From an uncultured Arcobacteraceae bacterium (GTDB lineage: Bacteria > Campylobacterota > Campylobacteria > Campylobacterales > Arcobacteraceae), in contig CAXHZO010000008.1 of assembly GCA_964022095.1 (NCBI GenBank), forward strand, positions 18,729 to 82,728: a DNA stretch of 64,000 bases. The letters are read 5' to 3'. This document shows, in pieces, positions 1 to 64,000 of the stretch. The position numbers and the translations under genes were made by a program. The notes beneath the pieces were generated by a model. That model searched no databases and was not told the DNA's origin. It saw only the letters and a list, made by a program, of their open reading frames with translations. The first letter of the stretch is position 1. Each line of letters opens with the position of its first letter.

Positions 1-1535
1 GGGACGAAGATGCTGCAATGGGTTCTAGCTACCACGTAGAAGATATTCCTGCAGAATTACAAGATCAAGCTGAAGAATACAGAGAAAAAATGATTGAAGC
101 TGCTGCTGAATCATCTGAAGAGTTAATGGAAAAATACTTTGAAGAGGGTGAATTATCAGAAGAAGAAATCGTTGCTGGATTAAAAGCTGCTTGTTTAAAT
201 ATGACTATTACTCCAATGACTTGTGGTACTGCATTTAAAAACAAAGGTGTTCAAACTTTACTTGACGCTGTTTCTATGTATTTACCTGCACCAACTGAGG
301 TTGCTGATATTAATGGTGAAACTCAAGATGGTGAAGCTGTAATCGTTCCTTCTTCTGATGATGGTGAAGTTGCGGCATTAGCATTTAAAATTATGACTGA
401 CCCATTTGTTGGTCAATTAACATTCTCAAGAGTATATAGAGGACAATTAGAGTCTGGAACTTATGTAATGAACTCTACAAAAATGAAAAAAGAGAGAATC
501 GGAAGATTACTTAAAATGCACTCAAATAACAGAGAAGAAGTTAGTCAACTTTACGCTGGTGAAATTGGTGCAGTTGTTGGTCTTAAAAACACAATTACAG
601 GTGATACTTTAGCTTCTGAAAAAGATCCAGTTATCTTAGAAAGAATGGAGTTCCCTGAGCCAGTTATTTCTGTAGCAGTTGAGCCAAAAACTAAAGCTGA
701 CCAAGAAAAAATGGGTATTGCATTAGGAAAATTAGCAGAAGAAGATCCATCATTCAGAGTTAATACTGATGAAGAATCTGGACAAACTATTATTTCAGGA
801 ATGGGTGAGTTACACTTAGAAATTCTTGTTGATAGAATGAAAAGAGAATTTAAAGTTGAAGCTGAAGTTGGTGCTCCACAAGTTGCTTATAGAGAAACAA
901 TTAAAAACTCTGTTAAACAAGAGTACAAATATGCTAAACAATCTGGTGGTAAAGGTCAATACGGTCACGTATACTTAGAAATTACTCCATTACCAGCAGG
1001 TGGTGAAGAAAACTTTATCTTCAAAAACGACATTAAAGGTGGGGTTGTACCAAAAGAGTATGTTCCTGCAGTTCAAAAAGGTTGTGAAGAAGCAATGGCT
1101 GGTGGTATTTTAGCTGGTTATCCAATGGTTGATATCGAAGTTAGATTATACGATGGTTCTTACCATGATGTTGATTCATCTGAGATGGCGTTTAAATTAG
1201 CTGCATCTATGGGATTCAAGCAAGGTTGTAGAAGTGCAGCTGCTAATCCTATTATCTTAGAGCCAATCATGAAAGTTGAAATTGAAACTCCAGAAGAGTA
1301 CATGGGTGATGTTATTGGTGATTGTAATAAAAGAAGAGGACAAGTTCAATCTATGGATGACAGAGCTGGTGTTAAACTAGTTACTGCTATGATTCCATTA
1401 TCTGAAATGTTCGGTTACTCTACAGACTTAAGATCTATGTCTCAAGGTAGAGCAACTTATTCAATGATTTTTGATGCATACCAAGAAGTACCAAAAAATG
1501 TTTCTGATGAGATTATCGCAAAAAGAAACGGGTAA
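1..1535 (+). CDS. fusA: Elongation factor G (5'-truncated at window edge)
   Basis: Frame is open upstream of the ATG at 18; EF-G motifs [40 protein letters not shown]. Confidence 0.98.
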
Positions 1536-1559
1536 TTTATATAAATAAATTTACTTTTT

Positions 1560-1592
1560 AAAGGGATATGCATTTTGCATATCCCTTTTTTT
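1560..1592 (+). terminator. Rho-independent terminator after fusA
   Basis: AAAGGGATATGCA-ttt-TGCATATCCCTTT hairpin running into a T tract. Confidence 0.85.
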
Positions 1593-1665
1593 ATTGCATT
1601 ATATATGTTATTTCTGATAAATTTGATACAATAATTTATATAATTTAATATCACAAAGAGAAAAT

Positions 1666-2535
1666 TTGAAAGTAGAAAAAAATAGCGAACTGCTAAAGTC
1701 TATAAATAAAGCAGGAATAATACTTAAACCATCTAGCCCAGAATTAAGAGATGATTTCTTTAAAATTAAAGAGCTATTTCAAAATGTAGGAATTGAAGTT
1801 TATTTAGAAAATGATTCAGCCCAAATGATAGATATTGATGGAGATTTATCATTTAATGAATTATGTAAAAAAGTAGATTTTTTAGTTTCTGTTGGCGGAG
1901 ATGGGACACTACTTTCTGTTTCAAGAAGATCATTTAAATCAAATATTCCTGTTTTAGGTATTAATCTTGGAACTTTAGGATTCTTAACTGATATAAACAT
2001 GGATCAGCTTCCAGGATTTTTAGAAGACTTAAAAAACAATAGATATAAAATTGATAATAGAATGATGGTAGAAGGTAGTGTTAATTCAAATAATTTTGTA
2101 GCTTTTAATGATATTGTTATTACAAGAAAATCTATTTCATCAATGATTAAAATTAAAGCCAAAATTGATGGTAAACCTTTTAATTCTTATTTTGGAGATG
2201 GTGTGATTATTTCAACTCCAACTGGTTCAACTGCATATAATTTATCAGTTGGAGGACCAATTGTATATCCTTTAACAGAAGCTTTTATTATAACTCCAGT
2301 TGCTCCGCACTCTTTAACACAAAGACCACTTGTTATGCCTGCTGATTTTGAAATAGAGTTTAAAATTTCTGATACTCAAGGTGCAGTTGTTATAGTTGAT
2401 GGGCAAGATATATATGAAATACAACAAAATGATTCTGTAAAAATTAAAATTGCATCGAAAAAAGCAAAAATGTTACATAGATGTGAGAGAAACTTTTTTG
2501 CAGTTTTAAATGAAAAATTAGCATGGGGAAATTAA
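1666..2535 (+). CDS. nadK: NAD(+) kinase
   Basis: GGDGT, GINLGTLGFL, ND and TPTGSTAYNLSVGGP motifs; TTG start. Confidence 0.95.
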   Translation: MKVEKNSELLKSINKAGIILKPSSPELRDDFFKIKELFQNVGIEVYLENDSAQMIDIDGDLSFNELCKKVDFLVSVGGDGTLLSVSRRSFKSNIPVLGINLGTLGFLTDINMDQLPGFLEDLKNNRYKIDNRMMVEGSVNSNNFVAFNDIVITRKSISSMIKIKAKIDGKPFNSYFGDGVIISTPTGSTAYNLSVGGPIVYPLTEAFIITPVAPHSLTQRPLVMPADFEIEFKISDTQGAVVIVDGQDIYEIQQNDSVKIKIASKKAKMLHRCERNFFAVLNEKLAWGN

Positions 2536-4065
2536 TTGATAAATAGAGTATACTTAAAAGATTGCTTATCTTTTCAAGAAGTTGATTTAGAGTTTAACAA
2601 AGGTTTAAATGTTTTTACAGGTCCAAGTGGAGCTGGTAAATCTATATTAATGCAAGGAATTTTATCACTATTTTCTCAAAGTGATGTAAAAGCAAATTTA
2701 GGTGAAGTTGAACTTATCAATAACTCAGTAGAAAATGAGTTATATGATATCTCAAAAAATGATGATATTGTAATTAAAACAATAAAAAAAGAAAAAGTTA
2801 GATACTTTTTAAATAATCAAACAATATCAAAAAAAAATCTAAATGTATTCTCTTCAAAATTAATAAAACATTTAAACTTAAAAGATACAAGTGATTTCGA
2901 GTCAAAAAAACTATTAGTTTTCTTAGATAAATTATGCCAAAAAGAGATGTCAGAGTTTAAAGATATTAAGCAACAATACGATGTTTTATATTTAGAGTAT
3001 ACTAAAGCAAAAAAAGAGTTAGAAAAACTTTTAGAAGATGAAAATAAACTTGAAGATTTAAAAGAGTTTGCAAGATTTGAAATTGAAAAAATAGAATCTA
3101 TCAATCCTTCAGTTGATGAATATGAAGAATTGAGCTTATTAAAAAAACGACTCACAAAAAAAGAGAAAATACAAGAAGCCATTGAAAAAGCAAACCCAAT
3201 ATTTGAGCTTACTCACAATGTATCAAATGCACTAGAAATTTTAGATGAAAATAGTACATTTTTTGATGATGCTATTAATGAATTAAATAATATATTTGAA
3301 AGATTCAATGATTCTTTATATGAATTAGAGGAAATAGATATTGAAACAGTTCTTGATAGAATTGAAAAGTTATCTGCATTACAAAAAAGATTTGGCTCTA
3401 TTGTTGAAGCTTTAAAGTACAAGGATGAAAAGAAAAAAGAACTTGATTCTTATGAGAATATTACTTTTGAGAAACAACAATTAGAATCAAAAGTTAATGA
3501 ATCAATTATAAAATTAAATACTCTTGCAAAAGAAATTTCAAAATATAGAGTACTCGCTAGTAAAACATTAGAAGAAAAAATGAATTATTATTTAAAATAT
3601 TTATACTTAAGTAATGCAAAAATTATTATTGAAGAAAAAGACTTAGATTTTACTGGAATCGATGAAGTAAAATTTGAATTAAATGGTGTAAATTTAAATA
3701 CTATTAGTTCTGGTGAGTTTAATAGACTAAGATTATCTTTATTGACAAGTATGAGTGAATATCAAATTGTTGATGATGGTATTTTATTTTTAGATGAGAT
3801 TGATGCAAACTTAAGTGGTAAAGAAAGTGAAGCTATAGCTAAAGTTTTAGAACAACTTTCAAACACATATCAAATTTTTGCAATATCTCATCAACCTCAA
3901 TTAACTTCCTCTGCACACCAACACTTTTTAGTGGATAAAAAAGATGGAAACTCTATTGTTAGAAAATTAACAAAAGATGAAAAAATCAATGAAATTGCAA
4001 GAATGATTAGTGGTGAAGAGCTAAGTGCACATGCAATGGATTTTGCAAGGCAGATAGTTAAATAA
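2536..4065 (+). CDS. recN: DNA repair protein RecN
   Basis: Walker A GPSGAGKS, long coiled coil, SSGE signature, FLDEID, ISHQPQL, EIARMISG; adjacent to nadK. Confidence 0.93.
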   Translation: MINRVYLKDCLSFQEVDLEFNKGLNVFTGPSGAGKSILMQGILSLFSQSDVKANLGEVELINNSVENELYDISKNDDIVIKTIKKEKVRYFLNNQTISKKNLNVFSSKLIKHLNLKDTSDFESKKLLVFLDKLCQKEMSEFKDIKQQYDVLYLEYTKAKKELEKLLEDENKLEDLKEFARFEIEKIESINPSVDEYEELSLLKKRLTKKEKIQEAIEKANPIFELTHNVSNALEILDENSTFFDDAINELNNIFERFNDSLYELEEIDIETVLDRIEKLSALQKRFGSIVEALKYKDEKKKELDSYENITFEKQQLESKVNESIIKLNTLAKEISKYRVLASKTLEEKMNYYLKYLYLSNAKIIIEEKDLDFTGIDEVKFELNGVNLNTISSGEFNRLRLSLLTSMSEYQIVDDGILFLDEIDANLSGKESEAIAKVLEQLSNTYQIFAISHQPQLTSSAHQHFLVDKKDGNSIVRKLTKDEKINEIARMISGEELSAHAMDFARQIVK

Positions 4066-4156
4066 AATAATATAAATAACTTTTGGATACATTTCTAAAT
4101 AATCGTTACTAATTGAATTATCCCCAATACTTATATTATAAATAATCAAAAATAAT

Positions 4157-4186
4157 TTGACTTTTCTAATTAATAATTGCTATACT
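4157..4186 (+). promoter_or_regulatory. Sigma70 promoter for the chemoreceptor gene
   Basis: TTGACT-18 bp-TATACT with TGn extended -10. Confidence 0.65.
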
Positions 4187-4214
4187 CAATTATAGAATAC
4201 TAGGGGGGAAAGTC

Positions 4215-7133
4215 ATGGGGTCAAATTTATCAATAAAAGCAAAGTTATTGCTTTTAGCTTTAATAACAATAATTGTTGTTTCAATTTCAATTACTATTGA
4301 TTCAATATACTCAATCAATAAATTATCAAGTGAAAACATAGAGAATTACGAAAAAGAAGCTTATGCAAAAAAAGAGAAAGAACTTCAAAATTATGTTTCT
4401 TTAGCTTATAAAACTATAGAGTCTTATTATGAAAGAACATCTATAGAAAAAGTTAAAATAGAAGTACAAAGTGATTTAAAAGATCAAACAAACTTTTTAT
4501 TTTCAGTACTTAATGCGGAGTATGAAAAATTAAAAGATAGTTTATCAACTGAGGCTTTGCAGTATAGATTAAAATCTATTATTAATGCATCAAGATATGG
4601 AACAAACGGTTATTTTTGGGTTAATGATATAAATGCGGTAATTGTTACTCATCCAATAAAACCACAATTAAATGGTAGAGATATGATTGACTACAAAGAT
4701 AAAGGTGGGAAAAGAATATTCTTTGAATTTGCAAAAGTTGCAAAACAAAATGGGGATGGTTATGTTGATTATGTATGGCCAAAACCAGGATTTGAAAAGC
4801 CACAACCGAAAGTATCTTACGTGAAATTATTTAAGCCATATGGTTGGGTAATTGGAACTGGAGCTTATGTTGATGATGTTACTTCAAAACTTCAAGAAGA
4901 AGCAAAAGAAGCAATCAAAAATATGAGATATGGTAAAGATGGATATTTCTGGATTAATAGTTCTTATCCTAAAATGGTAATGCATCCAATAAAACCTGCT
5001 TTAATAGGAAAAGATTTATCTAATAATCAAGATGCAAGAGGTAAGAAACATTTTGTTGAGATGGTTAAAGTTTCTAATGCAAAACCAGAAGGTGGATTAG
5101 TGACTTATATGTGGGATAGACCAGGAAAAGCAGGTGATCCAAGAGAAAAGTTCTCATATGTGAAAAAGTTTGAGCAATGGGATTGGATTATTGGTACTGG
5201 TGAGTATGTTGATAATATTAAGCAAGATGTTCTTCTTATGGAAAATAAAACAAAAGAAGATATTACTAATATCATTATTTATATTTCAATATTTGCACTT
5301 ATTGCAATAATTATCTCTTATATTGTTTATAGTGTATTAATTAACAGAACTATTATTAAACCAATTGATAATTTAAAAGATGCTGTTGACACTATTACAA
5401 ATAGTAATAATAATGCAGGTGAGATTGAAAAAACTTCAAATGATGAAATTGGTAGTTTAGTTGATAGTTTTAATGCTTATGTAAATAAATTAAAAGATGG
5501 ATATGAGCAAGATGCTAAAGTAATTGAAGAAGTTGATAGTGTAATTGACAAAGTAAATAAAGGTTTCTATATTTATAAAATTACAAAAACATCTAACAAT
5601 CCTCAAATTATGAGATTAAGAGATTCTATTAATAGTATGATTGATAAAACTAATGAAAATTTAACAAAGTTAAATAATGTTTTAATCGAATATGGTAATT
5701 CAAACTTTGTTTCAAATGAGAATGTAAAAGGAGATGATGTAAATGGTATTATCTCATCACTTGTTTCAAGTACAAATTTAGTTGGATCATCAGTATCTAA
5801 CTTCTTATCAATGATTGTTGAAAGTGGTAAAAAATTAAATGATGATACAAAAGTTTTATCTGAATCATCAGCTAACTTATCAAGTTCAGCTAATCAACAA
5901 GCTGCATCTTTAGAAGAAACAGCAGCTGCGGTTGAAGAGATTACTTCAATTGTTAAATCAAATGTACATAATATTGGAAGAATGTCTCAATTAGCAAATG
6001 AATTAAATCATTCTTCACAAGAGGGTGAATCTTTAGCATCTCAAACTACACAAGCTATGGATGAGATTGATGATCAAGTTAAATCAATTAATGAAGCAAT
6101 TACAGTAATTGATCAAATTGCATTCCAAACAAATATTTTATCACTAAATGCTGCAGTTGAAGCTGCAACTGCAGGTGAAGCTGGAAAAGGATTTGCTGTT
6201 GTTGCACAAGAAGTTAGAAATCTTGCAAGTAGATCAGCCGAAGCTGCAAAAGAGATTAAAGATATTGTTGAAAATGCAACAAGTAAAGCTAATGAAGGTA
6301 AAATAATTGCAAATAATATGATTGGTGGATATAGTTCATTAAATGAAAAAATTAATGAAACTATTGGCTTAATTGCAAATGTAAATCAAGCAAGTACAGA
6401 AGAAGAAAAAGGTATTATTCAAATTAATGATGCGATTAATGCCCTTGACAGAGCAACTCAAGTAAATGCAAATTCAGCTACTACAATTAGTGGTTTAGCA
6501 TCAGAAGTATCTGCACTTTCTGATACTTTAATCCAAGTTGCTGATAGAGCAAACTTTAATGTTATGAGTAAAGAATCTATTAAAGATATTGATTTAGTAT
6601 TTAAAATTTCTAAGTTAAAATCAGATCACATCAAGTTTAAAAGTGATAATTTCAATAAATTATCTACAACTAGTACTTCATGGAAAGTTAAATCTTGTTC
6701 AGAGTGTGATTTAGGAAGATGGATTAGTGAGCAAGAAGGTTTAGGAAAAGAGTTTACAAAAACATCTAATTGGAGATTATTAAAAGAGAAACATGAATTA
6801 GTTCATGGATATGTACAATCTTATATTGATGAGGATTGTAAAGGAAATCTTGATTCTGAATTATTAAATGAATTCTCTTCGAAACTTGATACTACTACAT
6901 TAGAATTATTTGATTGTTTAGAACAAATAAAAATTGAAAATGTTTTAGAGAAAAAAGAGATAATCGATGCTAAGCCACAACCAGTTAAACGTGAAGAAAT
7001 AGCGCCTGTAAGAGCCTCTAGTGTTAGTAAAGCAAAAGAGACAAAAGCAGAAGCTAAAAAAGAAGTAAACTATAATGATAATAAAGTTATAACTTCAAAC
7101 AACAATAGTGATGATGAATGGGAAAGCTTTTAG
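4215..7133 (+). CDS. Methyl-accepting chemotaxis protein: tandem Cache sensors, HAMP, signalling domain, C-terminal CZB domain
   Basis: Two TM segments; two GYFW...HP...WIIGTG Cache repeats; [41 protein letters not shown] pattern; terminal EWESF. Confidence 0.93.
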
Positions 7134-7148
7134 AAGCTTCCCTTCATC
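7113..7148 (+). terminator. Imperfect hairpin overlapping the MCP stop codon
   Basis: GATGAAtGGGaAAGCTT-ttag-AAGCTTCCCTTCATC; no clear U tract. Confidence 0.35.
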
Positions 7149-7256
7149 ACATAAGAAATTAGACAAAATCTCTCCTCTTTTATATTTATAAAAAAATAGA
7201 TATAATTCCAAAAATATTAATAAAAACTTACTATTATGAAAAATCAAAGGAAATTT

Positions 7257-8540
7257 ATGAACGATAAAAAAGTAGAGTTACTATCACCAGCTGGTAATTT
7301 AGAAAAGTTAAAAATTGCTATTAAATATGGTGCAGATGCAGTTTATGCAGGTGTTAGTCACTTTAGTTTAAGAATTAGAGCTGGAAAAGAATTCACATTT
7401 GAAACTTTTAAAGAGGGAATCGATTATGCTCATGCAAGAGGCAAAAGAGTATATGCAACTATTAATGGATTTCCTTTTAACTCACAAATTGATTTATTAA
7501 AAAAACATATTTTATCAATGGCTGAACTAGAACCTGATGCATTTATTGTAGCTGCACCCGGTGTTGTAAGATTATGTAGAGAACTAGCTCCTCAAATTCC
7601 AATTCATTTATCAACTCAAGCAAATGTACTAAACTACATGGATGCACAAGTATTTTGGGATATGGGAGTAAAAAGAATTGTTGTTGCAAGAGAAATATCA
7701 TTAAAAGATGTTAAAGAGATAAAAAAACATTTACCTGAAATGGAGATAGAGATTTTTGCTCATGGTTCTATGTGTTTTGCATACTCTGGAAGATGTTTAG
7801 TAAGTGCAGTTCAAATGGGTAGAGTTCCAAATAGAGGATCTTGTGCAAATGATTGTAGATTTGAATATACTTTATATGCTGCAAATGAAGATCATAGCAC
7901 TTTATTTAGATTAGAAGAAGAACCGGGTGTTGGTACTTATATTTTCAATTCAAAAGATTTAAATTTAGCTTCACATATAAAAGAGATTTTAGATTCAGGA
8001 GCGGTTAACGCTCTTAAAATTGAAGGTAGAACAAAATCACCATATTATGCAGCAGTAACAGCAAAAACATATAGAACTGCAATTGATGATTATTTTGCAG
8101 ATAACTTTGAAGCTGATAAATATCAAAGAGAATTACATACTACAAAAAATAGAGGCTTCACTGATGCATACTTAGTTCATAGACCATTTGAGAAAACAGA
8201 TTCTCAAAACCATGAATATGCTTTAAGTAAAGGTTCTTATGAGGTAAGTGGTTTAGTTACAGATGATGAAGAACATTTTATGTGTAAATATAAAACTTTT
8301 CCAAATGAAAATATAGAAATTTTTACACCAAATGGTGAAATTTTACAAGAGTGTGAAAATGAAATTGGGAAGATTTTTAAAGGTGAAAATGGAATTTATT
8401 ACATTAACTTTAAAAAGATACTAACAGAATCAGGAAAAGAGTTAGAAGCAGTTCATAGTGGAAATACTAACAAAATCAAACTTCCTGGAAAACTTCCATA
8501 TCTAACGATGTTTAGAATTGAAAATAAAGAAGAAAATTAA
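7257..8540 (+). CDS. U32 family Fe-S protein (TrhP/YegQ-like tRNA hydroxylation)
   Basis: ELLSPAG, HLSTQAN, CFAYSGRC..CANDC, LKIEGR; start placed at ATG 7257 behind AAGGA (ORF opens at 7236). Confidence 0.85.
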   Translation: MNDKKVELLSPAGNLEKLKIAIKYGADAVYAGVSHFSLRIRAGKEFTFETFKEGIDYAHARGKRVYATINGFPFNSQIDLLKKHILSMAELEPDAFIVAAPGVVRLCRELAPQIPIHLSTQANVLNYMDAQVFWDMGVKRIVVAREISLKDVKEIKKHLPEMEIEIFAHGSMCFAYSGRCLVSAVQMGRVPNRGSCANDCRFEYTLYAANEDHSTLFRLEEEPGVGTYIFNSKDLNLASHIKEILDSGAVNALKIEGRTKSPYYAAVTAKTYRTAIDDYFADNFEADKYQRELHTTKNRGFTDAYLVHRPFEKTDSQNHEYALSKGSYEVSGLVTDDEEHFMCKYKTFPNENIEIFTPNGEILQECENEIGKIFKGENGIYYINFKKILTESGKELEAVHSGNTNKIKLPGKLPYLTMFRIENKEEN

Positions 8541-8547
8541 AAAATAA

Positions 8548-9810
8548 ATGATATTTTTTAGAGTTACAGGCAATATAAATATAAAAACTACTGATGGGAC
8601 TATGGTTAACTATTATAAGTTCCGTAGACCATCAAACTTAAATAATGAAACTGCATATATATCCACTTATGATGATTATAATGATTTAAAAGGCGTTTTT
8701 AAAAGAATCGATAAAGATAAGTTTTTTACTAGATTACTAAATGAAGATAAAATCAGAAATCTAGAAGGTTTCCCTATTGAATTGGGTATTTCTAATTATA
8801 ATGAATATACAAAAACACAAGAGTGTGAAAGTGAATATTTTTTAGAAGACACAATAATTGATTTATATAAACAATTAAAAGTGATTGATAAAGAAGAAGT
8901 AAAACTTGTAATTATTGGAAGTTTAGGTAAAACAATTAGTGAAATGATAGCTTCAAGTACAGCACTTAGAATTCTACATTCAAAATTAAAAGAAATTTAT
9001 AAAACAATAAAAATTGACCTTTATTTAAATGCTTCAAATAACAGTTTTTATAGTAGAGACAAATCTATTTATGAAAAATTAAATTTTATTGAAAATATAT
9101 ATCCATTAAGTATTAGTGTAAAAACTTTTACACAATATGATTATTTTATTGATACAAGCTCTTTTATAAACTCTGCATATTTCAAAGAGTTAAACTATGT
9201 TGATGCATGGCTTTATAAATTTGGTATTGATTATAAAAAAATAAAAGATAATTTAAAATTCAATGAAATAGATTTATCTAAAGTTACAATAAAAAAACAG
9301 ATTACAGAAAAAATAAATAAGGCAAAAGAAAAAGGAAAACTACTTTTATATCACCCTTACTCTGCTAACTTGAAAAAATCAATTCCTCAAACTTATGCTA
9401 TTGATATTCTAAAAAAATTATTAAAAGAAAATGAAGATTATGTAATTGTTAGCGCTTTAAATATTGATTCAAAAATTAAAGATGAAATGTTTTTAGATTT
9501 ATCAAAAGATTCAAAAAGTTTGACAGAATTTATGTACATTATCTCACAAATGAATAGTGTATTAACAGTAGATACAGCAACCTTTCATATTAGTGATTCT
9601 TTTATGATACCTACAGTTGCTATTTTTAATAATGAAGAGTATGAAAAAGAAACAAAGTACTATCCTTTTGTAAAATCTATTAGGGTTTATGATGAATCAA
9701 AAAATTTATCAAAGTTTATTTTTGATAATGAAGACTTAACTATCTATAAATTTGAATCTTGGAAAAAGCTCAAGATTAGTAAGATTATAAAACTATTAGA
9801 AAGTTTTTGA
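8548..9810 (+). CDS. Glycosyltransferase family 9-like protein with N-terminal extension
   Basis: C-terminal LTVDTATFHISDSFMIPTVAIF and HPYSA resemble GT9 heptosyltransferase motifs. Confidence 0.55.
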   Translation: MIFFRVTGNINIKTTDGTMVNYYKFRRPSNLNNETAYISTYDDYNDLKGVFKRIDKDKFFTRLLNEDKIRNLEGFPIELGISNYNEYTKTQECESEYFLEDTIIDLYKQLKVIDKEEVKLVIIGSLGKTISEMIASSTALRILHSKLKEIYKTIKIDLYLNASNNSFYSRDKSIYEKLNFIENIYPLSISVKTFTQYDYFIDTSSFINSAYFKELNYVDAWLYKFGIDYKKIKDNLKFNEIDLSKVTIKKQITEKINKAKEKGKLLLYHPYSANLKKSIPQTYAIDILKKLLKENEDYVIVSALNIDSKIKDEMFLDLSKDSKSLTEFMYIISQMNSVLTVDTATFHISDSFMIPTVAIFNNEEYEKETKYYPFVKSIRVYDESKNLSKFIFDNEDLTIYKFESWKKLKISKIIKLLESF

Positions 9811-9816
9811 TATAAT
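9808..9816 (+). promoter_or_regulatory. Extended -10 promoter upstream of purE
   Basis: TGaTATAAT about 30 bp before the start codon. Confidence 0.6.
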
Positions 9817-9847
9817 CGCAAATTAATAGATTAATAAGGAACTAAAA

Positions 9848-10342
9848 ATGAATTTTGTTTCAATTATAATGGGTAGTAAATCAGACTATGAAATTATGAA
9901 GCACTGTGCTGATACATTTGAAAAATTCAATGTAAAGTACGAAATTATAATTTCTTCAGCTCATAGAAGTCCAAAGAGAACTAAGGACTATATTAAAGAA
10001 GCTGAAGAAAAAGGTGCAGTTGCATTTATTGCTGCTGCTGGTATGGCTGCTCATTTAGCAGGTGCCGTTGCTGCAACTACAACTAAACCAGTTATTGGTG
10101 TACCTATGAAAGGTGGAGCTATGGATGGTATGGATGCAATGCTTTCAACTGTTCAAATGCCTGCTGGTATGCCTGTTGGTACTGTTGCACTTGGTAGAAG
10201 TGGAGCAATCAATGCTGCTTATTTAGCTATGCAAATTTTAGCTATATATGATCCAGAATTAGCAACAAAATTAAAAGAAGATAGAATCGTTCAATCTAAA
10301 AAAGTAGAGAGTGATTCAAAAGATATCGAAATTATTTTATAG
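9848..10342 (+). CDS. purE: N5-CAIR mutase
   Basis: IIMGSKSD, SAHRSP, AGMAAHL, VQMPAGMPV. Confidence 0.97.
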   Translation: MNFVSIIMGSKSDYEIMKHCADTFEKFNVKYEIIISSAHRSPKRTKDYIKEAEEKGAVAFIAAAGMAAHLAGAVAATTTKPVIGVPMKGGAMDGMDAMLSTVQMPAGMPVGTVALGRSGAINAAYLAMQILAIYDPELATKLKEDRIVQSKKVESDSKDIEIIL

Positions 10343-10442
10343 AGGTATCTATAACACCAAGTATAGTAAACTTATATTTGGTGTAAGCAAATAAAAGCTT
10401 ATTTTTAATCTAAAAAATCAAATACAATTAGGAATAAAATAG

Positions 10443-11324
10443 ATGGTTACATTTTCACAAATTCTATTAAAGTTACAAGAGTTTTGGGCAAATCAAGGTT
10501 GTAATATTGTTCAGCCATATGATATCCCAGCAGGTGCAGGAACATTTCACCCTGCTACTCTTTTAAGAAGTTTAGATTCAACACCATGGAGTACAGCTTA
10601 TGTTGCTCCTAGTAGAAGACCAACTGATGGTAGATATGGTGAAAACCCAAATAGATTAGGTGCTTATTACCAATTTCAAACACTAATCAAACCAAGTCCA
10701 GATAATATTCAAGATTTATATTTACAGTCATTAGAGTTTCTAGGACTAGATTTATCAAAACATGATATTAGATTTGTAGAAGATAATTGGGAGTCTCCAA
10801 CACTTGGTGCCTGGGGACTTGGATGGGAAGTATGGTTAGATGGAATGGAAGTAACTCAATTTACTTACTTCCAACAAGTTGGTGGCTTACCTTGTGATCC
10901 AGTTGCTGTTGAAATTACTTATGGTACTGAAAGACTTGCAATGTATTTACAAGGTGTTGATTCTGTATTTGATATTGTTTGGAATGAAAATGCACATGGA
11001 ACAACAACTTACGCAGATGTTCACAAAGAAGGAGAATATGAATTCTCTAAATATAATTTTGAAATAGCTGATACAGATATGCTATTTAGGCATTTTGATG
11101 ATGCCTTTAATGAGTGTAAATCATGTTTAGATGCAGGTTTACCATTACCTGCATATGATCAGTGTATGATTGCTTCTCATGCATTTAATACTTTAGATGC
11201 AAGAAAAGCAATATCTGTAACAGAAAGACAAAACTATATTTTAAAAGTTAGAGAGCTTGCTCAAGGTTGTGCAGTACTTTACAAAGAGCAAGAAGAAGAT
11301 AGATTAAAAAGAATTGGTAGATAA
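10443..11324 (+). CDS. glyQ: Glycine-tRNA ligase alpha subunit
   Basis: [50 protein letters not shown]. Confidence 0.98.
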
Positions 11325-11326
11325 GT

Positions 11327-12082
11327 TTGAAACTTAAAAATATTTACAACTTTTTAAATGAATTATCTCCTTTTGAATTACAAGAAAAATGGGATAACTC
11401 AGGACTTCTTGTTGGTTCATTAGATGATGATATTAAGAATGTATATGTAAGTATTGATTTAGATTTAGATTTAGTAGAACAAATCAAACCAAATTCATTA
11501 ATCATTACTCATCATCCATTGATTTTTTCAGGTCTTAAGAGAGTTAATTATGATACTTATGCAACAAAAATTTTAAAAGAATTAATTAAAAAAGATGTTG
11601 CCTTAATCTCAATGCACACAAATATTGATAAAACACATTTAAACAAATATGTTGTTGAAGATATTTTAGGATTTGAAGTAAAAAGTCAAGAAGAGTTTAT
11701 TGCTACTTGTGAAGTAAATATGAATTTTGATGATTTAGTAAAGCATGTATCTAATAAATTAGATTTAAAAACAACAAAAGCTGTTAAGTGCGATGACTTT
11801 ATAAAAGATATTGCAGTTGTAACTGGTTCAGCTATGTCTTTACTTGATGAAGTTAAAGCTGATTGTTTTTTAACTGGAGATATTAAATATCATGATGCAA
11901 TGGAAGCAAAAGCTAGAGGTGTGTCTTTAATTGATATAAGACATTACGAGAGTGAAAGACACTTTAATACCCTATTAGAGGGAGTTCTTTCAGAATATTT
12001 GAAAAAAAATGAATTAAAAGCTATAATAACAGCTTCAAAAAATCCATTTGAGTTTTTTAAAAGAGGAGAAACGGTTGAATAA
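11327..12082 (+). CDS. Nif3-like dinuclear metal centre protein
   Basis: WDNSGL, ITHHPLIF, HTNID, TGDIKYH, HYESE. Confidence 0.92.
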   Translation: MKLKNIYNFLNELSPFELQEKWDNSGLLVGSLDDDIKNVYVSIDLDLDLVEQIKPNSLIITHHPLIFSGLKRVNYDTYATKILKELIKKDVALISMHTNIDKTHLNKYVVEDILGFEVKSQEEFIATCEVNMNFDDLVKHVSNKLDLKTTKAVKCDDFIKDIAVVTGSAMSLLDEVKADCFLTGDIKYHDAMEAKARGVSLIDIRHYESERHFNTLLEGVLSEYLKKNELKAIITASKNPFEFFKRGETVE

Positions 12083-12794
12083 GTATTTACAGGATTTAAT
12101 CAAATTATCGAAATTTGATACAGCTATTAGTATGTTCGAGCCAAAGATTGAGAATGAAAAGGCAAAACTAGCAACATTTGTGGAAACAGCAGAAGCAATT
12201 AAAACATCAATTAATGATAGTTATTTAGAGATTGATGATATTAAATCTAAAAGAACAAAAAACAATATTCACTTAGCAGAATTAAAATCTAAGTTAGATG
12301 ATATTGCAAAAAAGAACAACGATGTTCAAAATGAAAAAGAGTTAAAAGCTTTACAATTAGAAGAGGAAATTGCAAAAGAACAAATTGCATTTGCTAATGA
12401 AGAGATTGATAGATTAGATACTTTATCAACTGCTAAAGAAGAAAACTTAAAAGAGTTACAAGACAAATTGTCAGCAGAAGAAGAAGAGATTAAAGATATT
12501 CAAATTGCTGTAGATAATGTAATTGAAGAGATTAATAAAGATAGAAATGTTGTTTATCAAGATAGAAGTGAATTACTAGAAAAATTTGATAATAAAATTT
12601 TAACATTCTATGAAAAAATTAAAAGATGGGCAAAAGAATCAGCTGTAGTTCCTGTTAAAAAACAAGCATGTTATGGATGTTTTATGAAAATTAATGATAA
12701 AACATATGCAGAAGTAATTAAATCAGAAGAGATTATTAACTGTCCACATTGTGGAAGAATTCTTTATAAAGAAGAAGAGACTGAAGAGGCTTAA
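12075..12794 (+). CDS. Coiled-coil plus C4 zinc-ribbon protein (HP0958/CT398-like)
   Basis: Long coiled coil then CYGC...CPHCGRIL; TTG start at 12075 behind GAGGAG. Confidence 0.88.
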   Translation: MNKYLQDLIKLSKFDTAISMFEPKIENEKAKLATFVETAEAIKTSINDSYLEIDDIKSKRTKNNIHLAELKSKLDDIAKKNNDVQNEKELKALQLEEEIAKEQIAFANEEIDRLDTLSTAKEENLKELQDKLSAEEEEIKDIQIAVDNVIEEINKDRNVVYQDRSELLEKFDNKILTFYEKIKRWAKESAVVPVKKQACYGCFMKINDKTYAEVIKSEEIINCPHCGRILYKEEETEEA

Positions 12795-12795
12795 T

Positions 12796-13944
12796 TTGAG
12801 CCTTTTTAGTATAATTTACTACTTACTTTTAAGTATAGTTTATATACTTGCACTTCCCTATTTAATATTTAAATCAAAAAAACCAAAATATAAAGATGCA
12901 ATTCCAGCAAAATTTTTCTTAAAAAATAATGATAAATTTTCTAGTGATGGAGTTTGGTTTCATTCTTGTTCTATGGGTGAGACAAAAACAATTAAACCAT
13001 TAGTGCAAGCTTTTGAAGATAGCAAAGTATCTGTTATTACAAATACTGGTTTTGAAGAAGCAAATAAGTTTTGTAAGGAAGTTAGATATTTGCCTTTTGA
13101 GATTTTTTTACCGTTTTGGGTAAAGAAACAAAAAGTATTAGTAGTTATGGAAGCAGAGCTTTGGTATATGCTTTTTTTATGTGCGAAGTCAAAAGGTGCA
13201 AAGACTTTATTAATAAATGCAAGAATTTCTGATAAGTCATATAAATCTTATCAAAAATTTTCGTTTTTGTATAAAAGAATTTTTAAAAATATTGATAAAG
13301 TCTTTGCTCAAAGTGAAGTTGATAAAAAAAGATTAGAAGAACTTGGTGCAAAAAATATTGAAGTTATAGGTAATATAAAATTAGCACAACTTCCAAAAAC
13401 AAGTTTAGGCTTATCAAAACTTAATCAAACAGTTATTTGTGCAGCTAGTACACATAAAAATGAAGAAGAGTTAATATTAAAATCATTTGATAAGTCATTT
13501 GGGAAACTACTTATAGTCCCAAGACATCCTGAAAGATTTGAAGAAGTAGATTTATTAATAAGAGAGTTTATAAAACATAAAGATCTGTCTTATCATAAAT
13601 ATACCTCCCAAGAAGATTTTAATTCTGATATAATTCTTATTGATAAAATGGGAATATTAAATGATATATATTCTATAAGTGATGTTGTAATCTTAGGTGG
13701 TGCATTTGAAAAAATAGGTGGTCACAATCCAGTTGAACCAGCTTATTTTGGATGTAAAATTATTAGTGGTAAAAATATTTTCAATCAATACTCTTTATTT
13801 GAGTGCATTGAAAATTACTATTTAATTGAAGATAGTGAATTAAAACAATATTTAGAAAAAAAAGATGAATTAAATAAACCAGTTTTACAAAAAACAGGTT
13901 CATTTGATCCAATAATAAAGGAAATAAAAAATGGCAGAATATGA
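12796..13944 (+). CDS. waaA: Kdo transferase
   Basis: WFHSCSMGE, EAELW, NARIS, VPRHPERF, GGHNPVEPA; probable TTG start at 12796 (ORF opens at 12751). Confidence 0.93.
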   Translation: MSLFSIIYYLLLSIVYILALPYLIFKSKKPKYKDAIPAKFFLKNNDKFSSDGVWFHSCSMGETKTIKPLVQAFEDSKVSVITNTGFEEANKFCKEVRYLPFEIFLPFWVKKQKVLVVMEAELWYMLFLCAKSKGAKTLLINARISDKSYKSYQKFSFLYKRIFKNIDKVFAQSEVDKKRLEELGAKNIEVIGNIKLAQLPKTSLGLSKLNQTVICAASTHKNEEELILKSFDKSFGKLLIVPRHPERFEEVDLLIREFIKHKDLSYHKYTSQEDFNSDIILIDKMGILNDIYSISDVVILGGAFEKIGGHNPVEPAYFGCKIISGKNIFNQYSLFECIENYYLIEDSELKQYLEKKDELNKPVLQKTGSFDPIIKEIKNGRI

Positions 13945-14683
13945 TAAAGCGTACAAACTTTTAGCAAAACAAGAAAATATTTCTAACTCAAAAGCAAAAG
14001 ATCTAATTGATAAAGGATTAGTTAGAGTTGGTACTAAAAAAGTGATGATTGCAAGAGGCGAAATTAAAAGTGATACTAGATTTAGTGTTAAAGAAGTAGC
14101 TAAAGTAAAAGTTATATTTGAAGATGATAATATTTTAGCAGTAGATAAACCAGCTTTTCTAACAGCAGATGAAATTGCTAGAAAGTTCCCAAAAGCTATA
14201 TTACTAAATAGACTTGATAAAGAAACAAGTGGTGTTATGCTATTTGCAAAAAATGAAGAGTTTCAAAAAAGAGCAATAAAAGAGTTCAGTAATCATAGAG
14301 TTTACAAAGAGTATGTAGCTGTAGTAGAAGGTAAGGTTATTGAAGAAATTGAAATAGATAAACCAATTTTAACAACAAAAGATAGAGGTAGTGCAAAATC
14401 AAAAATTGATGTGAAAAAAGGTAAGTCTGCAAAATCTACAGTATATCCAATGCTAGTAGAGGGAAATAAATCAAAAGTAAAAGTAGTAATTGAAAGTGGT
14501 AGAACACATCAAATTAGAGTTCATTTAAACTCAGTTGGTTTACCAATTATTGGTGATGCTTTATATGGAAAACCAGCATCTAACATAAATAGAGTTTTAT
14601 TACACTCAAAAGTTACTAAAATATTTGATTATGAGTTCGAGGCTAAAGAGCCTAGAGAATTTAGAGTGTATGAATTTAATTAA
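13931..14683 (+). CDS. RluA-family RNA pseudouridine synthase
   Basis: RLDKETSG catalytic motif, GRTHQIRVHL, GDALYG. Confidence 0.92.
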   Translation: MAEYDKAYKLLAKQENISNSKAKDLIDKGLVRVGTKKVMIARGEIKSDTRFSVKEVAKVKVIFEDDNILAVDKPAFLTADEIARKFPKAILLNRLDKETSGVMLFAKNEEFQKRAIKEFSNHRVYKEYVAVVEGKVIEEIEIDKPILTTKDRGSAKSKIDVKKGKSAKSTVYPMLVEGNKSKVKVVIESGRTHQIRVHLNSVGLPIIGDALYGKPASNINRVLLHSKVTKIFDYEFEAKEPREFRVYEFN

Positions 14684-14837
14684 AATTTAAGCATATTTAA
14701 AAAGAGGTTTCCCTTAAAATGGTAAACCTTGAAAAAACAAAACTAAAAAAAAACTTAATTTAGCTCTTTTACTTAATCTATATCAAAGGTATAGTTAAGT
14801 AAAATCTCAAACTTTAAAAAATTGTGGAGAAGATATT

Positions 14838-16190
14838 TTGTTTGATTCAATAACCGGTTCGATAAAAAATGCTGTTAATAAAATAAGACATAAAGATGAT
14901 GCTGCATCACTTAAGAAAGCTATTACAGAATTAAAAAAATCATTATTAAAAGCAGATGTTCATCATAAAACTACAAAAGAATTAATTACTAATGTAGAGC
15001 TTGAAACAAAAAGAATTGGCATAGGTCAAGATGCTTTTTTAAATGCTTTAAAGACTGAATTAACAAAACTTTTAACTACTGAAGGTAATCAAGGTTTTGT
15101 ATTCTCACCAACTCCTCCAACTACAATTTTAATGACAGGACTTCAAGGTTCTGGTAAAACAACAACTACTGGTAAATTAGCTAACTACTTAAAAACAAGA
15201 AAGAAAAAAGTTTTAGTAGCAGCATGTGATTTACAAAGATTAGCAGCGGTTGAGCAATTAAAACAAATTGCTGAACAAATTGAAGTAGATATTTACTTTG
15301 ATGATAATGAAAAAGATCCAATTAAAATAGCTCTTGCAGCTCAAGAAAAAGCTAAAAAAGATTTATATGATGTTCTTTTAATAGATACAGCTGGTAGGCT
15401 TGCAATTGATGAAGAGTTAATGGCTCAATTAAAAGATGTTAAAGATGCCGTAGCTCCTGATGAGATTTTCTATGTTGCTGATTCTTTAACAGGACATGAT
15501 GCTACAAAAACTGCTACTTCATTTAAAGAGCAAATTGGAATTGATGGTGTTGTTCTTTCAAAATATGATGGTGACACTAAAGGTGGGGTTGCATTGTCAA
15601 TTTCTCATCAAGTAGGGGTTCCATTAAGATTTATTGGTATTGGTGAAAAAATGCCAGATATTGAAGTGTTTATTCCTGATAGAATCGTATCAAGACTGTT
15701 AGGTCTTGGAGATATTGAAGGACTTGCAGAAAGAACTTCAGCAGTAATTGATGAGAAAAAAGCAAAAGAAGTTACTAAGAAGATTAAAAAAGGTGAATTT
15801 AACTTTAATGACTTCTTAGAACAATTAGCAATGATGAGTAAATTAGGTTCTATGAAATCTATTATTGGAATGATTCCAGGCCTTTCACAAATGGCTGGAC
15901 CATTAAAAGATATGGACTTTGAAAATTCTGATGAGATTAAAAGAATTAAAGCTTTAATTGGTTCAATGACTCCAAAAGAGAGAGAAACTCCAAGTTTGAT
16001 GAATCCTTCAAGAAAGAAAAGACTTGCAAAAGGTTCTGGTCTTTCAGAAGTTCAAGTAAACAAAATTTTAAAGCAGTTTAAAAATGCTTCAAAAATGGCT
16101 AAAAAACTTTCAGGCAAGGGTGGAATGAAAGGTTTACAAAATATGATGTCTCAAATGGGACCTGGTGGGATGCCAAAAATCCCTAGATAA
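14838..16190 (+). CDS. ffh: Signal recognition particle protein
   Basis: GLQGSGKTTT, DTAGR, Met-rich M domain. Confidence 0.97.
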   Translation: MFDSITGSIKNAVNKIRHKDDAASLKKAITELKKSLLKADVHHKTTKELITNVELETKRIGIGQDAFLNALKTELTKLLTTEGNQGFVFSPTPPTTILMTGLQGSGKTTTTGKLANYLKTRKKKVLVAACDLQRLAAVEQLKQIAEQIEVDIYFDDNEKDPIKIALAAQEKAKKDLYDVLLIDTAGRLAIDEELMAQLKDVKDAVAPDEIFYVADSLTGHDATKTATSFKEQIGIDGVVLSKYDGDTKGGVALSISHQVGVPLRFIGIGEKMPDIEVFIPDRIVSRLLGLGDIEGLAERTSAVIDEKKAKEVTKKIKKGEFNFNDFLEQLAMMSKLGSMKSIIGMIPGLSQMAGPLKDMDFENSDEIKRIKALIGSMTPKERETPSLMNPSRKKRLAKGSGLSEVQVNKILKQFKNASKMAKKLSGKGGMKGLQNMMSQMGPGGMPKIPR

Positions 16191-16275
16191 ATAAAAATCA
16201 AATAGTATTGAGTTGTGAACTTATTTTTAATGAGTTTAGAATTCAATACTATAAACAAAACAAAGGAAAGAAAGT

Positions 16276-16503
16276 ATGACAGTAATTAGATTAACAAGAA
16301 TGGGTAGAAACAAGAAACCATTTTACAGAATCGTTGTAACAGATTCAAGAAAAAGAAGAGATTCAGGTTGGATTGAATCAATTGGTTACTACAACCCAGT
16401 AGTTGAGCCAAAAGTATTAAAATTAGACGAAGAAAGATATAACTATTGGATAGGTGTTGGTGCTAAACCATCTGAAAAAGTTAAAAAATTAGCTTCTAAA
16501 TAA
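16276..16503 (+). CDS. rpsP: 30S ribosomal protein S16
   Basis: [18 protein letters not shown]; canonical position after ffh. Confidence 0.98.
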
Positions 16504-16517
16504 TTATAGAAAAAAAA

Positions 16518-16757
16518 ATGGTTACTAAATTTATTGAGAACTATGCAAAATTAATTGTTAGTGTTCCTGAAGATGTAGAAGTTACTAAAGAGCTTATTGA
16601 TGAGAATTTTGCACAAATTACTATCAAAGTTAATAGCGTTGATATAGGTAAGTTAATTGGTAAAAATGGAAATATGATTAATGCTTTAAAAACTATGGCA
16701 AATGGTTGTAAAGCTAAAGATGGTATTTCTTATAAAATTCAGGTTATCACAGACTAA
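16518..16757 (+). CDS. khpA: KH-domain RNA-binding protein (KhpA-like)
   Basis: DIGKLIGKNG GxxG loop; rpsP-KH-rimM synteny. Confidence 0.85.
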   Translation: MVTKFIENYAKLIVSVPEDVEVTKELIDENFAQITIKVNSVDIGKLIGKNGNMINALKTMANGCKAKDGISYKIQVITD

Positions 16758-16760
16758 TTT

Positions 16761-17294
16761 ATGAAACAAGATAATATTTATGTAGCTAAATTAGGGAAAG
16801 CTGTTGGCTTAAAAGGTCATTTAAGACTTTTTATAGACTCAGACTTCCCTGAACAGTTCAAGGCTGGTGCAAGCTTTGAAACTAACAGGAAACTTCAATT
16901 AAAAATCAAAGAGTATAATTCAACAAGGGAATTAGTTTTATTTGAAAACTATGAAGATGTTGAAACTGCAAAAAAACTTACTAATCAACAACTTTTTGTA
17001 ACACAAGAGCAAACTAGAGATAATTGCCAATTAGAAGAGAATGAATTCTTTTGGTTTGATTTAATGGATTGTGATGTTTATGAAAATGATTTAAAGCTTG
17101 GTAAAGTAAATGATATCCATAGATATCCTATTGATGATTATTTAGAGATTAAAACCTCTCAAGAACTTGTTGATAAAGAACTTCCAGCAGTATTTTTACT
17201 ACCTCACATATTTGATAGATATATTTTAAATGTTGATATCACATCAAAAAGAATAGATGTTAAAGATGCATATGAAATATTAGAAAACTCATAG
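16761..17294 (+). CDS. rimM: Ribosome maturation factor RimM
   Basis: GKAVGLKG, EFFWFDL; synteny. Confidence 0.93.
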   Translation: MKQDNIYVAKLGKAVGLKGHLRLFIDSDFPEQFKAGASFETNRKLQLKIKEYNSTRELVLFENYEDVETAKKLTNQQLFVTQEQTRDNCQLEENEFFWFDLMDCDVYENDLKLGKVNDIHRYPIDDYLEIKTSQELVDKELPAVFLLPHIFDRYILNVDITSKRIDVKDAYEILENS

Positions 17295-17298
17295 TTTT

Positions 17299-18267
17299 CT
17301 AATAATTACATCTTTTATTGAATTCTTCTTTTGTTAATTCTAATGAATAACTTTGTTTAAATTTATTTTTTAACAAAGTGTTTAATAACTCATCTCTAGT
17401 TTTATTTGACTCAAAAGGTCCATAATAAATTTCTATTCTATTTTTATCATCTCTACATAATTTTACATCAGAATTTATTTTTGTAATTTTATCAAGGTAC
17501 TCTTTGTAAAGCTCACCTTTTATTTTTGCTACATTTATAAGTTTTAAGAAACTATTATCTTTAGGCTTCTCTTCTTTTATTGAAACTTGAGTTTGCTCTT
17601 GTGTTTCATTTTTAGTTTTTGATTCTTTCTTAGGCGTATTCTCAATGTTGTTTTTTACACTAACCATTTCTTCTTTTAGATTTATAGCTTCTTGCTTTAA
17701 TCTTTCAAGTTCAAGTTTTTGATTCTCTAACTCAGCTTTTTTAGCTTCTAAAACTTCTTTTTCTTTTAATAGTGCTTCTTGTTCTTTCTTTAATTCTTCT
17801 TGTTCTTTTCTCTTTTTTTCTTCAAGAATTTTTTTCTCATTATCAATTTTTTCTTGTTCTTCAATTTTTTCTTGATTCATGTTTTTATTTGTAAGATTTG
17901 ATAGCTGTTCATTAAGTTTTGTAGAGTTAATTTTAGTTAAATCAAATTTTACTTTTTTTTCTTCAACTTTTTTAGTTACTTTTTCAGTTTCAGGTTTTGC
18001 TACAGGTTCAGGTTCAAAAAAGCCAACAAAATATAAAACAGCACCTACAATAAGTATTAAGAGTAAAAAGGCAACTAAACCAATAAGTATTTTACTTAAT
18101 AAAGATTTTTGTTTTTTTTCTTCAACTACAGGTTCTTTGTTTGACTCTTCATTGTTGTCATTTTCCTCATTTTGAGTCTCTTGTTCTTCTGTCGTAGTTG
18201 ATTCATTTGTTTCTTGTGATTCTTCTTGTGTTATCTCTTCAGAATTTTCTTTTGTTTCTTCAGCCAT
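17299..18267 (-). CDS. Bitopic membrane protein: acidic N-tail, TM, coiled coil, probable C-terminal SPOR-like domain
   Basis: Glu-rich N terminus, hydrophobic ILIGLVAFLLLILIVGAVLYF, K/E coiled coil, IYYGPFES...LLNTL SPOR-like end; ATG 18267 or GTG 18273. Confidence 0.65.
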   Translation of the reverse strand: MAEETKENSEEITQEESQETNESTTTEEQETQNEENDNNEESNKEPVVEEKKQKSLLSKILIGLVAFLLLILIVGAVLYFVGFFEPEPVAKPETEKVTKKVEEKKVKFDLTKINSTKLNEQLSNLTNKNMNQEKIEEQEKIDNEKKILEEKKRKEQEELKKEQEALLKEKEVLEAKKAELENQKLELERLKQEAINLKEEMVSVKNNIENTPKKESKTKNETQEQTQVSIKEEKPKDNSFLKLINVAKIKGELYKEYLDKITKINSDVKLCRDDKNRIEIYYGPFESNKTRDELLNTLLKNKFKQSYSLELTKEEFNKRCNY

Positions 18268-18694
18268 TTTCACTCTTTTGTAGTTTTCTTTTTTCTCTTT
18301 GCTTTTCTAGTATCTTCTCTTTATTTTTTTTGTAATATTCTCTTCGATACTCTTTTAATTGTTCTTTTTTCTTTTCACGATACTCTTTGTCATATTCTAA
18401 TCTTTTGTCTTTATTCTCTTTATAATACTCTTTTTTCCTATTTTTATATTCATTCATTTTTTCTAAAATTAACTCTTTTCTTGAGTCAACATGTTCTTTT
18501 TGAGCTTTTGCAATCTCTTTTATTTTTCTAGAGAAATTTATGTCGTTTAGATCTTTTGCATAATCTATCTCTTCTCTTTTAGGTTTTTGAGTTGTTTTTT
18601 TTCGAGCTTTACTTTTTAAATAGTATTCTCTTTTTTTCTTCTTATGGGAAGCAAGTCTCTCTTCCCTTAGTTTTTTTAATTCCTCTAAATCCAT
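18260..18694 (-). CDS. Highly charged helical hypothetical protein
   Basis: 144 aa K/R/E-rich ORF with EY repeats, 23 bp after the flgG stop and overlapping the next gene. Confidence 0.6.
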   Translation of the reverse strand: MDLEELKKLREERLASHKKKKREYYLKSKARKKTTQKPKREEIDYAKDLNDINFSRKIKEIAKAQKEHVDSRKELILEKMNEYKNRKKEYYKENKDKRLEYDKEYREKKKEQLKEYRREYYKKNKEKILEKQREKRKLQKSENG

Positions 18695-18717
18695 AAACTC
18701 TATTTAAATAAACTTAT

Positions 18718-19506
18718 TTAGTTTTTCAGTCTATTAACAGTATCAAGCATACTATCAGTAGTTGTAATTGCTTTTGAATTCGCTTCATAAGCTCTTTGTG
18801 CCGTAATTAAATCAACCATTTCATTTACAAGTTTTACATTTGATGATTCAATCATCCCTTGTTGTAAAGAACCAAATTGTGCTTCAGATGGTACACCTTC
18901 TTGTACTGCACCAGATGCTTCACTCTCCATAAACATTGATTCTCCCATTGGGATTAATCCAGCAGGATTTATAAAATCAGCAATTAAAATTTGCCCCAGG
19001 TTTACACTTGTACCATTTGCAGGGTCAGTTGCGCTTACTGTTCCATCATTTGCAATAGATATATCTGTAACATTATCTGGAATTACAATTTCTGGATTTA
19101 GTGCATATCCATTACCATTTACCATTGTCCCTTCTGAGTTAACTTTAAAAGAACCATTTCTTGTATACCCAGTTTCACCACTTGGTAGTGTGATTTGAAA
19201 AAAGCCATCACCTTGGATAGCTATATCTAATGGATTTGATGTTAATGTTAAATCACCTTCTGTGAAGTTTTTTTGAATACCTGATATTCTTACACCAAGT
19301 CCCACATCAATACCTGTAGGATTAACTGTTGTTTGAGAAGTTCTTCCTGCTGTGTAGTTTAATGTTTCATACATTAAGTCTTGAAACTCAGCTCTATCTT
19401 GTTTAAAACCATTAGTGTTAACATTTGCAATGTTATTTGATGTTACGTCAATCTTATGTTGCATAGAATTCATACCAGTTGCAGCAGTGTATAATCCTCT
19501 AATCAT
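18718..19506 (-). CDS. flgG: Distal rod protein FlgG
   Basis: SNNIANVNTNGFK, FQDLMY, YTRNGSF, SNVKLVNEMVDLITAQRAYEANSK; 262 aa. Confidence 0.95.
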   Translation of the reverse strand: MIRGLYTAATGMNSMQHKIDVTSNNIANVNTNGFKQDRAEFQDLMYETLNYTAGRTSQTTVNPTGIDVGLGVRISGIQKNFTEGDLTLTSNPLDIAIQGDGFFQITLPSGETGYTRNGSFKVNSEGTMVNGNGYALNPEIVIPDNVTDISIANDGTVSATDPANGTSVNLGQILIADFINPAGLIPMGESMFMESEASGAVQEGVPSEAQFGSLQQGMIESSNVKLVNEMVDLITAQRAYEANSKAITTTDSMLDTVNRLKN

Positions 19507-19664
19507 AAATATCCTTTAGAATTACATATTTAATTATTATATTTCAAGAACAATTAAAGTTAGATAAATTTAGTTGATTATTTTTCTTAATATTAAGTAT
19601 AAATTTAAAACAAATTATATATAATGCATAATATTTGATTAATTTTTGTAAAAAGGGTGTACAT

Positions 19665-20033
19665 ATGAAAATATTGATAGTTGATGATAGTTCTACCATG
19701 AGAAGAATAATTGGTAACGTTGTTATGCAATTAGGTTTTAGCAAAGATGACTTTGATGAAGCAGAAGATGGCGTAAAAGCGTGGAAATTACTAAGTGACT
19801 CACAATATGACATTGTTTTAACAGACTGGAATATGCCAAATATGAATGGTTTAGAGCTTGTTAAAAAAATTAGAGGTGAGGGAAATCATCAAAAAACGCC
19901 AATAATTATGATTACAACTGAAGGTGGAAAAGGTGAAGTTATTACTGCATTAAAAGCTGGAGTAAATAATTACATTGTAAAACCGTTCAGTGCAGAAGTT
20001 TTAAAAGAGAAACTTGATGGAGTATTAAAATAA
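19665..20033 (+). CDS. cheY: Chemotaxis response regulator CheY
   Basis: Stand-alone receiver: VDDSSTMRRI, DWNMP, MITTEG, YIVKPF; ATG 19665. Confidence 0.95.
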   Translation: MKILIVDDSSTMRRIIGNVVMQLGFSKDDFDEAEDGVKAWKLLSDSQYDIVLTDWNMPNMNGLELVKKIRGEGNHQKTPIIMITTEGGKGEVITALKAGVNNYIVKPFSAEVLKEKLDGVLK

Positions 20034-20054
20034 TAAGTTAAATAAGGCATTGTC

Positions 20055-21101
20055 ATGAGTATGAGTCAAGAAGAAATTGAAGCTTTAATGAATGGTTTAG
20101 ATATAAACGATAGTGAAGATTCAGATGAAGTAGAAGTTGAAAGTAGTAGTGTTAATACTGATGAAATAGAACAGTTATTATCTCAAACTGAAGAGATTAA
20201 AGAAGAACCAAGCCCTGAAAAAAATCATGAAGAAAAAGAAGATGGTACAGAAACTATCAGCAATGATTCAATGGATGATTTAATAAATGAAGTTAACTCT
20301 GAATCTACTACAGATTTAGTAAATAATGATGAGATTAATGATTTATTAAAAGATATTGAATTAGATGAAAATGATGATGAATCTGTCTCAGAAGATGATA
20401 TTTCAGATATTTCATTAGATGAACTTCTAGCTGAAACTACCGAGGAAATTGAGCCTAAAGAAGAACCTAAGGTTGAACCTAAAGAAGAGATTGTAGAGCC
20501 TAAAAAAGATGTAAATGAAGATGAAATAGTTAAAAATTGGACATCAAATAAAATTGAAGAGGGTGTAATCCCTTGGCCTGCAGATAATGATGACACAAGA
20601 GTTGTTAGCCAATTAAACCAAGTTGCTAATGATTCTGAAGAAAAGGTAGGTCAAATATTTGATGTACTTAGTTTATCATTAGATAACAATAATAGTTTAA
20701 GAAGTGAAATTAAGAATCTTAATACATTTTTAGAAGAAGAGAAAAAACTACTAGAATCATTAAGTCAAAAATTTCCGAATATTGGAGTGTTTAGTAATCA
20801 TTTAGCTGAAATTAGTAAGATTAATGATACTATTAGCGTAATTAACAATAACTCTTTTGAAGAAGACTCAAAGATCTATGAAGCAATGGAATTAATGCAA
20901 TTTAATGACATTAATAGACAGAAAATTGAAAGAGTAATGTCAGTAATTAGAAAATTGTCTACTTATTTAAATAGATTATTTGATGATGATGGAACTAATG
21001 GTGAAATTGCAGTTGCAAAGCATATTCATGGTGATGATACTGACGATCTAATTGGTGATGATTTAGATAAGCTTATAGAAGATTTTGCAAACAAGGAGTA
21101 A
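20055..21101 (+). CDS. cheZ: Epsilonproteobacterial-type CheZ phosphatase with acidic insertion
   Basis: MSQEEIEALM N terminus, catalytic-type MQFNDINRQKIERV (DxxxQ), C-terminal DLDKLI; next to cheY. Confidence 0.8.
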   Translation: MSMSQEEIEALMNGLDINDSEDSDEVEVESSSVNTDEIEQLLSQTEEIKEEPSPEKNHEEKEDGTETISNDSMDDLINEVNSESTTDLVNNDEINDLLKDIELDENDDESVSEDDISDISLDELLAETTEEIEPKEEPKVEPKEEIVEPKKDVNEDEIVKNWTSNKIEEGVIPWPADNDDTRVVSQLNQVANDSEEKVGQIFDVLSLSLDNNNSLRSEIKNLNTFLEEEKKLLESLSQKFPNIGVFSNHLAEISKINDTISVINNNSFEEDSKIYEAMELMQFNDINRQKIERVMSVIRKLSTYLNRLFDDDGTNGEIAVAKHIHGDDTDDLIGDDLDKLIEDFANKE

Positions 21102-21104
21102 TAA

Positions 21105-21824
21105 ATGAATCAAGGTGTATATCCACTTGCAGCCTCAATGGTTAATCAGATTAATAGATTAGACCAAATTAGTAATAATTTAGCAAATATTAATACTAAT
21201 GGTTTCAAAGAAGAAGGATTAACTGAGACTACATTTAATTACTATTTACAAAGAGCCCAAGAAGAGGGCTTTACACCCACAAAAAATAATATAGTTACTA
21301 ATAATATTCCCAAAATTGATTCAAAATATATTGAAGGTGAAATGGGACCAATTACATCTACTGGCAATACATTTGATTTTGCATTAGTTCAACCAGATAC
21401 ATTTTTCAAAATTCAAGATATGAATGGCGATATTGTTTACAGTAGAGATGGAGCATTTAAAAATCTTGACAACTTTTTAGTTGATTCAAATGGCAATAAT
21501 GTATTAAATGCTGATAATGAACCTATAGTTATAGAAGAGGGGTATGAATTAGCAATAGGTGTTACTCAAACACCTTATTCTAATTTAGAAAAAATTGGTG
21601 ATAATACTTATAAGTTAGTTAATGAAAATGACATTGAGATTTTTGAAAATAATGATGGCCTTATTCTTCAAGGTTCAATTGAAAAATCAAATGTTAATTC
21701 AGTAACAGCAATGGTTGAATTAATTGATGCACATAGAAGATTTGATCAATCTCAAAAAGCATTAAAAACAATTGATGAATTAAATGCTTCATTAATTGAA
21801 AAAATCGGGAGTAATACGAAATAA
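21105..21824 (+). CDS. flgF: Proximal rod protein FlgF-like
   Basis: SNNLANINTNGFK, YSRDGAF, EKSNVNSVTAMVELI. Confidence 0.8.
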   Translation: MNQGVYPLAASMVNQINRLDQISNNLANINTNGFKEEGLTETTFNYYLQRAQEEGFTPTKNNIVTNNIPKIDSKYIEGEMGPITSTGNTFDFALVQPDTFFKIQDMNGDIVYSRDGAFKNLDNFLVDSNGNNVLNADNEPIVIEEGYELAIGVTQTPYSNLEKIGDNTYKLVNENDIEIFENNDGLILQGSIEKSNVNSVTAMVELIDAHRRFDQSQKALKTIDELNASLIEKIGSNTK

Positions 21825-22225
21825 TGGAAGCTAGTAGTATTTCAGAAACACTTTTTAAACAATTAAACTTTAGAGGTGAAAGACAAAAAGTTATTACTAG
21901 TAATATTGCAAATATTAATACTCCTAACTACAAAACAAAAGATTTAGTTTTCGAAAATGAGTTAAATAAAGTTCAAAATACATTACAGTTATCAAAAACA
22001 AACTCTAATCATATACCTAATATTTCTTCAACTCAGCATATGAGTTCACCTAAACTTGTTGAAGTAAAAGGTTTAGAAGAACAAAATGATGGTAATAATG
22101 TGAACTTAGACACACAAATGAGTGAAATGTCTAAAAATAAAATTTTATATGATGCAATACAATCATCAATAAAAAAAGATTCAAGACTGTTTAGATCAGT
22201 TGTTGAATCATCAGCTAAAAATTAA
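21824..22225 (+). CDS. flgB: Rod protein FlgB
   Basis: SNIANINTPNYK, DGNNVNLD. Confidence 0.95.
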   Translation: MEASSISETLFKQLNFRGERQKVITSNIANINTPNYKTKDLVFENELNKVQNTLQLSKTNSNHIPNISSTQHMSSPKLVEVKGLEEQNDGNNVNLDTQMSEMSKNKILYDAIQSSIKKDSRLFRSVVESSAKN

Positions 22226-22243
22226 TTCTAGGATAAATGGTAT

Positions 22244-23962
22244 ATGGATCAACTTTTAAAGTTTGTTAATAATTTAAATACTGCACAAAGAGCAGTTGTA
22301 ATTGGAGGATTTTCTCTTCTTTTTGTATTACTTATTGGATTTTTAATTTATTCAGGAATAAAAGCAGAAGATAAAAAACTAAATTATACAATTGCATCAA
22401 ACTTAACAAAGTCACAAGTGATGCTAGCAAGTGATGAACTTCAAGCAGCTGGAATTGCTTTTTCTGTAGTTGGTAGTGGTAATAACTTAACTTTAAAAAC
22501 ATCAAAAGAGTTTATAAATATTGCTAAAATAAAACTTGTAACAAGTGAAGCAGCAACTAGTAAGCATGTTGGTTGGGAGATTTTTGAAAAATCTTCTTTA
22601 GGAACAACAAACTTTGAAAATAAAATAAAATATTTAAGAGCTTTAGAAGGTGAACTATCTCGTTCATTAGAATCATTATCTTCAGTTTTAAGAGCAAGTG
22701 TAAAAATTGCAATCCCAAAAGATACAATTTTTACAGAAAGAAAAACAGATCCTACTGCATCTGCTGTTTTATCATTAAAGCCTGGAATCTTTTTAACACA
22801 AAAGCAAATTGATGGAATAAAGAACTTTATCGCATCTGCTGTTTCTAACTTAAAAAATGAAAATATCCAATTAATTGACCAAGATGGAAATTTACTTGAA
22901 TTATCTCAAGATGATGTTGAAAATCAAAAATCATATACTCAAAACAACTACAAAGAAGAAATGGAAAAAGACTATCAAGATAAAATAGTTGATTTACTTG
23001 AACCTTTTGTTGGTGCTGGAAGAGTTGTTGCAAAAGTTACAATAGCTTTAGATTTTGTAAAAAGAGATATTCAAGAAGAAATTTACGATCCAGAAGGAAC
23101 AATTAGATCTCAACAAGTAATTGAAAATATTTCATCTTCACAAGGGGCTAATGGAGGAACTGGTGGAGTTGCTGGTGTTGATAATAATATTCAAGAGCCA
23201 GGGAATGCTGGTGGAGCTGGTAACGTTGCTTCAAATAGTGAAGGAACTAATACTGTAACAAACTATGAGATCTCAAAGAAAATCATAAAAGAAAAAGATA
23301 ATAATTATACTAATATAAGAAGAATTAGTGCTGCTGTTACTTTCGATTCTTCTGTTTTAGAAGGTGTTGATAATAGAGATGAATTTTTAGCTTCATTAGA
23401 ATCAGTAGTTCAAGATACTATTGGATATGATACAGCAAGAGGTGATAAAGTTACTGTAAGAGACTTTAAGTTCTTAGCATCTAATAATACATCAGCTCAA
23501 AAGTTAGATGATCAAGGTAATCCAATTGCTGTTGAAGAAGAGAATATTGCTGGCACTTTAACTCAAGTTAAAACTATTTTAAAAGAGTTTGGTGATTATT
23601 TTCAATATATAATTGTTGCAATATTACTTTTTGTTTTTTATAAAAAATTTATTGCAAATAATGAAGTTGTTATCTTATCTGATGGTACAAAAGTAGGGGA
23701 AGATGGGAAAGATGAGAATCTTGTAAAGGATATGCTTTCTGATTACGAAAATGAATTTGATACTCAAAGTGCTAAAGGTAGATTAAAATCAAAAGTAAAA
23801 AGTCAAATATTAAATAATATTGAAGGCTTAGATGAAGAATCAGCTGCTAAATATGAAGTATTTATTGAAGAGTTAGATAAAGAAATAAATGAAAATCCTG
23901 CTGAAATAGCAAAAATGATCGAGCTTCTATTAAGTGAAGGCGATAGTAAATTTAAGTCATAG
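22244..23962 (+). CDS. fliF: MS-ring protein FliF
   Basis: Two TM segments, GWEIF, RALEGELSRS, PTASAVL, NYEISK. Confidence 0.95.
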   Translation: MDQLLKFVNNLNTAQRAVVIGGFSLLFVLLIGFLIYSGIKAEDKKLNYTIASNLTKSQVMLASDELQAAGIAFSVVGSGNNLTLKTSKEFINIAKIKLVTSEAATSKHVGWEIFEKSSLGTTNFENKIKYLRALEGELSRSLESLSSVLRASVKIAIPKDTIFTERKTDPTASAVLSLKPGIFLTQKQIDGIKNFIASAVSNLKNENIQLIDQDGNLLELSQDDVENQKSYTQNNYKEEMEKDYQDKIVDLLEPFVGAGRVVAKVTIALDFVKRDIQEEIYDPEGTIRSQQVIENISSSQGANGGTGGVAGVDNNIQEPGNAGGAGNVASNSEGTNTVTNYEISKKIIKEKDNNYTNIRRISAAVTFDSSVLEGVDNRDEFLASLESVVQDTIGYDTARGDKVTVRDFKFLASNNTSAQKLDDQGNPIAVEEENIAGTLTQVKTILKEFGDYFQYIIVAILLFVFYKKFIANNEVVILSDGTKVGEDGKDENLVKDMLSDYENEFDTQSAKGRLKSKVKSQILNNIEGLDEESAAKYEVFIEELDKEINENPAEIAKMIELLLSEGDSKFKS

Positions 23963-23970
23963 GAAAAAAG

Positions 23971-24978
23971 ATGCCAGATCAAAATAATAATAGTGAAATA
24001 TTAAAAGGTATGTCTATGATGGACAAGGTCGCAAGATTTTTTGTTCTAATAGGAGAAGAATCTACTGTAAAAATATTTCAACATTTGCCAAAAGATTTAG
24101 TAGAAAACATTTCTACTTCTATTACTCAAATTACTTCAATAGATAAGGATGTATCTTTAGCTATTTTAGAAGAGTTTCATCTTTTTACTAGATCTAAAAG
24201 TTTTATTAGTTCTGGTGGTTATGATTTTGCAAGGGATATTTTATATAAATCTTTAGGTAAGGGTGAAGCAGATGAAGTTTTAGCTAAGCTTTCAAGATTA
24301 AAACTTGCTGCACAATCATTTTCATATTTAGATGGAATTAATCCTAAACAATTAAGTGATTTTATTAAAGATGAATCTCCTCATACAATAGCAGTAATTT
24401 TATCTCATATGGATCCAGGTAAGTCTTCAGAAGTTTTGATGCAACTTGACGAAGAGATTAGAGTTAAAGTTACTATGCAAATTGCAACAATAAAAGATGT
24501 AAGTCCTGATGTTGTTAGAACAATCTCAGTTGTTTTAGAGAAAAAACTTGAATCACTATTATCATCTATTGTAGATGTTGGTGGTGTTAAAGTTGTTGCT
24601 GATATGTTAAATAAACTTGGACCGAAATCTCAAGATATACTAAAAAATATTAATGGTATTGATACTTCATTAGCAACTAAAATAAAAGAGAATATGTTTG
24701 TATTTGAAGATTTATTAAATCTAGATACAGAGTATGTAATGAAAATATTACAAAATGTTGATACTGCTGATGTAGTTGTTGCTATGAAAAATGCTACAGA
24801 AGAAGATATGGAAAAAGTAAAAGGTGCTATGTCTCAAAGAGCTAGAGATAGATTCCTAGAAGAGTTTGAAATGCTAAATAAAGTAAAAATAAAAGATATT
24901 GAAGCAGCGCAAAGAAAAATGCTTGATGTTGCACAAAAAATGATTGAAGATGGAATTATTGATAGAGAGAGTGAATAA
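23971..24978 (+). CDS. fliG: C-ring protein FliG
   Basis: GGYDFA, ESPHTIAVIL, GGVKVVA, MFVFEDL, MSQRA. Confidence 0.96.
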   Translation: MPDQNNNSEILKGMSMMDKVARFFVLIGEESTVKIFQHLPKDLVENISTSITQITSIDKDVSLAILEEFHLFTRSKSFISSGGYDFARDILYKSLGKGEADEVLAKLSRLKLAAQSFSYLDGINPKQLSDFIKDESPHTIAVILSHMDPGKSSEVLMQLDEEIRVKVTMQIATIKDVSPDVVRTISVVLEKKLESLLSSIVDVGGVKVVADMLNKLGPKSQDILKNINGIDTSLATKIKENMFVFEDLLNLDTEYVMKILQNVDTADVVVAMKNATEEDMEKVKGAMSQRARDRFLEEFEMLNKVKIKDIEAAQRKMLDVAQKMIEDGIIDRESE

Positions 24979-25652
24979 TGGCTGATAATGTATACTCAAA
25001 TGCTAAAATTATAAATGAAAAGAATAATGTTGAAGAGTATAAGTTAGGAACATTTGTAAACTCAAATACACAAACTCCAGATGAAAATAATCAAAATTCA
25101 AATAATAATGCTGTGCTAACAACTAATGAAAATAGTATGGCAAGTGTAGAGCCTCTTTTAAATGAAATTAAGAACCTCCATTCTAAATTAGATCAAATTA
25201 CATCAAAAGTTTCAATTATTGAAAGTGAAGGTGTAAGATCAAAAGATATTGATGCACAGGTAGTTCAAGCAATAAAAGATTTAAAACATTATGCAGCTTT
25301 TTTTGAACAAGCAACTTTTCAAATGGAAACTAAGCTTTTAAAAACATCAATCTCTATTGCCCAAAAAATAATAAGTATTGAAATAGGCGAAAACTCAGCA
25401 AAAATTGCAAAACAAACTATTACACAGCTTTTAGATAAAATTAAAACAGCTTCTAAAGTACAAATACACTTAAATCCTAAAGATTATGAAATCTTAAAAG
25501 ATCAATTAAATCTAGACCCTTTAATAGAATTAAGGCAAGATCCGAATGTTACAGCAGGAGGAGTTGTTATTGCTAGTGATTTAGGTAATTTTGATGGAAA
25601 TATTGAATCAAAAGTTACCTCAATGCTAGAGACACTAGATACTGTAATTTAA
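24978..25652 (+). CDS. fliH: Export protein FliH
   Basis: IHLNPKD, GGVVIASDLGNFDG; follows fliG. Confidence 0.88.
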   Translation: MADNVYSNAKIINEKNNVEEYKLGTFVNSNTQTPDENNQNSNNNAVLTTNENSMASVEPLLNEIKNLHSKLDQITSKVSIIESEGVRSKDIDAQVVQAIKDLKHYAAFFEQATFQMETKLLKTSISIAQKIISIEIGENSAKIAKQTITQLLDKIKTASKVQIHLNPKDYEILKDQLNLDPLIELRQDPNVTAGGVVIASDLGNFDGNIESKVTSMLETLDTVI

Positions 25653-25689
25653 CAAAAATAATCTTTTTAAACTAATTTCTAAAACTTTA

Positions 25690-25698
25690 TGATATAAT
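25690..25698 (+). promoter_or_regulatory. Internal extended -10 sigma70 promoter upstream of fliN
   Basis: TGaTATAAT in a 74-bp intergenic gap. Confidence 0.6.
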
Positions 25699-25726
25699 TT
25701 AGTAAAACCAACTATAAAGTGATGAA

Positions 25727-26014
25727 ATGGAAATTAGTGAAAGAGATTATGACCTACTTGTAGATACAGAAATAACTGTAGATGTTATTCTTGGAAATAC
25801 TAATATCTCAATTTCAGACTTTTTAAAACTTAGTGAAGGTGACATTGTCTCTTTACATAAACCAGCAGGTTCTGGTGGTGATATTTATGTAAATAGTAGG
25901 ATAATTGGAACTGGAGATATAATTGTTATTGAAGATAAATTAGCTGTTAGAGTTCAAGATGCAATGGACTCTGATAATGTAATTAGATTCTTCTTTGAAG
26001 AAAACATGATTTAG
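25727..26014 (+). CDS. fliN: C-ring protein FliN
   Basis: Single SPOA domain (LSEGDIVSL, IYVNSRIIGTGD). Confidence 0.85.
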   Translation: MEISERDYDLLVDTEITVDVILGNTNISISDFLKLSEGDIVSLHKPAGSGGDIYVNSRIIGTGDIIVIEDKLAVRVQDAMDSDNVIRFFFEENMI

Positions 26015-26022
26015 GAGTTAAC

Positions 26023-26694
26023 ATGGCTGATAATATTCAAGTAAATACTACAACTGGAGTTGATGGTAATTCATACACAAATTCAATAAGTAATGATCAA
26101 TTAACAAATGAAGATTTTTTAAACTTAATGATTCAAGAATTAAAACTTCAAGATCCTACTAAACCTATGGATTCACAACAGATGCTTGCTACTCAAATGC
26201 AGATGTCTACAATTGAAACAAATCAGCAAACAATTGCTGCTATGCAATCACTTCAAACAGCTTTTAATCAAACAGCATTATCAAATGCTGCTAATATTAT
26301 TGGAAAGAATATTGAAGATGGAAATATCAATGAAAGTGGTGTTAATAAAGCATATACAGTAAGATCTGTTGAAACTATAGATGGTGAAATTCAAGTTACT
26401 GCTCAAGAAATTCTATATCTTGAAGACAAAATCATTACTAATGAAGAAAATCCAACATCAATTGATTACAATGTAAATGGTGAGATTATAGATTCTGATG
26501 GAAATCTAACAGGAGATAAAATTGCTTTAAGTAATCCTGGCCAACCATTAATTGATGAAAATGGTGAATTAGTAGTTTTAAATGAAAACAATGAACAAAT
26601 AGAACATAATTATGTATTAGCTGGTGTTTCTGGAGCAGTTTATTCAAATGAATTAACAAATATTCCATTTACAACTATATCAAAAGTTTTTTAG
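26023..26694 (+). CDS. flgD: Hook capping protein FlgD
   Basis: DFLNLMIQELKLQDPTKPMD. Confidence 0.93.
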   Translation: MADNIQVNTTTGVDGNSYTNSISNDQLTNEDFLNLMIQELKLQDPTKPMDSQQMLATQMQMSTIETNQQTIAAMQSLQTAFNQTALSNAANIIGKNIEDGNINESGVNKAYTVRSVETIDGEIQVTAQEILYLEDKIITNEENPTSIDYNVNGEIIDSDGNLTGDKIALSNPGQPLIDENGELVVLNENNEQIEHNYVLAGVSGAVYSNELTNIPFTTISKVF

Positions 26695-26703
26695 GGATCA
26701 ATT

Positions 26704-28164
26704 ATGATAGGAGCACTAAATAACGGTAAAATAGGACTTTTAGCCTTTGAAAGAGCTATTTCTGTTGAATCAAATAATGTTTCTAATACAACTACAGTTG
26801 GACATAAAGAAGATAATGTAACTTTTGAAGACTTAATTTATAAAAATGGATATGGTAAAGGTGTTGCCATACAAACTGTTCAAAAAAACTTTCTTCAAGG
26901 TAGTATTCAATTAACTAATGTAAATTTAGATGTTGCAATTGAAGGTAAAGGTATGTTTATTGTTAATGAAAGACAAACAGGAGAAACATACTATACAAGA
27001 GCAGGTAATTTTCAACAAGGTGAAGATGGATTCTTGGAAACACAAGAGCAATTCAAAGTATTAGGTTTATCACCTCAAGAAACAAATATTACTTCTACTG
27101 ATGTAAATGATACTATGTTTACAAATGATTTTTCTAACTATATTACTTCTATAGATATTTCAAATGGGCAAACAGTTTATAACCATAATGTAAAGACAAC
27201 AGATTTTTATAGTAGCGCAGTTGATGATACTATAAATGGACAAAATTATAAAACAGCAAGTTCAAAAATAAATGATGTTGAATTTTTAAGAAATGACTTT
27301 ATTAATAAAATTAAACTTTTGCAGTCAGACTTTGATGCGGTTTCTACTTCTTCAACTACACAAATTAGTGAAGTTGATTTTTCATCACAATTAAATCAAT
27401 TACAAGATGAAACAGATTTTTTAAGAGTTGAAATTGATGGGGTTGAGTATAGACAATACTTTGATACAGATGTTCAAACTACACTAAATAATTTATCTGA
27501 TAAATTATCAAATACAGAAGGTTTTAAATCTAGCATCAATTCAAATGGATTACTGACAATTGAAAGTTTAGTTCCGGGAAGCAATTTTAATATTTTTGAA
27601 GCTAATATAAATAATGAGTATATACCTGTAGTAGAAACACAAGAAGCTATTTTAGGAACAGGACTTGCTATGCTTGAAAGTAGTAGACAAGCCTTAAAGG
27701 AAGCTGTTGAGAATGCAGATGGGAAATATTTAGAGATTACAAGTGTTTTATCTTATGAAGATAAAGCTATTATTGGAAATGATGAAATTAATTTAAGACT
27801 AAATGCTTTAGGATTAGTTGAAAATACAAAAGGTGAAATTAGTATATCAAATGATGGTTTAGTATATGTTACAAATGACAATAATAAATTTTTAGTAAGT
27901 AAAATATCTACTGCTCATTTTAGAAATATGCAAGGTTTAAGTCCTGAAGGTAGTAATATATTTCAAGTTACAAATGAATCTGGTCCTGTATTAAACGCAG
28001 ATGGCTTAAATAAAGTTATTTCAAATAGTATTGAAAATGGAAACTCTTCATATAGCAGCAGTTTAAGTAAATTACTTTTTTATCAAAAAGCATTTGAAGC
28101 AAACTCAAAATCAATTAGTGTATCTGATGAGTTTTTAAATACAGCAATTCAGATGAAAAAATAG
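26704..28164 (+). CDS. flgE: Hook protein FlgE paralogue 1 (short, divergent)
   Basis: SNNVSN, DVAIEGKG, YTRAGNF, QKAFEANSKSI; follows flgD. Confidence 0.78.
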   Translation: MIGALNNGKIGLLAFERAISVESNNVSNTTTVGHKEDNVTFEDLIYKNGYGKGVAIQTVQKNFLQGSIQLTNVNLDVAIEGKGMFIVNERQTGETYYTRAGNFQQGEDGFLETQEQFKVLGLSPQETNITSTDVNDTMFTNDFSNYITSIDISNGQTVYNHNVKTTDFYSSAVDDTINGQNYKTASSKINDVEFLRNDFINKIKLLQSDFDAVSTSSTTQISEVDFSSQLNQLQDETDFLRVEIDGVEYRQYFDTDVQTTLNNLSDKLSNTEGFKSSINSNGLLTIESLVPGSNFNIFEANINNEYIPVVETQEAILGTGLAMLESSRQALKEAVENADGKYLEITSVLSYEDKAIIGNDEINLRLNALGLVENTKGEISISNDGLVYVTNDNNKFLVSKISTAHFRNMQGLSPEGSNIFQVTNESGPVLNADGLNKVISNSIENGNSSYSSSLSKLLFYQKAFEANSKSISVSDEFLNTAIQMKK

Positions 28165-28251
28165 ATGTATAGATAGACTGTCTATACATTAGAGTTTTTT
28201 TAACTTTAATGTATGGACAGAAGTTCATAAACAAAGAATAAAGGATTTATC

Positions 28252-30375
28252 ATGATAGGAGCACTTTGGACAGGTATCTCAGGATTATCGTCACAACAAC
28301 AAGCTTTAGATAATGAATCAAATAATATAGCAAATGTTAATACTGTAGGATTTAAATCTTCAAGAATATCATTTGCAGATCAGATGTATCAAGATAGAAT
28401 CGGTAAAGGTTCAAAAATACTTGATGCAGAGAAACTGTATGTACAAGGAAACTTAAAACTAACAGGTGTGTCTTATGACATGGCTTTAAGTGGTGAAGGT
28501 TTTTTCTCAGTAGCAAATACAAGGACAAGTGGAACTTCAGAAATTCTTTATACTAGAGCCGGAAACTTTAGAATGGGTGATAATGGAACTCTTCAAGATG
28601 CAGCAGGAAATGAAGTGCAAGGTTGGATGATGAGTCCCATTGATAGCCAAAATGATGTAGTAACAACAAATCCAAATGCACATGTATTTACAAATGATTA
28701 CAGTAAATTATTAAATTCTAAAATAATTAGACATGGAACATATGTAGAGACAATAACAGCAAAGGCAACAGATTATACATCAACTGCTAAATCAGACTCT
28801 GAAAGCGTATTTAGCGGAGCAGGTTTAAAAACTAAATCTGCAAAAATTTCAGATGTTGAAGCTGCAATTGCTGATTATTCTAACTGGTTACAAAAATTAA
28901 AAGATGAGCCAGATGGAGCTTCTGCTACATCAATAGGACAAGTGTCACAAATTAATTTTAAAACAGATACAGAAGGTGCAATTTCAAAAGATGGTGATCA
29001 AATCTATGTATACATAGATGGTAATAAAATATCTCAAAACTATGTACCTGTAACTACAACTGAAACAGGATTAACAACAGCTGATTTAAATGCAGATGGA
29101 AATGTTGATGCAGCGGATCAAGATATTCAAGCAAGTAGAATAGCTACATATAAAGCCTTAGCTGATAAAATATCGGAAACACCAGGATTAGTTGCATACA
29201 TGGCAGATGAAGTTGGTGGATTAGATGATGTTTTAGAGTTAGGTGATAGCTTTACTATGTCAACAGACATGGACAAAATGGCAAAAGGTATTATTGAGAT
29301 AAAATCATTAATACCAGGTCAAGAGTTTGTAATATCAGAAGTAGCTGAAGTATCAGGTAGTTCTGTAGTTCAAGGTCATTATCAAACACAAACAATAGCT
29401 CAAGAAGGTGAAGGTATTGGTGCATTAGAGTCTGCAAGAGATGCTTTATCTAGATTAATTACTGGTAAGCAGCAAGATGTATATACTTCTTCTGATTTAG
29501 GATTAACGCAAGATGGTACTGTAACTAATGATTATACATATGGTATTACTATTTATGATAATGAATTAGGTGCAACAATTCCTGTTCCAAATGATGGTGG
29601 AACGCCTCCTGTTGCATTAAATATTCATGTTAATGGTGCAACAAGTATTGATGATATTGTAGCAGCTATTAATAATACAACTTTAAGTACATTCCAATCT
29701 AATAATGGTACTATAAATGGGGTAGTTACTAATAATTTACCTGATTATATTACAGCAAAAAATATAAACGGAAATTTAGTAATTGAAACATTAGATAAAA
29801 ATTATGATGTTGAATTTACAGGTGGTATGAAAATTGCTGATGATAATACAACTGATGATGGTACTGCTTCATTAACTGCTTCTTATACTCCAATTGATAA
29901 AAATAATAACTATTCTGGAAGAAAAGGTGCAGGGGCTGAGTTTATTGAAATAGTAAACAAAGTTGATCAAACATCTTCAAAAGGAAGTTTACAATTAAGA
30001 CTTGATACTTTAGGTATTTCTGATTCTGCATTTGGTGAGTTCTCAGTTGATAATACTGGACTTATTACAATGAAACAAGATGGAGCAGATTTTGCTATTG
30101 GTCAAGTTGCAATTGCACTATTTAATAATAACAGAGGTTTAGATCCTGTTGGGGATAATTTATTATCTAAAACAACAGAATCAGGTGAACCAATTTATAA
30201 TTTAAATAACGATAAAACTGCAAAAGTTGAAGCTCAAACATTAGAGTTAAGTACAGCAGACTTAAGTGAAAGTTTAGTAAATCTTATGGTCTTCCAAAGA
30301 GCATTTGAAGCTAATGCTAAATCAATTACAACTTCTGATGAGTTGTTAAATACTTTAATTAACTTAAAAAGATAA
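28252..30375 (+). CDS. flgE: Hook protein FlgE paralogue 2 (long)
   Basis: NNIANVNTVGFK, YTRAGNF, LELSTADLSESLVNLMVFQRAFEANAK. Confidence 0.9.
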   Translation: MIGALWTGISGLSSQQQALDNESNNIANVNTVGFKSSRISFADQMYQDRIGKGSKILDAEKLYVQGNLKLTGVSYDMALSGEGFFSVANTRTSGTSEILYTRAGNFRMGDNGTLQDAAGNEVQGWMMSPIDSQNDVVTTNPNAHVFTNDYSKLLNSKIIRHGTYVETITAKATDYTSTAKSDSESVFSGAGLKTKSAKISDVEAAIADYSNWLQKLKDEPDGASATSIGQVSQINFKTDTEGAISKDGDQIYVYIDGNKISQNYVPVTTTETGLTTADLNADGNVDAADQDIQASRIATYKALADKISETPGLVAYMADEVGGLDDVLELGDSFTMSTDMDKMAKGIIEIKSLIPGQEFVISEVAEVSGSSVVQGHYQTQTIAQEGEGIGALESARDALSRLITGKQQDVYTSSDLGLTQDGTVTNDYTYGITIYDNELGATIPVPNDGGTPPVALNIHVNGATSIDDIVAAINNTTLSTFQSNNGTINGVVTNNLPDYITAKNINGNLVIETLDKNYDVEFTGGMKIADDNTTDDGTASLTASYTPIDKNNNYSGRKGAGAEFIEIVNKVDQTSSKGSLQLRLDTLGISDSAFGEFSVDNTGLITMKQDGADFAIGQVAIALFNNNRGLDPVGDNLLSKTTESGEPIYNLNNDKTAKVEAQTLELSTADLSESLVNLMVFQRAFEANAKSITTSDELLNTLINLKR

Positions 30376-30424
30376 TTTTAGACAAAGTAAGTTTTTACTT
30401 ACTTTGTTTTTTCGTAGGATTAAA

Positions 30425-30754
30425 TTGGAAAATTTTATATTAATCATAATATTAGGAATTTTATTACTTTACTTTTTCTCTAGTGCAAATGTTTATAAAT
30501 CTTTATACAAAAAAGTAAATGAAGAAAAAAATATTGTAGAAGAAGAGATGCAAAGAGTTCAGACTCTTATTGATAGGTATGAAAAACAAGTAAAAGTTGG
30601 TGTTAATACATTAAAAACCAATCAAGATACCTTACAAGTTGCAAGGGATGACTTACAAGAATTAAGAGTAGAGAATATGAATCTTAAGCAAAGAATTGAA
30701 GTATTAGAAAAAAGAAATGAAGAGTTATACGCTCAAGTTAATGCAATAGTATAA
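30425..30754 (+). CDS. Small membrane-anchored coiled-coil protein
   Basis: N-terminal hydrophobic helix plus heptad coiled coil; TTG 30425 behind AGGA (ORF opens at 30404). Confidence 0.65.
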   Translation: MENFILIIILGILLLYFFSSANVYKSLYKKVNEEKNIVEEEMQRVQTLIDRYEKQVKVGVNTLKTNQDTLQVARDDLQELRVENMNLKQRIEVLEKRNEELYAQVNAIV

Positions 30755-30762
30755 GGTGTTAA

Positions 30763-32751
30763 ATGAAGTTGGTATATAAATTATTATTAATATTTTTTTG
30801 TAATATTTTATATGCAAATGATGTTATAGAATCTCAGCCAGAAATTCTATTTAAGTTTGACAAATTAAAGCAATCACAAGAAAACTTATCCCTTCAAGTT
30901 GACTTCAATAAAGCGGTTTTATTACTTAGTAAAAATCAATATGAAGAATCAATTGAACTGTTTAAAAAAACAGAAAGCATTATGTATGTTCCTTCTAATC
31001 TTAATATGGGAATTGCATACTATAAATTAGACTCAATCGATAATGCAATAATTTACTTATCAAAAATATACGAAAATGAAAACTTCGCCAAATCAAATAG
31101 TTTTTCATATATGTCAGCATGTTTTTATTTATATCAAATAACAAAAGATAATAAATACTTAAATAAAATTGTAGATATATCAAAAAAGTTCAGAGATCTT
31201 TCAGAACACTCAAAAAGAATGCTTGCAGATACATATATAATACTAAAAGATTATGAAAGTGCTTTAAAAATGTTAAATAGTATGGATTTTGCAATGACAT
31301 TAAAAAAAGCATTGATTCATATTAAATTAAAAGATTATGAAAAAGCTAGAATGCTACTTCAAAAAGCAAAAAATGAAACAGCTAATCCTAAAACTATAAA
31401 TGATATTTTATGGTTTGAGACATTTATAAATCTAAAATCTAATAAAATAAAATTACTAAAAGATAATATTGATGATATTAATAAAAGAAGAACTCTATTT
31501 AAAACAAATTTTGATCTTCCTTTGGAAATGTATTTTAATGAAAATAAATATACTTCAAAACAGTATTTAGATTTAGTATTAAATTTTAGTGAAAATAGAA
31601 AAATAGATTTTATTTATTATTTTGCTCCTTTTATATTCTCTGATACACAAGAGGTTATTTATGACACTGTAAAAGGTTTAATACATAAAGAAGAGTTGGG
31701 TATAGAGAATTTAGAACAAATGGTTCAGTACAATGCAAAGTTTCTAAATGTAGTAAAAGAAGATCCGATTTTAAGAGTGGTTGAGCTTAGAAAACATTTA
31801 CAACAAGATTCAAAATCTTATGTATACTATAACTATGCATTAGCAAGTGCTCATATTTTTGATTTTAATACAGCTTATAAATATTTTCAAAAAGCTTATA
31901 AGTTAAATCCAGGAAATAAATTATTTGCTTCAATGGTTCTAATTACAGCAAATAGAATTAATGCAAAAGTTCCAGATAAAGAGTATATCATAGCTAATTT
32001 GAACTCTAAAAATGGATTATACTCATATTTTGGGAAAGAGTTATATAGGCTTTTTATTAATCCCTCAACTGCTAATACAGAAGCTCCAAAAGATTATGCA
32101 TTTACTGTATTTTTCAAAGCTTTAAATTTTATGGAAAATATGAATAATGGAAGTGTAAATATCTCACATCCTTTATTAGATGAACATATAAAAGACCCTT
32201 TAACTTACCTAATTAGATTAGTTCAAAGAAGAGCAGGTGAAAATGATTTCAATTATTACTCTAGGCTTCAAGATAGCGTTCCTTTAAGTTTAAATAACAA
32301 CTTTTTAGAAGGTCCATTATTGATAACTCAATACTATATTGATGTTTTAAAGTCAATTGGATTATTTTTAAAAGCTGATATGAAAATTATTGGTAAGAAA
32401 ACACCATCATATTTAAGAACACAAGCTTTAACAAATTTGCATTTAAATAAGCCTGATGAGACAATTAAAACTATTGAATATCTGCAAAAAGAGTATAAAT
32501 TAGAAGATAAATATAATATGTATCTAATGGTTGCAGCACTTTTAAAAGCTGGTAGATATAATGATGCTTCAATTCAAATTTCACTAATTAAAGCTGTTTT
32601 AAAAGATCCAGGAGCAGATTTTTTAACTGCTGTTCAACTAATACAAGAATTAAAATTAGTAAGTGCTAAACAATATTTAAAAGAACCATATAATGATTCT
32701 TTAATAGATTTTAGACTTATTGGTTTTGATGAGTACTTAGAATCTCTATAA
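30763..32751 (+). CDS. pflB: Periplasmic TPR protein, PflB-like
   Basis: Signal peptide; YYFAPF, YNYALA..AYKYFQKAYKLNP and EGPLLITQYY segments match C. jejuni PflB as remembered. Confidence 0.65.
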   Translation: MKLVYKLLLIFFCNILYANDVIESQPEILFKFDKLKQSQENLSLQVDFNKAVLLLSKNQYEESIELFKKTESIMYVPSNLNMGIAYYKLDSIDNAIIYLSKIYENENFAKSNSFSYMSACFYLYQITKDNKYLNKIVDISKKFRDLSEHSKRMLADTYIILKDYESALKMLNSMDFAMTLKKALIHIKLKDYEKARMLLQKAKNETANPKTINDILWFETFINLKSNKIKLLKDNIDDINKRRTLFKTNFDLPLEMYFNENKYTSKQYLDLVLNFSENRKIDFIYYFAPFIFSDTQEVIYDTVKGLIHKEELGIENLEQMVQYNAKFLNVVKEDPILRVVELRKHLQQDSKSYVYYNYALASAHIFDFNTAYKYFQKAYKLNPGNKLFASMVLITANRINAKVPDKEYIIANLNSKNGLYSYFGKELYRLFINPSTANTEAPKDYAFTVFFKALNFMENMNNGSVNISHPLLDEHIKDPLTYLIRLVQRRAGENDFNYYSRLQDSVPLSLNNNFLEGPLLITQYYIDVLKSIGLFLKADMKIIGKKTPSYLRTQALTNLHLNKPDETIKTIEYLQKEYKLEDKYNMYLMVAALLKAGRYNDASIQISLIKAVLKDPGADFLTAVQLIQELKLVSAKQYLKEPYNDSLIDFRLIGFDEYLESL

Positions 32752-32786
32752 TTTATTCTAATTTCTGAAATAATTTAATTTTTTTC

Positions 32787-32795
32787 TGCTATAAT
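32787..32795 (+). promoter_or_regulatory. Internal extended -10 sigma70 promoter upstream of flaG-fliY-motAB
   Basis: TGcTATAAT with AT-rich upstream region. Confidence 0.65.
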
Positions 32796-32828
32796 AGACC
32801 ATAATTGTTACTTTTTAAGGAGGATATT

Positions 32829-33149
32829 ATGGAACTTGGTAGAATTGCAGAAATTGATAATGCGAAACAAAATAATATTGAAAAAGTTCAGAAAGTTAGT
32901 AATGTAGATGAAAAAGTTAAAGTTATTCAGGACGATGAATATAAAAAAGCACTGGCCCCTGAAGATAACACACCCCAAAATGAAGTAATCTTAGATAATG
33001 TAAAGTTTGGTTATAACAAAAACTCTAGAGACTTCTTTGTAAAAGTTACTAGAGGTGAAAGTGAAAATAAATACCCTACTGAAGATATGATGAAAATTAA
33101 AGCATTTTTATTAAAAGAGCTTGAATCTATACAAAATAATCAAAGTTAA
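32829..33149 (+). CDS. flaG: FlaG-like protein
   Basis: VKFGYN..FFVKV...YPTEDMMKI resembles the FlaG C-terminal pattern; ATG behind AAGGAGG. Confidence 0.6.
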   Translation: MELGRIAEIDNAKQNNIEKVQKVSNVDEKVKVIQDDEYKKALAPEDNTPQNEVILDNVKFGYNKNSRDFFVKVTRGESENKYPTEDMMKIKAFLLKELESIQNNQS

Positions 33150-33159
33150 GGTAGAGTAG

Positions 33160-34044
33160 TTGGCTTCAGATTTATCAAATATTTTTAAAAGTGAGTTGTC
33201 AAATACTTTAGAACAACTTTTATCAAAAAGTTCAGTTGTTGAAAGTGTAAATAAGTTAGATTTAGAAAGTTTAGATTCAACTCAATTAGTTGATTGTGTT
33301 GCTAAATTTGATTTTAAAGACATCTCTTCTACTTGGCATTTTTTCATACCAACTATAAGTGCAACAAAATTTGAGTACTTAATGCTTGGTGGTATGGGTG
33401 ACTTAAAAGAACATATTGATGATGAAATTACAGATGCTGTAAATGAAATTATCTCAAATATTTGTGGTAGTTTTTGTACAAGTGTAAATGCACAAGGTTT
33501 TTCAGACGTAAGTTCAATAAAAGCAGAAATACAAAGCTCAAGTATTGTAAATAGTGATGTTTTATCACAAGAAGAAAATTCATATGAATTTATATTAAGT
33601 TTAGAAGAGGATAAACTACCTGTTTTTGTCTCTTTTGATCAAATTATACTACCTTTCTTATCTTCAATTACAGGTGAAGAGAATGAAGAGGAAGTAGTTT
33701 CAAATTCAGTTGAAAATAGTAGCAGTGTTGTATCTTCTAGTCCTTCTGAATCTACTTCTTCTGCCTCATCTATTCAAACACCAAAGAATTTAGAACTTTT
33801 ATATAATGTAAAATTAAAATTAAGTGTTAGATTGGGTACAAAAGTTGTTTTATTAAAAGATATTCTAAATTGGGATATTGGAGAGATAATTGAACTAGAA
33901 CAAATGGTAAATGAACCTTTAGAAATTTTAGTTAATGGGATTAAAATTGGTGAAGGTGAAGCTGTAATTGTTGAAGGTAAATTTGGATTAAAAGTAAAAA
34001 AAATCGGTAACAGTGATTTAAAACTAAGTCAAATAGGAATGTAG
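33160..34044 (+). CDS. fliY: C-ring protein FliY (CheC-like plus SPOA domain)
   Basis: DAVNEIISNICG middle domain; C-terminal SPOA NLELLYNV..GEAVIVEGKFG. Confidence 0.8.
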   Translation: MASDLSNIFKSELSNTLEQLLSKSSVVESVNKLDLESLDSTQLVDCVAKFDFKDISSTWHFFIPTISATKFEYLMLGGMGDLKEHIDDEITDAVNEIISNICGSFCTSVNAQGFSDVSSIKAEIQSSSIVNSDVLSQEENSYEFILSLEEDKLPVFVSFDQIILPFLSSITGEENEEEVVSNSVENSSSVVSSSPSESTSSASSIQTPKNLELLYNVKLKLSVRLGTKVVLLKDILNWDIGEIIELEQMVNEPLEILVNGIKIGEGEAVIVEGKFGLKVKKIGNSDLKLSQIGM

Positions 34045-34047
34045 TTA

Positions 34048-34803
34048 ATGGATAAGAGTACTTTAGGTGGATTAGTCGGTGGTTGGGGGTTAGTAGCCCT
34101 AGCTATTATTCTTGGTGGAGTTGGTTTTGGACCATATATTGATGTTCCTTCTGTTGTAATTGTATTTGGTGGTACAATTGCCGTAACTGCAGGTCAATTT
34201 GAAGCATCTGATTTAAAAAGAATTACTCCTTCACTAAAAGTAGCTTTTAATGAAGTAAAAGTTGAACCTCTTCCTGAACTTGTTGAGAAGATAATATTCT
34301 ATGCAACTGAGATTAAAAAGCATGGTGTTATGCAAATTGAACAAAAAGTACTACAAGAAACAAATCCTTTTTTTAAAGAAGCATTCCAGTTATTAGTAGA
34401 TGGTACAAAACCTGAAGCACTTCAACCTTTATTAGAAGTTAAGCTAGAGCATATGAATAAAAGACATAATACAATGATAGGTATTTTTGGTAATATGGGT
34501 GGAACAGCAGGTGCTATGGGTATGATTGGTACTTTAGTTGGTCTTGTTGCGATGCTGGCAAACTTATCAGATCCAGCAGCAGTTGGGCCAGCAATGGCTG
34601 TTGCCTTACTTACAACTATGTATGGTGCTTTACTAGGTACTTTATTTGCAGGAATTGTAGAGAGTAAATTAGGTCAAAAACACGCAGTTGAAGAAACAGC
34701 TTGTGAAGTAATTATTCAAGGTGCAACAATGATTGCAGCAGAAGAGTCAATAGGAAATATTAAAATGCAACTAAATGCAATTTTAGTTGAAGTTGAAGAG
34801 TAG
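34048..34803 (+). CDS. motA: Stator A subunit (MotA/PomA family)
   Basis: Four TM segments, GMIGTLVGLVAML, GPAMAVALLTTMYG. Confidence 0.94.
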   Translation: MDKSTLGGLVGGWGLVALAIILGGVGFGPYIDVPSVVIVFGGTIAVTAGQFEASDLKRITPSLKVAFNEVKVEPLPELVEKIIFYATEIKKHGVMQIEQKVLQETNPFFKEAFQLLVDGTKPEALQPLLEVKLEHMNKRHNTMIGIFGNMGGTAGAMGMIGTLVGLVAMLANLSDPAAVGPAMAVALLTTMYGALLGTLFAGIVESKLGQKHAVEETACEVIIQGATMIAAEESIGNIKMQLNAILVEVEE

Positions 34804-34808
34804 AAACT

Positions 34809-35576
34809 ATGGCAAAAAAGTGTCCTGAATGTCCTAAATGTTTACCAGGTTGGTTAGTTCAATTTGGTGATTTAATGTCATTATTACTAACATTTTTTAT
34901 TTTATTATTATCTATGGCTGTAATGGATAAGAAAAAAGTTGAAGAGTATTTTGATGTTATGAAAAAAGCAATGGGTTTCATTGATGCAAGTACTGATGTT
35001 GAAACACAAAGTGATAAAAACTCTACGCAAGATAGTTCTTCTGAATCTGAAGATTCAGATAGTCAAACTGAAGTTGAACAAAGTGCAGACCAAATGCAAG
35101 AAATAGTTGATGAAATCAATAGTACTCAAACGATTGAGAGTCAAGAAGTTTCTATTGAAAAAGGTAAAAATGAGTTTGTATTAGACATCCCTTCAACTAT
35201 CATGTTTAATGCAGGTGAATATAACTTATCAAGTCCTCAATCAAAGAGATTTATTGCAAAAATAGCTAGAGTTATTAGAACAATGCCCCAAACTTTTAAT
35301 ATAGAAATAATAGGACATACTGATACAAACAGAGTCAAAAATACTTCTATTCCAAGAGATGATTGGGATATTTCAGCTTTAAGATCAATCTCTGTTGTAA
35401 AAGAGCTAATAAAAAATAGAATTGATCCCGCGATTTTAAAAGTATCAGCATATGGCTCTCATCATCCCAAAAGTGATGTTGCAAGTGATAATAGAAGAGT
35501 AGAAATGAGATTCTTTGGACAAGAGGATCAAAGAGATATTTTAAATGAAGAGAATTTCTTCGATAGGCTGGAATAA
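34809..35576 (+). CDS. motB: Stator B subunit (MotB/PomB family)
   Basis: WLVQFGDLMSLLLTFFILL TM with conserved Asp; OmpA-like GHTD..NRRVE. Confidence 0.94.
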   Translation: MAKKCPECPKCLPGWLVQFGDLMSLLLTFFILLLSMAVMDKKKVEEYFDVMKKAMGFIDASTDVETQSDKNSTQDSSSESEDSDSQTEVEQSADQMQEIVDEINSTQTIESQEVSIEKGKNEFVLDIPSTIMFNAGEYNLSSPQSKRFIAKIARVIRTMPQTFNIEIIGHTDTNRVKNTSIPRDDWDISALRSISVVKELIKNRIDPAILKVSAYGSHHPKSDVASDNRRVEMRFFGQEDQRDILNEENFFDRLE

Positions 35577-35875
35577 TGGAAATAAATAGCAATAACTTAA
35601 TCAATAAAGACATTTTAAATACAAAAAAGTTCGATAATATTAATACAGAAAATTTAGATGATGAAAAATTGAAAAAAGTTTGTGATAGTTTTGAATCATA
35701 TTTTTTAAATCAAATTATGAATATATCATTAAAAGATACAAAAGTGGCAGGAGAGGGTGCTGGATCTGATATTATAAAAAGTATGTATACTCAATCAGTT
35801 GCAGATAGTTCTTCAGGAAGCTTAGGAATCAGTAATATGCTTTATGAATTTTTAAGTAAAGAGAATAAAAAATAG
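35576..35875 (+). CDS. flgJ: Single-domain FlgJ (rod-binding)
   Basis: LKKVCDSFESYFL, SLGISNMLY. Confidence 0.8.
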   Translation: MEINSNNLINKDILNTKKFDNINTENLDDEKLKKVCDSFESYFLNQIMNISLKDTKVAGEGAGSDIIKSMYTQSVADSSSGSLGISNMLYEFLSKENKK

Positions 35876-35884
35876 GAGTTTATC

Positions 35885-36262
35885 ATGATTGAAAAAATAG
35901 TTGATAACATGAATAGTTTAGTTAGTGATCTAAAAAAATCAATATCTGAAGATATAGAAGATATTAAGCAGGCTAAACATGAAGAGCTTCTAAAAAGAAA
36001 TGATGATAAACATATTCTAATTGATGAGATCTCTCAATTAAAAATTGAACTAAATAAAGAGCTAGTAAATCAAATGGAACAAGGCGTAGATGTTAATCAA
36101 TATCGCTCAAAAGTAGATGAGCTTGAAGTACAATTAAAAGAGTTATATACTTTAAATAAAAAATTAGCATCAATAGTTTTACCAGTTCAGCAAATGTATA
36201 AAGAATTAGTAGAAGAGATAAGTATAGCTAATGGAGGTAATGCATTTGATGTTAAGGCTTAG
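35885..36262 (+). CDS. FlgN-like export chaperone
   Basis: 125 aa helical protein in flagellar context. Confidence 0.45.
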   Translation: MIEKIVDNMNSLVSDLKKSISEDIEDIKQAKHEELLKRNDDKHILIDEISQLKIELNKELVNQMEQGVDVNQYRSKVDELEVQLKELYTLNKKLASIVLPVQQMYKELVEEISIANGGNAFDVKA

Positions 36263-36641
36263 TCTTTTATTTCTACTTTTATGTACTAATATTATGGCTG
36301 TTCCTGTTTTAGTATCAAAACAAGCCATAAAATACGAACAAAAAATTAGTTCTAATATGTTTAAAATTGTTAATGTATCAGCATTAAATAAAGCATGTAT
36401 TCCTTTAAAGTTATCTAAAATTCAAAATAATGAATATATTACTACTCACTATATAAATAAAGATACTATTATTTGTGAGAAAGATGTAAAAATATATAAA
36501 GATAATTCTGTAATATTCAATTTTGGTGGTTTTGAAATAGAAAAGCAGGGTAGAATTATTTATGAGAATGAAGATTTTATTCGAATAAAAAAAGATGATG
36601 GAAGTTTTGAAAAAATATATAAAGATGGAAGATTAAAATGA
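36249..36641 (+). CDS. Short FlgA-like (SAF domain) periplasmic protein
   Basis: Signal peptide, VLVSKQAI..I, then GGFEIEKQG..IRIK resembling the FlgA C terminus; ATG 36249. Confidence 0.5.
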   Translation: MLRLSLLFLLLCTNIMAVPVLVSKQAIKYEQKISSNMFKIVNVSALNKACIPLKLSKIQNNEYITTHYINKDTIICEKDVKIYKDNSVIFNFGGFEIEKQGRIIYENEDFIRIKKDDGSFEKIYKDGRLK

Positions 36642-37801
36642 ATATGCTCTCTTTTTTAGGGGAAACTCCTACAATTGCATTAAGACAAGCACAAGAAAAA
36701 TGTGGTGAAGATGCTATTGTTGTATCAACAAAAAAAATATCAAATGCTATTGATAATGGTAAGGATATGTATGAAGTAGTTGTTGCATTAGAGGATGAAA
36801 ATAAAAATTATAATCATACTAAATCTATTAATATAAGTTCTAAATCTCCTTCAAATAATAACTCAAATCCTCTTCCCACTCAAACAAATGTATATGATTT
36901 TAAAGAAGAGATATTAAAAATGCAAACTGCTTTAGAGCAAGTTCAAAAATCTCTTTGGAATCCTAAAAGTCAATTATATGACTTAAATATTCCCCCTGAG
37001 TTTATCTCTATGTATAATCTATTTGAACAAAATGAGTTTGACCCAGAAATGACATACACAATTATGAAAAAAACGATAAAGCAACTTCCTTTATCATTAA
37101 AGTCTAATCCTAAAAAAGTTAATGATTTTTTTAAATTGATTTTAAGAAGAGTAATCCCTATAAAACATGAATTACCCTTAAGAAAACACCAAAGAAAAAT
37201 TATTATGATGGTAGGGCCAACAGGAGTTGGAAAAACTACTACTATTTCAAAATTAGCTGCAAGATATGCTTATAAATTAGGGCAAAACTATAAAGTAGGT
37301 ATTGTTACATTAGACTCATTTAGAGTAGGAGCAATTGAACAATTACAAGCTTATACTAATATTATGAGACTACCTTTAGAAATAGTTAAAAAACCTGAAG
37401 AGTTATCAGAAGCACTACTAAGATTAAAAGATTGCAATTATATTTTTATTGATACTGCTGGTTCTTCTCAGCATGATATGGACAAAATAAGCTTAATAAA
37501 TGATTATCAAAAGAAAGTGGAAGAGCTTCCTATTGAAAAGATATTAGTAATGCCAGCAAATGTAAAACAAAGTGACCTTTTAGATATTTACAAAAACTAT
37601 TCAACTTTAGGTGTAGATTTTTTAACTTTCACTAAACTTGATGAGACTAAGAGTTTTGGTAATCTTATCTCTTTTGCTCATAAAACTAAAAAATCAATTA
37701 CATATTTTTCTGTTGGACAAAATGTGCCAGATGATTTAATTGTATCTGACTCTTCTTTTTTAATTGATTGTTTTATGAATAATAAATGTATTAGGAGATA
37801 A
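36638..37801 (+). CDS. flhF: SRP-type GTPase FlhF
   Basis: GPTGVGKTTT, DSFRVGA, DTAG, TKLDE, GQNVPDD. Confidence 0.96.
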   Translation: MNMLSFLGETPTIALRQAQEKCGEDAIVVSTKKISNAIDNGKDMYEVVVALEDENKNYNHTKSINISSKSPSNNNSNPLPTQTNVYDFKEEILKMQTALEQVQKSLWNPKSQLYDLNIPPEFISMYNLFEQNEFDPEMTYTIMKKTIKQLPLSLKSNPKKVNDFFKLILRRVIPIKHELPLRKHQRKIIMMVGPTGVGKTTTISKLAARYAYKLGQNYKVGIVTLDSFRVGAIEQLQAYTNIMRLPLEIVKKPEELSEALLRLKDCNYIFIDTAGSSQHDMDKISLINDYQKKVEELPIEKILVMPANVKQSDLLDIYKNYSTLGVDFLTFTKLDETKSFGNLISFAHKTKKSITYFSVGQNVPDDLIVSDSSFLIDCFMNNKCIRR

Positions 37802-37803
37802 TA

Positions 37804-38628
37804 TTGTTTGATACAATATCATCACAAGCAAGTAAGTTAATTAAACTTACAAATAAAATACGTTCTAATGAGACTCAATCCAAAACGAAACTTATAACAA
37901 TTACTTCGGGTAAAGGTGGTGTAGGAAAAACTACATTTACTGCTAATATTGCTTTTTTACTAGGGAAAAGAGGGTTTAAAGTAGCTGTTATTGATGCAGA
38001 TATAGGACTTGCTAATATGCAAGTTTTATTTGATATTAAACCTCAAGTAACCTTATTTGATTATATAAATGGACTTAAAACACTTGATGAAATTATATTA
38101 AATACTACATATAAAAATGTCTCTTTAATTGCAGGAAAAAGTGGCTATCAATATGCAAGTAATACAAATAGTTTTGTTTTTTCTCGGGTTGTAAAAGATG
38201 TTATTTCTTTAAATCAATTTGATATTTTGCTTATTGATACTGGTGCTGGATTGAATGATTATGTAAAAGAATTCTTATCAATTTCAGATAATATTTTAGC
38301 CCTTACAACAACGGATCCTAGTGCTTTAACTGATGTTTATTCTTTAATGAAAATGTTATGTCATGATAAAAATAAATTAATGTTATGTTTTAATCACACG
38401 AAAAATTATCAAATTGGTCAGACTATTGCTAATTCTTTAGTAAATTTGGCTAAAAAGAATAGACTAAACGAAGATTTTATGGTAGAATATATAGGTAATG
38501 TGTCTACATCTGCAAATATAACTACCACTGGTAGATTGAGAAAATTGTTTTCTAAAGAGTTTTTAGAAGATGAATCAACAAAACAATTGCAGGTAATAAT
38601 AGACTTAATTTTAAAAAATATTCATTAA
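37804..38628 (+). CDS. flhG: MinD-like ATPase FlhG
   Basis: SGKGGVGKT, DADIGLAN, DTGAG; follows flhF. Confidence 0.93.
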   Translation: MFDTISSQASKLIKLTNKIRSNETQSKTKLITITSGKGGVGKTTFTANIAFLLGKRGFKVAVIDADIGLANMQVLFDIKPQVTLFDYINGLKTLDEIILNTTYKNVSLIAGKSGYQYASNTNSFVFSRVVKDVISLNQFDILLIDTGAGLNDYVKEFLSISDNILALTTTDPSALTDVYSLMKMLCHDKNKLMLCFNHTKNYQIGQTIANSLVNLAKKNRLNEDFMVEYIGNVSTSANITTTGRLRKLFSKEFLEDESTKQLQVIIDLILKNIH

Positions 38629-38693
38629 GGTTTATTGTAAGTGACTAATCTATTAGTATCAAATACTTATAATTGTTCAGGGACTAAATACTC

Positions 38694-39026
38694 ATGGTAG
38701 TAGAAAGGTTTTCGCAATCAGTATTAAATAGTGGTATATTTAGAGTATATATTGCTACTGGTTTTTTTGCAACAATTATATTTTTTGTTCTAAATTCTGA
38801 ATTATTTACTACAACAGAAATGTTAATAGGAATTATAGGGGTTACAGTACTTTTAAAAGGACTGAGCAATTTAATGTTTTCACTTATAATCTCACTATTT
38901 AACTTAGAAAATAAAAAAGAAGAGTTTAACTTTAGATATAATGAAGAAAATATTAATACTTTACTTAATGAATTAAATGTAAATGATGCCATTGAAGCAG
39001 GCGAAAAATTAAAAAAAGCAGTGTAG
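38694..39026 (+). CDS. Small membrane protein of unknown function
   Basis: 110 aa, two hydrophobic helices, co-oriented between flhG and fliE. Confidence 0.65.
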   Translation: MVVERFSQSVLNSGIFRVYIATGFFATIIFFVLNSELFTTTEMLIGIIGVTVLLKGLSNLMFSLIISLFNLENKKEEFNFRYNEENINTLLNELNVNDAIEAGEKLKKAV

Positions 39027-39036
39027 GAGATAAGGT

Positions 39037-39342
39037 TTGAATTTATCTACAATTTCTGAAACATTAAATACTTTGAAATTAGATGAAGCTAAGGCTTTAG
39101 ATAATAAAAAAGTTAGTGATGATAAATCTTTTGATAAAATGTTAAAAGATGCAATTGGTGAAGTAAATGAACAACAAGTTCAAGGTTACAAAGCTATGGA
39201 AGGCATAGCAACAGGTAAAGTTACAAACTTACAAGAAGCTGTACAGCAAATAGAAGAAGCTGAACTCTCTTTAAAATTAGCATTAGAGACTAAAAACAAA
39301 GCTATTAATGCATATAAAGAGATTATGAAGATGCAAATATAG
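39037..39342 (+). CDS. fliE: Hook-basal body protein FliE
   Basis: AELSLKL..KNKAINAYKEIMKMQI. Confidence 0.94.
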   Translation: MNLSTISETLNTLKLDEAKALDNKKVSDDKSFDKMLKDAIGEVNEQQVQGYKAMEGIATGKVTNLQEAVQQIEEAELSLKLALETKNKAINAYKEIMKMQI

Positions 39343-39354
39343 TAAGGATTTAAT

Positions 39355-39816
39355 ATGGGTTTTTTTGATGGATATAATGTTTCAAGTTCTGGGATGAGTG
39401 CCCAAAGAACAAGAATCAACGTAGTAAGTGCTAATATTGCAAATGCTAAAACTACTCATACAAATGAAGGCGGTCCATATAAAAAGCAAGAAGTGGTTTT
39501 TGAAGATGTGCTATTAGCACAGGGTAAAAAAACTAATTCAAATGAAGTTGAAATGACAAATGACAAAAACTCAGGCTTAGCATTAAGAGGAGTTGGAGTT
39601 AAATCTATAATTGAATCTGATGCAAAACCTGTTATGAGATATGAACCAACTCATCCAGATGCAAATGAAGATGGTTATGTCGCATATCCAGATATTAATC
39701 CAGTTGTAGAAATGGTTGATCTAATTGAGGCTATGAGATCATATGAAGCAAATGTTGCTGCATTTAATACTCATAAAAATATTGATTCTAAAACATTAGA
39801 TATATTAAACGCGTAA
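39355..39816 (+). CDS. flgC: Rod protein FlgC
   Basis: SANIANA, GGPYKK, HPDANEDGYVAYPDIN, RSYEAN. Confidence 0.96.
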   Translation: MGFFDGYNVSSSGMSAQRTRINVVSANIANAKTTHTNEGGPYKKQEVVFEDVLLAQGKKTNSNEVEMTNDKNSGLALRGVGVKSIIESDAKPVMRYEPTHPDANEDGYVAYPDINPVVEMVDLIEAMRSYEANVAAFNTHKNIDSKTLDILNA

Positions 39817-39822
39817 AATATT

Positions 39823-42135
39823 ATGGCAAAGCAAATTGATTCATTACTTTTAGAAAGCACAACTACTAAAACAGTAAAGAGTGCTGAGTCAAAAGTAGAA
39901 AAAACTGGCACATCATTATTTGATTCTTTATTAAAAGAAAATTTTAAAAGTAATGAATCTATTGAATCTAAAGAGTCTACTAATCAGCAAGTAAATCAAA
40001 TAAAAACTTCAGAAAATATTAGTAAAACAATTAATAAAAACAGTACAACTAATATAGAAGTAAAAGCTCAATTAAACACTTTAAATACACAGCAAGAAGT
40101 TGATACTCAAGTATCACAAGCAACTGAAAAAGTTGAAGTAAAGCCTTCTTTATTGGACAAGTTAATATCAGAAGCAAAAAAAGATTTAAATAATCAACCT
40201 GTAAAAGAAGAAGTTAACAAAACAAATACAAATAACAGCATTGAAAAACAAACATTAGTAAAAACAGTTGACGCAACTAACTCAAAATTACAGACTACAC
40301 AAGATACTCAAGTTGAGCTAAAACAAACTGCTAAAACACAAACTCCTAATAAATCAGAAGATTCAAGTGTAAAATTAAATAAAGATAATGATTCTTTATT
40401 AGATGATTCAAAAACTCCTACTAAAAACCAAGGAGAACCTTCGCTTTTAGATAAATTAGTATCAGAAGCAAAAGTTGATGTAGAAGTTTCAAAGACATCA
40501 AAAGAGATACAAACACCACAGAAAATAGAAAATAATCAAGAAGTAAAACAGTCTGGTTTAAATGATACTAATGTAAATAAAACTCAAGAGATATTAGCTT
40601 CAACTGTAATTGTAAAACCACAAATAAAAAATACTGATAATGCCCAAACAGTTACTACTGCACAAACAAAAGAAGAATCTGTAGAAGTAGAAAATAAAGA
40701 AATAAAACCACAAATAAAAAATACTGATAATGCCCAAACAGTTACTACTGCCCAAACAAAAGAAGAATCTGTAGAAGTAGAAAATAAAGAGATAAAACCA
40801 CAAACAGTTACAAGTATTCAAACAAAACAGACTACTTCCTTAGATTCAGTAGAGCCTAAAGATAAACAAGCTGAGATATTAAACAATAATGCTTTAACTA
40901 ATAATGATAAAATTAATCAAGAAGTAGCACCAGTTATATCTCAACAAGCAAGTACTGAAAAAGTTTCAGTACAACAGCAATCAGTATTAACTCAAACAGC
41001 TGAAAATAAAAATATATCAACAATAACTGCAGATAATTCTAAAACACAAGAAACACAAGTATCAAAAGAAGTAAAAGTAGTGCCTCAAAATACAACTGTT
41101 AACTCTGATGATGTAAATAAAAAGGTAGCTAAAGAATTAGCATCCTTAAATACAAATACTGAATCTAGTGACATTAATATATCTAAAGAGAAGTTATTAT
41201 TAGAAGAGAATAAAAGTGTAGATAAAAAATCTACTTCTTTAATGGATCAACTACTTCAAAAGAACAAGGAAGTTGTTTTTGGAAATGAAGTTACTGGCCA
41301 ACAAAAGCAGATGAAGCAAAGTGATTTCTTAACAAGTATTTACTTAGGAAATCAAAAAAATAGTATTTCTAACCAATCACTTTTAAATAAAACACAAGCT
41401 GTAAATATTGCAGTAAATGGCAGTACTGTTGAAGATGTTAAAACTAGTGCACAGATGTTAGAATTAGGATTAGAAGATGTTGATGTACAAAAAGCAGTTG
41501 AGAATATAAAAAGACTTGATATTGAAAAGCTTGATAGAACAAACCTTTTAGATAGACTTGCCTTTAACAAAAATATTGCAAACATTGATATTAGAAATAT
41601 GATTACTTCATCTGTTGAAGCTAGTAAAGCACTACTTGAAGATACTATAAATTTAGTGGATGATCTATCTTTAAATGTTAATTCTCAAGCAATACAATCA
41701 ATTCAAACTAGAATTGTAGGTGCAAGACAACAAATGACACAAATGATGTCAGATGTAGCAAGACAAATGTATGAAAACTACAAGCCACCAGTAACTGCAT
41801 TTAGAATTAATTTAAATCCAGCAACACTTGGAGCTATATCAATTTTAATGAAAAATGATAGAGATAATGCATTATCTATTAGTATGAGTGTATCAAGTAG
41901 TTCAACATTAGATTCTTTACTTGATAATCAAAGTACATTGAGAAACTCTTTAAATAAGCTGTTTGATGAAAATACTAAATTTAATTTAAACTTTAGTTCT
42001 TCAAGTGATAATAATCAATCTTCAAATCAAAATAACAAAGATGGTAATTCTCAACAACAATTTACTAATCAAGAGGTATTAAATACTCTAGAGGAAAATG
42101 AAGTAGAAGAAGAAAAAAATACAGATTATATGTAA
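39823..42135 (+). CDS. fliK: Hook-length control protein FliK
   Basis: Long low-complexity T/Q/K/E/N region; C-terminal T3S4-like INLNPATLGAI followed by a Q/N-rich tail. Confidence 0.82.
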   Translation: MAKQIDSLLLESTTTKTVKSAESKVEKTGTSLFDSLLKENFKSNESIESKESTNQQVNQIKTSENISKTINKNSTTNIEVKAQLNTLNTQQEVDTQVSQATEKVEVKPSLLDKLISEAKKDLNNQPVKEEVNKTNTNNSIEKQTLVKTVDATNSKLQTTQDTQVELKQTAKTQTPNKSEDSSVKLNKDNDSLLDDSKTPTKNQGEPSLLDKLVSEAKVDVEVSKTSKEIQTPQKIENNQEVKQSGLNDTNVNKTQEILASTVIVKPQIKNTDNAQTVTTAQTKEESVEVENKEIKPQIKNTDNAQTVTTAQTKEESVEVENKEIKPQTVTSIQTKQTTSLDSVEPKDKQAEILNNNALTNNDKINQEVAPVISQQASTEKVSVQQQSVLTQTAENKNISTITADNSKTQETQVSKEVKVVPQNTTVNSDDVNKKVAKELASLNTNTESSDINISKEKLLLEENKSVDKKSTSLMDQLLQKNKEVVFGNEVTGQQKQMKQSDFLTSIYLGNQKNSISNQSLLNKTQAVNIAVNGSTVEDVKTSAQMLELGLEDVDVQKAVENIKRLDIEKLDRTNLLDRLAFNKNIANIDIRNMITSSVEASKALLEDTINLVDDLSLNVNSQAIQSIQTRIVGARQQMTQMMSDVARQMYENYKPPVTAFRINLNPATLGAISILMKNDRDNALSISMSVSSSSTLDSLLDNQSTLRNSLNKLFDENTKFNLNFSSSSDNNQSSNQNNKDGNSQQQFTNQEVLNTLEENEVEEEKNTDYM
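40615..40803 (+). repeat. 90-bp tandem duplication (two copies plus 9 bp) inside fliK
   Basis: KPQIKNTDNAQTVTTAQTKEESVEVENKEI twice; the copies differ at two synonymous positions. Confidence 0.95.
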
Positions 42136-42884
42136 TGGAAGCATTTTTTTCTTTACTAAATAGTGAGATTTTATTTCACTTCTTACTTTTATTGGCAAGA
42201 ATTTTAGCTTTTGTAGCTTTCATGCCAATCTTTGGTCACACAGCTGTTTCTTCTACAATTAGAGTTGCAATTGCATTTTTTATTACTATATTTATATTTC
42301 CTTTAGTTGAAATAAATGGTTCAATTACACAAAGCAATTTTTTAATTGGAATTATTAGTGAAATAACTTTAGGTTTAGTTGCAGCTATGTTTATAAATAT
42401 AATATTTTCTGCAGTAAAAATTATTGGAGACTTTATAGGTTATTCAACTGCATTATCAATGGCTATGATGTTTGATCCAACAACTGGTACTCAAGAAGGT
42501 TTAGTATCAAGATTATTGTATTGGATTGCTCTAATGGTATTTTTCCAAACTGGAATGTACGAGATGACTTTAGTGATACTTTTAAAAAGTTTTTCAATGA
42601 TTCACTTAGGTACCTTTGATATTTTTTCATATGATGGTATTCAAATTGCTATTGATGAAGTTAAAAGAATGTTTGCCTTTGCCTTTGCATTTGCATTGCC
42701 ATTGTTTTTTATTGGTTTTATTATGGACGTTTATTATGGCTATGGTACAAAATCAATGCCAGCATTTTCTCCTTTTGTAATTACATTTCAATTGAAGTTT
42801 GCATTGATTTTTATATTTTTGATTTTAGGTATGGAAGTATTTACAGATACTTTCACAAACTATTTTATTACTAAATTTGAGTAG
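42135..42884 (+). CDS. fliR: Export gate protein FliR
   Basis: Very hydrophobic; MPIFG, SEITLG, MFDPTTG. Confidence 0.92.
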   Translation: MEAFFSLLNSEILFHFLLLLARILAFVAFMPIFGHTAVSSTIRVAIAFFITIFIFPLVEINGSITQSNFLIGIISEITLGLVAAMFINIIFSAVKIIGDFIGYSTALSMAMMFDPTTGTQEGLVSRLLYWIALMVFFQTGMYEMTLVILLKSFSMIHLGTFDIFSYDGIQIAIDEVKRMFAFAFAFALPLFFIGFIMDVYYGYGTKSMPAFSPFVITFQLKFALIFIFLILGMEVFTDTFTNYFITKFE

Positions 42885-42896
42885 TTAGGGTTAATT

Positions 42897-43946
42897 ATGG
42901 CTGATGAAGAAGAAAAAACAGAAGAGCCCACATCCAAAAAATTAGAAGATGCTAAAAATGAAGGTAATGTACCAAAATCTATGGAAGTTACTGGCGCTGC
43001 AGTTTTATTATTTGGATCAATTTATTTACTTTTTTTCTCCTCTTTTTCTTTATTAGAGATAAAAAAATTAATGCTTTTTACCTATGGATTCATAGGTGAA
43101 GATATGGATACAACTGTTTATAATTCTATTACACTTTATGTTGTTACTACACTTTTAAAAGCACTGACTCCTTTATTTATAATGGTATTAATATTAGTTT
43201 TAGCATCAAATTGGGCACAATTTGGTTTTATAGCAACTCCTTTAAAACTTGATTTACAAAAACTAGATCCAATTAAAGGATTTAAAAATATATTTGGTTT
43301 AAAAAAAGCATTAGAAGCTTTAAAGTTAACATTAAAACTTACAATAATTATAACTGTAATGACTATCTTATTTTTAGTTACAAATAAACTATTTTTAGCA
43401 ATGATGAATCAAGAAACTATGGCAACCATATCAACAATGGTTGAATTGATAATCTACTTTTTAGCAGCGATACTTTTAATTATAATTATTTTTGCTATAA
43501 TAGATTTTTATTTTACTCGACATTATTATATGAAATCTCTTAAAATGAGTAAGCAAGAGATTAAAGATGAGTTTAAAAATATGGAGGGTGACCCTCAAGT
43601 AAAGGGTAGAATTAGAAGAATTCAAATGCAAATGGCTCAAAAAAGAATGATGAGTGATGTGCCTGATGCAGATGTTGTAATTACAAATCCTACTCACTAT
43701 GCAATTGCTATGAAATATGATAATACTAAAGATTCAGCTCCAAAAGTAGTTGCAAAAGGTATTGATTTTTTAGCAATAAAAATTAAAGATATTGCAAAAG
43801 AAAATGATATTCCAATAATTGAGAATCCTTCTTTAGCAAGGGCAATTTATGATCAAGTTGAACCAGAACAACAGATCCCAAGTGAGTTCTATAAAGCATT
43901 AGCAGAAATTTTTTCATATGTTTATGAACTTAAAAATAAAAGGTAG
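42897..43946 (+). CDS. flhB: Export switch protein FlhB
   Basis: EKTEEPT, EGDPQVK, NPTH autocleavage site. Confidence 0.97.
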   Translation: MADEEEKTEEPTSKKLEDAKNEGNVPKSMEVTGAAVLLFGSIYLLFFSSFSLLEIKKLMLFTYGFIGEDMDTTVYNSITLYVVTTLLKALTPLFIMVLILVLASNWAQFGFIATPLKLDLQKLDPIKGFKNIFGLKKALEALKLTLKLTIIITVMTILFLVTNKLFLAMMNQETMATISTMVELIIYFLAAILLIIIIFAIIDFYFTRHYYMKSLKMSKQEIKDEFKNMEGDPQVKGRIRRIQMQMAQKRMMSDVPDADVVITNPTHYAIAMKYDNTKDSAPKVVAKGIDFLAIKIKDIAKENDIPIIENPSLARAIYDQVEPEQQIPSEFYKALAEIFSYVYELKNKR

Positions 43947-43949
43947 AGT

Positions 43950-45944
43950 TTGAAGTATTTATTAATTTTTATTTTAAGTGTTAATTTTTTATTTGCAAAA
44001 AAAGATTTTTACTATGGTTTTATTAATTCATCTGGAAATCAAATAAGTGAACAAAGAAAACAAAAAATTATAGATGGATTTGATATTATTGATAATGCCA
44101 AGCAACTTGCAAAAGAGGGCAAAATTAATGAATCTTATACTCAAATAAATAGTTTTAAAAATACTAATAATATTAAAGTTTTAAAATCAGATGCAATAAT
44201 TTTATATTCAGAATTAGCACTAAAAAAACGTACGAAAAGAATAGTACTTGATGCTGCTAAAGAATTAGAAGAATCAATTAACTCTTCACTAATAAATGAA
44301 TATGACTTAGCAAAAGCTTACTCTTTGCTAGTTGAACTAAAACTACAAATTAATAAAATTGATGATGCAAAGTATTTTTCAAATATTATTATAAATAATT
44401 TTGATGATGAACTAACAAAAACATATGGAAAAATTTCCCTTGCAAAAGTTTATAAATACCAAAGAAAATATTTTGCTGCAACAAAAACTTTATATGAAAT
44501 TTTAGCAAAAACTAAAGATAAAGAAGTTGCAACTGTTGTTGCTGATGAATTATTTGATGTTTATATTTTAGATAATAAATTAAAAGAGGCAAATGAACTT
44601 ATTGCCCAAGTTTTAAAAAACAATATTGAATACTATGCAAATGATTCTTATATTGCAAATGAAAAAATAAATAAGCTTATAAAAGCAGGAATGCCTGAGT
44701 ATGCTACAGAAATTTTAAAAGAGTTATTAGTAAGAACTACAAAAGATGAATCTATAGAAGATTTCAAATTTAAACTTGCTAATACTTATATGTTAATGTA
44801 TGATAGAACAAACTATTATTTGGAGAAAGCAAAAGAGTTATATAAAGATATTATTAATGATTATCCAAGTGGTGTTTATTCAAGAAAATCAAAAATGTTT
44901 TTAGATGAAATTTTAATGAGACAAGGCTTTGTTAAGCCAGTTGTTGTTGCAAGTAAGTATCAAAATTCTGAAGCAATGGAGCAAAAAGCTTTACTTCAAG
45001 AGTTAATGAATTATAAAGCAGACAAAAAATTTGATTTAATTATAAAAGGGAAAAAAGTTTATAGAAAAATATCAAATTCAATAGCTCAAAGATTTGGTTT
45101 TGAATCAATGAACTCAATCTTTGATGAAGTTAATATAGATATGATAAAACAATACCTTGATGAAGATAAGTGTTTTGAATTAAACAATGCTTTAAAAACT
45201 TCTAGAAAAGAGACTTTGGAAAAAATCGCACAAGATGAAACTATTAAATATAAATTCTTTGAATGTCTAATAGAAGTTCCTTATGAAAGGGCTTTTTTAC
45301 TATTAAAAGATACTTTTAACTCAAGTAGAGATGCAAATATTTATCTTTATTTAGAGCGGATGGCTCTTGGATTAAATTTAATTGATGAGGCAATTGATCT
45401 ATCTTCAAAAGTAGAGATGGTTGATAATAAAAAAGTTTTAGAAAAAGAGTTTATGTATAAATATCAAATTGCTAAAAAGAAAAATGATGGAATTATATTA
45501 GACAAATTTCTATATTATGCAAAATTTAATCCTGAATTTGTATTATCAAATAGTTCAAACCCTTTAATTATTGATTTTTATTACGATTTATATTTATATC
45601 AGTTAAAAAATAATGAAAATAAACAAGCAAGAGAAACTTTAAATAAATTAAATAAAAAGCAAAATGAATTAAAAGTTTTTGTATATTCTCCTTTTGTAGA
45701 GCTAGAGTTAGCTAAATATGAAAAAGATAAAAATAATAATCAAAAAGCTTTAGAGTATTTATTAGATTCAGTTCAAAATGCAAGAGTAATTAAGCCAAAT
45801 GATGAAGTTAAAATATATTATGAAATCTTAAAAACTTATGAAATATTAGGAAATAGTGATAAAAAAGATGAATACTTGAACAAATGTAAAGAAGTACAAA
45901 ATACTAAAGATAGTTTTTATAAAAAAATGTGTGATGGAATGTAA
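43950..45944 (+). CDS. Periplasmic TPR protein, probably PflA-like
   Basis: Signal peptide, TPR-like helices, YSPFVE, C-terminal Cys pair; lies between flhB and fliI. Confidence 0.55.
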   Translation: MKYLLIFILSVNFLFAKKDFYYGFINSSGNQISEQRKQKIIDGFDIIDNAKQLAKEGKINESYTQINSFKNTNNIKVLKSDAIILYSELALKKRTKRIVLDAAKELEESINSSLINEYDLAKAYSLLVELKLQINKIDDAKYFSNIIINNFDDELTKTYGKISLAKVYKYQRKYFAATKTLYEILAKTKDKEVATVVADELFDVYILDNKLKEANELIAQVLKNNIEYYANDSYIANEKINKLIKAGMPEYATEILKELLVRTTKDESIEDFKFKLANTYMLMYDRTNYYLEKAKELYKDIINDYPSGVYSRKSKMFLDEILMRQGFVKPVVVASKYQNSEAMEQKALLQELMNYKADKKFDLIIKGKKVYRKISNSIAQRFGFESMNSIFDEVNIDMIKQYLDEDKCFELNNALKTSRKETLEKIAQDETIKYKFFECLIEVPYERAFLLLKDTFNSSRDANIYLYLERMALGLNLIDEAIDLSSKVEMVDNKKVLEKEFMYKYQIAKKKNDGIILDKFLYYAKFNPEFVLSNSSNPLIIDFYYDLYLYQLKNNENKQARETLNKLNKKQNELKVFVYSPFVELELAKYEKDKNNNQKALEYLLDSVQNARVIKPNDEVKIYYEILKTYEILGNSDKKDEYLNKCKEVQNTKDSFYKKMCDGM

Positions 45945-47248
45945 TGAATATTGATGATATTTTAAATAAAATTGACTCTTCAAATTTATCAATTGCCTTT
46001 GGTCGAATAAAAAATATTTCAACAACAACAATAAATGCAACAGGTTTAGAAGTTGCCGTTGGTGATATTGTAAGAATAGAGTCTCAGCAGCATATATACT
46101 CAGTTTTGGGTATGGTTGCTTCTATAAATGATGATGATTTTACAATAGTTCCATTTTCTTTTATTGATGGATTTAGAATTCACGATAAGGTTTTTTTACA
46201 AAAAGATGGTTTAAGTGTTCCTTGTGGTTATGGTCTTTTAGGAAGAGTTGTAAATGCTTTAGGTGAACCTATTGATAGTAAAGGAAAAATCAAAGATATT
46301 GAAAACAATGCAGCTATAAATAAAGTTTCAATGCCTGCATTAGAAAGAGGTATTATTGATCAAAGATTCTCAACAGGAGTTAAATCTATTGATTCAATGC
46401 TTACTTCTGGTAAGGGACAAAAAGTTGGTATTTTTGCAGGTTCTGGTGTTGGTAAATCAACATTAATGGGAATGATAGTAAAAGGTTGTGAAGCTCAAAT
46501 AAAAGTTGTTGCACTTATTGGTGAAAGGGGAAGAGAAATTCCTGAATTTATCCATTATAATTTAAATAATGACTTAGAAAATACAGTTATTATTGCTGCA
46601 ACCTCTGATGAATCTGCTTTAATGAGAAAATATGGAGCCTTTACTGCAATGGCTATTGCAGAATTCTTTAGAGACAAAGGACATGATGTACTTCTTATGA
46701 TGGATTCTGTCACAAGATTTGCAATGGCTCAAAGAGAAATAGGTTTAAGTACAGGTGAACCTCCTGTTTCTAGGGGATATCCACCTTCAGTTTTTGCTCT
46801 TTTACCACAATTAATGGAGCGTGCTGGTAATAATGCAAGGGGTTCTATCACCGCATTTTTTACAGTACTTGTAGATGGTGATGATATGAATGATCCAATT
46901 GCAGATCAAAGTAGATCAATTTTAGATGGGCATATAGTTCTTACAAGAGAGCTAACAGAACAAGGTTTTTATCCCCCAATAAATCTATTGAAATCTGCTT
47001 CTAGGGTTATGGATAAGGTTGTAGATAAAGAGCATTATAATGGCTTTTTAAAGTTAAAAAGAGTATTATCTTTAATAAAAGAAAATGAAGTATTAGTTAG
47101 AGTCGGAGCATATAAAGCAGGTATGGATCCTGAACTTGATGATGCTATGGCTAAAAAAGAGAAGATTAGAGAGTTTTTAACTCAAGATACAAGCAATCAA
47201 TATGAATTTAATGAAATTGTATCCATGTTTAAAAAGGTTTTACAATGA
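45944..47248 (+). CDS. fliI: Flagellar export ATPase FliI
   Basis: GSGVGKS, GERGRE, DSVTRFAMAQRE, LDGHIVL. Confidence 0.97.
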   Translation: MNIDDILNKIDSSNLSIAFGRIKNISTTTINATGLEVAVGDIVRIESQQHIYSVLGMVASINDDDFTIVPFSFIDGFRIHDKVFLQKDGLSVPCGYGLLGRVVNALGEPIDSKGKIKDIENNAAINKVSMPALERGIIDQRFSTGVKSIDSMLTSGKGQKVGIFAGSGVGKSTLMGMIVKGCEAQIKVVALIGERGREIPEFIHYNLNNDLENTVIIAATSDESALMRKYGAFTAMAIAEFFRDKGHDVLLMMDSVTRFAMAQREIGLSTGEPPVSRGYPPSVFALLPQLMERAGNNARGSITAFFTVLVDGDDMNDPIADQSRSILDGHIVLTRELTEQGFYPPINLLKSASRVMDKVVDKEHYNGFLKLKRVLSLIKENEVLVRVGAYKAGMDPELDDAMAKKEKIREFLTQDTSNQYEFNEIVSMFKKVLQ

Positions 47249-48375
47249 TTACTCAAACAGAACAAACTTTACATAGATTAAGTCTATTAGACAATGCACA
47301 GCAAAAAATTAGTTATCAAATGAGTACAGGAGAAAAACTTCAAAAGGGAAGTGATGACTCTGAACTTTATGCAAGACAACTTTATGTTGATGATAAAATT
47401 AGAATGTATGAAGGTTTACAAACTCAAATTGAAAAAACTACTGCTCAAAATAATATTGCAGATTCAACAATTGGTGAAGTAAAAAATATCTTAGAATATA
47501 TTAAATCTGAAATGATAAAAGCTAATACTGATACTACAACTCAAGAAGGTCTAAAAGCAATTGCAGTTAATGTTGAAGGAATGAAGCAAAATATTCTTGA
47601 TTTAGCAAATACACAAATTGAGGGTGAATATTTATTTGCAGGTTCTGACTCTTCGGTTAGACCTTTTAGTGAAGATAGCTCAGGAAATGTAACTTACAAT
47701 GGTGATAATTTACTAAGAAAAGTTGCTGTAGAAGATGGTTCATATAGACAAAGAGGGGTAAATGGATATGATGTTATGTATTATCCCTCATCAACTGCAT
47801 ACAAAAATGAAGAATTAACATTCTCTTCAACAGATAAAATTTTTGATGAAGATGGCTTATCTTGGGAATTAAATACAGCAGGTGATACTTTAGAACAGTA
47901 TGATCTTGATGGAAATTTAACAGGAAACCAAATTACTGGTGTTACACTAACTGATGGTGTTTATAGTGCAACTGCACCAGCTGATGATGGAACTAAACTA
48001 GTTGCAAAAACTAGTATTTTTGAAACAATTAATAATGTAGTAAATGCTTTAAATAAAGTTGATTCTTTAGGTAATCCAATTAGTGTAGAAGATGCAAAAG
48101 CTGGTATTTCAAAAGGTGTTGATGCCATTGGTGATGCTTATGATGGAGTTAATGTTTCTCATGCAGATCTTGGTGGAAGAAATAGAGTGTTTGAAGTTTC
48201 ATTAGAAAGAGTTAGTTCTAAGCTAACTCAGTTTAATGTTTTATCAACTGAAATTGGAGCTGCGGATTTATCTAAAGTTGCTATTGAAGCAAAAGCTTTA
48301 GAATTGACATATACAGCACTTTATTCAACGATCAATAAAACAAATCAACTATCATTAGTAAATTTTATTAATTAA
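47245..48375 (+). CDS. flgL: Hook-filament junction protein FlgL
   Basis: Flagellin-like termini, QMSTG, ANTQIEGEYLFAG, LSLVNFI. Confidence 0.88.
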   Translation: MITQTEQTLHRLSLLDNAQQKISYQMSTGEKLQKGSDDSELYARQLYVDDKIRMYEGLQTQIEKTTAQNNIADSTIGEVKNILEYIKSEMIKANTDTTTQEGLKAIAVNVEGMKQNILDLANTQIEGEYLFAGSDSSVRPFSEDSSGNVTYNGDNLLRKVAVEDGSYRQRGVNGYDVMYYPSSTAYKNEELTFSSTDKIFDEDGLSWELNTAGDTLEQYDLDGNLTGNQITGVTLTDGVYSATAPADDGTKLVAKTSIFETINNVVNALNKVDSLGNPISVEDAKAGISKGVDAIGDAYDGVNVSHADLGGRNRVFEVSLERVSSKLTQFNVLSTEIGAADLSKVAIEAKALELTYTALYSTINKTNQLSLVNFIN

Positions 48376-48387
48376 TAAAAGTTATAA

Positions 48388-50499
48388 ATGAATATAAAGA
48401 AGTTTTTTTCTAAAGATTTATTTGTTGTTGCAATCTTTGTTGCAATCTTAATGATTATAATAGTCCCTTTACCAAAGGGAGTATTAGATTTCTTTCTAAC
48501 TATTTCATTATCATTATCACTATTAATTTTATTAATTTCTTTATATATTCAAAAACCTTCAGACCTTACTACTTTTCCTACGCTTATACTAATTCTAGCA
48601 CTTTTTAGGTTGTCTTTAAATATTGCAACTACAAGGTCTATTTTAAGTGAAGGTCATAATGGTCCTGATGCTGTAAGTTCCATTATTGCAGCCTTTGGAG
48701 AGTTTGTAGTTGGTGGAAATATGGTTATTGGTATTATTGTATTTATTATTCTAGTACTTATTAACTTTATGGTTGTAACAAAGGGTGCTACAAGAGTTGC
48801 TGAGGTTACTGCGAGGTTTACACTTGATTCTATGCCAGGAAAACAAATGGCAATTGATGCTGATTTAAATGCAGGGTTTATTGATGATATTCAAGCACAA
48901 GTAAGAAGAAAAGCTTTAATTACTGAAGCTAGTTTTTATGGAGCTATGGATGGATCTGCTAAGTTTGTAAAAGGTGATGCCGTTGCTGGTATTATTATTA
49001 CTTTAGTAAATCTAATTGGTGGGCTTTTAATAGGATTATTTCAACATGATATGACTGTGACTCAATCGGGTGAAATTTATACTATTTTAACTATCGGTGA
49101 TGGTTTAGTTGCCCAAATTCCAGCACTTATTTTATCAACAGCAACTGCTATTATTATCACTAGATCAAATATGGATGAAGATAAGTTTGCAAACCAATCA
49201 GTTATGCAATTAGTAAAAGAGAGTAAATCTTTAATTCTTGTAGGTATTGGAATGACTCTATTTGCATTTGTACCTGGTTTCCCAACTGGAATTTTAATGT
49301 TAATGGGATTATTGTTAATGTTTACTGGCTATGTGATAAGTATGATAGAAAATGGACAAGAGAATCCAATAACTAATTTCTTTAAAACTCCAGAAGAAAA
49401 ACCTGATATTACAGCTGATACAGAAACTTTAAAAGATAGAAAGAAAAAAGCTGTTGAAAATAATGAATCACAAAATATAGAAACTATTATGAAGCTTGAA
49501 GTTTTAGAGTTAAAACTTGGAGTAAGATTATTAAAACTTGTTCAGGGTAATTCAGAACTATTAGACAAAATTAGAGCTATTAGAAAAACAATTGCAAGCG
49601 AATTGGGATTTGTAATTCCTCAAATTAGAATTTCTGATGATGCTAATTTAGGTCCAAATGAGTATCAGTTATATTTAAAAAGAATTCCTTTAGTAAAAGG
49701 TAAAGTTGAAGTTGATAAGCTACTTGCAATGGGTGGTTTAGGTAATGAAAAATTAAAAGGTCTAAAAGTAAGAGAACCTGTGTTTAATTTAGATGCAACA
49801 TGGATTGATGAGTCATTAAAAGAAGAGGCTTTAATGAAAGGCTTCACTGTAGTTGATGCACCAACAATTATTTCAACTCATATCTCTGAAATAATCAAAA
49901 AACATGCAGAAGATATTATTACTAGACAAGATATTGTTGATATTATTGAAAGATTAAAAGGTGATTTCCCAATTGTTATTGAAGAGGCCATGAAACTTAC
50001 TTCTTATGGTAGTTTATTAAAAGTTTGTAAAGACTTATTACATGAAAAAATACCAATTATAGATATGTTAACTATTATAGAAGCAGTTGCTGATATTGCA
50101 GAGTTTACAAAAGCTCCTGATGTATTATTAGAACATGTCAGATCTAAACTATATAGATTAATTACTCAAAAGTTCAAAGACACAGATGGTATTTTACATA
50201 TTGTTACTATAAAACCTGATTTAGAACAACAGTTTATTGGAAAACTTCAAGATCAGCATGGTGTTTCTCAATTAATGCTTTCAATTGCAGAGATAAACAA
50301 TTTAGTTACAAAAACGAAAGAGCTTTTAGATCAAGTTGAAGCTAAAGGTTTAAGCAAAGTAGCTATGGTTGTAGATCCAAGTTTAAGAAAAAGAATTTCT
50401 GAAATTTATGAGAAATTTGGCTTACAAATTGCAGTTTTATCACATGCTGAACTTGATTCAAAAGCAAACTTCTCAATTGAGGGAACTTTAGAGTTTTAA
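48388..50499 (+). CDS. flhA: Export protein FlhA
   Basis: RVAEVTARFTLDSMPGKQMAIDADL, YGAMDGSAKFVKGD. Confidence 0.97.
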   Translation: MNIKKFFSKDLFVVAIFVAILMIIIVPLPKGVLDFFLTISLSLSLLILLISLYIQKPSDLTTFPTLILILALFRLSLNIATTRSILSEGHNGPDAVSSIIAAFGEFVVGGNMVIGIIVFIILVLINFMVVTKGATRVAEVTARFTLDSMPGKQMAIDADLNAGFIDDIQAQVRRKALITEASFYGAMDGSAKFVKGDAVAGIIITLVNLIGGLLIGLFQHDMTVTQSGEIYTILTIGDGLVAQIPALILSTATAIIITRSNMDEDKFANQSVMQLVKESKSLILVGIGMTLFAFVPGFPTGILMLMGLLLMFTGYVISMIENGQENPITNFFKTPEEKPDITADTETLKDRKKKAVENNESQNIETIMKLEVLELKLGVRLLKLVQGNSELLDKIRAIRKTIASELGFVIPQIRISDDANLGPNEYQLYLKRIPLVKGKVEVDKLLAMGGLGNEKLKGLKVREPVFNLDATWIDESLKEEALMKGFTVVDAPTIISTHISEIIKKHAEDIITRQDIVDIIERLKGDFPIVIEEAMKLTSYGSLLKVCKDLLHEKIPIIDMLTIIEAVADIAEFTKAPDVLLEHVRSKLYRLITQKFKDTDGILHIVTIKPDLEQQFIGKLQDQHGVSQLMLSIAEINNLVTKTKELLDQVEAKGLSKVAMVVDPSLRKRISEIYEKFGLQIAVLSHAELDSKANFSIEGTLEF

Positions 50500-50501
50500 T
50501 T

Positions 50502-51968
50502 ATGCTAAATAAGATATTTTTATTTTTACTTTTTAGTACTATTTTATTTGCAAATGTATCTTTAAAACTACCTCCTCATGCATTAATTAATGAACCTTAT
50601 AAGTTTATTATTGAAGCAAGTGGTGAAAGTATTAAGTTTCCTAAACTTTCAACTATAAATGGAAATATAGTTCAAGAGCTTTCATCTTCAAATTCTACAA
50701 ATATAATAAATTCTCAAATAACAAAAAAAATAAAAAAGACATTTGTTTTCACTCCTAGTAGTGATTTTATTTTTCCTTCATTAGAGTTTAAAATTGATGG
50801 AAAAACTTATAAGACAGATGAAAAAAAAGTTGAATTGAAAAAGCCAGAAAAAACTAAATCAGACTTATTTGATTTAGAAATAAAATTATCGAAAAATAGT
50901 GTTTATGTAGGTGAAAATATTATTTTAACTATTGTTTTTAAATATAAAAAAGATTTACAAATTGTAGATTTATCTTTCAATAAAACAGACTTTAAAGATT
51001 TTTGGTATAAACAACTAGACAAAAACAAAAACTATGAAGAATCGGGTTATATTGTTCAAGAGTTAAAGTTTTTAATGATTCCTTTAAAAAATGGTAATAT
51101 AAAAATCAATCCTTTAGGTATAACTGCACAAATAATGGATGTTAATAGCAGTCGAAGTTTTTCGCTTTTTTCAAGTGTTACAAAAGATATAAAAATTTTC
51201 TCAAATGAGTTAAATTTAGAGGTAAAACAACTTCCAAATAATGTAAAGTTAATTGGAGAGTTTGATATAAAATCTACAATTGATAAGCGTGATATAAAAA
51301 GAGGAGAAGCAGTTTCCTTTAAAATAAATATTTCAGGAATAGGCAATATTGAAGATGTCCCAGATATTAAATTAGATATAAAAGAAGCAACTATTTATGA
51401 AAATAAACCAAAGATAGTTACAAAAATTTTAAATGATGAAATATCAGGTTCTTATGAAAAAGTTTTCTCAATTATACCTAATGAGTCTATTAAAATACCA
51501 TCTATTAAGATAGAATATTTCAATAAAGAAAATAAAAAAATAAGTGCTTTGACAACACCTGAGTATAAGGTAACTTTACAAGAAAGTCAAAATAACTCAA
51601 ATTTAAATAAGAAGAACACTTTAGAAAAAAAGAGTTTCGAAAAAAATTCAAAAGAGATTACTTTAATTAAAGATGTTTCTTATTTCGAAAAAGGGTTGTA
51701 TTTCATTTTAGGTATTATTGTTACACTATTTATATTTGCTATTTATTATTACTTTACTAACAAAAAAAGAGAAAAACAGCAGTATAATACACCTTTATTA
51801 AATCGTATTAAAAATTCTAAAACAAAAGATGAATTACTAAAAATATTAGCTATTTATATAAATTTTGATAAACAGTTAGATGAACTTATCTTTAAATTAG
51901 AAAAAAGTAATGAAATAGAAGTTATAAAAAAACAAATAAAAGATAAAATAAAACAATTAAAATTATAA
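50502..51968 (+). CDS. BatD-like exported protein with C-terminal TM
   Basis: Signal peptide, repeated beta-rich units (VYVGE, GEAV..ISGIGNI), C-terminal TM. Confidence 0.7.
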   Translation: MLNKIFLFLLFSTILFANVSLKLPPHALINEPYKFIIEASGESIKFPKLSTINGNIVQELSSSNSTNIINSQITKKIKKTFVFTPSSDFIFPSLEFKIDGKTYKTDEKKVELKKPEKTKSDLFDLEIKLSKNSVYVGENIILTIVFKYKKDLQIVDLSFNKTDFKDFWYKQLDKNKNYEESGYIVQELKFLMIPLKNGNIKINPLGITAQIMDVNSSRSFSLFSSVTKDIKIFSNELNLEVKQLPNNVKLIGEFDIKSTIDKRDIKRGEAVSFKINISGIGNIEDVPDIKLDIKEATIYENKPKIVTKILNDEISGSYEKVFSIIPNESIKIPSIKIEYFNKENKKISALTTPEYKVTLQESQNNSNLNKKNTLEKKSFEKNSKEITLIKDVSYFEKGLYFILGIIVTLFIFAIYYYFTNKKREKQQYNTPLLNRIKNSKTKDELLKILAIYINFDKQLDELIFKLEKSNEIEVIKKQIKDKIKQLKL

Positions 51969-51978
51969 AGGTTTAAAA

Positions 51979-52692
51979 ATGATTAAAAAAAGTATATGGC
52001 TTTCTTTGCTTATTGCTTGTTTTGCATACTCAAGTGAATATTATTCGAAATTAATGCCCTATGAAAGTTATAGTATTAAATCAGCAGTATCAGGAAAAGT
52101 GATTTATGTAAATAGTAAAATAGAAGGTTCAACTGCAAAAAAATCAACTATAATAAAAATTGATTCTAAATTAAATGAAATAGAATTAAGTCAAAATAGA
52201 AAAAAGTTAGCAAGTTTAAACAGTATGATAAATATCGAAAAGCTAAATTATGAAAGATTAAATAAAGTCTCTTCTAAATCAAAATTTGAAAAAGATACAC
52301 AAAAATTAAAAGTTATTAATTATGAGAGTCAAAAAGCAGATTTAATTATAAGAATTGAATCTTTAAAAGATACTATCAAAAATAAAAAATTAGTTGAAAA
52401 CTCTAATTATATTTTTAATATAGCTGTAAAAGAGGGTGATTATGTTAATCCGGGAACTTTACTATATGAAGCAAAAGATTTATCAAAAGGTAAACTAGAA
52501 ATATATGTTCCAATTGAGAGTATAGAATCTATAAAAGATAAATCAATTTTTATTGATGGTGTTAAAAGTGATGTTAAGATAGATAAAATTTACGAAGTTG
52601 CAGATTCTACTCATATCTCTTCATATAAAGTAGAATTAGTTTTAAACAATGTAAATCAATTCTCAAGGTTAGTTAAAGTTGAATTCAAATAA
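51979..52692 (+). CDS. HlyD/membrane-fusion-like periplasmic adaptor
   Basis: Signal peptide, SAVSGKV and VKEGDYVNPGTLL lipoyl halves flanking a helical hairpin. Confidence 0.7.
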   Translation: MIKKSIWLSLLIACFAYSSEYYSKLMPYESYSIKSAVSGKVIYVNSKIEGSTAKKSTIIKIDSKLNEIELSQNRKKLASLNSMINIEKLNYERLNKVSSKSKFEKDTQKLKVINYESQKADLIIRIESLKDTIKNKKLVENSNYIFNIAVKEGDYVNPGTLLYEAKDLSKGKLEIYVPIESIESIKDKSIFIDGVKSDVKIDKIYEVADSTHISSYKVELVLNNVNQFSRLVKVEFK

Positions 52693-54385
52693 TAAAATCG
52701 CATGTCCAATGGACTGCTATGATACATGTCAAGGCACTTATACTGATGGCTTAGTAAAAGGTTCAAAGGATGATTCAATTACTAATGGCAAATTATGTGT
52801 TAATTTTGCTTCTTTATTAAAACAAGAGAATTTAAAATCTGCTAGTTTTGAAAATAAAAATATTTCATTGCATGACTCTTTAGAAATATTAGTTAATAAG
52901 CTAAAACAAACTGATGCTTCAAATACTCTGTTTTATAAAGGCAGTGGAAATTTAGGAGTAATGCAAAGTAGTGTTAAAAACTTCTTTTCTCAACATGGTA
53001 GTGTTCTTACAAAAGGAAGTTTATGTGATGGCGGTGGCGGCGCTGGAATTGAAGCTGGAAGAGGTAGTGTTCAAAACCCTCCAATACAAGATTTAATTGA
53101 TTCTGATGTTATTATAGTTTGGGGAAGAAACTTTACTGTTACTTCATCTCATATGTATAATTTAGTGAAAGATAAAACTTTTATTACTATTGATCCTATT
53201 AAAACTGACATTGCAAAGAAATCTGAATTACATTTACAAATAAATCCAAAAACAGATCATGAATTAGCTTTAATGCTAACGAGAGTTACGTATATGAATA
53301 ATTTAGATGATGAAGAGTATTTAGAAGAAAATACTGAAGGTCATGATTGGTTCTTTGACATATCTAAAAACAGACCATTGGTATCTTATGAAGTTACTAC
53401 TGGGGTTGAATTAAACGACATATATAAACTATTTGAAATTATTGAAAATAAAAAAGTATCAATAGTTTTAGGTTTAGGAGTTCAAAAATATTTTGAAGGT
53501 TCTCAAATAACTAGATGTATTGATTCCTTTGCAACATACCTTGGAATTCATAATCAACAAAGCGGTGGAGTTTGGTACTTAAGTGATTCTAATTATGGAT
53601 ATGAAAAGCAATTTTCATTTAAAGGCAAAAATAAAAAAGTGCCAATACCTACAGTTAATTTTGCTGATTATGACTTAGTCTTTATTCAAGGGGCAAATCC
53701 TGTTGTTACAGCACCAAATTCAAAGTTTGTAATAGAAGGCTTAAAAAATAGTTTTGTTGTTTATTTTGGAACTACAAATAATGATACTTGTGAGTATGCT
53801 GATTTAATAATACCATCAAGTGATTTTTTAAGTAAACAAGATGTTAGGTTATCATATGGGCATGAGTATATTGCTGTCTCGTCTAAAGTAAAGGAAGCTA
53901 AAGAAGGTAGTATTTCAGAGTATGACTTAGCTAAATTTTTAATTGATACATTTTCTTATAAAGCTTTAAAAGATGAAGATGAAGTAATAAAATATTATAC
54001 AGAACATAAAGTAGAGTATGAGAAGTTTGAAACATTTGAGTTTATTGAAGATGTAGAAATTGAACCTTTATATAAAAACAAAACTGATGATGATTTTTAT
54101 TTAATTACTGCAAAAAGTAAGAACTCGTTAAATTCTCAATTTAATATTGATAATAATGTTTATTTAAATAGTTCTACAAATTTTAAAGATGATGATAAAG
54201 TAAAGATAAGCTCAAGGTATGGTAGTGCTGAATTTAATGTAAAAATAAATGATGATATTAAAAGTAATTGTGCATTTTTCTTTTCAGGAAATAGGTTTGT
54301 AAATTATTTAACACCAAATAAAGATGATGAAGACTCTTTTTCTGCTATGTATCAAGAGGTCTTAATACAAATTGAATTATCTTGA
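52679..54385 (+). CDS. Molybdopterin-dependent oxidoreductase (short, no Tat signal)
   Basis: CPMDCYDTC...LC Fe-S motif, IVWGRN, ADLIIP, LNSQF. Confidence 0.8.
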   Translation: MNSNNKIACPMDCYDTCQGTYTDGLVKGSKDDSITNGKLCVNFASLLKQENLKSASFENKNISLHDSLEILVNKLKQTDASNTLFYKGSGNLGVMQSSVKNFFSQHGSVLTKGSLCDGGGGAGIEAGRGSVQNPPIQDLIDSDVIIVWGRNFTVTSSHMYNLVKDKTFITIDPIKTDIAKKSELHLQINPKTDHELALMLTRVTYMNNLDDEEYLEENTEGHDWFFDISKNRPLVSYEVTTGVELNDIYKLFEIIENKKVSIVLGLGVQKYFEGSQITRCIDSFATYLGIHNQQSGGVWYLSDSNYGYEKQFSFKGKNKKVPIPTVNFADYDLVFIQGANPVVTAPNSKFVIEGLKNSFVVYFGTTNNDTCEYADLIIPSSDFLSKQDVRLSYGHEYIAVSSKVKEAKEGSISEYDLAKFLIDTFSYKALKDEDEVIKYYTEHKVEYEKFETFEFIEDVEIEPLYKNKTDDDFYLITAKSKNSLNSQFNIDNNVYLNSSTNFKDDDKVKISSRYGSAEFNVKINDDIKSNCAFFFSGNRFVNYLTPNKDDEDSFSAMYQEVLIQIELS

Positions 54386-55553
54386 GTTATTTAGAACACA
54401 TAAAGTAATAAGAGATTTATCTTTAGTACAGCTAATAGCATACTTTGGTGCTTGGTTTTCTAATGTTGCTATTTACACACTGTTAGTACAATTAGGCTCA
54501 ACAGAGTTAGCAATATCAGTAGTTACTGCTATGCACTTTTTGCCAGCAGTTATAATAGCACCCTTATCTGGTGCGATTATAGATAGGTTTAAAATAAAAC
54601 CTTTAATGTTAACATTAATAGCTATAGAGTTAGTAATGACTTTACTTTTTTTAACCATAGATTCAAAAAATGAAATATGGCTTTTAATGATTTTTATTTT
54701 TATTAGAATGAGTGCTGCTTCAATGTTTTTTTCATCAGAAATGTCATTACTTGCAAAACTACTAAAAGGTCCAGCTTTACAAAAAGCAAATGAGTTACAT
54801 TCAATTATTTGGTCTTTTACTTATGCTGCGGGAATGGCAATTAGTGGTATAGTAGTTAATATAGTAGGTGTAAAAACTGCATTTATAATTGATTCTTTCT
54901 TTTTCATTTTTGCTTTTATATTCTTTACTACTATTAGTTTTGAAATTAAATCAAGTAATCATAGTGAAAAAATATCTAGTCTAATTAAAAATGGGTTTAT
55001 TTATTTGAAAAACAATAAAATTATAATGCATTTAATCATTCTTCATGCAAGTGTGGGCTTAACTACTTTTGATGCCCTAATTACACTGTTGGCAAAAAAC
55101 GAGTACAAATTTTTAATTGCAGTTCCCCTCTCAATTGGAATTTCAAATGCAATTAGAGCAGTTGCATTAATGATAGGCCCACTGATTTTGAGTAAATATG
55201 TAAATAAACATAATCTCCATTATTTATTATTTTTTCAAGGAATTGCTATTATATTATGGGCATTTGTTCAAGAAAGTTTTTATATGTCCTTATTTGCACT
55301 ATTTTTTGTTGGATTGTCTACAACTACCTTATGGTCAATAACATATGCATTAATTCAAGAAAAAACGCAAGAGAAATTTCTAGGTAGAATTATTGCATAC
55401 AATGACATGTTTTTTATGCTAGTGTGTACTTTGATTACATTATTTATAGGTTTAATGACAACTTTAGCAACACTAGATATAATTACCGCACTATTAGGTA
55501 TAGGTTTTGTTATATTTAGTTATTACTACAGTAGGATTTTAAAATGGATATGA
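54372..55553 (+). CDS. MFS transporter
   Basis: About 12 hydrophobic helices, GAIIDRF motif A. Confidence 0.88.
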   Translation: MNYLELFRTHKVIRDLSLVQLIAYFGAWFSNVAIYTLLVQLGSTELAISVVTAMHFLPAVIIAPLSGAIIDRFKIKPLMLTLIAIELVMTLLFLTIDSKNEIWLLMIFIFIRMSAASMFFSSEMSLLAKLLKGPALQKANELHSIIWSFTYAAGMAISGIVVNIVGVKTAFIIDSFFFIFAFIFFTTISFEIKSSNHSEKISSLIKNGFIYLKNNKIIMHLIILHASVGLTTFDALITLLAKNEYKFLIAVPLSIGISNAIRAVALMIGPLILSKYVNKHNLHYLLFFQGIAIILWAFVQESFYMSLFALFFVGLSTTTLWSITYALIQEKTQEKFLGRIIAYNDMFFMLVCTLITLFIGLMTTLATLDIITALLGIGFVIFSYYYSRILKWI

Positions 55554-55768
55554 ATGAAAAAGTTTTTTTACTTGCAGTTTTAAAAAAAGAGAGTGATGAA
55601 ACATTAGTAGATATTGTTGCCAAATTAGAAGCAAATGGATTGTTTTCTTTAAAAGATGGAAAAAAACTATTAAAGAAGTTAAAAAACGAACAATTTTTAA
55701 CAGATACTCACTTAACCTTAAAAGGTGAAGTTACAGCAAAAAGTGTAGAAAAAGAATTTAAAATCTAG
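55544..55768 (+). CDS. Small hypothetical protein (possible winged helix)
   Basis: 74 aa, overlaps the upstream gene; LTLKG motif. Confidence 0.55.
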   Translation: MDMNEKVFLLAVLKKESDETLVDIVAKLEANGLFSLKDGKKLLKKLKNEQFLTDTHLTLKGEVTAKSVEKEFKI

Positions 55769-55770
55769 TT

Positions 55771-57735
55771 ATGAAAATAACAAACTCCTTTAAACTGATA
55801 ATATCAGTACCAATACTGTTTATTATACTAACAGCATCATTTATTACCATTATTCACATTAAACAAGCAGACGATAAATTTGTTAGTGATTATGAGAAGC
55901 TAACTGCTAAATTAATAAAAGAAGAGAAGTCAAAAATTGATTCAATATTGGATTATATTAACTCTTATATTGTTTTTAAAAAAAGATCTTCAATAAATAT
56001 TTTAAAAAATAAAATTCAATCAAATGTTTTAATTGCAGATAAAATGTTAAATACAATATACAATAATAGTGTTGGAATTATTCCTCAAAGTAGCATGCAA
56101 ATTAATTTACTATCTTCTCTAGGAGAGGTAAATACCCGTGAAAACGGGAAATATTTTATTTATGGCATAAATGAAAGTAAAGTAAGTAATAAATCAGAAG
56201 CTTTAATAAATAATAATCTTTTTAATGAAATAAATGCTTTATTAAAAATAAAAAATGAAGGTTTTATCTCTTATATTGAAAAAACTAATGGTAAACTAGA
56301 AAAAAATATTGCTTATATAAAGAAATTTGAGTTCTCTAATTTTGTAATTGGATACAAAGAAAATTTAAAACATTATGAGCAAGAGACAAAAGAAGCTGTT
56401 TTAACCAGACTTGATTTAATGAAAGTAGAGGGATTAGTTTATACATTAAATGACAAGTTAAATATAATACAACACTCAAAAAATAAAGAACTAATAAATA
56501 AAAATATAAATGAACTAGAAGAAGATAAAAATATTTTATATTTACAAAAAGAGTATTTAAAATTTTCAAAATTAGATCTTGTTGAACATGAAAATAATAA
56601 ATACTATTGGAAAAAAGTTGATGAAAACAATTACAAGATAGTTTCGTTTCACTATATAAAGGATTGGGATTGGATAATTGCAATTGACAGAGATATCTTA
56701 GATATAAAAGATAATATAATTGAAATTATTGGAATACAGCAAAATCAAAGAGATGAAACAATAAGTGATTCTATAAAAACAGCACTACTGTTTATATTTA
56801 TAGCAAGTATAATTTCTTATTTTATATCAGATTATATAAATGAAATAATCAGAAGCTATAGAAGAAATATTGAGAAACAAAAAGTTGTGCTTAAACATTT
56901 AAATAGCTCACTAGAAGATAAAGTTGAAGAAAAAACTAAGATGCTTCAAGATTTAAACAATGAAATTATTGATAAATTTAAAATTGAAGTAAAAAAGAAT
57001 AAACAAAAAGATCAATTATTATCAGATCAATCTAAATTGGCAGTTATGGGTGAAATGATGGGTAATATTGCTCATCAATGGAGACAACCATTAAGTACTA
57101 TTACAACTATAGCAAGTGGAAATACAATAAAAATAGATTATGATATTCATGAAAAATCAGAGTTAAAACGTGATTTTGAAACAATTGTAGATACAGCTCA
57201 ATATTTATCTCATACTGTAGATGATTTTAGAAATTTCTTTATTGAAAACAAAAATATTGAAAAATTTGATTTAAGAGATATTATAGAAAGAGATTTATCT
57301 TTAATTGGCTCTTCTTTAATTAATAATCACATTAATATTGTAAAAAACTATAATAGTGTTGAAATTAGATCAATCAAAAATGAATTAACACAAGCTTTTT
57401 TAAATATATTAAATAACTCAAGAGATGCTATTTTATTAAATGAAAAATCAAATAGAATTATTGTTATTGATATCTATAATAACGATAAGGGTGCTATAAT
57501 TGAAATTAAAGATAGTGGTGGAGGTATTAAAGAGGAGTTGTTAAATAGAATCTTTGAACAATATTTTACTACTAAAGATAAACAAGCTGGTACTGGATTA
57601 GGTTTATATATGACCAAGCAGATTATAGAAGAGAACTTAAAAGGTAAACTTGATGTAAGAAATGAAGAGTTTGTAGATGATGATCAAATTCATTTTGGTG
57701 CTTGTTTCAAGATAACTTTACCTTTAAAGATTTAA
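55771..57735 (+). CDS. Membrane sensor histidine kinase with Cache-like sensor
   Basis: IAHQWRQPL H-box, NILNNSRDA, DSGGGI, GTGLGLY. Confidence 0.93.
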   Translation: MKITNSFKLIISVPILFIILTASFITIIHIKQADDKFVSDYEKLTAKLIKEEKSKIDSILDYINSYIVFKKRSSINILKNKIQSNVLIADKMLNTIYNNSVGIIPQSSMQINLLSSLGEVNTRENGKYFIYGINESKVSNKSEALINNNLFNEINALLKIKNEGFISYIEKTNGKLEKNIAYIKKFEFSNFVIGYKENLKHYEQETKEAVLTRLDLMKVEGLVYTLNDKLNIIQHSKNKELINKNINELEEDKNILYLQKEYLKFSKLDLVEHENNKYYWKKVDENNYKIVSFHYIKDWDWIIAIDRDILDIKDNIIEIIGIQQNQRDETISDSIKTALLFIFIASIISYFISDYINEIIRSYRRNIEKQKVVLKHLNSSLEDKVEEKTKMLQDLNNEIIDKFKIEVKKNKQKDQLLSDQSKLAVMGEMMGNIAHQWRQPLSTITTIASGNTIKIDYDIHEKSELKRDFETIVDTAQYLSHTVDDFRNFFIENKNIEKFDLRDIIERDLSLIGSSLINNHINIVKNYNSVEIRSIKNELTQAFLNILNNSRDAILLNEKSNRIIVIDIYNNDKGAIIEIKDSGGGIKEELLNRIFEQYFTTKDKQAGTGLGLYMTKQIIEENLKGKLDVRNEEFVDDDQIHFGACFKITLPLKI

Positions 57736-57844
57736 CTTTTAGAAACAAACTTTTAATTTACCTAAAAATTATAGAATAAAATTTTTTTACATACTTTTCT
57801 TTAGTTATAATCATATATAGTAAAAAGAAAAAAGAGGGTAAAAG

Positions 57845-58408
57845 ATGATTTTAGATTATAAAGAAGTTGACGATTTAAATAGATATAAGATTATGTCAGG
57901 AACTGTAATTCCAAGACCAATTGCTTGGATTGTAACTGAGGATAATGGAGTACTAAACTGTGCACCATTTTCATATTTTATTCCTATATCTTCGAATCCA
58001 GCTTTAGTATTAGTGGCTATTGGTCAAAAAGATGATGGTACTCCTAAAGATTCGCTAGCAAATATACTAAAAACTAAAAAAGCTACAATTTGTTTTGCAA
58101 AAAAAGAGCATGCTGAACTTGTTCAAAAATGTGCTACTCCATTAGGAAAAGATGAAAGTGAAGTTGAGAAGTTTGAAATAGATGTAAATACAGTGCTAGA
58201 TGATTTCCCTCCAATGATTGCAAGCTCTCAAAGTGCACTTTTTTGTGAGTATTATGATACTTATAAAATACCAGGTGTTACAACTCCAGTTATATTAGAA
58301 GTTAAAAAGCAGTTTATCGAAGATGACAAAATTAATGATAGAAATCATGTAAATATTGATAATATTGGTAGATGTGGAGTTAAGTTTAAAGGTTTAGTTG
58401 ATTTATAG
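57845..58408 (+). CDS. Flavin reductase-like FMN-binding protein
   Basis: VIPRPIAWIVT, NCAPFSYF, KDSLANI. Confidence 0.85.
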   Translation: MILDYKEVDDLNRYKIMSGTVIPRPIAWIVTEDNGVLNCAPFSYFIPISSNPALVLVAIGQKDDGTPKDSLANILKTKKATICFAKKEHAELVQKCATPLGKDESEVEKFEIDVNTVLDDFPPMIASSQSALFCEYYDTYKIPGVTTPVILEVKKQFIEDDKINDRNHVNIDNIGRCGVKFKGLVDL

Positions 58409-58409
58409 A

Positions 58410-58438
58410 AATTAAAAGGAGAGATTCTCCTTTTAATT
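58410..58438. terminator. Bidirectional terminator between convergent genes
   Basis: AATTAAAAGGAGA-gat-TCTCCTTTTAATT perfect inverted repeat. Confidence 0.85.
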
Positions 58439-58446
58439 GAAGTAAA

Positions 58447-58884
58447 TTATACTTCTGTATTTCCACAGTGTCCACATTTTTTAGCTGCAATTGGAATTTC
58501 CATTGCACATTCTGAACATACTTTAGTAGTTGGTTCTGCTGGAGTTTCTTCTTCTTTTTTCTTCATTTTATTGTAAGACTTAATAAACATAAACATTACA
58601 AAACCTAAGATAACAAAAGAGATTGTATCATTTAAAAATAATCCAATCTTAATTGCAGGAGCGCCAGCTTTATCTAACGCAGCCATTGTTTCATAAACTT
58701 TTCCATCAAGTGCAATAAATAATTGAGAAAAATCAACATTTCCTAATAACATTCCAACAGGAGGCATAATTACATTAGCTACTAGCGATTTCACAAGTGT
58801 AGCAAAAGCTGCACCAAAGATAAAACCAATGGCCATATCAATCATGTTTCCTTTAACTAGAAACTCTTTAAATTCTTTAAGCAT
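58447..58884 (-). CDS. mscL: Large-conductance mechanosensitive channel with C-terminal zinc ribbon
   Basis: MLKEFKEFLVKGNMIDMAIG; tail CSEC-x10-CGHC. Confidence 0.93.
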   Translation of the reverse strand: MLKEFKEFLVKGNMIDMAIGFIFGAAFATLVKSLVANVIMPPVGMLLGNVDFSQLFIALDGKVYETMAALDKAGAPAIKIGLFLNDTISFVILGFVMFMFIKSYNKMKKKEEETPAEPTTKVCSECAMEIPIAAKKCGHCGNTEV

Positions 58885-58952
58885 TTTAACCCTTTGAATA
58901 ATTTTTTCAATTATATTACAATAAGGTAGTAAAATAACTTAAGTTATTATGC

Positions 58953-59786
58953 TTACTTTACAAATTGATGTAGTTTAGAACATTTACTTAAAAAAGTATC
59001 CATCCCACACATATCATTATACATATCATCAAATGAATGGAAATGAGCATCGTAAATATATACAAAAATTTCATCATCTTTTTGTAAAAAGTTTTTCTTA
59101 CCAAAATCTGCATATGCTGTAGCACCTGCAGCTATTAATATACCTTTTGCATCTTTTGCATATTTTGTAAATTGAGTTAGTTCTTCAAGTGGCCCACAAT
59201 CTTCTTGTGTATTAAGTTTTTCTATCATCCAATCTTTTAATTGTTTGAAGAAGTAGCTATATGAATTTACAGCACTAATTGTTCCATAGTCATGAACTAT
59301 TCCATCTCTTTTAATAAAAGAGGCAATATGGTATCTATTTAATATTCCATCTTCTGTAAAGTCATCAATTTCAATAATATCTCTTGAGATACCTTTTGTA
59401 TTCTCTCCCCAGTTTTTTTTTGTACTTAATTTATTTCCATCTTGAATTCTTATTGAACAGTCATTAAATGCTGAAAAATATTTAGGGATAATGTCTTTGA
59501 CTTTTCCATCTTCATATACAAAGTCACATATTAAGGCTACTTCTGCTTCAACTTGTAAGTTTTCATTTTCTCTACCATGAGTTAAAATTACTTCATCACA
59601 AATTGGATAAGTACCTAAAAAGCTATCGTGGCCTTTTATATAAAAAGGAAACATTCCTTTTGGAGCGTCTTTTTCTTCTGTTTGAATTACTGAAAATTCA
59701 TCTGCTTCACCAGCTTCTCCTAGGTGATTAGCAAAGTTTCCAGCTACTCCAAATCCTAAGTAGTCTTTTAAATCTTCTAATAACAT
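58953..59786 (-). CDS. DUF5718-like protein with fumarylacetoacetate-hydrolase-like motifs
   Basis: GNFANH..E, EAEVAL, AFNDCSIR, KKNW. Confidence 0.6.
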   Translation of the reverse strand: MLLEDLKDYLGFGVAGNFANHLGEAGEADEFSVIQTEEKDAPKGMFPFYIKGHDSFLGTYPICDEVILTHGRENENLQVEAEVALICDFVYEDGKVKDIIPKYFSAFNDCSIRIQDGNKLSTKKNWGENTKGISRDIIEIDDFTEDGILNRYHIASFIKRDGIVHDYGTISAVNSYSYFFKQLKDWMIEKLNTQEDCGPLEELTQFTKYAKDAKGILIAAGATAYADFGKKNFLQKDDEIFVYIYDAHFHSFDDMYNDMCGMDTFLSKCSKLHQFVK

Positions 59787-59906
59787 TATTTTTTCCCTAT
59801 TTTTGTATTAAAATCGTAGATTATCATTATTTATGTGTAGTTATTGTCAAAAAAGAAATCTAGTTGATTGAGCTAAGAATTATTTTAGTTTTGATAGTTT
59901 ATTGGG

Positions 59907-59932
59907 TTACAAAAGGTATAAACCTTTTGTAA
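59907..59932 (-). terminator. Terminator-like hairpin after the fumarase gene
   Basis: TTACAAAAGGT-ataa-ACCTTTTGTAA inverted repeat 10 bp past the stop. Confidence 0.65.
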
Positions 59933-59942
59933 TTTTACTAAA

Positions 59943-61436
59943 TTAAATAGTTCTCCATTTAGCAGGCCCAGTAGTATGAATAGAAACACCTTCAGTATCA
60001 ACTGCAACAGTAACAGGCATGTCTTTTACTTCAAACTCATAAATAGCTTCCATACCCATCTCTTCAAATGCAAGAACTTTTGCATCTTTAATTGATTGTG
60101 AAATTAAATAAGCAGCACCACCTGTTGCAATTAAATACATAGATTTGTACTCTTTGATTAAATCAATTGTTGGTTGCTTTCTCTCAGCCTTACCAATCAT
60201 TCCCATAATCCCAATTTCCATCATATCTTTTGTAAATTTATCCATTCTAGTAGATGTAGTTGGACCTGCTGGTCCTACTTTTTCATCTCTTACTGGATCA
60301 ACTGGTCCTACGTAGTAAATAAATCTATCTTTTAAATCAACTCCATTTGGAAGTGGCTTACCTGCATTTTTGTACTCAACAATTTTTTTGTGAGCGGCAT
60401 CCCTTGCAGTTAAGATTTTTCCTGATAATAATAATGTATCACCTGATTTAAATTGAGATAAATTCTCTTTTGTTAAATCTTCAATATTTACTTTTTTAAT
60501 AGTATCCATTGGTAATTCAATATCTGGCCAAAGGTCTAAGTCTGGTTTAACAAATTTAGCTGGTCCATTTCCATCTAATTCAAAATGAATATGTCTAGTA
60601 GCAGCACAGTTAGGAATCATAGCAACTGGAAGTGATGCTGCATGACATGGATAATCTAAAATCTTAACATCAACAACAGTAGTTAAACCACCAAGTCCTT
60701 GTGCTCCAATACCAATTTTGTTAATATCTTCATATAATCTTAATCTTAACTCTTCAAGTGCGTTTTGAGGACCTCTTGCTTTTAAGTCTTGAATATCAAC
60801 ATGCCCCATTAAAGCTTCTTTTGCTAAAAGCATTGATTTCTCTGGATTACCACCAATACCAATACCTAAAATACCTGGAGGACACCATCCTGCTCCCATT
60901 TCTCTAACATTAGCCATAACCCAGTCATAAACTGAATCAGATGGGTTTAGTACTGCAAATTTAGATTTGTTTTCACTACCTCCACCTTTAGCTGCAACTG
61001 TGATATCTAGTTTATCAGACTGAGAATCAACAGAAAAATGAATAACTGCTGGAGTATTGTCTTTAGTGTTTTTTCTCTCTCCTGCAGGATCAGATACTAC
61101 TGAGAATCTTAATGTATTATCTGGATCTGTATAACCTTTAGCAACACCTGCATTTAACACATCTTCTAATTGTTTAGAAACATCTAACTTGGCTTTTAAT
61201 CCAAGTTTAACAAAGATATTTACTGAACCTGTATCTTGACATAAAGGTCTATGTCCCATTGCACACATTTTAGAGTTAATTAAAATTTGTCCAATTGCAT
61301 TTTTTGCTGATTCACTTTGCTCTTTTTCATATGCTTCTACCATACTTTTTACAAAGTCTTCTGGGTGATAAAAAGAAATATATTGACATGCGTCGGCTAT
61401 ACTATCTACTATATCTTGTTCTGTTATTACGCTCAT
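59943..61436 (-). CDS. Class I (Fe-S) fumarate hydratase
   Basis: CQDTG, KGGGSEN, GWCPP, CAATRH, GPTTSTRM; fused alpha and beta domains. Confidence 0.95.
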   Translation of the reverse strand: MSVITEQDIVDSIADACQYISFYHPEDFVKSMVEAYEKEQSESAKNAIGQILINSKMCAMGHRPLCQDTGSVNIFVKLGLKAKLDVSKQLEDVLNAGVAKGYTDPDNTLRFSVVSDPAGERKNTKDNTPAVIHFSVDSQSDKLDITVAAKGGGSENKSKFAVLNPSDSVYDWVMANVREMGAGWCPPGILGIGIGGNPEKSMLLAKEALMGHVDIQDLKARGPQNALEELRLRLYEDINKIGIGAQGLGGLTTVVDVKILDYPCHAASLPVAMIPNCAATRHIHFELDGNGPAKFVKPDLDLWPDIELPMDTIKKVNIEDLTKENLSQFKSGDTLLLSGKILTARDAAHKKIVEYKNAGKPLPNGVDLKDRFIYYVGPVDPVRDEKVGPAGPTTSTRMDKFTKDMMEIGIMGMIGKAERKQPTIDLIKEYKSMYLIATGGAAYLISQSIKDAKVLAFEEMGMEAIYEFEVKDMPVTVAVDTEGVSIHTTGPAKWRTI

Positions 61437-61464
61437 TTTTTCCCTTTTGCTTAGAAATTTAATA

Positions 61465-61473
61465 ATTATACCA
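61465..61473 (-). promoter_or_regulatory. Extended -10 promoter for the fumarase gene
   Basis: Reverse complement reads TGgTATAAT, 28 bp before the ATG. Confidence 0.6.
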
Positions 61474-61570
61474 ATGTAGGGATGAAATTCATCTTTTTTG
61501 TAGGTATTTAAAGTGATTATTTTAAAATATGTTTAGTTTTGAAATATAATTTTGTAGTTTTGAAAAATAG

Positions 61571-61599
61571 TAAAATTAAGGCAATTTGCCTTAATTTTA
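61571..61599 (-). terminator. Terminator after the lyase gene
   Basis: TAAAATTAAGGCA-att-TGCCTTAATTTTA perfect inverted repeat. Confidence 0.75.
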
Positions 61600-61607
61600 A
61601 ATGATTA

Positions 61608-62591
61608 TTAAGAGAAGAATCTTTTAGTTACATCTTCCATTAATTTAGCACCAGAGAAGTGTGCTCTTTGAACTAATTCCCAGAAATATCTGTAAGTAGC
61701 TCTATCATGTAATTCACCATCATATTGGATTGGTCCCCACTCAGCATCTTGTGCTAATAATAAAATATTTTGAGCAGCTTCTAATTCAGTAAAGTCTGGT
61801 TTCATAGCATCAACAATTGCTGTTACTTGTGTTGGGTAAATTGACCACATTCTCATGAATCCGAACTCATTTCTAGCTCTTTCAGCATCTTTATAAGTTT
61901 GGTATGGGTTTTTAAGATCAAGTGTTACATTGTGTGCTGGAATAACATGGTTTTGGATAGCTGCTTGTGCAACTTTCGCTTTTGCTGCACCAATTAATCT
62001 GTGATCAAATTGACCAGGAGATCTCATATTAGATGCAGGAATTGCACCTTGGTAACCAGAAACAAAGTCCATTAATCCAAAGTCTAAAACTTGTAGCCAT
62101 GGTAATGTAGCAGTTTTCTCTACATCTTGTAATGCACCATGAGTTTCAATTAAGATATGAATTGGAATTTCTCTTGAAATACCAGCTTCTTTAGCTACTT
62201 TTTGAATATACTCAATTTGAGTTTTAGCTTCTTCATATGAAGTTGATTTAGGTAAAGTAATGTATGCTAATTTTTCACCAGCACCAGGAACTAAAATATC
62301 AACATCTTGTCTCCAATCTGGGTGAGAGAAATCATGAATTCTTGTACCAGCCATACCATATGGGTTAGCATCAGAGTTAACAACTCTAACAATCATATTT
62401 GCATGCTCAACTTCTTTACCAGTTTCTGCACCATCTTCACAGTCACAAGTAATATCAAAAACAGGTCCAAGTTTTTTTTGCATCTCGAAACCTTTTAAAA
62501 TTAGTTTCTCGCTTCCTGCAAAGTGCTCACAAGTTGGAATAATTGGTAAAGATTTACCAGATTCAAATAGTGCTTCGTTTGGGTGTGTCAT
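61608..62591 (-). CDS. CitE/HpcH-family CoA-ester lyase
   Basis: DCEDG, LPK, LIET, FGLMDF, WSIYPTQ. Confidence 0.85.
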   Translation of the reverse strand: MTHPNEALFESGKSLPIIPTCEHFAGSEKLILKGFEMQKKLGPVFDITCDCEDGAETGKEVEHANMIVRVVNSDANPYGMAGTRIHDFSHPDWRQDVDILVPGAGEKLAYITLPKSTSYEEAKTQIEYIQKVAKEAGISREIPIHILIETHGALQDVEKTATLPWLQVLDFGLMDFVSGYQGAIPASNMRSPGQFDHRLIGAAKAKVAQAAIQNHVIPAHNVTLDLKNPYQTYKDAERARNEFGFMRMWSIYPTQVTAIVDAMKPDFTELEAAQNILLLAQDAEWGPIQYDGELHDRATYRYFWELVQRAHFSGAKLMEDVTKRFFS

Positions 62592-62618
62592 ATTTTTATC
62601 CTTTTTATTAAATTGAAT

Positions 62619-63677
62619 TTATTTTTTTGTAATTTTTTTTGGAATGATTACTGTGTAATCTAAATCAAGTACAACGTTCTTTAAGTACTTACCGTCTTCA
62701 CCTTTTGGATTCTCAATCTCAGAAGATTTTTGATTTTTCACAGCAATCGTTCTTAATCTTAATAATCCTATATCATCTCTTTTGTGATCAATTGTATCTA
62801 ATACTTCTGTATAAGCATAGATAGTATCTCCAGCATATGTTGGATTAGCATGAGCACCAGAGTTAATAGCATACATCCATTGTGCATTTTGTAAACCATT
62901 AAATGAAATTGCTCTTGCCATTGAAATAACAATTCCACCATACATTAATCTCTCTCCCATAGGAGTAGATTTCATCATATGGTCATTAAAATGAACTTTT
63001 GCATTGTTTTGGTATAACTTTGTTGCTAGTGTATGGTCACTATTATCAATTGTAATACCTTCTGGGTGATTTAATCTTTCACCAATTTTGTAATCTTCAA
63101 AGAAAAACTTTCCACCAGTTGAATCAGTATCAACAGATTTTACAACTGGAATATTAATCTCATCAGCTATAGGAGTACACTCTTCAAATGTTGGAATTTC
63201 TTTAATTCCTGATAATGTTTCTTTATCTTTTTTATGAACCATTACCCATCTTTTGAAATTTAATACTTCTTCACCTTTTTGGTTTACACCAATTGAGTGA
63301 ACATAAACAACTCCAGATTTACCATTTGAGTTCTCTTTTAACCCAATAACAGTTGAAGTCATAGAAACTGTATCCCCTGTATACACTGGATTAGGGAAAG
63401 AGATCTCTGCATAACCTAAATTAGCAATTGCATTTAATGAAATATCTTGAACTGACTTACCAAATGTTAAGTGAAAGTTTAATGTATCATCAATTGGTCT
63501 TTTTTCATATCCCATTTCATTTGCTACAACATCAGATGAGTGTAAAGCAAATCTAGAACCAGTAAAAGCAATGTATAAAGATACATCACCTTCACTAATT
63601 GTTCTAGGAAGAGGGTGAATGATTTTTTGACCTATTGAAAAATCTTCAAAAAAGTTACCCATATTTATTTTAGACAT
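62619..63677 (-). CDS. mch: Double hot-dog MaoC dehydratase, mesaconyl-C1-CoA hydratase-like
   Basis: GNFFEDF..RTISEGDVSLY..GSRFAL..FGKSVQDISLNAIANLGYA closely follows Chloroflexus/Rhodobacter Mch as remembered; 352 aa. Confidence 0.75.
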   Translation of the reverse strand: MSKINMGNFFEDFSIGQKIIHPLPRTISEGDVSLYIAFTGSRFALHSSDVVANEMGYEKRPIDDTLNFHLTFGKSVQDISLNAIANLGYAEISFPNPVYTGDTVSMTSTVIGLKENSNGKSGVVYVHSIGVNQKGEEVLNFKRWVMVHKKDKETLSGIKEIPTFEECTPIADEINIPVVKSVDTDSTGGKFFFEDYKIGERLNHPEGITIDNSDHTLATKLYQNNAKVHFNDHMMKSTPMGERLMYGGIVISMARAISFNGLQNAQWMYAINSGAHANPTYAGDTIYAYTEVLDTIDHKRDDIGLLRLRTIAVKNQKSSEIENPKGEDGKYLKNVVLDLDYTVIIPKKITKK

Positions 63678-63686
63678 ATTTTTCCC

Positions 63687-64000
63687 TTATTTACCAAATA
63701 GGTTTTGACCTAATGATTTATATGTTTCATATAATGTAATCATTTTAGTCGCCCATTTAATTTTAGAACCATCAACAAGTTTATCATTGTACATGATAAC
63801 TTCTTTACCTTCTTTTTTAGCTGCTTCCCAAGCTTTAATCATTCCTTCGAACATTTCAACTTCAGCTTGTTTTGGAGTAAAGATATCATTAATGTATTCA
63901 ATTTGAACTGGATGGATTAATGATTTACCATCAAATCCTAAATTGAATGCATCTTTAGTTGAATCTTCACAAGCAAACTCATCTTTAACATCAAAGTGAG
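63687..64000 (-). CDS. CitE-family lyase or thioesterase, C-terminal part (5'-truncated; not in the ORF track)
   Basis: Manual translation: HFDVKDEFACEDSTKDAFNLGFDGKSLIHPVQIEYINDIFTP...GQNLFGK*; GFDGKxxIHPxQ is a CitE signature; stop lies 9 bp before mch. Confidence 0.85.
   Translation of the reverse strand, partial: HFDVKDEFACEDSTKDAFNLGFDGKSLIHPVQIEYINDIFTPKQAEVEMFEGMIKAWEAAKKEGKEVIMYNDKLVDGSKIKWATKMITLYETYKSLGQNLFGK

What the first reader, a model, noticed from the sequence alone, without database searches (positions are those of the whole stretch)
59943..64000. Candidate C5-dicarboxylate (methylmalyl/mesaconyl/citramalyl-CoA) module in a Campylobacterota genome
Seen: a tight minus-strand run of CitE-like gene, Mch-like hydratase and second CitE-like lyase, then a terminator and a class I fumarase. 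Known: Mch interconverts beta-methylmalyl-CoA and mesaconyl-C1-CoA in the ethylmalonyl-CoA pathway, 3-hydroxypropionate bicycle and methylaspartate cycle. CitE-family enzymes include malyl/methylmalyl/citramalyl-CoA lyases and malyl-CoA thioesterase, and class I fumarases can hydrate mesaconate. Inference: together they could link acetyl-CoA + pyruvate with propionyl-CoA + glyoxylate, giving isocitrate-lyase-independent acetate assimilation or glyoxylate/propionate co-assimilation. I do not know of such a route being described in this phylum.
Basis: partly seen in the sequence, partly recalled or inferred. Interest (0 to 1): 0.78.

Follow-up and report, generated by a model that had tools for sequence, protein, structure and literature searches.

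The report
Known Arcobacter methylmalyl-CoA gene cluster
This is the tail end of a gene cluster for CoA-ester chemistry of small branched dicarboxylic acids that was already predicted from the Arcobacter butzleri genome in 2007 and has apparently never been tested at the bench.

Summary
The "first CitE-like gene" is only the last 103 codons of an 839-aa fusion (AMP-forming acyl-CoA synthetase plus CitE-like domain), cut by the contig end. A further 376-aa CitE/HpcH-like gene lies upstream on another contig.

The cluster is the ortholog of ab1917-ab1921 of A. butzleri RM4018. Miller et al. 2007 (PMC2147049) already gave it the same interpretation, so the idea is not new for this phylum. I found no bench follow-up.

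New here:
- The hydratase is a convincing Mch (E 1.6e-109 to the Chloroflexus structure; 9 of 9 named active-site residues kept).
- The two stand-alone CitE-like proteins keep all six catalytic residues. The fused CitE domain lacks a Mg ligand and evolves faster.
- The fumarase lies inside the cluster in only some genomes. A DUF5718 gene, shown here to have an FAH fold, is the steadier neighbour.
- The genome has no malate synthase, true isocitrate lyase, family-III CoA-transferase, second Mch-like hydratase, Ccr, methylaspartase or SucCD.
- PrpB co-occurs with the cluster.

Acetate assimilation is disfavoured. The physiological role remains open.

The parts
63687..64000 (-). 3' end (last 103 codons plus stop) of an 839-aa fusion: AMP-forming acyl-CoA synthetase plus CitE-like domain. 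It is cut by the contig end. This piece holds the C-terminal lid of the CitE-like domain with the conserved lid Asp.
   Evidence: citE E 7.7e-17. Searches show the full-length gene in G001 (PF00501 250.5 bits, PF03328 112.9 bits). One search shows 100% identity to G001 residues 737-839. Searches show the lid Asp in 14 of 14 orthologs.
62619..63677 (-). Mesaconyl-C1-CoA hydratase / beta-methylmalyl-CoA dehydratase (Mch/MeaC) ortholog, 352 aa, two-domain MaoC fold.
   Evidence: PF19315 85.4 bits. PDB 4e3e E 1.6e-109 and 8hgn E 2e-102 over nearly the full length. Nine of nine residues named for MeMeaC are identical (one search read).
61608..62591 (-). Stand-alone CitE-like CoA-ester lyase, 327 aa, of the uncharacterised 3qqw/3r4i clade. 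Its catalytic residue set is complete.
   Evidence: 3qqw E 5e-137, 3r4i E 9.8e-101, malyl-CoA lyase 4l9y only E 2.9e-11. E52, D53, R84, E149, D175 and D296 are kept in 14 of 14 orthologs.
61571..61599 (-). Terminator-like palindromic hairpin (13 pairs, 3 of them G-C) with a T-rich tail, directly after the stop of the 327-aa gene.
59943..61436 (-). Single-chain class I (Fe-S) fumarate hydratase, 497 aa. It is a neighbour in some genomes rather than a constant cluster member.
   Evidence: It is the only PF05681 gene in the genome. Two class-II-type genes lie elsewhere. Its position varies among relatives.
58953..59786 (-). DUF5718 protein, 277 aa, with a fumarylacetoacetate-hydrolase (FAH) superfamily fold. 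It is the most constant downstream neighbour of the cluster in Arcobacteraceae.
   Evidence: PF18985 313.5 bits. AlphaFold2 model pLDDT 95.1, pTM 0.92. All listed Foldseek PDB hits are FAH-family, best E 1.3e-08, probability 1.00, TM about 0.5.

Best explanation
The window's last 4 kb is the downstream part of an Arcobacteraceae gene cluster orthologous to ab1917-ab1921 of A. butzleri.

Gene order:
- a 376-aa CitE/HpcH-like lyase (on contig C14, outside the window);
- an 839-aa fusion of acyl-CoA synthetase and CitE-like domain (only its tail is in the window);
- Mch;
- a 327-aa CitE-like lyase;
- a hairpin;
- in this lineage, a class I fumarase;
- a DUF5718 (FAH-fold) gene.

Most likely mechanism:
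1. The synthetase domain makes the CoA thioester of a C4/C5 dicarboxylic acid at the cost of ATP. Mesaconate is the leading candidate; this step is inferred. It would replace the CoA-transferases of all characterised versions.
2. Mch interconverts mesaconyl-C1-CoA and beta-methylmalyl-CoA. This step is well supported by homology and active-site identity.
3. One of the two catalytically complete stand-alone lyases interconverts beta-methylmalyl-CoA with propionyl-CoA + glyoxylate. The other interconverts glyoxylate + acetyl-CoA with malyl-CoA, or pyruvate + acetyl-CoA with citramalyl-CoA. This is inferred, and which protein does which is unknown.
4. Propionyl-CoA enters or leaves through the methylcitrate cycle. 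This is inferred from co-occurrence.

The fused CitE-like domain has lost a canonical Mg ligand and is probably not a standard lyase. The fumarase is probably the cell's low-oxygen TCA fumarase. It may also hydrate mesaconate, but it is not a fixed part of the module. The direction of flux and the physiological substrate are not settled.
For: Orthology to the published cluster:
- The gene order and domain layout match those described for AB1917-AB1921.
- A. butzleri proteins are among the 81-100% identical, 838-842-aa fusion homologs. All 120 listed carry PF00501 + PF03328.

Mch:
- E 1.6e-109 to 4e3e and 2e-102 to 8hgn.
- 4e3e is the C. aurantiacus protein and 8hgn is the M. extorquens MeaC (PMC10164722 passages).
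- F71, S79, N85, K113, R142, N226, H231, Y248 and G249 of MeMeaC are all identical.

Lyases:
- The six residues called conserved across the CitE-like superfamily (PMC3832036 passages) are kept in 14 of 14 orthologs of both stand-alone proteins.

Conservation:
- The four-gene core is intact in 14 of 14 relatives' loci of at least 10 kb.
- It is also intact in 18 of 20 named Arcobacteraceae loci found through DUF5718.
- Mean pairwise identity is 87-88% for the two lyases.

Metabolic logic in the own genome:
- No malate synthase.
- The only ICL-family hit is PrpB.
- No family-III CoA-transferase.

Co-occurrence and expression:
- PrpB above its cut-off is in 16 of 16 Mch-positive and 1 of 9 Mch-negative family genomes.
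- RNA-library contigs from marine and wastewater samples cover the genes. One 807-nt contig with one mismatch bridges the junction between the 327-aa gene and Mch.
Against: - No enzyme of this cluster has been assayed, as far as searches show.
- Neither stand-alone CitE-like protein groups with a characterised malyl-/methylmalyl-CoA lyase. The 327-aa protein's nearest relatives are uncharacterised structural-genomics proteins, and it matches Mcl only at E 2.9e-11. The 376-aa protein matches nothing better than E 1.7e-09. NCBIfam equivalogs score far below their cut-offs, for example 34 against 500.
- The CitE-like domain closest to real Mcl and CLYBL is the fused one (5ugr E 3.5e-24), and that one lacks the Asp168 and Asp45 equivalents.
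- None of the three has the Glu lid reported for the malyl-CoA thioesterase clade, so a malate-forming step has no obvious catalyst in the cluster.
- The synthetase's substrate cannot be read from sequence. Its best matches are generic short/medium-chain and aryl-CoA ligases at about 1e-55.
- No transporter or regulator is visibly tied to the cluster.
- The PrpB co-occurrence may only reflect shared ancestry of one subclade.
- RNA contigs cannot prove transcription or operon structure.
Confidence: 0.55

Rival explanations
1. Itaconate/citramalate degradation without a CoA-transferase. The synthetase activates itaconate (or citramalate). The Mch-like protein acts as itaconyl-CoA (or mesaconyl-C4-CoA) hydratase and gives (S)-citramalyl-CoA. 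A CitE-like lyase cleaves this to pyruvate + acetyl-CoA. The fumarase feeds in mesaconate via citramalate.
For: - NCBIfam RipB/Ich is the top hit of the hydratase's N-terminal half (116 bits), and RipC/Ccl hits the fused CitE domain (120.9 bits).
- CLYBL, a CitE-like protein, matches the fused domain at 6.4e-22.
- MaoC-type hydratases related to 4e3e have itaconyl-CoA hydratase activity in M. tuberculosis (PMC11789021 passages). That paper also mentions an IcH homolog in Campylobacter coli (its SI figure was not seen).
- Class I fumarases can act as mesaconases (PMC4682846, search listing and start of abstract only).
Against: - The RipB and RipC scores are far below their cut-offs (340 and 375).
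- The hydratase is much closer to true Mch (369 bits over the full length) and keeps all nine MeMeaC pocket residues.
- The fused CitE domain, the best Ccl/CLYBL-like candidate, lacks a Mg ligand.
- Two further lyases would have no role.
- The PrpB co-occurrence would be unexplained.
Confidence: 0.18
2. Glyoxylate plus propionyl-CoA disposal in the direction proposed in 2007. Glyoxylate + propionyl-CoA gives beta-methylmalyl-CoA, then mesaconyl-C1-CoA. A free-acid bypass replaces Mct and Meh: thioester hydrolysis, hydration of mesaconate by the fumarase, then ATP-dependent re-activation of citramalate. The fused or a stand-alone lyase then cleaves the product to pyruvate + acetyl-CoA.
For: - Miller et al. 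2007 proposed this direction.
- It uses every activity, including the ligase and the fumarase.
- A fusion of ligase and lyase makes most sense if the ligase product is the lyase substrate.
- Mct and Meh are absent.
Against: - No thioesterase-type (Glu-lid) CitE is present.
- The fused lyase domain has a defective metal site.
- The fumarase is not in the cluster in 8 of 14 relatives' loci, and no class I fumarase was found in G020, which has the cluster.
- The route costs two extra ATP equivalents per turn.
Confidence: 0.15
3. Acetate assimilation independent of isocitrate lyase, by a citramalate-cycle-like or ethylmalonyl-CoA-like route.
For: No true isocitrate lyase and no malate synthase are present. 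Mch and CitE-like lyases are shared with such pathways.
Against: - A. butzleri, which carries the orthologous cluster, is reported not to grow on acetate, propionate or both (PMC2147049, data not shown there).
- No Ccr, no methylaspartase, no family-III CoA-transferase, no Meh.
Confidence: 0.05

Closest known systems
Gene cluster ab1917-ab1921 of Arcobacter butzleri RM4018 (Miller et al. 2007, PMC2147049)
   Same: Same gene order and domain layout: CitE-like, synthetase+CitE fusion, enoyl-CoA hydratase, CitE-like, class I fumarase. A. butzleri fusion proteins are about 84% identical to the G001 ortholog. The proposed chemistry is the same.
   Different: This is a different genus (Poseidonibacter-like). 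Details not in the passages I read of the 2007 paper: the altered metal site of the fused CitE domain, the DUF5718/FAH neighbour, the variable position of the fumarase, and the co-occurrence with PrpB.
Mesaconyl-CoA hydratase Mch/MeaC of Chloroflexus aurantiacus (PDB 4e3e) and Methylorubrum extorquens (PDB 8hgn)
   Same: Full-length two-domain MaoC architecture, E 1.6e-109 and 2e-102, and all nine named pocket and catalytic residues identical.
   Different: Those enzymes work in the 3-hydroxypropionate bi-cycle and the ethylmalonyl-CoA pathway. Neither pathway is present here.
Malyl-CoA/beta-methylmalyl-CoA lyases (R. sphaeroides Mcl1, 4l9y; C. aurantiacus MCL, 4l7z; 5ugr) and malyl-CoA thioesterase Mcl2
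   Same: CitE-like TIM-barrel superfamily. The two stand-alone proteins keep the E44, D45, R76, E141, D168 and D299 equivalents.
   Different: Only distant sequence similarity (E 2.9e-11 or weaker for the stand-alone proteins). None has the Glu lid of the Mcl2 clade. The fused domain is nearer (E 3.5e-24 to 3.9e-19) but lacks the D45 and D168 equivalents.
Lower part of the haloarchaeal methylaspartate cycle (mesaconate CoA-transferase, Mch, beta-methylmalyl-CoA lyase, CitE-like malate synthase)
   Same: [quoted passage not shown]
   Different: Activation is by an AMP-forming ligase instead of a succinyl-CoA-dependent transferase. No methylaspartase was found. The haloarchaeal NCBIfam equivalogs score far below their cut-offs (83.5 of 560 and 34 of 500).
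Itaconate degradation module Ict/Ich/Ccl (Yersinia RipABC, Pseudomonas PA0878-0883)
   Same: A CoA-ester hydratase plus a CitE-like lyase acting on a branched C5 dicarboxylate.
   Different: RipB and RipC models score below their cut-offs (116 of 340 and 121 of 375). There is no CoA-transferase. The hydratase is Mch-type.
Structural-genomics CitE-like proteins 3qqw (Ralstonia eutropha JMP134) and 3r4i (Burkholderia xenovorans)
   Same: The 327-aa protein is their close homolog (E 5e-137 and 9.8e-101).
   Different: Their function is unknown (listed only as 'CitE-like' in PMC3832036 Table 1). In three Betaproteobacteria chromid or plasmid records (two Burkholderiales, one Rhodocyclales) the homolog sits in other contexts, without Mch: next to pyruvate carboxylase, or with a CoA-transferase, a CoA-ester lyase and a TTT binding protein.

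Membership tests
Mesaconyl-CoA hydratase (Mch/MeaC, PF19315) | Two-domain MaoC (double hot-dog) protein of about 350 aa matching the family model over its length | tested here: met
   PF19315 85.4 bits (cut-off 26.5), residues 6-316 on profile positions 20-338 of 353.
Mesaconyl-CoA hydratase (Mch/MeaC, PF19315) | Close similarity to biochemically studied Mch enzymes | tested here: met
   4e3e E 1.6e-109 and 8hgn E 2e-102, aligned over residues 2-348. The identity of those entries is from PMC10164722.
Mesaconyl-CoA hydratase (Mch/MeaC, PF19315) | Catalytic Asn/His pair and the residues that bind the methylmalyl moiety (F71, S79, N85, K113, R142, N226, H231, Y248, G249 of MeMeaC) | tested here: met
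   Nine of nine are identical in the printed alignment. The NNAKVH motif is present in the G001 ortholog.
Mesaconyl-CoA hydratase (Mch/MeaC, PF19315) | Reversible hydration of mesaconyl-C1-CoA to beta-methylmalyl-CoA | not testable with these tools
   Needs an enzyme assay.
Malyl-CoA/beta-methylmalyl-CoA lyase (CitE-like superfamily) | Conserved residues E44, D45, R76, E141, D168 and lid D299 (R. sphaeroides numbering) | tested here: met
   The 376-aa protein (E70, D71, R100, E161, D187, D327) and the 327-aa protein (E52, D53, R84, E149, D175, D296) keep them in 14 of 14 orthologs each.
Malyl-CoA/beta-methylmalyl-CoA lyase (CitE-like superfamily) | The same six residues in the fused CitE-like domain | tested here: not met
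   Among 14 orthologs, the D168 equivalent is K in 9, N in 4 and S in 1, never D. The D45 equivalent is A in 13 and M in 1. E44, R76 and E141 also vary. The lid Asp is kept in 14 of 14.
Malyl-CoA/beta-methylmalyl-CoA lyase (CitE-like superfamily) | Grouping with a characterised Mcl clade, or reaching an equivalog model cut-off | tested here: not met
   Mcl structures match only at E 2.9e-11 (327 aa) and 1e-08 (376 aa). NF041626 scores 34, 20.6 and 31.7 bits against a cut-off of 500. No tree with characterised sequences could be built.
Malyl-CoA thioesterase (Mcl2 clade) | Glu in place of the lid Asp | tested here: not met
   Asp in 14 of 14 orthologs for all three CitE-like domains. The criterion is from PMC3832036.
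3-hydroxypropionate bi-cycle glyoxylate module (Mcl, Mch, Mct, Meh) | Mesaconyl-CoA C1-C4 transferase (family III) and a second hydratase (Meh) | tested here: not met
   No PF02515 match. A single PF19315 match in the genome. The genome is 99.99% complete.
Ethylmalonyl-CoA pathway | Crotonyl-CoA carboxylase/reductase | tested here: not met
   TIGR01751 best 47.1 bits against a cut-off of 378.55.
Methylaspartate cycle | Methylaspartate ammonia-lyase and succinyl-CoA:mesaconate CoA-transferase | tested here: not met
   No PF07476 match. No PF02515 match.
Itaconate degradation (Ict/Ich/Ccl) | RipB/Ich and RipC/Ccl equivalogs over their cut-offs, plus an itaconate CoA-transferase | tested here: not met
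   NF038241 scores 116.1 of 340. NF038242 scores at most 120.9 of 375. No family-III transferase was found. Family-I transferases were not searched.
Class I (Fe-S) fumarate hydratase | Fumerase N-terminal and Fumerase_C domains | tested here: met
   311 and 262.3 bits in one 497-aa chain. Mesaconase activity was not testable.
FAH superfamily (for DUF5718) | FAH fold | tested here: met
   Model pLDDT 95.1. All listed Foldseek PDB hits are FAH-family, best E 1.3e-08, probability 1.00, TM 0.47-0.56. Sequence and profile searches of the PDB found nothing. That the nearly invariant H21, E80, E82, D109 and K124 correspond to the FAH metal and catalytic set is recalled, not tested.

The most novel reading that the evidence does not exclude
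Arcobacteraceae run a CoA-transferase-independent, ATP-driven beta-methylmalyl-CoA/mesaconate route. Together with the methylcitrate cycle, it would stand in for the missing malate synthase and isocitrate lyase in a TCA cycle that also lacks SucCD. This would be a natural, working version of the once-proposed 'citramalate cycle' chemistry. In this reading the fused CitE-like domain, which has lost a Mg ligand but keeps the lid Asp, is not a lyase. It would be either a new kind of thioesterase or a lid-donating, channelling partner of the stand-alone lyases. The FAH-fold DUF5718 protein would supply a so far unassigned step on a 2-oxo-dicarboxylate.
Probability: 0.15. Interest if true: 0.65.

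Novelty: already known. Interest (0 to 1): 0.3.

Why it matters
The cluster is an unusual piece of central carbon metabolism for Campylobacterota. In a sample of 300 other genomes of the phylum, the hydratase was found in 12 of 15 genomes of the own family, 2 of 11 of one neighbouring family, and 0 of 274 elsewhere. Arcobacteraceae are abundant in sewage, marine and animal-associated habitats and include the emerging pathogen A. butzleri.

A prediction made in 2007 has, as far as the held library shows, never been tested. The value of this work is therefore to sharpen that prediction: which proteins are catalytically complete, which domain is aberrant, which neighbours are constant, and which known pathways are excluded. 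It does not reveal something new. If the pathway were shown to work, it would be the first ligase-dependent variant of the methylmalyl-CoA module, and it would give a function to the widespread 3qqw-type CitE clade.

Tried and rejected
- Earlier notes of this scan: none for this genome.
- DUF5718 against PDB sequences, as a single sequence and as a profile: no meaningful hit. Only the fold search worked.
- Fused forms of DUF5718 (HAD, M20 peptidase, EF-hand, WD40, lysozyme): no functional hint.
- Protein Atlas: gave only family-level leads. For DUF5718 there was a weak 0.85 row in which 11% of members carry FAA_hydrolase. For the 376-aa protein there was a 0.89 row of archaeal 'citrate lyase beta', 36% with the malate-synthase barrel. 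These are leads, not evidence.
A 12-sequence alignment worked.
- DUF5718 as an independent witness for function: rejected. Of 80 loci, only the 20 with at least 65% identity (all Arcobacteraceae) include the cluster, in 18 of the 20. The 60 more distant homologs (Sulfurimonas, Sulfuricurvum, Sulfurovum, Thiomicrorhabdus, Vibrio, Photobacterium and others) have no cluster gene in their flanks. For that count, hits covering less than half of a query were dropped, except for the fusion. One weak generic AMP-binding hit (23%) remained in L054. The adjacency may therefore be inherited synteny.
- Contexts of the 3qqw-type gene on 3 of the 18 Betaproteobacteria (mostly Burkholderiales) and Sphingobium plasmid or chromid records: heterogeneous, no Mch nearby.
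- Homolog listings for DUF5718 and the fusion showed only close relatives (at least 77% and at least 81% identity), so they say nothing about distribution outside the family.
- RNA-library contigs: in run X9 the bin 61465-61635, which holds the hairpin, has almost no cover while both sides are covered.
- Promoter-like sites are not enriched (19 found against 25.5 +/- 5.0 in shuffles), so no promoter is claimed.
- A heteromer prediction for the fused CitE domain with the stand-alone lyases was considered but not run. Paralogs of solved homotrimers would tend to pass by likeness.
- A tree with characterised Mcl1, Mcl2, Ccl and HaloMS was not built, because no stored copies of those sequences were available.
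- Supplements were not consulted. SI figures of PMC11789021 (IcH phylogeny including Campylobacter coli) and the 'data not shown' growth tests of PMC2147049 could bear on the rival readings.

Full report
**What is in the sequence**

The region holds, all on the minus strand:
- a 497-aa class I fumarase (59943-61436);
- a 327-aa CitE/HpcH-like protein (61608-62591);
- a 352-aa two-domain MaoC hydratase (62619-63677);
- an open-ended 103-aa CitE-like frame (63687-63998).

A 277-aa DUF5718 gene (58953-59786) follows the fumarase. Spacers in the run of three are 27 and 9 nt. A 13-pair hairpin with a T-rich tail lies at 61599-61571, directly after the 327-aa gene.

The window stops at the end of contig C8. 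In the closed genome of the same genus (G001) the order is:
- bioD;
- a 376-aa HpcH/CitE-like gene;
- an 839-aa gene with an AMP-binding acyl-CoA synthetase (PF00501, 250.5 bits) fused to an HpcH/CitE domain (112.9 bits);
- the hydratase;
- the 327-aa gene;
- the fumarase;
- DUF5718.

The window's 103 residues are 100% identical to residues 737-839 of that fusion. The 376-aa gene lies at the end of contig C14 of the own assembly. Residues 1-736 of the fusion are not assembled. The 'first CitE-like gene' is thus the tail of a synthetase-lyase fusion, and the module has three CitE-like domains, not two.

**Already published**

Miller et al. 2007 (PMC2147049; passages, section 9 read whole) describe exactly this cluster as ab1917-ab1921 of A. 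butzleri RM4018.
- AB1917 and AB1920 are CitE-like.
- AB1918 is an acetyl-CoA-synthetase-like protein with a CitE domain at residues 550-825.
- AB1919 is an enoyl-CoA hydratase for mesaconyl-CoA.
- AB1921 is an anaerobic fumarase that might hydrate mesaconate.

[quoted passage not shown] A. butzleri proteins are among the 838-842-aa fusion homologs at 81-100% identity to G001; all 120 listed carry PF00501 + PF03328.

Full-text searches for Arcobacter or Aliarcobacter with mesaconyl-CoA, malyl-CoA, citramalate cycle or methylcitrate, and for mesaconate-CoA ligase, found no later experimental work. The prediction, however, remains untested.

**The hydratase**

It matches the C. aurantiacus protein 4e3e at E 1.6e-109 and the M. 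extorquens MeaC 8hgn at 2e-102 over nearly its whole length. The identities of these entries and the active-site residues come from PMC10164722. All nine residues named there (F71, S79, N85, K113, R142, N226, H231, Y248, G249) are identical in the printed alignment. This is the best-supported step: mesaconyl-C1-CoA to and from beta-methylmalyl-CoA.

**The three CitE-like domains**

PMC3832036 (passages) gives the residues conserved in the whole superfamily: E44, D45, R76, E141, D168 and the lid D299 of the R. sphaeroides enzyme. It also reports a Glu lid in the malyl-CoA thioesterase clade. I mapped these through the PDB alignments onto 14 orthologs from 14 family genomes.
- The 376-aa and 327-aa proteins keep all six residues in 14 of 14.
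- In the fused domain the D168 equivalent is K (9), N (4) or S (1), and never D. The D45 equivalent is A (13) or M (1). E44, R76 and E141 also vary. The lid Asp is kept in 14 of 14.
- The fused domain evolves faster: mean pairwise identity 68.3%, against 80.5% for the synthetase part and 87-88% for the stand-alone proteins.
- None of the three has a Glu lid.

By similarity, the 327-aa protein belongs with the uncharacterised structural-genomics proteins 3qqw and 3r4i (5e-137 and 9.8e-101) and is far from Mcl (2.9e-11). The 376-aa protein is far from everything solved (best 1.7e-09). The aberrant fused domain is the one nearest to Mcl, CLYBL and RipC (3.5e-24 to 7.1e-16). There are therefore two credible lyases of unknown specificity and one non-canonical domain.

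**Which neighbours belong**

In 14 relatives' loci of at least 10 kb:
- the four-gene core is always intact;
- the fumarase sits between the 327-aa gene and DUF5718 in 6;
- DUF5718 follows in 13.

Among 80 named loci found with a DUF5718 alignment, 20 are close (at least 65% identity, all Arcobacteraceae), and 18 of those carry the core. Among the 18, the fumarase lies between the two genes in 9, lies 3-9 kb downstream in 3, and is not in the flanks in 6. The 60 more distant DUF5718 genes have no cluster gene nearby.

DUF5718 folds confidently (pLDDT 95.1) into an FAH-superfamily fold. All listed hits are FAH-family enzymes, including KdaD, Cg1458, YisK, HpcE and FAHD1, with best E 1.3e-08 and probability 1.00. 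Its link to the cluster is synteny within one clade only.

**Genome-wide logic**

The own genome (99.99% complete) has:
- no malate synthase;
- an ICL-family hit that is PrpB;
- no family-III CoA-transferase;
- no methylaspartase;
- one MC_hydratase only;
- no Ccr;
- no SucCD-type ligase;
- one class I and two class-II-type fumarase/aspartase genes.

This excludes the 3-hydroxypropionate bi-cycle module, the ethylmalonyl-CoA pathway and the methylaspartate cycle as such.

Within the family, 16 genomes are Mch-positive (including the own genome) and 9 are Mch-negative.
- PrpB over its cut-off is found in 16 of 16 Mch-positive and 1 of 9 Mch-negative genomes.
- The long single-chain fumarase frame is found in 14 of 16 Mch-positive genomes (one more is fragmentary; none was found in G020) and in 1 of 9 Mch-negative genomes.
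- All 9 Mch-negative genomes carry the short alpha-subunit type.

These genomes are related to one another, so this is suggestive only.

Taxonomically, the hydratase is in 15 of 24 other family genomes and 0 of 16 other families of the order in one sample. In a phylum-wide sample of 300 it is in 12 of 15 genomes of the own family, 2 of 11 of one other family, and 0 of 274 elsewhere.

**Expression**

Of 21 runs from 10 studies that hold part of the stretch, four RNA-type runs were laid as contigs. Contigs 90-99% alike cover the genes in a marine and a wastewater RNA library. One 807-nt contig with one mismatch bridges the junction between the 327-aa gene and Mch. This is compatible with expression, but it proves neither transcription nor operon structure.

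**Verdict**

The finding is real, and its core enzymology is reasonable. It is an ortholog of a cluster interpreted in the same way in 2007, so it is already known as a prediction.

The best reading (confidence about 0.55) is an ATP-dependent, transferase-free module linking a C4/C5 dicarboxylate via mesaconyl-C1-CoA and beta-methylmalyl-CoA to propionyl-CoA + glyoxylate. A second lyase would handle glyoxylate, and the methylcitrate cycle would handle propionyl-CoA.

The rivals are:
- itaconate/citramalate degradation (0.18);
- the 2007 direction with a free-acid bypass (0.15);
- acetate assimilation (0.05), which is disfavoured by the reported lack of growth on acetate and propionate and by the missing key enzymes.

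Residual interest lies in the never-tested biochemistry, the aberrant fused CitE domain and the unassigned 3qqw-type lyase.

Noticed in passing
window 58953-59786 (-): DUF5718 (PF18985), a family without known function, has a fumarylacetoacetate-hydrolase superfamily fold (pLDDT 95.1; all listed Foldseek PDB hits are FAH-family). H21, E80, E82, D109 and K124 are nearly invariant across 48 diverse members. The family has 314 representatives at 50% clustering and is common in sulfur-oxidising Campylobacterota and Gammaproteobacteria that lack the CoA-ester cluster.
   Followed up: yes
L016:12733-13614 (G001); only the lid part is in window 63687-64000: The CitE-like domain fused to the acyl-CoA synthetase lacks the equivalents of Asp168 (K, N or S instead) and Asp45 (A or M instead), residues described as absolutely conserved in the superfamily. 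It keeps the lid Asp, and it evolves faster than the rest of the cluster. Asn697, just before the missing Asp, is invariant and might substitute as a ligand; this was not tested.
   Followed up: partly
G000 contig ends: C14:56456-57454 and C8 end (= window 64000): Both contigs break inside the cluster. About 2.36 kb (by G001 coordinates), including the whole synthetase domain, is missing from the assembly. No other contig holds it (tblastn). The cause of the break is unknown.
   Followed up: partly
whole genome G000: No Ligase_CoA (SucCD-type) gene and no family-III CoA-transferase were found, as reported for A. butzleri, which lacks SucCD and Sdh. How succinyl-CoA is turned over in these organisms is not obvious.
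   Followed up: no
window 52679-58884: Genes beyond DUF5718: MscL (58447-58884, -), a flavin reductase-like protein (57845-58408, +), a dCache_2 sensor histidine kinase (55771-57735, +), an MFS transporter (54372-55553, +) and a molybdopterin oxidoreductase-like protein (52679-54385, +). No link to the cluster was shown.
   Followed up: no
L043 (MAG chromosome labelled Halarcobacter ebronensis), about 5116-8180: The fusion gene matches in two overlapping pieces, and the Mch match stops at residue 184. These may be frameshifts or assembly errors in that record, or a decaying copy.
   Followed up: no
L044 and L051: Second DUF5718 copies (about 70% identical) in a Poseidonibacter lekithochrous contig and in a MAG, without the cluster in the available flanks.
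   Followed up: no
G014 and G018: Two single-chain class I fumarase genes per genome. In G014 one lies next to the cluster and one elsewhere.
   Followed up: no
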